The notes beneath the pieces were generated by a model. It ran no database searches, was not told the origin of the DNA, and saw nothing but the letters and a program-made list of their open reading frames with translations. From a virus, in IMG/VR virus record IMGVR_UViG_3300025691_000011: 40,812 nucleotides of DNA, one strand, 5' to 3'. Shown piece by piece: positions 1 through 40,812 of this stretch; positions within the stretch are counted from its first letter, which is position 1, and every line of letters starts with the position of its first letter. The position numbers and the translations under genes were made by a program.

Positions 1-221
1 ATTGTGGTACTGCCCCAAAACTTCTCAACATATTTACCGTTAATTCTTATAGGTCTATTGAATTTATCTAACTTATATTTATTAACCCAACTCAAATCTT
101 TAATCCAAAAAGTTTTACGATAAAATTTAAGTTTACCCTCCTCCGATAAATCGCAGATTGCCTTAGCAAATCCTGCTAAGAATGTTGTTATGATTGATGT
201 GGTTATAAGTGCTGGTATCAT
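1..221 (-). CDS. Partial membrane protein, possibly lysis/holin-associated; runs off the left edge
   Basis: Hand-translated from ATG at 221, which overlaps the TGA of the upstream ORF (ATGA coupling): MIPALITTSIITTFLAGFAKAICDL...SWVNKYK...EKFWGSTT; hydrophobic N-terminus. Not in the ORF track. Confidence 0.6.
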   Translation of the reverse strand, partial: MIPALITTSIITTFLAGFAKAICDLSEEGKLKFYRKTFWIKDLSWVNKYKLDKFNRPIRINGKYVEKFWGSTT

Positions 222-517
222 TCTACAATGTAATAATATGCTTTTGCCAATTTCTCAAAATTTATAGCTACTGTATATTCAATATCATTATCTGTGCTAT
301 CTTCTGTAATAGCCACATTTGATGTTACTAAATGAGATATAGGACTTACCCATTCATTACCATTTGGTTTATTAATTATCAGTTGAGAATAATTAATAAG
401 GTGTTTTGGTAAATTATCTTCGTTTAATTTTGCTATTGCTGTTTTTGTTACAGCCCCTTTTACTTTAATCTGAAAATCACCATTTTCAGCAAGTTCATAT
501 CTTTGTTTAAAATCCAT
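218..517 (-). CDS. Hypothetical protein (99 aa), tail-associated region
   Basis: ORF track; co-oriented and coupled to the downstream gene. Confidence 0.7.
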   Translation of the reverse strand: MDFKQRYELAENGDFQIKVKGAVTKTAIAKLNEDNLPKHLINYSQLIINKPNGNEWVSPISHLVTSNVAITEDSTDNDIEYTVAINFEKLAKAYYYIVE

Positions 518-542
518 AATTTTTATATTTAATTGTTATTAA

Positions 543-701
543 TTACATTGCTTGAATTACTATTTGAGAACCTAAGTTTATGTTGTATTTCTTACATAAC
601 TCTTGTAATTCCTTAGTAAAGTTCTCTTCGTTTTGCTTCTTTTGTGCTTGGATGATAGCATACGCTTTTTCTACTTCATCCGTGTTTTTCTCTATACTCA
701 T
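543..701 (-). CDS. Small coiled-coil protein (52 aa), possible tail fibre assembly partner
   Basis: Hand-translated: MSIEKNTDEVEKAYAIIQAQKKQNEENFTKELQELCKKYNINLGSQIVIQAM; fills the gap directly after the tail fibre gene. Confidence 0.6.
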   Translation of the reverse strand: MSIEKNTDEVEKAYAIIQAQKKQNEENFTKELQELCKKYNINLGSQIVIQAM

Positions 702-711
702 ATTTATTTAT

Positions 712-2625
712 TTAAAATTTATACCATGCTGAACCATCAAACCCATACCAACCTTTAGAAGTAAATGTTCCATTCGTATCAGTAACATAGAGCATTAATC
801 CCTCTGCTGGAGATGCTATTGCACTTGCTTGTGATGCTGTCATTCGAGGAGGTAAAAATCCTTTACTGGTACTTGATACTTCTAATTTTGCACTTGTAAC
901 AGGAGTTTCTGTTCCTATCCCTACATTATTAGTGCTTGCTACTATATTTAATTGATAAATAGGGGTATAAGTTGTATTAGCAGTACCTGTATTATGTCCT
1001 ATTTTTAAACCTGTTGAAGAATTTCTAATTAGAGAGGTATAATTTGCATTAGTATAATAGTAAGTTCCAGCATTAATAAACCCCCCTATTATAAACTCTT
1101 GAGCTGTGTATCCATTAATTCCAAATGGCATAAAATGCATTAAAGGTACACCATTACCATCTTTGTTGTTAAATGCAACACCAATATCTGACCTTAAAAC
1201 AATAGAACCATTATTTGGTGATGATAATTCTAATACTGGCGTATAAAAAGGTGTCCATATATAAGCACCATTATAATTCCCATTTATCCATAATATTCCT
1301 GAATTTCCTTGTATTCCAATATTCCCAAATCCTACTCCACCACCTGTATTCCCAGTTAAAATAGCGTAACTATTACCTCTAAATTTTCCTCCTATCGCTA
1401 ATCCAGATGGAGGTGATGATTTATTATTAACATCTAAAAGTATAGATACACCATGCGTATCACCAATAACAGATTCTTTTGTTATTTCTACTAATGTTTG
1501 TGGTTTATTTACATCATCTGTTACCCTTTTATTGGTAGATAATCTTAATCCAACTCCATCGGATAAATTATTCCATTGCCATTCTTGTAATAAATTTTGA
1601 TTATCAATACTATTAGACGTAGTAGCGGGGGTTATAGAGGATAGTGGTACTGTAATACCATTCGTACTATTTGAGATGATTGTACTTAATAGCATCAAAT
1701 CAATATCCCATTGTCTTGTTACTCCCAAAGTACCTCCCTCCATTATCATTCTTAATCCATTTGCGGAAATAGGTATATTACCAAAAGCTCTTATAGGAAT
1801 AAGAATTAATTGCCATGTTGCTAATGTATTTCTTAATAACCCATAATTAAATAAATTAACTGTATTGCCTATAATGTTATTAGATGCATCTTCAAATGAA
1901 ACATTTAAACTTTTATTGCTATCTACATTTGTTCCTGTAAATCTTACCCATACTTGTAAGGTATTATATGATTTTGGGTTGAAAGCAGATGATTTGGTAA
2001 ATCTTGCTCCTAATCTATAATCCGTGTTAGCACTTAATACATGAGTACCTTGTTTAGGTGAAGTTGTATTACTAAAATCAATAGTCCCTGTTGTTGGTAA
2101 TCCAGTATTAAAAGTACCAAATGTCCAATTTGTAGTAGGGTTATCTAAATAAATAACCTCTTGTGTTACTGTTGGTTGTAATGTTCCTTTCTCAACAAAA
2201 ATAATAGATACTAATAGTTTATCATTAGGTATAGTAGGAACAATAGGGTTTGCTGTTGCTTGTCCTGTTATATTTGATATTACCCCTGCTTCATTTACAA
2301 CAATAACATCAAATCTATTATTAGTAGCATCAGATGCATCTAAAGTTATGGAAGTTGAACTTGCAGTTTTATTTCCGTTGAAATAATAAGATAAATTGCT
2401 TACATTATAAACTAAACCAGTTCCACTCCAAATAGCCCCTCCACTAATTAAAAACTTACCTGAATTTTGATTATTTTGAGAATTTAACCATTGATTGAAT
2501 ATTGGGTCTGTTTCAGAAGTTATACCTCCTATTGTTTCTACCCAATTAGCGTTTTTTCTCCCGTAAGTCTTATCGTCCTGTGGGGCTTCGGGAAGACCAA
2601 TATTATTATTCAATATCAATTTCAT
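712..2625 (-). CDS. Tail fibre / receptor-binding protein (637 aa)
   Basis: N-terminal EAPQDDKTYGRKNANW fibre motif; central beta-rich carbohydrate-binding-like segment; C-terminal NVGIGTETP...KGFLPPRMT motif typical of Bacteroidota fibre/surface proteins. Confidence 0.75.
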   Translation of the reverse strand: MKLILNNNIGLPEAPQDDKTYGRKNANWVETIGGITSETDPIFNQWLNSQNNQNSGKFLISGGAIWSGTGLVYNVSNLSYYFNGNKTASSTSITLDASDATNNRFDVIVVNEAGVISNITGQATANPIVPTIPNDKLLVSIIFVEKGTLQPTVTQEVIYLDNPTTNWTFGTFNTGLPTTGTIDFSNTTSPKQGTHVLSANTDYRLGARFTKSSAFNPKSYNTLQVWVRFTGTNVDSNKSLNVSFEDASNNIIGNTVNLFNYGLLRNTLATWQLILIPIRAFGNIPISANGLRMIMEGGTLGVTRQWDIDLMLLSTIISNSTNGITVPLSSITPATTSNSIDNQNLLQEWQWNNLSDGVGLRLSTNKRVTDDVNKPQTLVEITKESVIGDTHGVSILLDVNNKSSPPSGLAIGGKFRGNSYAILTGNTGGGVGFGNIGIQGNSGILWINGNYNGAYIWTPFYTPVLELSSPNNGSIVLRSDIGVAFNNKDGNGVPLMHFMPFGINGYTAQEFIIGGFINAGTYYYTNANYTSLIRNSSTGLKIGHNTGTANTTYTPIYQLNIVASTNNVGIGTETPVTSAKLEVSSTSKGFLPPRMTASQASAIASPAEGLMLYVTDTNGTFTSKGWYGFDGSAWYKF

Positions 2626-2626
2626 A

Positions 2627-3103
2627 CTAATAAATTTTAACTATTCTAACTTTTGAATTTATATTTGAAGTTATTACTACACTATAATCATTTGTAGTGG
2701 TAAATTCTACATTCTTTTGATACCCTAATCCTATATTTACATCAGGATTGCTATTTATAGATATAGTCCCTGTTCCTTGTTCTACAAAGACTGAATATGC
2801 GTGTACAGTATTTGCTCCTATAACATGGTTAGTATTCTCTATTACTACTTCTGTTTCTTTATTGTAACTTCCTGTATTTAATGATAATACAAGCCAATCG
2901 TATAAAGATTGCAAAGTGCTAAAACCAAAATCTTTTGCAGAATTTATATCCCATGATTGAAAAACAGTTTTAGCTCCATCCCCTCCATGTAGATATACAT
3001 TGTAGTCCCCTATCTCTACATTACATTCATTTTTTTGGAATACATTATTGTAATTATCTGTTTGTACTCTTATTGTAAGACCTAAATCAGTAATAGATTT
3101 CAT
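2627..3103 (-). CDS. Hypothetical virion-associated protein (158 aa)
   Basis: ORF track; ends 1 nt before the tail fibre start; beta-rich C-terminal half. Confidence 0.6.
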   Translation of the reverse strand: MKSITDLGLTIRVQTDNYNNVFQKNECNVEIGDYNVYLHGGDGAKTVFQSWDINSAKDFGFSTLQSLYDWLVLSLNTGSYNKETEVVIENTNHVIGANTVHAYSVFVEQGTGTISINSNPDVNIGLGYQKNVEFTTTNDYSVVITSNINSKVRIVKIY

Positions 3104-3166
3104 ATTTTATAATTTTAAAACACGTAATAATATTCAAATATACATTGTTTTTACTACTTTTAGTAT

Positions 3167-3550
3167 ATGATATACGTTAAAATTAAATTGTATGGAATAT
3201 TACCTTTTTATATCCACACCAATTTAGATATAGATATTATAAATGATTATATATATTCATTTGAAAAAGAAAGAGCAATTTACGGAATAAGGCGTTTAAA
3301 TCTAAAGGAAAAAATCGCATTAAAAGATAAATTCGCTTCAGGATTAGGCGTTAATATTGCCTTTGATACTCCAATAGACTTTGAGTTATACAAGCAAGGT
3401 AGGAATAGAAAATGGCTACAACGCTACTTATCAGATAGAGGTGTAGATGTAGAATATCAATCATTATGTAGAATACTTAGAGGTGTATCTACTGAAAAAT
3501 ATAATGAAATATTTAAACTGTGCGCTAATGCATTATTGATAATAGATTAA
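3167..3550 (+). CDS. Putative XRE/Cro-like helix-turn-helix protein (127 aa)
   Basis: C-terminal LYKQGRNRKWLQRYLSDRGVDVEYQSLCRILRG resembles an XRE HTH; antisense to the structural block, divergent from the 158-aa gene. Confidence 0.55.
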   Translation: MIYVKIKLYGILPFYIHTNLDIDIINDYIYSFEKERAIYGIRRLNLKEKIALKDKFASGLGVNIAFDTPIDFELYKQGRNRKWLQRYLSDRGVDVEYQSLCRILRGVSTEKYNEIFKLCANALLIID

Positions 3551-5790
3551 TTATTATTATATTCATTAGAATTTAATTGATGTTCTATTGTTAACTTATT
3601 TGCATCTTCTTTCATTTTTAAATTACTTTTTAACTCTGCGTATTGCATTTCAAAGTCTTGTTTCATTTTATCAATCTGTGCTTTCATGGATAACATCTGC
3701 GCTTCACCCTGCTGTTTTTGTTCTGATGATTGCATCTGTACTTGTTGGTTCATTTTTTGTCTTTCCATTGCAGCCCGTTGCGCCTCCTCTTTTCTTCGGT
3801 TTAATAAAATTTGTATTTTATATCTTGCCATTTTAGGACTATCCTGCAATATATGCTCAATCATTAGATTATCCGCAAAATCAATACCTCGCTCTCCGCC
3901 TGTTTGCATATAAACCTGATTTAATGCCGATAAATTTTGCTTTATTTCTATTATTTCTTCATCGGTGAAACCTTTTTTTATCTTAACGGTAAACTCTCTA
4001 TTTATTAAGAAATCTATTTCAGATAACATATTTACCTCATAGTCATCAAATAAAGTAGCGTATGGGTTTAGGTTTCTATCTAAATTTTGATATAATGAAA
4101 CAACCATATTTATCTTCTTTTCGGCACTAAACCTAATAAGTTCATCTTTTATCTCAAACAATTCTAATATAGCCCTATCCGCCCCTTGCATCCCTGCTTT
4201 TGTAACAAAATTACTAATCCTATCGCTTTGCTCAATCCCAACGTCAATACGTGGAGTTCCCGTGAACTGGAAACACATTTCCATAACTATATTTATAACA
4301 TTCAAATATGAATTTAATAATTGAACTGGATATGTTACTGTCCTAAAATTATTCTGATTGCTTGACTTTGTATTATCTAAATTTGAAGAAGTGGTAATCC
4401 CTAATCCTAAATTTAATGCGTGCATTAAATCCGTAACCTGAATATCAGGCATGGCTACCTTTAATAATTCTGCTGTTTCCGCTAATGCCTTTAAGTCAAT
4501 ATCTGTTCGTGTTGGCTTTATCCGTGCAATTTCATTTTGAAACTTACCCCATAATACTGTCGCTGTATCCTCTAATCTCTTAATTAAACTAATAACAGAA
4601 TTTTTACTTAAATCAGAATGAATACCCCTTATTACCGTAACCGGACTATATGCATTTTGAAACTTACCGTTTATTTTCTTCCTTGACATATTAGGAATAT
4701 AACCATATTTATAAACCTCTTGCAATGCAGGAATATAATAACTAAAATACCACTTCTGTATCTTGTTTGTAATTACAGCACTTCCTTTATGGTTTCTTAC
4801 AAATATATCATTTGATATAGGATTAAAAACTGTTTTTAAATTATAACTATCTATTGTTGACCAATAGCATAATTTAACATCTAAAATACCGTCCTTGTTA
4901 GCAGAATTTTTTAACCTAATGTATTCACCATGCAAATCAAAATTTTCATTCCCCTCCATTATGTTATTTTCAATTATACTATCTTTTACTAATTCAAAAA
5001 ACTCATCAACACTAAACTGCTTATCAATAATATAACCCTTTGCATCCTCGTAATTTCTTTTAACTCCACCTACTACTTTTAAATCTTTTATATGCACATA
5101 CTCCTCCACTATCGAATTGTCGTTATTGTAATATAAGTATGTGCCGACAATGCCCGAAATTATTAAATTTAGGTTTATTTGTGGTGCTAATTCAAAGTCA
5201 AAATTATTACCATTATTGATTATATCTAAATGTTTCTCAATTAATAATTCGATACTCTTTTTATATCCTATATCATTATAGAATTTTAACTCCTCTAATG
5301 AACTTGGAGTATATTTATCTAAGTTTAATTTGTTATTCATTTTATCTTTTACAACATCCATTCCTGTTATTTCTTTTAATGGCTGTTGTATTTTTAACAA
5401 TGTTTCTAATTCTAAAATAAAAGACTTATTCTCTTTGGTACTTTTTTCATCTATAAATTCAAGTTCACAATAGGCATCTGCTTTGTTTAATCTTGCGTAA
5501 ATACTCTTAAATACAATACGGCATAACCCTAATGGAGATAAATCTAAGTCATCAACTTTAAAATAATTTTCCATTTTATTTTTGGAAAACTTATTACTAA
5601 AATAAGCCTTATATTTTGTTTCATCCTGCGCTCCTCTTATGTATAATTCATTTTCTATCGCTTGTGTTTTTATTAAATCACCAATAACACATGGACTTGA
5701 TATTAATTTATTACACACGGATAAAGCATAACCTTTTGTCTTTTTTAACTCTACGTTGTTATATTTTGTTTCTATTTCAATTATTTGCAT
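3547..5790 (-). CDS. Portal protein (747 aa)
   Basis: Immediately downstream of terminase large subunit; size and long Q/E-rich C-terminal coiled coil match crAss-like/P22-type portals. Confidence 0.75.
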   Translation of the reverse strand: MQIIEIETKYNNVELKKTKGYALSVCNKLISSPCVIGDLIKTQAIENELYIRGAQDETKYKAYFSNKFSKNKMENYFKVDDLDLSPLGLCRIVFKSIYARLNKADAYCELEFIDEKSTKENKSFILELETLLKIQQPLKEITGMDVVKDKMNNKLNLDKYTPSSLEELKFYNDIGYKKSIELLIEKHLDIINNGNNFDFELAPQINLNLIISGIVGTYLYYNNDNSIVEEYVHIKDLKVVGGVKRNYEDAKGYIIDKQFSVDEFFELVKDSIIENNIMEGNENFDLHGEYIRLKNSANKDGILDVKLCYWSTIDSYNLKTVFNPISNDIFVRNHKGSAVITNKIQKWYFSYYIPALQEVYKYGYIPNMSRKKINGKFQNAYSPVTVIRGIHSDLSKNSVISLIKRLEDTATVLWGKFQNEIARIKPTRTDIDLKALAETAELLKVAMPDIQVTDLMHALNLGLGITTSSNLDNTKSSNQNNFRTVTYPVQLLNSYLNVINIVMEMCFQFTGTPRIDVGIEQSDRISNFVTKAGMQGADRAILELFEIKDELIRFSAEKKINMVVSLYQNLDRNLNPYATLFDDYEVNMLSEIDFLINREFTVKIKKGFTDEEIIEIKQNLSALNQVYMQTGGERGIDFADNLMIEHILQDSPKMARYKIQILLNRRKEEAQRAAMERQKMNQQVQMQSSEQKQQGEAQMLSMKAQIDKMKQDFEMQYAELKSNLKMKEDANKLTIEHQLNSNEYNNN

Positions 5791-5793
5791 ATA

Positions 5794-7926
5794 TTAAAAT
5801 TTAATGTTTTCAAATAAGTTTTTAACTTGTATATCGGTTAATGAATTTCTATATTTATATGCTATCACATTATCAATATACTCATTTATCATGTAAGCCG
5901 CTGCAATATCATACTTAGGCATTGTTAATGGTGTTACCTTTTGTAATTGCTCAATACATTCTAAATGTCTTTCTGCTTTAGCAAATTTAGTTAAATAAAT
6001 ACGTGTTGTATCAAAATAATCACGCTTACTACTTTCTGTCGTCTTTACTCCATAATTATCTCTTGTATTGTCATTAATTAAATTCCCCTTACTGTCCATT
6101 AAGAACCCTAACATCCCTTTTTGGTCTAAATAATCAAATATAGTTCTTGTACTCCTTTCATAAATTAAAGGGCAACCATAATATATTAAAACCTTAGCAA
6201 TATCATCCCACATATCTTGAACGTTATCCATTCTAATAAAGTAAGTGCATACTGTTCTATTTGTTTCAAAGTTAAAACCAAAGTCAAGAGGGTTTCCGTC
6301 TTTATCAAATTTATCACCGTCAATATTCATATCCAATATCCTCTTTACTCGCAATGACGGCAATGAACTCTTTGTCCTGCTATTTAATTGCCCTTTATTA
6401 TAATCAATAGGGTCTAAAGATGCTATATATTTACCCGTGTTTAATGGTATTTTTGCTCCTAACATATTGGATATATTATTAGGTATTTCAGGATGTCCGC
6501 TTATATTAAACCGTGCATTTACATTAAAATCTCTATATTCGGGCATAGGAACTGCATTAACGCTCATTCCTATTTCACTCCAATTTAATTGATTAAATAT
6601 AGGTCTTTTATCACTATCAATCGGCAACATTAAAGCGTTAACTCTTGCTTCTTCTAATAAATCAAAGTCAAATTGACAAATATCCGAACTTGGAGTTAAT
6701 GCATCCTCGATTGTAAACGGATGTTTGCGTTTAAATTCCCTCGCTTCATTATATCCTAAGTATTTTAATTTATTCTCATATATCTCATTGATTATAACTT
6801 TCGCTTTTTCGGTGTCCGAAAATCCGTACTCATCAATACAATTACCTCCGTCATCATTATATCCTAAGTAAGCTGGTGTAAAATACCTCCTTGTATCTAA
6901 ACTACTACATCTATTTCCACTTGCCGTATCAGGGGCGCACCCGTCCCACATTTTTATAATCACATTAATTTGATTATCATTTATCTCATCAACTGATGAT
7001 AACAAATTACATAATCCTGCCGATTTTAACCTATTGCCACTATTCTTATCTCTAATAAATATTTTCTGCCCTCCCGATTTAACACAAAGGGTGTTTTTTT
7101 CTAATGTTACCAAAGGATTTGTATTTTCCCATTTGCAAAACTCATCTATTATAGCAAACCTTACTTTATGCCCGTCAAAGCCTTTTTCTTTAGTTGCTTT
7201 TACAAAAATATTAGTATTACTATTTGTAAACGATAAATTTTTTGATGTCTTTTCCTTTCCTAAAGTATTATTATTCCGTGCCGATACATAAGGCTCATGC
7301 AGTAAAAAATCGGGCAACCCTAATATACAATCTCTTACTGGGTTAAAATTAATGGTTAAACTATCGTCTATGTTATATCCCATTAACCCTATGTTTGAGT
7401 TTGAAAATACAATAGCTACCCATGTAGCAAATGCATTTTTTAACATTGTCCAACCAGCTCTACGCCTTTTAATATCCAACTGCCCTAAAACATTATCAGA
7501 AAAAAAACTATCTACTGTTAATAATGAACTCAACCATTGGCTGTCCCAAAAATCAGGATAATGACCATTGTCTTTGAAATAATTAAGAAAAAAATAATAA
7601 TATCCATTTATATAAATACTTCTACCATTTATAAATACCCATTCTCCATTTATAATTTTTTCCCATTCATTGGTATAAATTTCTTTTTTATTCAATTCAG
7701 GCACAGCATCCCAAATTTTACCAATCAAACTACTTGGGTGTAATATTTTCCCTTGTATATCATAAGTTGTTCTACTATATTTTTGCTTTGCTTTTACTAT
7801 CCCATAATTACGAATATCTTTAATATTTGGCTTTTTCGGGAATGGCACAAAATACTCCCCTACATTACATCCACTTGCGTAATCAGTAAGTCTGTCTATA
7901 TAATATTTATCGAAAGGAAAATCCAT
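5794..7926 (-). CDS. terL: Terminase large subunit (710 aa)
   Basis: Walker A-like IKRRRAGWT, Walker B FAIIDEFCK, RNase H-like nuclease motif YIASLDPID, C-terminal YDIAAA. Confidence 0.9.
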   Translation of the reverse strand: MDFPFDKYYIDRLTDYASGCNVGEYFVPFPKKPNIKDIRNYGIVKAKQKYSRTTYDIQGKILHPSSLIGKIWDAVPELNKKEIYTNEWEKIINGEWVFINGRSIYINGYYYFFLNYFKDNGHYPDFWDSQWLSSLLTVDSFFSDNVLGQLDIKRRRAGWTMLKNAFATWVAIVFSNSNIGLMGYNIDDSLTINFNPVRDCILGLPDFLLHEPYVSARNNNTLGKEKTSKNLSFTNSNTNIFVKATKEKGFDGHKVRFAIIDEFCKWENTNPLVTLEKNTLCVKSGGQKIFIRDKNSGNRLKSAGLCNLLSSVDEINDNQINVIIKMWDGCAPDTASGNRCSSLDTRRYFTPAYLGYNDDGGNCIDEYGFSDTEKAKVIINEIYENKLKYLGYNEAREFKRKHPFTIEDALTPSSDICQFDFDLLEEARVNALMLPIDSDKRPIFNQLNWSEIGMSVNAVPMPEYRDFNVNARFNISGHPEIPNNISNMLGAKIPLNTGKYIASLDPIDYNKGQLNSRTKSSLPSLRVKRILDMNIDGDKFDKDGNPLDFGFNFETNRTVCTYFIRMDNVQDMWDDIAKVLIYYGCPLIYERSTRTIFDYLDQKGMLGFLMDSKGNLINDNTRDNYGVKTTESSKRDYFDTTRIYLTKFAKAERHLECIEQLQKVTPLTMPKYDIAAAYMINEYIDNVIAYKYRNSLTDIQVKNLFENIKF

Positions 7927-7928
7927 TA

Positions 7929-8198
7929 TTACATTTTTTCTACTTTATATCCCTTTAAAACATTTATGGCTTTATCATTCCAAAATGAACTATCAATATC
8001 AAAATAAATTCTAATATTATTATTTAAGAACGTTTCTATGAATTTCCACTTGTCACCACTAAAGGTAATTATTGCATATTTCTTTCTTTCGGTATCTTCA
8101 TATTTTATGTAACAATTTACCCTTGTCCATTTATTATTTGTATTAGCATTTATTCCGCTTTCAATCTTAACATCTTCGAGTACCCCTTTTATTTCCAT
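7929..8198 (-). CDS. DUF3127-like OB-fold (ssDNA-binding-like) protein (89 aa)
   Basis: Pattern MEIKG...SG......KW........E....K...ITFSGDK.........FDIDS..WND.....L.GYKVE matches my recollection of the Bacteroidota DUF3127 family. Confidence 0.65.
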   Translation of the reverse strand: MEIKGVLEDVKIESGINANTNNKWTRVNCYIKYEDTERKKYAIITFSGDKWKFIETFLNNNIRIYFDIDSSFWNDKAINVLKGYKVEKM

Positions 8199-8208
8199 AA
8201 TTTTAATT

Positions 8209-8772
8209 TTAAAGTATTGATAATTCTGCTTTGTATTTGTTTTCTATTATTTGCCTGCTTGCATATTCTTCTATATACAACATCTTGCCAAATAATCTAT
8301 CCTTTATTTGGTCTATTTTTTCTGATAATGATAAAATTTCAGATGAAACCTTTAATGAGTTTACATTCTCAACCATATTTGTATCTTTTCCCATTGTTCT
8401 TATTTTATCGTTCAAATCCTCTAATTGCATCGATATTGTTATATAAACACTAAACTCATTATCCCTGCCCCACAACATAAACCTTTTTGCCATTTCACTT
8501 TCAATAATAATGAATTTTTTATCATTATATATCCGTTTGCTTATATTAAACTTGTCTAATGCCTCTGCTCTACTCTTTGTTACATCGCTATATAAAAAGT
8601 GTAAATCACAATCCCTACTGTAAAAATAAACAATGTATCTTATTAAATTATCAATATTTATATTTAAACCAATATCAAATATAATCCCACTTAATAGAAA
8701 TGTTAATTCAGGATGTATTTTTAAAAAATCACTGCCTTTATTTTCAAAGACTTTATATTTATTTATACTCAT
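8209..8772 (-). CDS. Putative terminase small subunit (187 aa)
   Basis: Helical protein with C-terminal coiled coil two genes upstream of terL; positional inference only. Confidence 0.35.
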   Translation of the reverse strand: MSINKYKVFENKGSDFLKIHPELTFLLSGIIFDIGLNINIDNLIRYIVYFYSRDCDLHFLYSDVTKSRAEALDKFNISKRIYNDKKFIIIESEMAKRFMLWGRDNEFSVYITISMQLEDLNDKIRTMGKDTNMVENVNSLKVSSEILSLSEKIDQIKDRLFGKMLYIEEYASRQIIENKYKAELSIL

Positions 8773-8775
8773 ATA

Positions 8776-11700
8776 TTAAAATCCTTTATATTCTTTTGGT
8801 TTATCTTTTTTCTCATATTCATCGGCTTTATCTGATAAGCCCATAGTTTTTAATAATTGTAATGCCTTTACATAGCCTACTCGCCTTACTAAATTATTTT
8901 TAAATTTTTTGTAACCATATTCAGATTGTGTTGCTTTATGCATATCAGATGCCGTTTGCACCATTGGTAGTTGCTGTAATGCAGACCCCGAAGATGCTAT
9001 CACTCCATGTGTTACTCCATTTGCAATTTTTGCATATTCACTCCCGTCTTTATCGTTACTGAAATGATGATATACAATAGCAAACTCTGCTCCCATTTGT
9101 AAGTCTTCTAACTGCCATGCGTGTTGCACAGCATGGCTAACGTGTGTATCGCCTACTATTAACTCATCATGTTTTGCAATCTTTTTATCTCTATCTTTGT
9201 CTTTTAAAAATGCTGTATATAATCCACCCGCAAGTCCTTTCATGCCTAAGTAAAAACCTAATGACCAATAAGCCGACCCAATACTTCCATTTTTTAAATC
9301 TCTAAATATATGATTAGCTTGTTCTGTTGATAATGTACTAATGCCATCTCTGATGCTCTTATTTGTTTTATAGGCTTCTGCTAATACAAATGGGAGTTTT
9401 ATTGGTAAACTAAATCTCCTAACAATATTATTAGGAACAGTATTTACTGGCACAAAAAAGTCCTTTAAAGCTCCTATTGTATATTTAGCATTTGCCTTAA
9501 ATACATCATACCCATTTTTAGCATTTTGATAATCATTAATAGCTTCTCTTTTTTTATCTGAAAGTATTTTATCAAACTTCGCAACTGCCCTACCATTGTC
9601 TAAGAAAATCTCGTATTTAGCCGCTTTATATGCTTCCTGTCTTGCACTCTCTAATGTCAATGGGTTGTTAATATCCAACCCCTTAGACTTATAGAATTTT
9701 AAGTAATATTCAAAGGTTGCTTCAAAGGTTGCACGTTTTACTGGGTCTTTTATTAAGATATGACCACCTGCGGCTAATAAATCTAAGATAGGTATATGTT
9801 CTGCTGTTAATAATGTTTTAGGAATACTTAATGTTTTACCAATAATCCCATTGCTATTTTTGAAATTCTTAGCAAATTCTGGATTTTTGTCAATATACAT
9901 TTCATGCTCTTTTGATAATTCAGTAGTGCCTTTAGTGGCAATACTCCATGAGTTAATAGCTAATTTTTTAAGATTAAATCCCTCTAAGTAAAATTTAGCT
10001 TCTGCTTTTATATCAAACTGTGCTTCTGGACTTAAATTTCCTATATGTGGAAATATTTTTTTATAACCCGTTGCAATTAATTGTGATGGTATTCTGTGTA
10101 TAAAAGTAGATGCAGCAGCGGCATTTAGTTTTATATAAACCCCGAAATTATACCAAAAAATAGCTCTCCTTGCCCATCTATTTATGTAATCTAAAGTTCT
10201 CATATATGAACTTTTTTTACTTTCCATAGCTTCCTTTGTATGCATCTGTATTTTATTTTTCAAGGCTGTTAGTTTAGTATTATTACTAATCCAATCTTGA
10301 TTATCTTCAAATACCCTATCTTTAGTTTTCGGGTTTGCAAATTCGCCTTTATTTAATCTTGTTTCAAGCGTTCTAATTTGTTTTTTAATTTCGGCTGTTG
10401 ATAAACTTGCATATTTATTTCTCCCTTGTCTTTTCAGTTCTGCCAACTGCTGTTGCAACGCCTTTACTGTTTCAGATTGCTCTCCTCTTACTTTCGTTTC
10501 CTTTGCTATACCATTTTGTATATCCTCAATCTGTTTCTGTAAACTCCCTTGTCTTTTCAGTTCTGCCAACTGCTGTTGCAACGCTGTTTTTGTCTTTTTA
10601 TCCCCTACATAATCCCCTTTTTTTAATATAGCATTATGTAATTCACTTTTTGTTAGTTCAGGGAGTAGAGTTTTTAACTTATCAAATGTATTATCTATTA
10701 CATCATTTACATTTACTCCGTCTTGTAATTGACTTTTCACTAAATCATCTATAAGTTTTGATTTTACTATTTCCTTTGATATTGTCTTTAATCCTAAACT
10801 CTCTGCCTTATCCTTTATAGTAATAAGTAGATTATTTGTCCTATCTATGCCCTCTATATCTGCTAACTGTTGTTTTTTGGCATCTCTAATAGTTATTAAA
10901 TTTTTTATATCATCAGTATATTCAACATTACCGCCTTTTTTAGTTTCTACCCTTTTACCTCCATTTATCAATCTATCTAACTCCTCAATCTCATTATTTA
11001 ATCTCGTTTCAATAGCATCTTGTGATGACTTTAATTGCTTATTAATATCGGCATCTGTTTTTGGCATATCATCAATAAGCCTTTTTAATTCTTTCTGTAA
11101 CGCCCTTTCATCTGCTTCGATTTTATCTCGTTGCATACCACTTCGCATAGGTCGTTTATTGTTTTTAATGTCTTCTAATGCTGATTTTATCCTGCCTAAT
11201 CTTATCATCTTCCTAATATCTGCATCCTCTGAATTAGGCTCTTTCGATACTCCATAACCGGTTATAGCATCTCTAATTTCTCGCTCACTTTTTTCAGGAT
11301 ATTTTTCATTAAAGTGCAATACTACTTCATCAATGTTTTTTAGATTATTTTCTCTTATAGCATCTTTTACAGATAACCTGCTAATTGAAAGTTTATTGTC
11401 TTTATTGAAATTACTTAATATATGTTCTTTTATCGCATTTATAGCCTTTTGAGAGAAACTAATTGTTTTATCATTATTAGCGAAGAATGTATCTACTGCA
11501 TCTGCAACGCTTCCTGTAATTCTAATTAAATCAGAAATCCCTTTTATAATATCCTTACTTGATATAATACCATTTTGTATAACATCAATATCGTTGCCGT
11601 TATCATCTTTAAATACTATTGAACTAAATAATTTTTCAAATTTATCTGCTAATGCATCGGCTTTTTTTCTGAAACTACCCTTATTATTTGCTTTGCTATC

Positions 11701-14700
11701 TGTATTTACTTTAGTATTTATATCTTCTACTATTTTCTGTGCTTGTGTTTTTTCTTTCTCTTTTTTTAAACTCTCATACTCCTCTTGTATCTTAGCATTT
11801 TTCTCTGATAATGTATCATATTCGGCTTGTAGTTTTGTCAATTCTTGCTCTAAATCTTTAGGCATATCATTACCATATATAATTTTAATACGTTTAATAT
11901 TTAATGCTACAATCCCTTGACTATCTACTGCTACCTGCCTTGCATTAAAAAATCTACTCCCTGCACGCCCTGCTACTTGTGAAGCCATTAAAGCACTTTC
12001 TAAATTATCTAAATTTGTCAACTGTAATGCTTTTGTAGTCATTAACTCCATTTTTGCATCTATATCTTGTGGATTATCTTTTACCTTTTTCTCTAAATCT
12101 ACAACTGCTCTTGCTAATCCTTTCCCTTGTTCATGTAATTGTTGTCTATAATATAGCATTACATTTTCATCTTGTTCATTTACATAAACCTCGCTTGGGT
12201 TATCTTTTTTAGATAATATTCTCTCTACAATTTCTAAAGGATTTTTAAGTCCACTTTCTACTAATTTTTTACCATTTATAAATGCATCTTTCATAGGAGT
12301 ACCCCCTGGTAAGTCAATAGGTTTTAACCCTAATGCATCGTATAGTTCATTGTTAATAGACTTTTTAGTACCGATAGGATTATCATCATTAAAAATCTCT
12401 TTTGTTTTCTCGGATGTATTCCCGTTTTTAGCATAATCAAAAAGCATATCAAATTTAGCTTTAGATACCCCCCCATTGTTTTCATTGGAATAAATTTTTC
12501 TAATATCACTTTCTGAATACCCATTATCAAGTGCGAATTTAATATCGTCAATAATATCTTTATTTTTCTCATTCTCGACCCCGTCACCCACTGCCATAAA
12601 CAAAGGTTGTCCGTGTTGTGGATTATTACTATCAATACTTTCCCTTGCCCCCTTAATCTCTTTTCCACTAAACAACTTATCCAATGTCATATCGGCAAAG
12701 TCATCCGCACTCATTCCCTTGTAAATGTCTGCACCGAGTAACTGTTTTACATTATTCCAATACTCTTTTAATACTTCCCTTACTTTACCTAACATACTTT
12801 TACTATCTGCTTTGGCTATTCTCTCACGCCAATTTACAGCACCTTTCTTGCCTGTTAATCTACTATAAACCTCATCGGCTATTTGGTTGTCGGTTTTTAG
12901 ATTAGCATAGTTTGGGTCGTTCTTCACCTCGTTCCATAATGCAGTATTTTTAACTGCATCAACCATTTTAGCCCAAAGTTTAGGGTTGGTCTTTTGTATT
13001 ACTTGATTAAATAAGTGTGTATGTTCGTGGATATGGCTATTGGCGTTTATCTTTTTGGGATTAAGATACATTGAGCCATCAGGCAATACCGCTCCGTAAA
13101 CTGTGCCGTCTGGGTATTGCATGAATTGTATATCGTCCTGTATTTCTCTTATCCTTTCTACGATTTCAAAAAGATTATCATCCAAATTCGCATAACTATC
13201 TTTTAATCCAAATTCGGCATAAGTTTCATTTATATCTATACCTGACTCTTTTCCTACAACAACAGAAATTAAATAAGTATCTTCTTCTACATTAGACAAT
13301 CTATGTTCGTGATTTGATACACGAATTACAATATCCCTACCATTTATCTTTTTCCCTGTCCAGTAATATTTAGATGTTAATCCTACTCTACTATCTTTGT
13401 TTTTTGTGAGGTTTCTAAATAATGTTTCCGCTATTGTTTTTACGCTTTCTTCTTTATTTTCTAATAAATTTGTAATAGTATCAAAAGCCTCATATACTTC
13501 TTGCCTACTGTAATATGGCTCTGCAAACGAAAACCTCACACCCTCTACATCTTTATCAGACAACCCAAGTTCTTTAGCTATCTTTTTGAACTTATTCCAA
13601 TCGCTAAACACTCTTACCGCCCCTCCAAAGGCTTTGTTAAGTCTATCTAATAGCGTTTTGCTTTGGGCTTCGGTGATAGGTTCAAAATCAGTTTCGCTTT
13701 TCCATGTTTCTGCACCTTTCTCGCCTAAAATTTGGAAACGGATGTCATTACCTTTTTTTGATTTGTCTTCTTCTCTGTTAGGTTTTGTATCGTTTTTAGT
13801 TGTTTCTGTATTGGTAGCATCTTTATCATAAACTTCGCTTTGTTTGTTAAGTTTTTCATAGTATTTATTTAAGTCGTTTTCAAAGTTATTTAATTTTTCT
13901 ATTGCTTTATCTTTCTCTAAATCATTGGAATTGCTATTTTTTATTTTTTTCCTTGCATTGTTTATCGCATCTAACGTTCTTAATACCATATCTTGTATAG
14001 ACTTAGGCTCTAACATTATACCCTTATCCATTAAGTCCATAGTATCAAATACCTCATCGGGCATAGTTTCTAATATATACCCTATGCTATCGCCATACTC
14101 TGTTTTTACTTCTGTTTTTACATGGGCTTCGTCTTGCCTTTTGTCTGTTTCTTTTGCGTTCTCTCTTGACTCATCAAAAGATTGGTTATTCTTCTTTATA
14201 GCTATATCCAATGCAATATCAGCATCCCTATTTGTCCTTTCTTCCCCTTTTTCATTCTTATATGTGTAGCTTATAACATTGCCGTCTTTATCATGGTTTA
14301 TACTTACTAATTCTTGTTTCTCATTATCTACTTGTACTGTGTTATTATCAACAGTTATTTTAGGTTCAGTTTTTATTTTAACTCCTAATTCGGAAATATC
14401 TTTTTTTACAAAATCATCATCTGTTGTCTTTCCTAATTCAATATCTTTTTTATCTCCTTTAAATATAACATTATTCTCATTATCTACTACTATATTTCCT
14501 TTATCACCGTTATACTCAACTTTATTATTTACAATATCTAATATACCTACCTTTGGTTGTTTAGTTTGCTGTTGTTCTGATACCTTTATAGGTTCTACCT
14601 TTGATTGTTCAACGGATATAGGTTCTACCTTTGGTTGTTCAGATACTTTCGGCTGTTCCACCTTTGGTTGTTCAATGGTGTGTGGCTCTATCTTTGGTTG

Positions 14701-17700
14701 TTCAGATACCTTTTTCAATTCTAAATTTAATGAACTTATCTTTTCATCTACTTTCTGTTTTTCTATTTTCGATATTATACCTTTTTTATCTTTTAATAAA
14801 TCAGATTTCATTTGCAACTCCTCTATTTCCTTTTTTATTCTATCTACTGTACCACTATTTTGTTGCTCTACTTTTGGTTGTTCCTCTTGTGATGTTTTTG
14901 GTTGTTCCGCTTTTTGTTTTTCTGTTGGCTCTGCATTTCCTCCTCCCAATCCATTATCGTTTGGTTTGCTTTCTTGAACTCCCTCGCTGTCATTTTGTTT
15001 TTCCCCTGTGTTAGCAGGTTTAGTTGATGTAATTTCATTATTATCTGTTTTTATCGTTTTATCTTGTTCTGATTTATCTTCGCTTGTAATATTTATTATT
15101 TTACCATTGCTTTTTATATCCTCCGCTTTATCAATAGGCACAAGCTCACCACTATCATTTGTAACATTACCATTATTATCTACTTTATAAACTTCTTTAT
15201 CATGTAATATAACATCGCCTTTATGTGTGTTTGTTATAGAACTTGCAAGTTTATCTATCTCACCTTTAAATGCATCGTAAAAGTCTTTTTCCTCTCCTGA
15301 TAATTTTATACCTCTTACATTTTTATTTGCAATATCAACCTTTGTTTTTGTTAATGTTCCCGAACCCTCTTTTGCAGTTGCAGTTCCAATGGTAGTATTT
15401 TGTTGTTCTTTACTTTTAGCATCCGAAAATACATCATTTACGACTTTATCTTGTTCATTATTTACTACATTTACTTCCTGTGTTAAGTCATTTTGTACAT
15501 TCTCAAAAATATCCTTATTTCTGCCTTTCATTTTTGACTTAACATAGTTTATCCATTCGGTAGCAAGTGTAGCTTTTTTTTCATTTTCACCGTGACCTTT
15601 AGTAAATAATGTAAAGTATGTCCCTAATGATAAATAATTTAATGCCTTTACTAAATCCTCATCCAAATCACCGTATTTCTCTTTTACGCCTTTTATAAAT
15701 TCTTCTGAATTTCCGCTATGCTGATACTGTTCGGCTAATTCATTAAACTCCATTTTTACACCCTCTGATAATGTCCTACCCGTAATACCGGAAATAGTTT
15801 TAGTTAGCAAGTTTGGTTTTATGCCTGTCAATGCAGATAATCCTTTTTCTAATGGGTTTGCAAGATACCCACCGACCCCAAAAGTTACACCCGTTTTAAA
15901 TCCCTCTCCAAAATGCTGTTCCCCTCTTAATCTATTATTAGCTTGGTTTAATGCTTCCATACTAATCCCCTCTTTTGCTAATGCATCAACTTTCGGGAAT
16001 ACCTTACTTATTGGCGTATATATCTTACTAAGTAATGGTTGTTCTTTAATTACATAATCTACTGTCTTAGCTACTTTAGTTACTGCCTTTGCTAATTCTG
16101 TGCCTTTCATTATATTGCCAGCACTTGCTAAAATTGGTGATGTAATTAATGATGTAGCCGCTAATTCAGTTACAAACTCTGCCGTTTCCCCTATCGTTGC
16201 TCCTACTTTTTCAGATAACTGCCCTTTGTCTTTCCCTAATGTTCTTGTTTGTAATATTTCTTCTTGTGTTTTATCTTTTGGTGATATACCAGCCTCCTGC
16301 ATTACCCCTTGTGCCTTTATAGCATCTTCTTGTGATGTATTATGCTGTGTGGTTTGCGAAACTCCATCGGCAAACTTTAATACTGCTGTTTTTAAAAAAC
16401 CATCTGTATTGTTATTACTTTTATTTATAGCAACGTATGTAGATATTGCATCTAACTCACCCTCTAAGTTTTTTATTTTCTTTGTTACACCATCGTCATA
16501 ATGTGGTATTCTTTGCGCTATTGATTGACCTACTTTATCAATAATACCAGTACCGGCTTTCTTTTTTAATTCATTTAATTGCGTGTATTTTACACCGTAC
16601 AATACTCTTAATTTATCTAAATCAGACATATTGCTCTTAATCACTCCGCTATTTTCTAATTCCGAAACATCAGAAATTATATTTTGCTTATGTTCGTCAA
16701 TAACTGATTTATCATTCAATACATCTTCTTTCTTAGCCTTTAATGTAGTGATGTTATTCTTTAATAATTGCTTATCATTATCGGTTAGCGGTACTTCTTT
16801 TGTTAAGTTAGAATTTATTGGAAAACCAAATTGAGAAAGTGACGGATTATCTTCTGTTACAGTCTTAACCCCTGATGCTAATTGTTTTTGCATCTTTTCA
16901 ATATCAGCATCAATATCAGCATTTCTTTTTATATATAACTTGTCGTTTTTTGTTTGTAATTCTGATAATTCTGTTTGATATTGTTTAGATAGTTCCGTAT
17001 TGCCATAGTTATTAGCTGCTGTAACCCATTTTTTTAAATTATCAATTTTAGTATTAATATCATATATATGTTTATCGGTGTCGCTTAATCTACTTTTAAT
17101 ATCATCTTCGGTTAATATTTTAGCATAATCAACTTGGTCTTTTTCGGTATCTCCTGCTGTTGCATCGAGTGCGTTCTTTTTAAATAAAATATCTGCCCCT
17201 TTAAATGTAGTATTGTCTTCTTTTTTGTTTTTATTGATAGGCTCAATCGTTGGTTCGATTTGTTTTTCAGGAACTTTTGTTTTATTATCAGTAGCAATAT
17301 TTTTCGCTTTTTGTATAATATCATTCACTCCCGATACATCATTATATCCGTTCCCTTTTTGTTTAGTTCCAATAATTTGAACATTATTTTTATTTGGTGC
17401 ATTGTCTTTTTTATCTTGTTCAAATGCTTGTTCAAATGCTTTTGTATTACCCTTAACACCAACAGAACTAAATGTATTATTCGATTGCTGTGTAGGTTTC
17501 GCTATTGATTGTGGTGTTTGAACCGTAGGTGACGTGGATTGTACATTTGAAGTAGATACGGATTGGGAAGTATTTGTTGTAGATTTTTGTTGCTGTTCTT
17601 GCGAACCAACTTGTGTATTTATTTTTTTTTTTGATATTAACTCTTTAAACTGGTCAGGAGTTCTATCAAAGCCATCTACATTATCTTTTAATACACTATA

Positions 17701-17823
17701 TACTTTATCGGAATAGCTACTTGATTTCATTAACTCTCTAAATTGTTCAGGAGTTCTATCAAAGCCATCCATATTATCTTTTAATACACTGTATATCTTA
17801 TCTAAATATTCTTGTTCTGCCAT
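8776..17823 (-). CDS. Giant putative ejection (internal virion) polyvalent protein with zincin-like metallopeptidase domain (3015 aa)
   Basis: Follows two small ejection-type genes; mostly helical/coiled-coil; HEHTH (HExxH) at 13015-13029 preceded by DGTVYGAVLPDGSMYLNP. Confidence 0.7.
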   Translation of the reverse strand: MAEQEYLDKIYSVLKDNMDGFDRTPEQFRELMKSSSYSDKVYSVLKDNVDGFDRTPDQFKELISKKKINTQVGSQEQQQKSTTNTSQSVSTSNVQSTSPTVQTPQSIAKPTQQSNNTFSSVGVKGNTKAFEQAFEQDKKDNAPNKNNVQIIGTKQKGNGYNDVSGVNDIIQKAKNIATDNKTKVPEKQIEPTIEPINKNKKEDNTTFKGADILFKKNALDATAGDTEKDQVDYAKILTEDDIKSRLSDTDKHIYDINTKIDNLKKWVTAANNYGNTELSKQYQTELSELQTKNDKLYIKRNADIDADIEKMQKQLASGVKTVTEDNPSLSQFGFPINSNLTKEVPLTDNDKQLLKNNITTLKAKKEDVLNDKSVIDEHKQNIISDVSELENSGVIKSNMSDLDKLRVLYGVKYTQLNELKKKAGTGIIDKVGQSIAQRIPHYDDGVTKKIKNLEGELDAISTYVAINKSNNNTDGFLKTAVLKFADGVSQTTQHNTSQEDAIKAQGVMQEAGISPKDKTQEEILQTRTLGKDKGQLSEKVGATIGETAEFVTELAATSLITSPILASAGNIMKGTELAKAVTKVAKTVDYVIKEQPLLSKIYTPISKVFPKVDALAKEGISMEALNQANNRLRGEQHFGEGFKTGVTFGVGGYLANPLEKGLSALTGIKPNLLTKTISGITGRTLSEGVKMEFNELAEQYQHSGNSEEFIKGVKEKYGDLDEDLVKALNYLSLGTYFTLFTKGHGENEKKATLATEWINYVKSKMKGRNKDIFENVQNDLTQEVNVVNNEQDKVVNDVFSDAKSKEQQNTTIGTATAKEGSGTLTKTKVDIANKNVRGIKLSGEEKDFYDAFKGEIDKLASSITNTHKGDVILHDKEVYKVDNNGNVTNDSGELVPIDKAEDIKSNGKIINITSEDKSEQDKTIKTDNNEITSTKPANTGEKQNDSEGVQESKPNDNGLGGGNAEPTEKQKAEQPKTSQEEQPKVEQQNSGTVDRIKKEIEELQMKSDLLKDKKGIISKIEKQKVDEKISSLNLELKKVSEQPKIEPHTIEQPKVEQPKVSEQPKVEPISVEQSKVEPIKVSEQQQTKQPKVGILDIVNNKVEYNGDKGNIVVDNENNVIFKGDKKDIELGKTTDDDFVKKDISELGVKIKTEPKITVDNNTVQVDNEKQELVSINHDKDGNVISYTYKNEKGEERTNRDADIALDIAIKKNNQSFDESRENAKETDKRQDEAHVKTEVKTEYGDSIGYILETMPDEVFDTMDLMDKGIMLEPKSIQDMVLRTLDAINNARKKIKNSNSNDLEKDKAIEKLNNFENDLNKYYEKLNKQSEVYDKDATNTETTKNDTKPNREEDKSKKGNDIRFQILGEKGAETWKSETDFEPITEAQSKTLLDRLNKAFGGAVRVFSDWNKFKKIAKELGLSDKDVEGVRFSFAEPYYSRQEVYEAFDTITNLLENKEESVKTIAETLFRNLTKNKDSRVGLTSKYYWTGKKINGRDIVIRVSNHEHRLSNVEEDTYLISVVVGKESGIDINETYAEFGLKDSYANLDDNLFEIVERIREIQDDIQFMQYPDGTVYGAVLPDGSMYLNPKKINANSHIHEHTHLFNQVIQKTNPKLWAKMVDAVKNTALWNEVKNDPNYANLKTDNQIADEVYSRLTGKKGAVNWRERIAKADSKSMLGKVREVLKEYWNNVKQLLGADIYKGMSADDFADMTLDKLFSGKEIKGARESIDSNNPQHGQPLFMAVGDGVENEKNKDIIDDIKFALDNGYSESDIRKIYSNENNGGVSKAKFDMLFDYAKNGNTSEKTKEIFNDDNPIGTKKSINNELYDALGLKPIDLPGGTPMKDAFINGKKLVESGLKNPLEIVERILSKKDNPSEVYVNEQDENVMLYYRQQLHEQGKGLARAVVDLEKKVKDNPQDIDAKMELMTTKALQLTNLDNLESALMASQVAGRAGSRFFNARQVAVDSQGIVALNIKRIKIIYGNDMPKDLEQELTKLQAEYDTLSEKNAKIQEEYESLKKEKEKTQAQKIVEDINTKVNTDSKANNKGSFRKKADALADKFEKLFSSIVFKDDNGNDIDVIQNGIISSKDIIKGISDLIRITGSVADAVDTFFANNDKTISFSQKAINAIKEHILSNFNKDNKLSISRLSVKDAIRENNLKNIDEVVLHFNEKYPEKSEREIRDAITGYGVSKEPNSEDADIRKMIRLGRIKSALEDIKNNKRPMRSGMQRDKIEADERALQKELKRLIDDMPKTDADINKQLKSSQDAIETRLNNEIEELDRLINGGKRVETKKGGNVEYTDDIKNLITIRDAKKQQLADIEGIDRTNNLLITIKDKAESLGLKTISKEIVKSKLIDDLVKSQLQDGVNVNDVIDNTFDKLKTLLPELTKSELHNAILKKGDYVGDKKTKTALQQQLAELKRQGSLQKQIEDIQNGIAKETKVRGEQSETVKALQQQLAELKRQGRNKYASLSTAEIKKQIRTLETRLNKGEFANPKTKDRVFEDNQDWISNNTKLTALKNKIQMHTKEAMESKKSSYMRTLDYINRWARRAIFWYNFGVYIKLNAAAASTFIHRIPSQLIATGYKKIFPHIGNLSPEAQFDIKAEAKFYLEGFNLKKLAINSWSIATKGTTELSKEHEMYIDKNPEFAKNFKNSNGIIGKTLSIPKTLLTAEHIPILDLLAAGGHILIKDPVKRATFEATFEYYLKFYKSKGLDINNPLTLESARQEAYKAAKYEIFLDNGRAVAKFDKILSDKKREAINDYQNAKNGYDVFKANAKYTIGALKDFFVPVNTVPNNIVRRFSLPIKLPFVLAEAYKTNKSIRDGISTLSTEQANHIFRDLKNGSIGSAYWSLGFYLGMKGLAGGLYTAFLKDKDRDKKIAKHDELIVGDTHVSHAVQHAWQLEDLQMGAEFAIVYHHFSNDKDGSEYAKIANGVTHGVIASSGSALQQLPMVQTASDMHKATQSEYGYKKFKNNLVRRVGYVKALQLLKTMGLSDKADEYEKKDKPKEYKGF
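10421..10584. repeat. Perfect 41-nt direct repeat inside the giant gene (copies 10421-10461 and 10544-10584)
   Basis: CTCCCTTGTCTTTTCAGTTCTGCCAACTGCTGTTGCAACGC occurs twice, 123 nt apart, encoding ALQQQLAELKRQG. Confidence 0.95.
14555..14715 (-). repeat. Low-complexity EQPK(V) repeat linker
   Basis: KVSEQPKIEPHTIEQPKVEQPKVSEQPKVEPISVEQSKVEPIKVSEQQQTKQPKV in the giant protein. Confidence 0.85.
17635..17808 (-). repeat. N-terminal 31-aa tandem repeat of the giant protein (2 copies)
   Basis: DKIYSVLKDNMDGFDRTPEQFRELM and DKVYSVLKDNVDGFDRTPDQFKELI. Confidence 0.9.
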
Positions 17824-17827
17824 GTTG

Positions 17828-19285
17828 TTATTTATTTAAGTCAATATTTGTTTTAAATTTACCTTTACTACTACTCCCGTTATTACTATTGCTTTTCCCA
17901 CTACTGCTACTACTACTACTTGAATTTGTTACTTTTTTGCCTACTGGAATATCGTTTATAGTTTTATCCTTATTTGGGTCTAAACCGCTTGTTTTAGATT
18001 TTGATATTACCGATTCTGCTGATTTCCCTATTAATCCATTAGATAAGTATTCGGCTGAATTATTATTTGCTTTCTCTAAGTGTTTTTCCCCTGTTTGTTC
18101 GTCAACATAATAAATATAATAATCATCTTTATTTACTGGTAATTTATTACCTTTTCTCGTTACTGTGTATGGCGTAGGAGTTATTTCATACTCCTTATCA
18201 AAGTTTTTAAATTTCTTACCTTTTATAGCATCACTACCTTTCACCCATATTAATTGATTATTATTAGTTCCTCCTTTTGTATAACTATCTATGAATATTT
18301 GTTGTGCTGATGCAGAACCATTATTCGCTAATTGCAAACCCTCTTTTATATTAAATTCAGATGGGTTGCCTTGCGCTTTTGCATCTTTAGTCTTAGTATA
18401 TTCAAATTGTCTGTTCATTCGGGCTTCTTTCGTATTAAATTGTCTTGCCCTCTCGCTCCTATCTAATGTTTTATTATCATCATACAATGAAACTGGGTTA
18501 AATTGGGATAACCAAGTAGCGGCTCTTTTTGCTACATCATCAGGAGTTACCCTACCTTGCTCTATATAAGTAGCGGCTGAACCAATTAAAGGGTCAACCT
18601 GCTTTTGCAGTATTCCACTAATAGCTGTTTGTGCATCATCAGCCGTTTGTTTTGTATTAAACACTTTACTATATGGAGCAAGTTGTCCTTTTAGATTATC
18701 TGTAAATTCCTTATCCCAAATTCTCTCTAAATTAACTGGAGTTTGTACTAATGATAAATCTTGCTGTACGGCATCTGCCAATGGCATATTGTATATACTT
18801 TTATATTTCTCCATGCTTTTACCAAAGTCAATAGTTTCATCTTTTTGACTTCCAACAATTCCCGTTTGAAAGTCTTTTAACTTGTGATTTAAACTTCTGC
18901 TTGCAGTAAAAAACTCTTTTAGTTCTTGCATTTTCTGTGTCATATCTAAAAAAGCAGATGGATTTGATGCCATATCAAAAGGGTTAATTCCCTTATCGGA
19001 GTATTCTTTAATATCTTTGAATAAGTTATTAATTCTGTCGGATGCTTCTATATGGTCAATAGGTCTTATTTCTGTTTGATTAAAATCAAGTTTCCCGTAC
19101 CAATTCTTAGCATTATCGGCTATTTGTTTATCCTTTGCAACCTTAGCAATAGCATTATTTTTAATGCTTGCTTGTTTAGCTTGGTTAAGTATATGAATAT
19201 TATCTCTTGCGCCTTTATTATCTAATAAAAACGCATCACCCTCTCCTGCTCTTTGTGTACTTGCTATTGGAATATTACCCCCCAT
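17828..19285 (-). CDS. Putative ejection / internal virion protein (485 aa)
   Basis: Middle gene of a small-medium-giant triplet after the tail genes, as in podovirus ejection operons; helical, Q/A/K-rich. Confidence 0.55.
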   Translation of the reverse strand: MGGNIPIASTQRAGEGDAFLLDNKGARDNIHILNQAKQASIKNNAIAKVAKDKQIADNAKNWYGKLDFNQTEIRPIDHIEASDRINNLFKDIKEYSDKGINPFDMASNPSAFLDMTQKMQELKEFFTASRSLNHKLKDFQTGIVGSQKDETIDFGKSMEKYKSIYNMPLADAVQQDLSLVQTPVNLERIWDKEFTDNLKGQLAPYSKVFNTKQTADDAQTAISGILQKQVDPLIGSAATYIEQGRVTPDDVAKRAATWLSQFNPVSLYDDNKTLDRSERARQFNTKEARMNRQFEYTKTKDAKAQGNPSEFNIKEGLQLANNGSASAQQIFIDSYTKGGTNNNQLIWVKGSDAIKGKKFKNFDKEYEITPTPYTVTRKGNKLPVNKDDYYIYYVDEQTGEKHLEKANNNSAEYLSNGLIGKSAESVISKSKTSGLDPNKDKTINDIPVGKKVTNSSSSSSSSGKSNSNNGSSSKGKFKTNIDLNK

Positions 19286-19287
19286 AA

Positions 19288-19917
19288 TTACTTACTTTTA
19301 TTTGCTATTTGTTGTAATAGTTCAAGAATACCACCCTTACCGCTGTTATCAGCTTTATCCATTCCCATAACATACCCTGCAATATTATCAACAGAACTAT
19401 GTGCATTTTGATTTCCCGCTTGTATCATTGCTTTTGCCTTATTTGATGCTTCTAAGAATGGAGTTAATACATTATTATTCCATTGTTGTTGTTGATAATT
19501 AGCTTTCTGCCCTAATGTATTAATTAACTGATTATAATCATTTTGCTTTTGTGATGCACTTTGCATATCTAAATTATTCAATTTATCTTGTGCTTGTGCA
19601 TTTGCAATATTATAAGCTAATAATGCATCCATACCACTACCTGCCGTTTGTTGTATATTCTGAATTGAATTAGCAGTATTATTATTTATACTATCTTTCA
19701 TCTTATCATAACCAACCATATTCGGGTTAAGATACTTACTTCTAACCAACCCCTCTGTTTCATTAAATGCCTCTGGAGTTTCCATAATAGGTCTGCCTTG
19801 TGCATCTAATTTACGTTGTAAAGCCTTTCCCTCTTGTACTTGTTGTATGCCCTGTATCATTCCTGCTAAAGAATTTACAGCTCCTATTGCACCTCCTGCT
19901 ATGTTAAATGGGTTCAT
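19288..19917 (-). CDS. Putative small ejection protein (209 aa)
   Basis: Gly/Ala-rich hydrophobic N-terminus MNPFNIAGGAIGAVNSLAGMIQG followed by Q/N/A-rich helices. Confidence 0.65.
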   Translation of the reverse strand: MNPFNIAGGAIGAVNSLAGMIQGIQQVQEGKALQRKLDAQGRPIMETPEAFNETEGLVRSKYLNPNMVGYDKMKDSINNNTANSIQNIQQTAGSGMDALLAYNIANAQAQDKLNNLDMQSASQKQNDYNQLINTLGQKANYQQQQWNNNVLTPFLEASNKAKAMIQAGNQNAHSSVDNIAGYVMGMDKADNSGKGGILELLQQIANKSK

Positions 19918-19961
19918 TGTGATAAAATTTATATAGTAAAACTAATTATTTTTTTTTAAAT

Positions 19962-20654
19962 TTGGTAATACTTTTAAATAATATGAGTAATATGAAGACA
20001 AAAAAAGGAAGAGGAGGTGTATCATATAGTTATCTTGAACGTGATAGAAACCTAACAACATCATTTAATGAGTATTCAGATGAGGAGTTAATACAACTTA
20101 GGACTTTAATGTATAATATCGGAGGAGCTGGCGTTGTAGCTTATGAATTATATAAACTTGATAATAAATTACTTGATAATACCCGAACAATAGTAGAATT
20201 TAATACCGTATCAGTTAATAATTCAAATAATATAAAGATATTAACAAGAGAGGAGATAAATAATTTGATATACAAGGATAATAATACAAAAATAAAGATA
20301 CTTCATACACACGTAAAAGAGGTATCAACAAGGGTTAGGTATGAGAAAAGTCCATTATTAAAACATTCGTATGTTAAAAAAGTTCATATATCATTAAATC
20401 CAAAAAAGACCAATAAAGATACAATTAAGGTAATTAGAATAATCAACCGGCTTGCAAATACTTTAAGTACAAGCAAGGAAAGAAACTCAATAATAGTATC
20501 AAATTTATTAACTCCAAAGAAAAACGAGAAAATAACAAAGGTTCAAGAGAAAGAAGTTGAAATAATTAAAAAAACAAAAGAAATAGTTAATGAGGTAGAA
20601 AAGGAAATAGTTAATGAGGTAAAAAAAATAGACTTTTTATCAGATTTTTTTTAA
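19962..20654 (+). CDS. Hypothetical protein, antisense to the structural operon (up to 230 aa; true start may be ATG near 19983-19993)
   Basis: Only long ORF in this gap; possible -7 element TAAATTTG at 19957-19964; C-terminal repeat KEIVNEV x2. Confidence 0.65.
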   Translation: MVILLNNMSNMKTKKGRGGVSYSYLERDRNLTTSFNEYSDEELIQLRTLMYNIGGAGVVAYELYKLDNKLLDNTRTIVEFNTVSVNNSNNIKILTREEINNLIYKDNNTKIKILHTHVKEVSTRVRYEKSPLLKHSYVKKVHISLNPKKTNKDTIKVIRIINRLANTLSTSKERNSIIVSNLLTPKKNEKITKVQEKEVEIIKKTKEIVNEVEKEIVNEVKKIDFLSDFF

Positions 20655-23600
20655 AAATTACTTCTTCCCTTATACTCACCATATATATTTACGGCATATA
20701 GTATAGTTTCCTTATCGCTATCATTTTCTAAATGCAATAATAATACCTCCCCAATAAGTGGTAATCCTAATATTAAAGGATTTTGAATATTAGGAGTATT
20801 AATATCAAACATAAAAGGTGCATAAAAAACTCCTTGTTTGCGTACAATCATATTACTCGGTGTTCTGCTTTTTATTTCCCTAAATGCTCTTGGATTTATT
20901 ACTTCTACATTCGGATTTAACCATTTGTCGGTGGCTTCAACACTCCAATTAGTAAAGTTCTTAGTTTCACTATTAGCAATATTCATTACAACCAATACCT
21001 CACTTTTATATTTCTTACCAAAGAAATTACCGAATGAGTTATTATCTCCACTTTCCAATAGATGTAGTTCGGCATTATTAAAACCTATTATCCTACTCGA
21101 TAATGAACTAAATACATTAGGAACACAATCTCTATTACCTACCCATGCTTTATTTTCGTCATCATAAACATAAGAAAAACTATTTATACTAATATCAAAA
21201 TTGAATTTATCAAATATTTTAAATTTATTATCTAATATTCCAATATTTGAAGTAGCATAATATGATAATATTCCATTATTTATTTCTGTATCTGTTGGTA
21301 TCCTATATAAACCGCTTAGATTATTAGCGTTGTCCCCATTCTTTATATCTACTCCATTTATGTTGACTACAATCTCTTTATTTTCATTATCATATATTCC
21401 ATTTATATTAATTATTCTATTTAATATATCTAATGGTATTATACTTAATTTTCTACTTAATTCTTTAAAGATGCTATCTACTTTTTTTGAAACTCTATAT
21501 CTTTCATCATAACCCGATATATTATTTACTCCTGATTGTGGGTAGTACTCAATTACAGCACCATTTATTGCATCATAAAAAACACAACTTGATATACATT
21601 CAAAATATGAACTTGGTGTAATGCATCCAAAACCACCTGAGAGATAATTAACATCTGATAATATAGAACTCGGAGCAGATAATGCAAAATTAGAACTATC
21701 CAATTTAACGTTTGCTTTCCCTATATATCTTGTACTGCATTTCCGCTCTTGTGCTATAAATAGAATATCTTTAAAATTAGATAGTATTGTTATTGAGCCA
21801 AAATTATTATCTCCTGTAACTTGTTGTTCCGTATCAAATCTGCGTATGTTGTTTATATTGCTATCGGTTAATATGGTATCTCCGTATCTAATGGTAGCTA
21901 AACGCCTTAATTGCTTATAATCTGAATTTATAAAATCACTCCTGCCAATATCACATACCCTATCAGAAGTAGCATCGTTACACGTATTATCTTCTACTAT
22001 TTTAACAGTAGATTTTTCTGTTATATTATTATTTTTAGTATTCTTATGATATGCATACATCTTTCTACTTCTTCGGTATGCATCGCCGGTATTTAATGTG
22101 ATTTCCTTATGCTCCCATTCCCGATTATAATTGTACGGATTTATTGCTTTTATATATTCTGATGTTTCAAAGAATTGTTTATCTTTTACTTGTTGTTTCT
22201 GTCTAAATATCTCAACTATAACCCCTTGCTTTAGTTCCCCTAATGCATCTATATTATCAATTACATAATAATTTCCTCTTTGCTCTTTTATTGCTACCTC
22301 GATAAAGTCATACATTTGCCCTTTGTTATCATATATAAACCTTAGTTTATCGCCTTTCTCGAACATCCACCCTTGCTTAGAGTTTGAATTTCTTTTTTGA
22401 TACTCAATAAAAGAAGTTCCCAAATCTAAATAAATCTCATTTGCATTATGATTATCAAAGGTAGTTTCTACTGGCTCTGCCGTAACCTCTTTTGTTGTTG
22501 GGTTAACTACTTCTGCATAATTTATAACATACTTAACATCAGAAACTATTGTATGCACATAATTCATGTAAACCTGCCCTTGTGTTCTCAATACATACAT
22601 ACTAACTGCCCAAATAGGTGGTGTAGATTTTGGCTTTATTTTCAAGGTAAAATATCCTATTGCTTTCTGTGTGTTTGTTATTGTATTGCCGTCTGTATCA
22701 GTCGTTAAATTAGGAAAATAATCATGAATATACTCCGTTGTAAATGGTAATCTAATTCTATGCTTATTCGGATTATGGATAACAGTACTTTTCCTTAATG
22801 CCCTATCCATTAATGTAACTCCAATATCGTAAGTATCACCATTTTTTAAATATAAATTTGTGGTAATATTTGAATAATCTAATAATGTTTGAATATCCCC
22901 TAAATCATATTGATTGTCATTATTGTAATTATTTTCACCTAATACTATATTAACCGCTCTCACCTCGCTTACGTTATTGCAATTAACCCCACGCATTATT
23001 AAAAGCGTATCGAGTTTATTTTCATATTCATTACTATTTGAGTACAATAATATTCCAAACTCCCCATTTATATCGGTAGTATCATATCTATTTGTGCCTA
23101 AAGCTGTAACATTTATTCCCGAAATAGGTATCCCATTAACATCGACCAACCTACCCTTAACTATTGTTCTTCTTTCTTTACTTATAATATTATCTAATAT
23201 GTTATATGGTAATATATAGTTATTTACAGCTCCTTTAGGGAAATAATTCTCACCACTTCCATTTCTATTTAAGTTTGTTTCTACGCACGTACCTGCATTT
23301 AATTGTGATAATGTACCTTTATATATTTTCCCTTGTTTATCGCCTATTACTGTAAGGTTTCCATGTGTATCGGAGTATGTAGGCATACCTATTGTATGCT
23401 TTAAGGTGGCATTTGGAAGTCTATCTTTATAGGCAAACATATAGTTTACAGTTGCTATGCTTGTATTTAAGTACCTTGTTTCGCATATTTTCCAAAAGTA
23501 CCCATTATAGTCTGTTAATGTAGAATGGTTGCGTATATCCGTTGCTACGTGTTTTCTAATATCAATACAAGTGTGTTCAATTCTTTGTCCTTTTGCTATC

Positions 23601-25636
23601 TCTGATTGTGTTGTGCTTGTGCTATCAATAACATAGCCTTGTACCAATGCGCCTTGTTCAGCACCATTTACCATTAAGTCCGAATTGCACACCGTGAATA
23701 TAGGCTCATCGGTGATTTGAACTCCATTTGCTATCGTGATAGTTGCTTCAAATAGATTTATTACTCCATTTGTTGCTAATATATTTGTGGAGGTATTTTG
23801 CCACTCTAAGCCATTGCTAATATCATAAGCATTTCCCTTTCCTAATTTATCATCACTACCAACCCAATGTGAGGCAACCCTAACGATATAAATACCGTCT
23901 TTAAGTCCCGATAATTCAAACTTCTGCTGTATTTTAGGTTTTTTTGTTTTTATTATATTTGCTAATTTATGATTATTTGTTTCGCTTGTACATGATATAA
24001 TACCTGTGTCTTTATCTATGTTGTCAATACCATACCCACTTGGTATAATCTGTTTAGTAATTGTATATTTATCTGTTCCTGCTATATACACTATGAAACC
24101 ATTATTAGACATATAATATCCGCAATTATCCGCAATTCCATTATGTAAGGACGGTTGTGGATTTTCTACATACGGAGAGAATAGAAATTTATCTGTATTT
24201 TCTTGTGTTTTAATAATAGGGATATAAAAATCCTTTAAATCAATCTCGTCTGATATTATTTGTCTTATATCAATATACCCTGTTATCTTGCCATTATAAT
24301 TTTCTATTTTTTCTCTATTATGATATTCTACATCGACATCAAAATCAAAACAATCAGTATTATAATTCTCTGTTGGAGTACCAACTATTAACCTATTATC
24401 TATTGCCGATAGTGTTTCACATACCAAAGGAATGGCATCGTATTGCTTTATTTTATCGTCATATTCTGATACTGCTGATGCTGTTATGTTATTATAAAAA
24501 TTATATACCTGTTTACCGATAGGTATATCACATTGTTTTATGTTAGCGAATGAATACAACCCACCGGTATTAGTATTTCTATAACCTAATACCACTTCCT
24601 TTACAAGATGCAGTTGTGATATATCATTAAATGCATTAAATACATAATCTGTATAATCAATTTCTACTAAATTACTTGTACTCGAACATTCATCGTAGGT
24701 ATTTATAACCTTACTCCATGCACTCCATGCACTACTATTATTATCAAAATAAACAATCTTAACCCTAAATTGCCATGAATTATCGGATAGAAAATTTGCT
24801 TTTATTTTTTTATCTTTTTTCAAAGCCACTAACGGGGCATTTGGTTGAGGATAACAAACTAAATCAATCTGTCTTTCATGGTGCTTTAAAGGATAAAAAT
24901 TAATAGGCACTATCCTTAATTTGTCTGATGTAGTATCTATAAAACAAGTATTCGGCTCTTTTTCTGTTAGCTGTATAGAACATCCGCATTTATTTATATC
25001 AAAGTAATTATTTAATATATTATTTGAACTTATAATATCTTCTGATACCCCGTTGTAAGTATTTATTATTTGTCCATTATACTTAAATGTAAATACATCG
25101 AAAGAAGTAATATCTTTTGCTATTTGTTGTATTTCAAAGATTTTATTCTTCTTATAATCGAGAGCTTTGTTTATATCTAAAAATCTTGGTGAGTTGTATC
25201 TATCTGTAAAGAATAGGTATTTATTCTGTATTATTTTAACACAAGTATTGTCAATTTTATAATATTTGTGAAAGCCTAATACTAAGTTTTTAATATCATC
25301 ATTGTATAGTAACTGTATAGGTTCTTCAAATTCAGGGTTGTATATATATACGCCATGATTATGATTGCTATTCCAATTAAAGAACACTATAAACCTTTTA
25401 TTTTCGCTTGTAATAGCACCTAAACAAACATTATCTCCTGCAAATAAATAATTATTAGAAACTAATAAAGTACCTCTGATATTTGTTATTGCCCCCTTTG
25501 TTCTATCGGTTCTTTTCCCAATTCTAACATTAGACATATATCTAACCCCTCCATTTGGAGTATCTATATACCTAACCTCATTATCGGCATCTACAAATTT
25601 TGGTTTTATCTTTTGGCTATATTTATGTTGTCCCAT
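20651..25636 (-). CDS. Tail stabilisation / muzzle-like protein (P22 gp10-like) (1661 aa)
   Basis: Large beta-rich protein following three ring-protein-sized genes; N-terminal G.ITNIRG and beta-propeller-like segments as in crAss-like tail stabilisation proteins. Confidence 0.65.
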   Translation of the reverse strand: MGQHKYSQKIKPKFVDADNEVRYIDTPNGGVRYMSNVRIGKRTDRTKGAITNIRGTLLVSNNYLFAGDNVCLGAITSENKRFIVFFNWNSNHNHGVYIYNPEFEEPIQLLYNDDIKNLVLGFHKYYKIDNTCVKIIQNKYLFFTDRYNSPRFLDINKALDYKKNKIFEIQQIAKDITSFDVFTFKYNGQIINTYNGVSEDIISSNNILNNYFDINKCGCSIQLTEKEPNTCFIDTTSDKLRIVPINFYPLKHHERQIDLVCYPQPNAPLVALKKDKKIKANFLSDNSWQFRVKIVYFDNNSSAWSAWSKVINTYDECSSTSNLVEIDYTDYVFNAFNDISQLHLVKEVVLGYRNTNTGGLYSFANIKQCDIPIGKQVYNFYNNITASAVSEYDDKIKQYDAIPLVCETLSAIDNRLIVGTPTENYNTDCFDFDVDVEYHNREKIENYNGKITGYIDIRQIISDEIDLKDFYIPIIKTQENTDKFLFSPYVENPQPSLHNGIADNCGYYMSNNGFIVYIAGTDKYTITKQIIPSGYGIDNIDKDTGIISCTSETNNHKLANIIKTKKPKIQQKFELSGLKDGIYIVRVASHWVGSDDKLGKGNAYDISNGLEWQNTSTNILATNGVINLFEATITIANGVQITDEPIFTVCNSDLMVNGAEQGALVQGYVIDSTSTTQSEIAKGQRIEHTCIDIRKHVATDIRNHSTLTDYNGYFWKICETRYLNTSIATVNYMFAYKDRLPNATLKHTIGMPTYSDTHGNLTVIGDKQGKIYKGTLSQLNAGTCVETNLNRNGSGENYFPKGAVNNYILPYNILDNIISKERRTIVKGRLVDVNGIPISGINVTALGTNRYDTTDINGEFGILLYSNSNEYENKLDTLLIMRGVNCNNVSEVRAVNIVLGENNYNNDNQYDLGDIQTLLDYSNITTNLYLKNGDTYDIGVTLMDRALRKSTVIHNPNKHRIRLPFTTEYIHDYFPNLTTDTDGNTITNTQKAIGYFTLKIKPKSTPPIWAVSMYVLRTQGQVYMNYVHTIVSDVKYVINYAEVVNPTTKEVTAEPVETTFDNHNANEIYLDLGTSFIEYQKRNSNSKQGWMFEKGDKLRFIYDNKGQMYDFIEVAIKEQRGNYYVIDNIDALGELKQGVIVEIFRQKQQVKDKQFFETSEYIKAINPYNYNREWEHKEITLNTGDAYRRSRKMYAYHKNTKNNNITEKSTVKIVEDNTCNDATSDRVCDIGRSDFINSDYKQLRRLATIRYGDTILTDSNINNIRRFDTEQQVTGDNNFGSITILSNFKDILFIAQERKCSTRYIGKANVKLDSSNFALSAPSSILSDVNYLSGGFGCITPSSYFECISSCVFYDAINGAVIEYYPQSGVNNISGYDERYRVSKKVDSIFKELSRKLSIIPLDILNRIININGIYDNENKEIVVNINGVDIKNGDNANNLSGLYRIPTDTEINNGILSYYATSNIGILDNKFKIFDKFNFDISINSFSYVYDDENKAWVGNRDCVPNVFSSLSSRIIGFNNAELHLLESGDNNSFGNFFGKKYKSEVLVVMNIANSETKNFTNWSVEATDKWLNPNVEVINPRAFREIKSRTPSNMIVRKQGVFYAPFMFDINTPNIQNPLILGLPLIGEVLLLHLENDSDKETILYAVNIYGEYKGRSNF

Positions 25637-25638
25637 AT

Positions 25639-26421
25639 TTATCTTCCTAAATTAGCTACATTAATACTTGACATTTCAGACTTCAGCATATCTAAGATGC
25701 TTGTCATTACATCTTGCATTGTTAATAAGTCTTTTTTTCTTGTATATTCTGATTTGTATAAATTTATTAATCCTATTGGTATTGATTTATCGAAAAAAGA
25801 TACTTTCCATTGAATACCGTATTTTACTACATCCTTTAATTTATTTGGTATCTCAATACCTCCACAATTCATATCTAAGTCTGATTTATATTGCAATACT
25901 AATTTATAAGGAGCGCATACGCTATTTATAAAAATCCTACCTTTTTCAATCTTAAAAAAACCCTTACTTGTGTATGCCGGCATAGTATATATCGGCTCTA
26001 AGTCATTATTATTATATCGAATATTATTCCAATAATAATAACTATTATACCCTTGCGGAACTCCACCATTTATAATGCAATTACAATCAGTTTCTAATCC
26101 CTTAGCATCAATTTTTTTTACATCGCAAAAATTATCTGTAACCTCTCTTGTGCATATTGTACTATCATAATCTAACTCTATTATTCTATCGCATACACAT
26201 AATCCTACTCTTACCCATTTAAGATAATCATTAGGCAGTTTTGCGGAGTTTGTGTTTTTATCAATATCTAACATAACACTCTTTATCGGCATAAAGCCTA
26301 AAACATTTAATTCCCCTAATATCTCTTTTCCGATTAATATATAATTAGGAATATGAACTTCGCTTTTATCAAATCTCATTAGAGAAACTTCTTTTGCTAT
26401 CTTATATAACGTTGTATGCAT
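25639..26421 (-). CDS. Tail ring/tubular protein (260 aa)
   Basis: AKLPNDYLKWVRVG motif, size and position between ring paralogues and the stabilisation protein. Confidence 0.6.
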   Translation of the reverse strand: MHTTLYKIAKEVSLMRFDKSEVHIPNYILIGKEILGELNVLGFMPIKSVMLDIDKNTNSAKLPNDYLKWVRVGLCVCDRIIELDYDSTICTREVTDNFCDVKKIDAKGLETDCNCIINGGVPQGYNSYYYWNNIRYNNNDLEPIYTMPAYTSKGFFKIEKGRIFINSVCAPYKLVLQYKSDLDMNCGGIEIPNKLKDVVKYGIQWKVSFFDKSIPIGLINLYKSEYTRKKDLLTMQDVMTSILDMLKSEMSSINVANLGR

Positions 26422-27077
26422 TAGCTTATATTATTATTTTTATTATCCATTATCTTATCCTCTTGCGCTTGGTCTTGTGGTACAAACCAATTATATGTTT
26501 CTTGCATTAACTGATATAATAACTCTTGCTTTATCGGTATTACATCGTTTATATTGTAATTACTACTATCTGTATTTTGTATCATTCTAACCCTTAATCG
26601 CTCTACACAATCTTCTAAATTAAAAAATATTAATCTATCTTCGGTATTGCTATCGCCACAATTCTGTATCCTCTCATAAGTAAATATAGTAGCATCTATT
26701 TCATTTAATATCCCTAAACTTTTATATGAACTTACTTTATTAACATCTATATATATAAAATCTACAAATCTATCTTTTATATATTCTACTTTTGGAATTG
26801 ATGCTCCCATTAATAACATAGGCGGATTTGGTAATATTACATAACCCTCTTTTACGTTATCATCCCTATATACATTACAGATAATAGTAGTTATTAAATT
26901 GGCATCAATAGCATTTAATGTAAGTTGATAACTTTCTATATAGTCCTTTCGTATCAATAATGGTAATATTGATTTCATTACCATAAATACTTCTTCTTCT
27001 TTAATTTGATAATTATCGGTTACATCACCGCCTGCTAATTTTCGTAATACTAATTCTATCGCTTCTATATATTTCAT
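26421..27077 (-). CDS. Tail ring/tubular protein (218 aa)
   Basis: Coupled to both neighbours; N-terminal helix pair and beta-sandwich with ILPNPP motif. Confidence 0.55.
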   Translation of the reverse strand: MKYIEAIELVLRKLAGGDVTDNYQIKEEEVFMVMKSILPLLIRKDYIESYQLTLNAIDANLITTIICNVYRDDNVKEGYVILPNPPMLLMGASIPKVEYIKDRFVDFIYIDVNKVSSYKSLGILNEIDATIFTYERIQNCGDSNTEDRLIFFNLEDCVERLRVRMIQNTDSSNYNINDVIPIKQELLYQLMQETYNWFVPQDQAQEDKIMDNKNNNIS

Positions 27078-27868
27078 TGACCTGTATTTATTCGTTGTTC
27101 AGATAATTGCACTCCATTATTATCGCTAATATACCAACTGTACTCCTTTACCATTCTTGCTACTATATCAGATATTAGCATTTCGTCAAATTCAATATGC
27201 TTGCTTTCACTTTCATTATACTCAAATGTATCATTATTTTCATCATATATAAAAGCCCATTTTGAAATATTTGGTCTTTTTAAATAATCTATTTCTATAT
27301 ATGATACATTTTCTGATACTTCTTGTGGTATGAATATACGCCAACCATTCTCAAACGGCAAATACATGGATGTTCTTTTTATAATAACGCTATTTGCTCT
27401 ATTTGACCATTTATCCTCTTCTACTAACTCAAATTTACCATAGTATTTATAGTAAACTGTTTTCCCTTTTACTTCTTCTGAAACCTTTTTACAGCCACAT
27501 CCACTTACTGCATTTATCCCTTTTGCATCTGTTGATTTTAGTGTAATGTAATATCTAACACTTGTTTCGTAGTACAAATCTGACGGTAGTAAATCTTTAG
27601 AAATAAAATTCTGCTGATTGTATATTGATACTATTTTTGTCTTTCTAAATGGTAATAAATCGGTATGTATCTTCTGTGTCCTTGCATACGCTACTTTCGG
27701 CATACCCGAACCAAACTCGTATTGTTCGGGTATGCCTAATCGTTCTTTATACAATGATTTTACAGCATTGTTAATAAATGTATTTAACATAGTAGGCGTA
27801 TAATTGCCTTGTTGTGGCGCATTTATTAATGTGTCAAAATTTACCTTTATATCATTTACATTTATCAT
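27074..27868 (-). CDS. Tail ring / head-tail adaptor protein, P22 gp4-like (264 aa)
   Basis: N-terminal ..YTP..LN.FIN.A helices, LPSDLYYE and YIEIDYLKRP motifs, C-terminal EFDEMLISDIV helix, like crAss-like ring proteins. Confidence 0.65.
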   Translation of the reverse strand: MINVNDIKVNFDTLINAPQQGNYTPTMLNTFINNAVKSLYKERLGIPEQYEFGSGMPKVAYARTQKIHTDLLPFRKTKIVSIYNQQNFISKDLLPSDLYYETSVRYYITLKSTDAKGINAVSGCGCKKVSEEVKGKTVYYKYYGKFELVEEDKWSNRANSVIIKRTSMYLPFENGWRIFIPQEVSENVSYIEIDYLKRPNISKWAFIYDENNDTFEYNESESKHIEFDEMLISDIVARMVKEYSWYISDNNGVQLSEQRINTGQ

Positions 27869-27872
27869 TATA

Positions 27873-30800
27873 TTACTTATTTAAGATTAATTCATTTATT
27901 TTTTTTTCTTGCTCATCAACTTTATTTGATAGTTCTTTTATTGAATTTAACAGTAAGTATATCATAGCATCGGAGTTATAACTTCTAAAATCATCAATTC
28001 CAAACTCCTTACTTATTGTAATAGCTTCGGGTAATATTTCCTCTATCTCCTGTGCAATAATTCCTATTTGTTTTATTTCGGTATTCCCAAAGCCTGCTTT
28101 TCTTTTGAACTCTATCGGATTTATTTGTTTTACTACATCTAAGCCTTTTGTAAAATTACCTATTACATCCTTACTTCTCGCATCTGATGCATTTGTAAGT
28201 CCGCTATAATATTTTATCTCTCCGAAGAACGCATTTTTATCATTCTCACCTGCTTGATATACGCCATAGCTATTTCCAAATGTTCCTGATGGTGCAGTAT
28301 AACCTCCATCTCCCTTTGCCTTTCCTATATATTGTTGCACAAACGTATCGTAGTAGTTCAATGGAGTTCCTACATCGGGATTGGCAACTATTGCATTGTT
28401 TATAAAATGTGATATATTAACTTTGTATAATGGATTATGCGAGTTTAGGTTAGTCACCATAAATACATTCGCTAATGCCCTTATTGTATTAGCATCTCCT
28501 CCTTGTTGCATTTCTAATGTTATATCAGATGTTGCATTTGGTATTGCCACTTCTATATAATCAAACCTATTGCATACATGAGAGCCATTTTTTATAGCAC
28601 TACTCGAAGATTGGTTGTCTTTTAATTCTAATGTTAATGCACTTTGAGTATGTCCTATCCCTCTGCCGTTATCTAAATATAAGTTATTTAGCTTTATTTT
28701 CGCTGTTTCTTCTATGATATTAAAACCGTCATTGCCATTGTAGTTTTCAGGCATTATATGTGAATTTAACGACTTCTGATAAGTACCCTCATTCGCCCCT
28801 CCTGTTGTATTTGAAAACGATTTTAACTCATTGAAAGTAAACTTGTAAACTCCTGCACCATTTATAGTAGTATTTTCTGTTAATGCACCTCCTAATTTTA
28901 TCTTATTAGCTGTACTTCCGTCACCACTTATCCCATTTATTGTATTAATTGAAGTAATAGCATTACAAATGGCACTCATTAACTTGTTTTTCTTCTGTGT
29001 TTCATTATCAGTATTTAATATACCTAAACAAATTGGTATTGTAGTTCCATCAAACCATGAAATTGAAACATCTGTTAATGAAAATAAAGTAGGTGTTTCA
29101 TAGGTAGTAGTACCACATAAACCACCACTTTGTGACGCTGTTGTAATAGACATCAATATCCTAACTTTTGCCCATGTGCTTAAAATTGGAACTGGTGAAG
29201 TCCAAATAGTTGGATTTGTAGATGTATTACCACTTACAGAATATGAATTTAATATATTATTACTATTATCTAATATATAAATATTAAATTGTTTAGCCGT
29301 TAATACATTTGTTCCAATATCACTTTGGTTAGATATAGCTATTTGTAGATTTGTTCCAACGGAGTATATGGATGCATTATAAGACGGTGTTACGGTCGAA
29401 CATGAAAATGCTTGTACTGGATTTACTATTATTGTTAGCGTTGCATTGCTTGTCTGATTATGTTGGTCTGTTATTTTGTAAGTTACAACATCTGTACCTA
29501 CCCAATTTGGATTAGGGGAATAAGTTATCGTTTTATTATCACCCATAACGGTTGCTGTTCCATTTATTGCTTGTGTTACTATCGTAACAGTTACATCAGA
29601 ACTAAAGAAATCATTAGAAGTAACATTATATGATTTAGAATTATTTATTTGTGTTGTAATAATATCATTATGTGCTTCTGGTTCTTTATTTATATCAGTC
29701 ATCAAACTACATAAAGTATCTAAAATAAATTGATATTTATCCTTGCTTGTTCCTGTATTCGGGAAACCCTTACTTGTTAAACACGCAGTATTTAAACCGT
29801 CTAACCATGATGAACTTAATATATTCGATATTGTTGTATTTATTGTATTAATATCTGAATTTATATTATTAATAGCATTATTAATTTGTGTTAAGTGGTT
29901 ATTAATATAATTAATAATACTACTTGGGTCAAATTCGCTACCGCCTGAACTTCCGCACATACCGCTAATCCACCCATTTTTATCCGAACAGTCGCAGTCG
30001 CATTTACAATCACCTATTATGGCTTTTATATTTTTAATGTAATCATTCGAGAGGTCTGTATTTCCGCATCCATTAAAGAAATTATAAAATACAATATATC
30101 TCATTATTGCATTTAATTTATCTTTTAATATATCTGCTTCGTGTTTATCGCATCCACACAACTCATTGTATTTATCATTCATCTTTTCGATACCACATTT
30201 TATATCACATATCGTATCGCAATCGGCATTAACAGAATAACTACCGTTTAATGTTTGTTGTATCTTATACACATCATCGATAATTGTATTTCTCTTAGTT
30301 TGTACAGTTGAAGTATATACCCCCGTTGCTAATCTGTTATCTAAATAATCCTTTAATGTTGTTACCACATCAGCTTCATTCACATCAGCAGGATAATGTA
30401 TTGTATGGCTATAACTCAACTCCTCTGTATTGCTGTAATCGGTTGTATCTATACTCTTAAATGTAGCACATAAACATTCGGGATATTGGGATATTTTAAT
30501 CTTTGTTTTTTTGTATGATATATCTTTTTTAAATATATACTCTTTATATTCTATATTTAACCCTTGCTTATATGCAACCATAACAGAAACGGTGTACATA
30601 CCGTTTATAAAGCATTTTTTATTATCTACTAAGAAGTCCGCTATTGCACTTACTCCTAATTTAGTTTTATAATTAAATGGAGTTGTTTTTGTTATATCAT
30701 TATTTAATGATGTTGGGATATTGTAGTAACTCGGCATATATAATAATGATACTGGAGTTTCTATTTTAACCGCCATAGCGACATCGTTACTATTTATCCC

Positions 30801-30899
30801 TAAATTACTCCAATTCGTATTGTCTGTAATTATTACGTTATTAGGCATATCTGCTATTAACAGAATTTCTAAATTTATTTTATTTGGTAATGTTGGCAT
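27873..30899 (-). CDS. Tail fibre/spike with Cys-rich region, Ig/cadherin-like domain and C-terminal Peptidase S74 intramolecular chaperone (1008 aa)
   Basis: C-terminal SDARSK...LDVVKQINPIEFK...IGIIAQEIEEILPEA...LLLNSIKELSNKV; Ig-like PEAHND...TITYSPNPNWVGTDVVTYKITD. Confidence 0.8.
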   Translation of the reverse strand: MPTLPNKINLEILLIADMPNNVIITDNTNWSNLGINSNDVAMAVKIETPVSLLYMPSYYNIPTSLNNDITKTTPFNYKTKLGVSAIADFLVDNKKCFINGMYTVSVMVAYKQGLNIEYKEYIFKKDISYKKTKIKISQYPECLCATFKSIDTTDYSNTEELSYSHTIHYPADVNEADVVTTLKDYLDNRLATGVYTSTVQTKRNTIIDDVYKIQQTLNGSYSVNADCDTICDIKCGIEKMNDKYNELCGCDKHEADILKDKLNAIMRYIVFYNFFNGCGNTDLSNDYIKNIKAIIGDCKCDCDCSDKNGWISGMCGSSGGSEFDPSSIINYINNHLTQINNAINNINSDINTINTTISNILSSSWLDGLNTACLTSKGFPNTGTSKDKYQFILDTLCSLMTDINKEPEAHNDIITTQINNSKSYNVTSNDFFSSDVTVTIVTQAINGTATVMGDNKTITYSPNPNWVGTDVVTYKITDQHNQTSNATLTIIVNPVQAFSCSTVTPSYNASIYSVGTNLQIAISNQSDIGTNVLTAKQFNIYILDNSNNILNSYSVSGNTSTNPTIWTSPVPILSTWAKVRILMSITTASQSGGLCGTTTYETPTLFSLTDVSISWFDGTTIPICLGILNTDNETQKKNKLMSAICNAITSINTINGISGDGSTANKIKLGGALTENTTINGAGVYKFTFNELKSFSNTTGGANEGTYQKSLNSHIMPENYNGNDGFNIIEETAKIKLNNLYLDNGRGIGHTQSALTLELKDNQSSSSAIKNGSHVCNRFDYIEVAIPNATSDITLEMQQGGDANTIRALANVFMVTNLNSHNPLYKVNISHFINNAIVANPDVGTPLNYYDTFVQQYIGKAKGDGGYTAPSGTFGNSYGVYQAGENDKNAFFGEIKYYSGLTNASDARSKDVIGNFTKGLDVVKQINPIEFKRKAGFGNTEIKQIGIIAQEIEEILPEAITISKEFGIDDFRSYNSDAMIYLLLNSIKELSNKVDEQEKKINELILNK

Positions 30900-30989
30900 A
30901 TTTTTTTATTTTATAGTTTGTATAATATTAAAAAAGGCATAATTGTATGTAAATATACAACCATGCCTCTATATTTTTATCAATAATAT

Positions 30990-31925
30990 CTACTTTTCTA
31001 TTTCGGATACTATCTTCTCTACTTTTGAACGTAGTATTGATGATTTTCCTAATTCGAGTGCAAATAGAAATTGTTTAATTTCGTCACTTTCTGCATCTGT
31101 TGTAAATAGAATATCTTTTGAATACCCTTTTTGTGTTTTTTGCCTAAATCCGTTAACTTCTTTATCAAATGCAACGAAGCCATCATTGATTGATTTTTTA
31201 ACCGTTTCTATGCTTTGTTTTGATGGTGTGATTAAGGATGCAAAATACATAGCTTTATCTTTAGTTACTACAAATTGTTTAACTATTGATATTATCTCTT
31301 TTTTGCCATTTGGCATTTTTAATAAACCATCAATTACTGAATAATTAGGATTTAATTTGGCATTTTTAGAAATACTTAATATTAAATCAAACCCTTGTTC
31401 TGTGTTTGATAATTCATCTATTAGCGTGATGTATTTAACTACCATTTCGGCACTTAACACATCTTGTGGCTGTGTTGCTTTTATATTTTCTGTTAGGTCT
31501 TGGCACTTTAAGCTATTGTCAAAAAGTTCTATATAAGATAGATACTCCAACAATCTAATAGATTTCAAGCTGTCACCATATACTGCAATCTTTTGACCCT
31601 CTAATGTTATGGGTTTTACGTTTGGCTCTTCAAATCTCCCATTTGCATTTCTATAATATGCATGGCTTTCATGTATATCATCTTCATTATTATAAATGAT
31701 AATATGCTTTTTTAAACCATCGCCTTTGTTTGCATTGATAAAAAATACCGCCGGTAGGATATAATTACCTAAAACTGCTTGTTTATCTTTTGCATCTGTT
31801 TGACTTTCATGGTATCCTGAGAACGCTGAAAATATAAATGGTACATTTTTGTTCTCTGTCGCAAATTCTACCCTTTCTTTAATTTTTGAAATTCTTTGTT
31901 CGTCTGTCATTGTTATTGTATTCAT
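30990..31925 (-). CDS. Hypothetical protein downstream of the capsid gene (311 aa), probably virion-associated
   Basis: ORF track; position between capsid and tail genes. Confidence 0.6.
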   Translation of the reverse strand: MNTITMTDEQRISKIKERVEFATENKNVPFIFSAFSGYHESQTDAKDKQAVLGNYILPAVFFINANKGDGLKKHIIIYNNEDDIHESHAYYRNANGRFEEPNVKPITLEGQKIAVYGDSLKSIRLLEYLSYIELFDNSLKCQDLTENIKATQPQDVLSAEMVVKYITLIDELSNTEQGFDLILSISKNAKLNPNYSVIDGLLKMPNGKKEIISIVKQFVVTKDKAMYFASLITPSKQSIETVKKSINDGFVAFDKEVNGFRQKTQKGYSKDILFTTDAESDEIKQFLFALELGKSSILRSKVEKIVSEIEK

Positions 31926-31940
31926 AAATATTTGTTTTTT

Positions 31941-31973
31941 AAAAATAAGAGGGTTGCCGAATTAGCAACCCTC
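31941..31973 (-). terminator. Rho-independent terminator after the major capsid gene
   Basis: 9-bp perfect stem GAGGGTTGC-(CGAATTA)-GCAACCCTC at 31949-31973, followed on the minus strand by TTATTTTT. Confidence 0.85.
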
Positions 31974-31983
31974 ATTAATTAAT

Positions 31984-33543
31984 TTATACAAAATAAGACG
32001 CAGCTTTTGGTTGTAATAACACACATTCTGATGCTAATGGTGATATTACCGTAAACTCTGCAATTCTTCTTTTTTCTGCATAGTCGCAAGTACCATGTGA
32101 CGGTGTGCCTGCTCCTCCGTCATAAGTTTCATAAGAACCATCTCTAACTCTACCGTCTTGTTGTTTTTTATACAACACTTGGATAGGTGGCGTTTCTATC
32201 ATTTGTCCACTTGATGCATTTCTAACAGTTGTCAGCTTATTAGGGATAAATACGCCTGTATTATTATATCCGATACCCCATTGATTGCCGTCTGTCAATA
32301 CATCTGTTTGGTATAACTCGATTGTGATACCTTTAAATGATATTGAGTTTGTAGTAAAGTTAAATGATAACCCTTGTGAAGTTGCACTAAATGGTAATAC
32401 CTGTGCATTTGCAATCCATGCACTTGGAATAGTTGCAGCTGCTGTTTGTAAGTCACCATATAAACCTGCTCCTAACATTAATTTACCTGATTTAATACCT
32501 TTAGAAATACAGAAGTCAATTAAAGGTGTTATTGTATTGGCAAAAGTAACACTACCAGGAGTTGTTTGTATAATTGTTCCGCCATTTACTGCAATAGACG
32601 GTATAATACCATTACTTGCTCTTGTATGGCGTGAATTTGATAATACAGATGTGGAGGTTTCCTTTTGTCCAAATAAAATAGCACTCGCTAATTTATTATT
32701 AATGTTTTCCTCTAATTCTAAATCCAAATCGGAAACAATTAAGTTAGATTGAGTTCCTTTACTATTCGTGATAACAGTTTTCCAATTACGAGCAGTAGAT
32801 GCATAAGTACCAGAAAAGTTTTTTGTACTATCTGTGATTGTAAAACCACTTTCATAGATATTAGGAAAAGCCTCTAACATAGAGTTAGAAGGACATGATT
32901 TTTCTTCTCTACTGTTATTCACGAAGAATAATTTATCAGAAGTAGTAATTGTAGGTGCTGTTTGTGTTGTTAATGGAATTGCAACTAAAACATTAGCAGT
33001 ACCAGTACCACCCATTGCTCCTGCTGTCATTGGTGCATTGGTATCCATTACTCCCATTTTACGAAGTCCTGCACCTGTCCCATTGTCAACGCCTACTATA
33101 CGAATTTGGAAACGAGTGTCCCCAACTTCTAATATTTGGTCAACATCGGCTGCTATACCACTTGCTAAAGAATAAGTTGTAGGTAATACTATCTTCAATG
33201 CGCTATTATTACCTGTGCTTGTTACCGTTGCTCCTGTAATAAATAGTTTTTGTCTTTCGTAAACCTCATATCCTACTTTAAATGCTTGTGTAGTAGTGCT
33301 TACTGCTCCAAAAGAATTTAGTAATGATAAAAAGTTTGTAGTCGGGTCAAATAGATTTTTCTTTCTTACAGTTAAAAAAGTGTCATGCAGCAATAATCTA
33401 CGCACGGATGCATCCGTAATTCCTGAAACACCTAATATATTCCCTATTTCCATACTCTTACCCCAACGTTGGATTTTAGTAAAAGTATCGTTTGTTGCAC
33501 CTGAAAATAAAGGCGCTAAGTCTGATTGCTCTGAAATAAACAT
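31984..33543 (-). CDS. Major capsid protein (519 aa)
   Basis: Size typical of crAss-like capsid proteins; follows an acidic scaffold-like gene and precedes a strong terminator; LE..IN..LA.AILFGQ and NGIIPSI segments fit an HK97 P-domain. Confidence 0.75.
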   Translation of the reverse strand: MFISEQSDLAPLFSGATNDTFTKIQRWGKSMEIGNILGVSGITDASVRRLLLHDTFLTVRKKNLFDPTTNFLSLLNSFGAVSTTTQAFKVGYEVYERQKLFITGATVTSTGNNSALKIVLPTTYSLASGIAADVDQILEVGDTRFQIRIVGVDNGTGAGLRKMGVMDTNAPMTAGAMGGTGTANVLVAIPLTTQTAPTITTSDKLFFVNNSREEKSCPSNSMLEAFPNIYESGFTITDSTKNFSGTYASTARNWKTVITNSKGTQSNLIVSDLDLELEENINNKLASAILFGQKETSTSVLSNSRHTRASNGIIPSIAVNGGTIIQTTPGSVTFANTITPLIDFCISKGIKSGKLMLGAGLYGDLQTAAATIPSAWIANAQVLPFSATSQGLSFNFTTNSISFKGITIELYQTDVLTDGNQWGIGYNNTGVFIPNKLTTVRNASSGQMIETPPIQVLYKKQQDGRVRDGSYETYDGGAGTPSHGTCDYAEKRRIAEFTVISPLASECVLLQPKAASYFV

Positions 33544-33573
33544 AATTTTTAATTTTAATTGTTATTAATGATT

Positions 33574-34632
33574 TTACCACCCACTCTTATTTCGTTCATA
33601 CTCCACTTGTGTTACATTTGGAGTATTTGCTATACCGTTACTCTTATAACCTCCTTTTACATTACTCGTTGCATTGTTGTACATTCCGTTAATGGACTTA
33701 TAAGCATCATTAACCTTTCTCTCTACAATGTTCTTATTGTAAAAATCTGTTATACCTTTCATTATAGCATCCTTGTTTTTAATGAAATATACGGCATCTA
33801 AAACATCCTCGTCTTTCAAGTTTTTAAGTACGATATAGTCCTCATTGTTTATATTGCCCGAAAAGACAACATTATCAACTGCACTACCTAACTTCTCCTT
33901 GTCATACGTTAGCTTTATATCATCCGTAATCCCAAAATCATTAATTGAATTGGTATATTTTTCTATCTTTTCCTTGAACTTAACAATATCCTCCTCTTTG
34001 AACATATTATTATTATTCGTATTTAATAGGGTTACTTTCTTTTCATTTAGTATCTTCTTATTTAACTCTACTGCTTCATCTCTATTTTTTATAATATCTA
34101 AGTATTTATCAAAATTAGTATCTTTAATATAATCCAAATCATCTCCTACTCCATACTTCTCTAATGCTATTCTTGCCAAATCATCTCCACTCTTAACATA
34201 CGGATACTTAACTTTTATCTGCTCTATAATATGCTCATCTTCTGTAATGTCTTCCGAATTAATACTCATAGAACTCAATATATCCTTCACCCCTACTCCA
34301 TTCTTGGTTAATTCATATATCTGTTTTAAGTCACTATTATTGACTATATCATCCGCTATCTTTAATTTATCAGATATACCACTTATCTCCTCATTGTATT
34401 TACTTCTCCAATCAGTACTTAAATACTCCTCATCTATTTCTCTACCATATTTACCACTTATAGCTTTTAAATCTACATCTTTCGGTAATTCATCGGCTAA
34501 TACATTCAAATCTATATCTTCATTACGCCAATCTTTTATATTACCTAAATCATCAGCTATACTTACTTCATTAATAACTATATCCCCCGTATCAATATCA
34601 GGAACTTGTGTTATATCTGTTTCCTCTTGCAT
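33574..34632 (-). CDS. Putative capsid scaffolding protein (352 aa)
   Basis: Very acidic, helical protein directly upstream of the capsid gene. Confidence 0.55.
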   Translation of the reverse strand: MQEETDITQVPDIDTGDIVINEVSIADDLGNIKDWRNEDIDLNVLADELPKDVDLKAISGKYGREIDEEYLSTDWRSKYNEEISGISDKLKIADDIVNNSDLKQIYELTKNGVGVKDILSSMSINSEDITEDEHIIEQIKVKYPYVKSGDDLARIALEKYGVGDDLDYIKDTNFDKYLDIIKNRDEAVELNKKILNEKKVTLLNTNNNNMFKEEDIVKFKEKIEKYTNSINDFGITDDIKLTYDKEKLGSAVDNVVFSGNINNEDYIVLKNLKDEDVLDAVYFIKNKDAIMKGITDFYNKNIVERKVNDAYKSINGMYNNATSNVKGGYKSNGIANTPNVTQVEYERNKSGW

Positions 34633-34665
34633 ATTATTTTTTTTTACAAATTTATATATTTTTTC

Positions 34666-35664
34666 TTATATTGTTACTTTTTTTTCTAATAATTTTCCTA
34701 CATCTACCCCCTTATAAAATCCACCATTTACCTCTTTTACTTTCTCAATATATTTATTTATATAATTCTTGTCACAAAATTGCATCACCTTGTTTATCTC
34801 ATACTTACTATACCCATTGCCTACCATATCCTCTATTAACGCATATCTTATACTACTCGAACTTATCTTATATCCTTTATACTTTTTATGGCTATTTATT
34901 AACTTGTTTATACTCACTTTCGTATTATATAAACCCGTAAGCATTAACTTATCCCTAATCCCAAATATATACCAATCCATACTAACATCGCCTACTATCT
35001 TGTTTTTTAACTTATAATACTCCCCATATTCTCCCAATAACCTCAAACTCTCATCACTTAATATTACATAAATCTCCCTGTCTTCACCCTTTGTCTTTAC
35101 TTGTACTCGTAACATCATACTACCTGCCTTGCTATTATATTGTATATCTCCCCAACGTAAACTAAATATACTCCACGTACTTAAACCAGTAGTAAATAAT
35201 AAATATATTAACAAATAACCTCGCTTGTCATCATACATACCTCTCCTCAATATACCCAATATCGTAACTATATCACTCATCCTAAATACATCACATTGTA
35301 TCTTTTTTAACTGTGGTAACCCTCGTATTCCTATTACTATATTCTTAATCCCTATATGCTCCAACTCTCGATACAAAACTCGAATACTATCAAAATAACC
35401 ATTAACAGTAGTTGACTTATATCCTTTGCTTATCAAATAATCCTTGTACCTTATTATGTCACGCTCTCCTATATCCTTTACATAATCTAATCCTATCTCT
35501 ATCATTATATACTCACTGAACTTTTTTATCCTATAAAATAACTCCTTTCGTGTGTTTTCTCGCTTACTACTACCATATATCCCTATATATTCAACTAATT
35601 CACTTACCTTAATACTCTCACTTGAATACATTTTCTTATACTCGTTTTTTATACTTATTCCCAT
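34666..35664 (-). CDS. Tyrosine-recombinase-fold protein, probably catalytically degenerate (332 aa)
   Basis: SAM-like core-binding region (YKDYL...GYKSTTVNGYFDSIRVLY) and catalytic-domain layout (RGYLLIYLLFTTGLS, LRWGDI, VKTKG, WYIF), but TGLS replaces TGLR, SSIR replaces HxxR and the box II GH is absent. Confidence 0.75.
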   Translation of the reverse strand: MGISIKNEYKKMYSSESIKVSELVEYIGIYGSSKRENTRKELFYRIKKFSEYIMIEIGLDYVKDIGERDIIRYKDYLISKGYKSTTVNGYFDSIRVLYRELEHIGIKNIVIGIRGLPQLKKIQCDVFRMSDIVTILGILRRGMYDDKRGYLLIYLLFTTGLSTWSIFSLRWGDIQYNSKAGSMMLRVQVKTKGEDREIYVILSDESLRLLGEYGEYYKLKNKIVGDVSMDWYIFGIRDKLMLTGLYNTKVSINKLINSHKKYKGYKISSSSIRYALIEDMVGNGYSKYEINKVMQFCDKNYINKYIEKVKEVNGGFYKGVDVGKLLEKKVTI

Positions 35665-36531
35665 TTTTATACTTTTTTATACCAATCCTTTTTACAATAT
35701 TAATATTTTTTTTAAACTTTTTTTTAAACTTTTTTTATATTCCTATGTTATTTTTTTATATGTAATACTTTTTTACCGTTTTTTTTATCGTATGTGGAGG
35801 ATATGCATGAGTCAACCGCAAAATATACCCACCGCCCCAAATGGAAACCCGAAATAAAAACTGGGAGGGCTGTAAACTAAACCTGCGCTGACGCATTGTT
35901 ATGAGTTCGGTATTAAAAGCTGATGACTACGTTGTGTAAAACCTAAAACGATGCGGATTAAACCGATGTAATACTTATATATTATAAATAAATGTAAATG
36001 TAAATTATTAATATCAATGAATTGCTTTATTGTTTAGTAATATTAGAGGAATATGAATTGTATTAGATTATATTATATTAATATGAATATAAATTTTATT
36101 ATATATACAGGTATAATAAATATCAATTATGCAGGAGTGAATGTGGAGGATGCAAACGTTGAGGATATATAATAAATAAGATAATATATTCAGTTTTTTT
36201 TGATATATATTTATAGTGATTTACAGCAACAATCAGCAATCAAATAACTACCTATAATTATGTATATATTAGTAAAAAATATATGTATAACGATTTTAGT
36301 GTATGCCCTAATTCGCATTTTAAGGCATATTTAAGGCATTATTATTTTTGGGTAGGGTATTACTATGTTTTGTGTGTGATAATGGATATGAGTACCTTAC
36401 AAAGCCTATTATACAAAAGCTATCATAACAATACTTTAAAGAATAAATATGCAGCACGAACCATAAGAATAACAATAGATAAAGTAGCAATACAAAATGA
36501 TACGAATATCATTGTATATATTAACAAAAAA
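35665..36531. other. AT-rich non-coding region, candidate replication origin and/or packaging site
   Basis: T-tracts at 35705-35790, CCCACCGCCCC at 35828-35838, C>G to G>C skew change on the + strand, repeats ATGTGGAGGAT (35792-35802, 36141-36151) and TTTAAGGCAT (36319-36328, 36330-36339). Confidence 0.45.
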
Positions 36532-36903
36532 CTAAAATTTATAATATCTGCCGTTGAATAACATATTAGGATTAACATAGAAAGAATTATTTTTTTTATA
36601 TATTATATTTTTATCAATAAGTTTAGTGGATACTTTTGAGAAAGTAGATTTACACATATTACAATATTTATAATTAAAATTTTCGATAATTAGTTTATTA
36701 GGTTTAATTGTAAGCATAATATATTTAATTAAAATCAATTCGTTTTTAGTTAAAGTATCGAGTATTGATATTAGTTCATAGAATACTTTAATAAATATTT
36801 GTTTATCAGATATATGAATGATATTATTTTGATTAAGAGCTGTTAGTTCATGTAGTTCACCTGTGTCAATATCAGCAACTATTTTTTTGTTAATTCGTTT
36901 CAT
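36532..36903 (-). CDS. RepL-like winged-helix replication/DNA-binding protein (123 aa)
   Basis: LTKNELILIKYIM...MCKSTFSKVSTKLIDKNIIYKK....YVNPNMLFNG resembles RepL-type wHTH proteins. Confidence 0.6.
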   Translation of the reverse strand: MKRINKKIVADIDTGELHELTALNQNNIIHISDKQIFIKVFYELISILDTLTKNELILIKYIMLTIKPNKLIIENFNYKYCNMCKSTFSKVSTKLIDKNIIYKKNNSFYVNPNMLFNGRYYKF

Positions 36904-37197
36904 TTAAAGTATAAAATAAGGTATAAATATAGAGAAAAAAATAGTTTACTCTTACTTTAAGAATAGGTTATTTACAAGTAATTGATTTTCAGTTGATTAA
37001 AATGTTAAAAGTTTCAAATTTCGGAAATTTAGTTGAAGAAATCGGAAACTTTATATTATTATATATTATTAATTTTTTTAATTAAATAATAATGTTTTTA
37101 CGTTGAATTATTTAAAATATTTTTAGATTAAGTTTTTTATTCACGCCAAGGGGTAGTTCACAATACATGGTAAAATACCAATAAACATTGATAGTTT

Positions 37198-37211
37198 GTT
37201 GCACGCTATTT
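37198..37211 (+). other. First cassette junction core site (attI-like or remnant)
   Basis: GTTGCACGCTATTT matches the reverse complement of 37889-37902 at 13/14; no long hairpin upstream. Confidence 0.55.
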
Positions 37212-37421
37212 GGCAGCGTCCCTAATGTCGCCGGTTGACAGGACAAAGTCTTTACGAATGATACAAACTTCATTTTCAAATGGTTGACTAAAATCGTATC
37301 TGTCAAGAGTGAATTTTGAAACGCCCAAATCTTTATTATCCAGGAAAATAGCAGCAAGCGAACCGTAATATTTATGTTCGCCTGTTGCCTTAATTGTTAA
37401 GTGAAATATTCTACGTTTCAT
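37206..37421 (-). CDS. Small protein, possible DNA-binding regulator (71 aa; start reassigned from 37580 to ATG 37421)
   Basis: MKRRIFHLTIKATGEHKYYGSLAAIFLDNKDLGVSKFTLDRYDFSQPFENEVCIIRK...; ATG overlaps the end of the upstream Zn-finger gene. Confidence 0.6.
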   Translation of the reverse strand: MKRRIFHLTIKATGEHKYYGSLAAIFLDNKDLGVSKFTLDRYDFSQPFENEVCIIRKDFVLSTGDIRDAAK

Positions 37422-37617
37422 AATTGCTGCATTTCCCACAAAAGGGTTTTGCGTTTTTTGTAATAGAAATATTGTTCCCGTCAACGTAATAGAATGTATG
37501 TTTAGCACAATTAATGCTGCCACACTTACTACAAGTGAATTTTTCTTTATTAAAGTATTTTTTAGCGGCTGGGATTTCACAGCCGCATTCTGCTTTTATC
37601 AATTGTCTTTCCGCCAT
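37411..37617 (-). CDS. Small Cys-rich (Zn-finger-like) protein (68 aa)
   Basis: CGC, CSKC, C, CGKC motifs. Confidence 0.65.
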   Translation of the reverse strand: MAERQLIKAECGCEIPAAKKYFNKEKFTCSKCGSINCAKHTFYYVDGNNISITKNAKPFCGKCSNYET

Positions 37618-37784
37618 GCTAACCCGTGTGTTTTTTTAATGTTCTTACCGTTTAATATTCTGCAATAAAAACCATCTGCATAAACGAAATCACCATCAAA
37701 TTTTATTTGTGTTGGTGTCTCACCTAATTCAGAGATAAAACTTGCAATTATTTTCTTTTCGAGTTTGTTGTTTAAAGTTGTCAT
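37599..37784 (-). CDS. Hypothetical protein (61 aa), first gene of the cassette 1 operon
   Basis: ORF 19 nt downstream of a consensus Bacteroidota -7 box. Confidence 0.7.
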   Translation of the reverse strand: MTTLNNKLEKKIIASFISELGETPTQIKFDGDFVYADGFYCRILNGKNIKKTHGLAWRKDN

Positions 37785-37803
37785 TTTGTTTGCTTTTGTG
37801 ATA

Positions 37804-37835
37804 CAAATATAAGGCGCTTATTTGTATTCACCAAA
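37804..37835 (-). promoter_or_regulatory. Bacteroidota primary-sigma promoter of cassette 1 with overlapping palindrome
   Basis: Minus strand TTTG (37832-37835), 20 nt, TATATTTG (37804-37811); imperfect inverted repeat ATACAAATATAAG-GCG-CTTATTTGTAT at 37801-37827. Confidence 0.8.
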
Positions 37836-37895
37836 TCTTTTTACAATTATTTTTCTCTAAATTGTAATTTTAACAAACTTTAACAAATAAACAGC

Positions 37896-38029
37896 GTGCA
37901 ACAAATGTATTGGCAAAAAAGCGGCTGACGAATAAATTCTGAACATTGGAATTTCTAATCAGCAGCAGGAAGTTATTGAGCTTGACGTTCATTGAATTCC
38001 GCTTCTTCGCCAATACGTAACCGTTAGTG
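37896..38029 (+). repeat. attC-like element 1 (134 bp)
   Basis: GTGCAAC ... GTTAGTG; arms GTATTGGCAAAAAAGCGG (37907-37924) and CCGCTTCTTCGCCAATAC (37999-38016) complementary at 16/18. Confidence 0.8.
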
Positions 38030-38041
38030 GCAAATGCTACG

Positions 38042-38209
38042 TTACTGCTTCTGTTTGACATTTTGCTTCTTTACAGCGTTATTCAAAACATTTTCCATCC
38101 ATAAGGTAAGATTGCCGCCAGTTGTTTTATTTGCTTCATTCTGCCAATTCTTAATATCTTCTGCATTGAACCGTTTCGGAAGCATTGTATCTCGTTTTTT
38201 CTTTTCCAT
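38042..38209 (-). CDS. Small putative ribbon-helix-helix-like DNA-binding protein (55 aa)
   Basis: Hand-translated: MEKKKRDTMLPKRFNAEDIKNWQNEANKTTGGNLTLWMENVLNNAVKKQNVKQKQ; strand-helix-GGNL-helix pattern. Below the ORF-track cutoff. Confidence 0.6.
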   Translation of the reverse strand: MEKKKRDTMLPKRFNAEDIKNWQNEANKTTGGNLTLWMENVLNNAVKKQNVKQKQ

Positions 38210-38211
38210 TA

Positions 38212-38469
38212 TTATTTGGTTTTAACTTCAAAAATGTATTGCCATTCTTTTTCATAAGGTGTCCAAGTATGTTTTACTAAATCGTAAACACGAACATCAT
38301 AAAGATTATCTCCTAAAGGTGTAACCATAACTTTAGTTCTGTTCGCTTTTAGTTTTTTGCCAAATAAATCTGGATTGTTCTGTTCAATAACAGCAAGTAA
38401 AATCTTTTTTACGTTTGCCCCGCTACATTTAGTTGGGCTTGTGCTGTGATATGATACTGTTGCTTTCAT
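38212..38469 (-). CDS. Hypothetical protein (85 aa; start reassigned from 38520 to ATG 38469)
   Basis: MKATVSYHSTS...; the longer annotated start lies inside the promoter. Confidence 0.7.
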   Translation of the reverse strand: MKATVSYHSTSPTKCSGANVKKILLAVIEQNNPDLFGKKLKANRTKVMVTPLGDNLYDVRVYDLVKHTWTPYEKEWQYIFEVKTK

Positions 38470-38499
38470 TTTTCTTTGTTTTAATTGATTATTGTAATG

Positions 38500-38531
38500 C
38501 AAATGTATATACAAAAACAATACAAACCAAA
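38500..38531 (-). promoter_or_regulatory. Bacteroidota promoter of cassette 2 with overlapping palindrome
   Basis: Minus strand TTTG (38528-38531), 20 nt, TACATTTG (38500-38507); perfect palindrome TGTATATACA at 38504-38513. Confidence 0.8.
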
Positions 38532-38599
38532 TTTATTTTAAACTTTTTCCAAAATATTTTATAAATGGCTGAAAATGAGTGCTAAAAATCCGCATCAGC

Positions 38600-38731
38600 C
38601 ACTAACACACGCTTGGCAAAAGTGGCGGTGCAGTACTCCGCTCGACATTTTCTGCGATATTCAACATTCGTTCTCCGCATCAGCATTCGTGGTTAAAATC
38701 GCCACCTTCGCCAAGCGTTTTGACGCTATAT
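38600..38731 (+). repeat. attC-like element 2, right core mutated (GCT instead of GTT)
   Basis: CACTAAC ... GCTATAT; arms CGCTTGGCAAAAGTGGCG (38610-38627) and CGCCACCTTCGCCAAGCG (38700-38717) complementary at 16/18. Confidence 0.75.
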
Positions 38732-38778
38732 ATTACAAAAATACTAAATGTTAAATAATGTTAAAACTAAAAAGGTTA

Positions 38779-38810
38779 TTTGCATAATTAAAATAAGTGT
38801 TGTAAGTTTG
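38779..38810 (+). promoter_or_regulatory. Bacteroidota promoter of cassette 3
   Basis: TTTG (38779-38782), 20 nt, TAAGTTTG (38803-38810). Confidence 0.8.
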
Positions 38811-38897
38811 TGCTATCAAATTAATTAATCACATCAAGTATATGAACAATGGTTATCAAAAATGAGAAAATAGTAATCACTTATAAATAATAGAAAA

Positions 38898-39341
38898 ATG
38901 GAAAATTCAAACATCATCTTCAAAAACGACAACTTGGAAATTTTTTGGCAAGTTGGAAGCACTCCAATGAATGGAGATGCAAAAGGAGTAAAAATGAACT
39001 GCAAAGCGGTAAATCCAAACGATGGAAAAGAGTATGAAAAATTCGCTGGTTGGATTGGTTTATCGCTTGCTTTGCACAATGGGGCAAAAACACCTGGTTA
39101 TATCAATGATGCAGCTTGTGATTTAATTCAAAAACACAAAGAGAAAATCTTACCTGCAATTATTGATTTTTTAGAAGCAAATGGGAAACAATATCGTGCG
39201 AAAGAATTTCGTGAAGCAAATGGAAGAAGTGCAGGTAATGGAGTTGACTTTAAAACTTCATATCCTTTCGGAGAAGGTCAAAGACAAAAAGTAAGAACAA
39301 TGATGCAGAAAAACGCACCCGAATGCACAAACCACTTGTAA
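38898..39341 (+). CDS. Hypothetical protein (147 aa)
   Basis: ORF track; downstream of the cassette 3 promoter. Confidence 0.75.
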   Translation: MENSNIIFKNDNLEIFWQVGSTPMNGDAKGVKMNCKAVNPNDGKEYEKFAGWIGLSLALHNGAKTPGYINDAACDLIQKHKEKILPAIIDFLEANGKQYRAKEFREANGRSAGNGVDFKTSYPFGEGQRQKVRTMMQKNAPECTNHL

Positions 39342-39342
39342 A

Positions 39343-39510
39343 ATGAGAAAAAACATAGACTTATCTGTTTTTAAGCAGAAAATCCACACCAAAAGATGCA
39401 GATTTTCCGATTTGAGTAACTCAAGTGAGAAACCAAGACAAGACTTCCGAAGTGTGCAATTAAGCATCAGAAGTATATTAATACAAAGATATGAAAAGTA
39501 TAACAATTAA
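39343..39510 (+). CDS. Possible small hypothetical protein (55 aa)
   Basis: Hand-translated MRKNIDLSVFKQKIHTKRCRFSDL...; starts 1 nt after the previous stop and fills the gap. Confidence 0.4.
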   Translation: MRKNIDLSVFKQKIHTKRCRFSDLSNSSEKPRQDFRSVQLSIRSILIQRYEKYNN

Positions 39511-39745
39511 TAACGTTCGATTTGTAATTCAAGCGTTTGACAAAGACAATTTCTTTAATTTAAGTCCGATTGATAACGGTGATATTCATTTTGATAAGAA
39601 ACTTGGATGTCTTCAATTCGATTTACGGCAGAAAAAAAATATCATTTTTCACACTGGTAAAGATAGTACCTATTCTTTGGATTTTATCTCAAAAATAAAC
39701 ATTCAGGAAGTGTCGTCAGAAGTTCACGCACTTTGTGAAAAATGA
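39491..39745 (+). CDS. Hypothetical protein (84 aa)
   Basis: ORF track; its TGA sits 1 nt before the left core of attC-like element 3, as in integron cassettes. Confidence 0.75.
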   Translation: MKSITINNVRFVIQAFDKDNFFNLSPIDNGDIHFDKKLGCLQFDLRQKKNIIFHTGKDSTYSLDFISKINIQEVSSEVHALCEK

Positions 39746-39746
39746 C

Positions 39747-39878
39747 GGCTAACGGCAAAGTATTGCTGTCAGGTGGGGATTAAAAGAACTACTGCCCCAT
39801 GATAGCACTAAAGTAAAATAGTAGTTCAATTGCTGAATTTGGAACGTCTGCCCCACTTGCAGCAATACGATGTTGTAG
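39747..39878 (+). repeat. attC-like element 3 (132 bp)
   Basis: GGCTAAC ... GTTGTAG; arms GTATTGCTGTCAGGTGGGG (39760-39778) and CCCCACTTGCAGCAATAC (39851-39868) pair with one unpaired base; inner stem GAACTACT/AGTAGTTC. Confidence 0.8.
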
Positions 39879-39898
39879 GCAGGCATAATTATTAAAAT

Positions 39899-40075
39899 AT
39901 GTCAAAACAAGAGTATAACAATATCTATGATGTTGTTTACAAAACAAAAAGCGGTAGAGCTATGGTTGCAAAACGAGTAGAAGCAAAAACCGCAAATGCA
40001 GCAAAGGCAAAAATAAAAAGCCAAATGCGTGCATCATCTTCGTTTGATAAAGTCGTAATGGCTATCAAACTATAA
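39899..40075 (+). CDS. Small basic hypothetical protein (58 aa), single-gene cassette
   Basis: Hand-translated MSKQEYNNIYDVVYKTKSGRAMVAKRVEAKTANAAKAKIKSQMRASSSFDKVVMAIKL; lies between elements 3 and 4. Confidence 0.7.
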   Translation: MSKQEYNNIYDVVYKTKSGRAMVAKRVEAKTANAAKAKIKSQMRASSSFDKVVMAIKL

Positions 40076-40105
40076 TTATATGGCAAGTCGGCTTTGTCGG
40101 CTTGC

Positions 40106-40240
40106 CTATAACGTTTTGCCCGCTTTGCGCAGGGCTGGAAATAGAATTACAAATATTCAAAATTTATTCAAATGCAAAATAGAAATTCAAGAGTTGAGAA
40201 TGGCACGTCTGCCAGCCTTGTGCAAAACGGCTTGTTAGGC
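40106..40240 (+). repeat. attC-like element 4 (135 bp)
   Basis: CTATAAC ... GTTAGGC; arms CCGCTTTGCGCAGGGCTGG (40120-40138) and CCAGCCTTGTGCAAAACGG (40212-40230) complementary at 16/19; shares GG(A/C)ACGTCTGCC with element 3. Confidence 0.8.
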
Positions 40241-40249
40241 GATGTTGAT

Positions 40250-40812
40250 ATGAAAGCTCTCAAATTAATGTGTTCCGATGATGAGTTACGAGAATGGATG
40301 ACAAAACCATTTTCTGTCGGTAATCAAACTTGCGCCACAAATGGCTGGTCGCTCCTGGTGGTTGACAAGAAAAGCGATTATCCTGATATGTCCGATAAAA
40401 CAAAAAGTGTCTATCCTGTTGAACTTTCATTTACAAACAAACTTGAAATTTCAAAAGTCAAAGCAGCGATTGATAAAATTCCTTTGATTGATTGTTTTGA
40501 TAAAGTTGTATCAAAATGTAATGCCTGTTATGGCGAAGGCGAAGTTGAGTATGAATTTGAACACAAAGGAAGAACCTATGAAATTGAACATGAATGCCCT
40601 GTTTGCGAAGGCGAAGGACAAACTGAACAAGTAAGCAAAATACCAAATGAAAAAAAAGAAATTGACAGTTCAAAATATGTGAAACTTGGTGTAAATCGTC
40701 TAAATATTGAAAGGGTACTTGAACTTATCAAAGTTGCAGAATTGAAAGGTGTGCATGAAGTTTTTTATCAACTTCCTGTTGAGAATAAACCTGTCGCATT
40801 CAAAATTGGTGA
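40250..40812 (+). CDS. Partial Zn-finger-containing protein, possibly sliding-clamp (DnaN)-like; runs off the right edge
   Basis: Hand-translated MKALKLMCSDDELREWMTKPFSVGNQTCATNGWSLL...CNACYGEG...CPVCEGEG...; open to the window end, 9 nt after element 4. Confidence 0.7.
   Translation, partial: MKALKLMCSDDELREWMTKPFSVGNQTCATNGWSLLVVDKKSDYPDMSDKTKSVYPVELSFTNKLEISKVKAAIDKIPLIDCFDKVVSKCNACYGEGEVEYEFEHKGRTYEIEHECPVCEGEGQTEQVSKIPNEKKEIDSSKYVKLGVNRLNIERVLELIKVAELKGVHEVFYQLPVENKPVAFKIG

Follow-up and report, generated by a model that had tools for sequence, protein, structure and literature searches.

attC-like hairpins in two mirror-image arrays of likely mobile cassettes at the right end of a Bacteroidota phage genome

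The right end of a Bacteroidota phage genome (IMG/VR record IMGVR_UViG_3300025691_000011; the window is the whole stretch of 40,812 nucleotides analysed here) carries four attC-like hairpins within 2.4 kb. This raises the question of whether the phage acquires and shuffles small genes through an integron-type system, as an earlier note on the same DNA inferred, or whether the hairpins have some other role. The small genes form two mirror-image cassette arrays around a non-cassette segment (38726-39752), and we consider it likely that the hairpins are attC-type sites of a Bacteroidota-specific integron-like family that bound the mobile cassettes of these arrays. The inference of integron-type acquisition and shuffling is supported, although neither the single-stranded DNA route nor the enzyme has been shown.

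A scan for folds running from AAC to GTT returns the four hairpins (H1-H4) at -15 to -20 kcal/mol, whereas chance matches in the remaining 37 kb reach only -11.7 to -13.7 kcal/mol. From AAC to GTT they measure 116-127 nt, with spacers of 6 nt and 2-3 nt, and they fulfil the architectural criteria for attC sites: an imperfect palindrome, outer ..AAC and GTT.. cores, L''/L' stems, an unpaired spacer, and a variable loop. Even at E<=1, a covariance model (R1) finds no hairpins in the window beyond these four, and it matches each on a single strand. R1 was built partly from the window's four sites, which accounts for their scores of 87-112 bits. Folds, scan, and model all confirm the places given for the hairpins in the earlier note.

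The L-box stem comprises 13 pairs, 11 of which show compensatory changes. Paired cells make up 87% of the stem alignment, compared with 59% in shuffles (0/500 reach 87%) and 41-50% with slid partners, and the covariation score of the stem is 0.69 versus 0.21. Column identity among the hairpins is ~59%, conserved loop motifs included. Two length classes of hairpin occur, and truncated copies are present.

Two G.T wobbles are conserved in the stem (16/21 and 11/21 sequences) and a T.G wobble occupies one fixed core position in most core pairs, so one strand folds better than the other. Judged by spacers, G.T wobbles, and the strand matched by the model, the minus strand is the better-folding one for H1 and H2 and the plus strand for H3 and H4; the plus-strand fold of H3 has z = -2.9. 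The hairpins had been described as all in the same orientation, but H1 and H2 point the opposite way to H3 and H4. No conserved extrahelical or bulged base of the canonical attC kind was seen in the hairpin alignment (A3).

The left array reads on the minus strand and adjoins an entry (attI-like) junction, the left side of which occupies 37131-37198, with the crossover between 37198 (G) and 37199. Left-array cassette 1 (37199-38023) runs, in minus-strand order, from H1 (37889-38036 including both flanking cores; 92 bits, minus strand only) through the core GTTGCACGCTGTTT, a TAnnTTTG-type promoter, and genes encoding 61, 68, and 77 aa to the closing core AAATAGCGTGCAA. Left-array cassette 2 (38024-38725) likewise contains H2 (38593-38738; 87 bits, minus strand only), the core GTTAGTGGCTGATG, a promoter of its own of the same type (both promoters were read from the sequence), genes encoding 85-102 aa and 55 aa, and the closing core CATTTGCCACTAA. 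The 5' side of H2 on the minus strand meets the backbone at 38725|38726 without an intervening AAC core. The backbone between the arrays (38726-39752, plus strand) opens with the right half of the empty entry site and has the core ...GACGGCTAA at its end; within it lie an AT-rich promoter region and two genes, one of 147 aa (38898-39341) and one of 84 aa (39491-39745).

On the plus strand, right-array cassette 1 (39753-40111) consists of a C, a 6-nt spacer, H3 (39740-39885 including flanking cores; 111.5 bits, plus strand only), the core GTTGTAGGCAGGC, a gene encoding 58 aa (39899-40075), and the closing core GCTTGCCTATAA. Right-array cassette 2 (40112-40812, plus strand), which is cut by the window end, contains H4 (40099-40247 including flanking cores; 109.7 bits, plus strand only), the core GTTAGGCGATG, and a gene for a CxxCxGxG zinc-ribbon protein (probable start 40250). 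The related contig L006 continues this cassette to its closing core and then carries further cassettes, with a Dam methylase, a hairpin with a GIY-YIG gene in its loop, and a 204-aa gene. In some hairpins, the start codon of the next gene lies within the loop.

The closing core of a unit pairs with the core that opens the same unit and not with the other core of its own hairpin. The three pairings first quoted for the window are exact (37198-37211 with 37889-37902, 13/14; 38023-38037 with 38592-38606, 13/15; 39872-39884 with 40100-40112, 11/13). Across 31 elements from related phages, compared at 11 variable core positions, the R core of one hairpin matches the L core of the next at a mean of 8.1/11, with 10/11 in 10/19 pairs; the cores of one and the same hairpin pair at only 4.2/11, and random core pairs at 4.1/11, with 10 reached in 2/910. 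One consecutive pair, L014 3016 to 3250, is an exception. The rule extends beyond the window: the left core predicted for the next hairpin, CATCGCCTAAC, reads TATCGCCTAAC in L006 (10/11), where it closes right-array cassette 2, and the opening and closing cores of the Dam cassette match at 14/16. No partner was found for the closing core of 38726-39752, which also starts with half of the empty site. The division of the region into small-gene cassettes therefore stands for four units and not for this one.

Gene content in related phages changes exactly at the junctions, the turnover by which the earlier note had proposed to judge its inference. L003 lacks window positions 37199-38725 exactly, and with them both left-array cassettes; the joint shares one base and no hairpin homology. 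Its empty entry site, ...GATAGTTTG|CTATATATT..., lies on the side of the recombinase gene and reads G|CT, neither G|TT nor the published GWT. On the right, L003, L008, and L009 part from the window directly after GACGGCTAAC and have a different hairpin and cassette from 39753 in place of right-array cassette 1. L011 and L006 diverge at the AAC preceding the Dam cassette, and L013, L015, and L026 are identical through the TATAAC that follows the 204-aa gene and lose all resemblance at the very next base.

Each of five independent junctions lies within one base of AAC; they are not spread across the ~125-nt homologous stretch, and the breakpoint comparisons revealed no target-site duplications at hairpin junctions. 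The expected turnover at hairpin boundaries is observed, but the crossover in the right array falls, in plus-strand coordinates, at the AA|C that precedes the hairpin and not at the G|TT that follows it. A hairpin and the gene that follows it move as a unit: in L009, homologues of the H1 genes (75% identical to the 61/68-aa genes) occur in the right array, in the orientation opposite to that in the window, and are preceded by a related hairpin that resembles H1. The backbone 38726-39752 shows ordinary gene indels in L003 and L010 that are not tied to hairpins.

If the hairpins are attC-type sites, a cassette on the folded (here also coding) strand would begin with a C, a 6-nt spacer, and a ~20-bp stem with the two conserved G.T wobbles, continue through a loop of ~70 nt, the returning side of the stem, 2-3 nt of spacer, and GTT with a ~11-nt core, and, after a promoter in some cases and one to three small genes, end with a complementary core of ~11 nt that terminates in AA. 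Excision as a circle would bring both cores of the cassette together, lengthening the hairpin, and insertion by a cut at AA|C, which is G|TT in the complementary strand, would separate them again; because the core would be split at insertion, each closing core would match the core that opens its own unit. That the substrate is a folded single strand, as in integrons, is inferred, and no recombination has been observed directly.

The same hairpin family occurs in other phages and in bacterial chromosomes. One L-box pattern matches at least 120 contigs each in IMG/VR and in the genome set; among the matches listed, nearly all are from Bacteroidota, with a tight spacing of ~101 nt. R1 finds chromosomal arrays of 6-17+ co-oriented elements in Bacteroidota, and matches independent of model building are found in L212 (6 in 8 kb), G007:C2 (17+ in 20 kb), G006, G009, G011, and G012. 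Phage and chromosomal arrays alike are clustered and co-oriented, with one or few genes per unit. In 6/10 genomes searched (G006, G007, G009, G011, G014, and G015), a gene for an Xer/IntI-like recombinase is located 0.2-8 kb from a hairpin, in a geometry identical in all six. The recombinases beside chromosomal arrays score under the integron-integrase cut-off, and the IntI-specific insertion is absent from all three that were aligned.

A site-specific enzyme would not be needed if the hairpins were intergenic regulatory elements and the modules were shuffled by general homologous recombination of the phage, as proposed for PeSL, which we think unlikely. PeSL, reportedly described by Arbiol, Comeau and Krisch in 2010 as mobile regulatory cassettes of T4-type phages, are intergenic stem-loop repeats that flank small accessory genes in hyperplastic regions; gene shuffling via small circles has been proposed for them, with exchange attributed to homologous recombination of the promoter/stem-loop repeats. 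The window likewise has repeated intergenic stem-loops flanking small accessory genes, their ~59% column identity and conserved loop motifs make homology available, phage hairpins lie on the transcribed strand with some start codons in their loops, and the phages have little to offer as an enzyme, as discussed below. However, homologous exchange accounts neither for the L003 deletion, with its single shared base, nor for five junctions at AAC, the split-core rule is unexpected under it, and chromosomal arrays of the same family adjoin a recombinase. Single-base breakpoints, one site without homology, and the split-core signature also distinguish this family from PeSL.

A tyrosine-recombinase-like gene (34666-35664, minus strand, 332 aa) lies ~1.5 kb from the left array. 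Its product matches Phage_integrase, XerA, and XerD only weakly, the best hits being XerA (37 bits) and XerD (34 bits), and does not match the integron-integrase model TIGR02249. Aligned with 15 relatives, it reads TGLSTWS where they have TGxRxxE, so that the first catalytic Arg is Ser, and SSIRY in place of HSLRH (HxLRH), both His of HxxRH being replaced, by Ser and Tyr; K190, R273, and Y305 are kept, and the alignment shows no IntI-type insertion. With key catalytic residues lost, the protein as predicted from its gene probably cannot catalyse recombination. The absence of a canonical IntI from the window, as originally reported, is upheld. The locus does not qualify as a complete integron, for which an adjacent IntI with the insertion and an intact R-K-H-R-H/W-Y active site would be needed.

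It is quite improbable, in our judgement, that this protein is a working enzyme in spite of its odd active site and that the locus is a self-contained phage integron. The gene is intact, 1.5 kb from the entry junction, and is oriented relative to the left array as class 1 integrons orient intI, with its coding strand the one that folds and the array upstream; three catalytic residues remain, and the relatives P0004-P0006 retain the full catalytic set. Yet contigs encoding the intact relative P0004 show no hairpins, the complete sister phage (the record of L026) has an array but no tyrosine recombinase, and the substituted Arg and His residues, the missing insertion, and the failure to match the integrase model all weigh against it. 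Because the phage's own gene looks catalytically dead and the complete sister has none, we infer that the enzyme works in trans and probably comes from the host, most likely as an Xer/IntI-like tyrosine recombinase, although the enzyme itself has not been shown.

Gene polarity differs between phages, in which genes lie on the folded strand in 109/123 cases, and bacterial contigs, in which the flanking genes run antisense to the strand with the G.T wobbles in 91/123. The phage arrangement could suggest that the elements are mainly RNA structures (processing sites, attenuators, or translation insulators), with cores that close the gene into an RNA loop and mobility that is incidental, and a G.T in DNA would be G.U in RNA, an ordinary pair there. 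We give this very little credence: the bacterial polarity weighs against it, no Rfam family matches the hairpins, no run of T follows them in the window sequence, and DNA breakpoints at AA|C are left unexplained. Because the wobble strand is antisense to bacterial genes, the hairpins likely act at the DNA level and not in mRNA; phage mRNA, however, carries the folded strand, which leaves room for an additional role in RNA. We reject, as scarcely credible, MITE- or REP-like repeats inserting alone into AAC/GTT-like targets among ordinary phage genes, since the family, despite many copies across Bacteroidota genomes and phages, two length classes, and truncated forms, is clustered and co-oriented and not dispersed (the outcome that would have refuted the original inference), lacks target duplications, moves jointly with downstream genes, and has core matches that span the gene and not the hairpin.

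CALINs are groups of two or more neighbouring attC sites that lack an integrase nearby; judged by structure, the window has four such sites within 2.4 kb. The proposed attC-type sites share with those of integrons and CALINs the imperfect palindrome, AAC/GTT outer cores, unpaired spacer, inner stem, and loop, the favouring of one strand in folding, and the crossover at G|TT (AA|C on the folded strand). The splitting of the site upon insertion, the match of closing to opening core, the empty site, the tyrosine recombinase adjoining chromosomal arrays, and gain and loss of cassettes between related genomes at G|TT boundaries are also common to both. As in sedentary chromosomal integrons, sites are homogeneous within a lineage; Vibrio integron repeats, for example, are ~124 nt and homogeneous in this way. 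Integrons differ in having an IntI with the family insertion, absent here and beside the chromosomal arrays examined, and in choosing the strand by conserved extrahelical bases, whereas G.T wobbles appear to mark it in the hairpin family. Their ORF usually lies upstream of attC, whereas the phage genes lie downstream of the hairpin on its folded strand, a reversed polarity. Moreover, integrons have one array of promoterless cassettes read from a common Pc, whereas the window has two mirror arrays, the left with promoters in each cassette.

Host Xer tyrosine recombinases act on a folded single strand in CTX-type phages, and in the pdif modules of Acinetobacter plasmids they act on short sites bounding gene modules. 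Both kinds of site mimic the 28-bp dif site, whereas those in the window are ~125-nt attC-like hairpins in long arrays.

The general idea is already known: phage-borne CALINs, including that of Polaribacter phage P12002L, were described by Qi et al. (2023, Front Microbiol; PMC9892861), with two predicted sites per phage found by general attC tools. The hairpin family, split-core rule, cassette turnover, and reversed gene polarity are not described there. P12002L_attC1, called attC by HattCI, gave no recombinants with IntI1 x attI1 and was the sole tested site that failed (PMC9892861). Based on a supplementary primer of that study and the P12002L sequence, this site is a member of the hairpin family; it has the architecture of the window's hairpins and lies between methylase genes and small genes, and DNA methylases are cargo of phage CALINs as in the Dam cassette.

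The right-end locus of this Bacteroidota phage is an integron-like cassette system that falls outside the integron family proper: it has no IntI, its gene polarity is reversed, and the choice of strand is marked by wobbles, whereas in integrons it is marked by conserved extrahelical bases. The window as a whole is a phage genome fragment whose minus strand encodes the terminase, the portal, a virion protein, and a tail fiber bearing a Peptidase_S74 domain, and TAnnTTTG-type promoters are visible in its sequence. No close relative is present in the reference phage collection (megablast, zero matches), and a 637-aa window protein has only three weak partial matches there. Among the structural genes are ORFs of 3015 aa (8776–17823, minus strand) and 1661 aa (20651–25636), which look like giant virion or ejection proteins. 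From 37.2 kb rightward the genes are small, with four imperfect hairpins of ~125 nt between them: H1 (37889–38036) and H2 (38593–38738), followed by H3 (39740–39885) and H4 (40099–40247).

In a scan for AAC...GTT folds the four hairpins reach -15 to -20 kcal/mol, compared with -11.7 to -13.7 kcal/mol for chance matches in the other 37 kb, and a covariance model search found no fifth hairpin in the window at E ≤ 1. A generic repeat finder overlooked them because of their bulges, MAFFT on its own misaligned them, and an Rfam search gave no relevant match. When 21 long-class elements are aligned, the inner stem comprises 13 pairs, 11 of which show compensatory changes; 87% of cells are paired versus 59% in shuffles (0 of 500 shuffles reach the observed value), dropping to 41–50% when partners are slid by 1–3 columns, and the covariation score is 0.69 versus 0.21. 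Two stem positions are G.T, in 16/21 and 11/21 sequences; these would be A.C mismatches on the other strand, and therefore a good fold exists on one strand only. The order on the folding strand is fixed: a core with TAAC or CAAC at its end precedes a 6-nt spacer and then the stem, the loop, and the return stem, after which a 2–3-nt spacer leads to GTT plus core.

By this layout and the G.T positions, H1 and H2 are minus-strand elements and H3 and H4 plus-strand elements, contrary to the single orientation assigned to all four in the earlier note, and at each the strand that folds is also the coding strand for the adjoining genes. The region thus consists of two arrays in mirror image, which diverge from the backbone between them (38726–39752), a segment holding a promoter region and ordinary genes. 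The proposed division into gene units survives for the cassettes, which are bounded by hairpins, but not for this segment, which is backbone; no partner was found for the core that closes it, GACGGCTAAC.

Contigs carrying the same 84-aa protein came from at least eight other samples, and related contigs exhibit the gene turnover at the junctions that the earlier note had anticipated. Contig L003 is 99.7% identical to the window up to 37198 and resumes at 38725, so that both left-array cassettes are absent; the joint, GATAGTTTG|CTATATATT, has one base in common. L003, L008, and L009 all match the window through GACGGCTAAC (39753) and carry a different hairpin thereafter, which in L009 has H1-like stems and is followed on the plus strand by 75%-identical homologs of the 61- and 68-aa genes of H1. 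L011 diverges from L006 at the AAC preceding a Dam methylase cassette. L006, L014, and L013 have a hairpin with a GIY-YIG gene and a 204-aa gene in common but three different upstream genes, and L013, L015, and L026 are identical as far as TATAAC past the 204-aa gene and unrelated from the next base onward. On the folded strand, no breakpoint is more than one base away from AA|C, and a hairpin moves together with its downstream genes. The G|TT crossover suggested previously, given in plus-strand coordinates, is equivalent to AA|C in the left array, but in the right array the breakpoint falls on the opposite flank of the hairpin. Assemblies tend to end at hairpin arrays. The backbone between the arrays is also variable, by plain gene indels whose joints have no hairpin: L003 carries genes for 137-aa and 145-aa proteins there (L003:8504–8916 and 9384–9853), and the related contig L010 lacks a 134-bp stretch (window 39352–39485).

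The three core pairings quoted in the earlier note are exact in the window sequence. Across 31 elements of related phages, the core after one hairpin and the core before the next pair at a mean of 8.1 of 11 variable positions, reaching 10/11 in 10 of 19 pairs, compared with 4.2/11 for the two cores of a single hairpin and a mean of 4.1/11 for random combinations (10 reached in 2 of 910). Failing pairs are mostly cases in which the scan skipped an intervening hairpin. The sole non-Watson-Crick core position is nearly constant, a T.G wobble 11 nt from AAC/GTT. The next left core had been predicted as CATCGCCTAAC, and in L006, a metagenome contig identical to the window and reaching further right, the zinc-ribbon gene ends in TATCGCCTAAC, which fits at 10/11. 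Beyond this gene are a short hairpin and the Dam methylase cassette, whose two cores match at 14/16 positions, and then a hairpin with a GIY-YIG homing endonuclease gene and its own promoter in the loop. This 179-aa GIY-YIG/NUMOD gene (L006:2390–3110; L014:3701–4450; L013:7311–8070) separates the two hairpin arms by about 650 nt; its product is identical in three phage lineages, in each of which the upstream cassette differs.

A family search with one exact stem pattern and a 55–85-nt gap matched IMG/VR contigs and genome contigs, at least 120 of each, with lengths clustering at ~101 nt; by a rough estimate, not computed by a tool, chance would yield a few viral matches and a few tens of genomic ones. 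Among the matches listed, the genome contigs are nearly all Bacteroidota, which points to Bacteroidota as the putative host of the window phage. A covariance model built partly from the window's four sites detects dense, co-oriented chromosomal arrays, with six elements in 8 kb of a Flavobacteriales contig and unrelated non-phage genes between them, and at least 17 elements in 20 kb of a Chitinophagaceae chromosome. Further genomes likewise have clusters and not scattered copies, which argues against dispersed insertions, the alternative raised in the earlier note. The Chitinophagaceae array (G007:C2:1445000–1464999) mixes ~146-nt and ~209-nt classes of the same hairpin, and the recombinase-like ORF heading it has only 244 aa and may be truncated. 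The Flavobacteriales genome G009 has 64 hairpin matches; its large array breaks the assembly, and contigs C21, C50, C54, C81, C82, C96, C110, C121, and C128 are among many that start exactly at a hairpin.

Gene polarity separates the two settings. For 123 hairpins on viral contigs, the folded strand carries most of the flanking ORFs in 109 cases and the opposite strand does so in 5, while for 123 on bacterial contigs the corresponding counts are 15 and 91. The bacterial polarity is the usual integron arrangement, whereas that of the phages is reversed. As transcripts in bacteria would contain the complement, which folds poorly, the conserved strand-specific structure argues for a role in DNA. 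A possible reason for the phage polarity, as an inference, is that the folded strand of each mirror array would then sit in the lagging-strand template, a placement that would favor folding and turnover.

In six of ten genomes searched, a Xer/IntI-like recombinase gene lies 0.2–8 kb from a hairpin in constant geometry. Examples of array-linked recombinase genes are G014:C1:4108340–4109434 and G009:C18:9044–9859. Three array-linked recombinases that were aligned have the full catalytic set, lack the IntI-specific insertion, and score below the integron-integrase cut-off and near that of the "XerA/integron integrase" model. A single genome (G010:C13) has a true integron integrase that scores above the cut-off, and no family hairpins occur within about 30 kb of this gene. 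The window itself encodes a 332-aa recombinase-like protein (34666–35664, minus strand), 1.5 kb from the entry junction (37198|37199) and in intI-like polarity toward the left array. It has no match to the integron-integrase model, in agreement with the earlier statement that the window has no canonical IntI. Alignment with 15 relatives places Ser at the first catalytic Arg and SSIRY where relatives have HSLRH, and the third site lacks His/Trp; K190, R273, and Y305 are retained. No match to this protein was found in viral contigs, a word-based protein search returned its own cluster only, PDB sequence searches found nothing, and a single-sequence AlphaFold prediction was uninformative (pLDDT 40). 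Contigs encoding an intact relative (P0004) have no hairpins, but are short, and no hairpin lies beside the PF00589 integrase of the only phage record that has one (G003). One sister genome rated complete by CheckV carries an array but no PF00589 gene, and the annotation of the cultured Polaribacter phage P12002L likewise lists none; we therefore think, by inference, that the recombinase acting on phage arrays is supplied by the host. The stretch separating the recombinase-like gene from the entry junction contains a 123-aa gene (36532–36903, minus strand) whose only matches are weak and sub-threshold (nSTAND_NTPase4, DYW deaminase).

Clusters of attC sites in phages, P12002L included, were reported by Qi et al. 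2023 (PMC9892861), with IntI1 active on five of six sites tested (PMC9892861). P12002L carries the hairpin family between its methylase and small genes: attC1 of that study is a family member and the only tested site that failed with IntI1, and attC2, which was active, is a different, AT-rich sequence. Reviews name the Bacteroidetes phylum among integron hosts, and in the IntegronFinder 2.0 paper the complete genomes of Bacteroidetes yielded almost nothing. A GWT consensus has been published for integrase-driven insertion at positions other than att sites; the empty site here reads G|CT. In the literature searched, we found no description of the hairpin family, its recombinase, or the polarity reversal, although this absence is not proof.

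Integron-type cassette shuffling, as the earlier note proposed, is thus supported, with orientation and unit boundaries corrected and the recombination mechanism inferred from comparative evidence alone. Tentatively, and with doubt somewhat outweighing confidence in the whole, we suggest that an integron-like system spans the phylum Bacteroidota, is common to these bacteria and their phages, and largely escapes standard integron tools. It would have an attC family of its own, of ~125 nt (also ~85 and ~209 nt), and a Xer-like recombinase that lacks the IntI insertion. The phage arrays, of reverse polarity with the folded strand coding, would be prone to recombination if that strand is also the lagging-strand template, and would then serve as a rapidly exchanged reserve of early and accessory genes, operated by the host's enzyme in the course of infection. 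Integrons are known mainly as bacterial gene-capture platforms, and reports from phages are few, with two or three predicted sites as their basis. In the natural phage populations compared here, single-base resolution reveals the cassette logic, and one site family connects viral contigs, in the hundreds, with arrays in chromosomes throughout Bacteroidota. If the mechanism holds, it would explain the swapping of small early genes (methylases, likely anti-defense genes) in these phages, would identify a recombinase class doing the integron integrase's job without its hallmark domain, and would make the influence of array orientation on cassette turnover readily testable.

The hairpin loops are also constrained: across lineages, an AATAGAA motif and three motifs resembling ACAAA[A/T]GT recur (columns 45–100 of hairpin alignment A3), which may mark a binding site or form a 5' leader. 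In some elements (L013:10140–10300, L014:3239–3382, L013:10604–10763) the start codon of the next gene lies inside the loop and the right arm is coding, and some other intergenic regions contain truncated elements consisting of the left core and left arm only.
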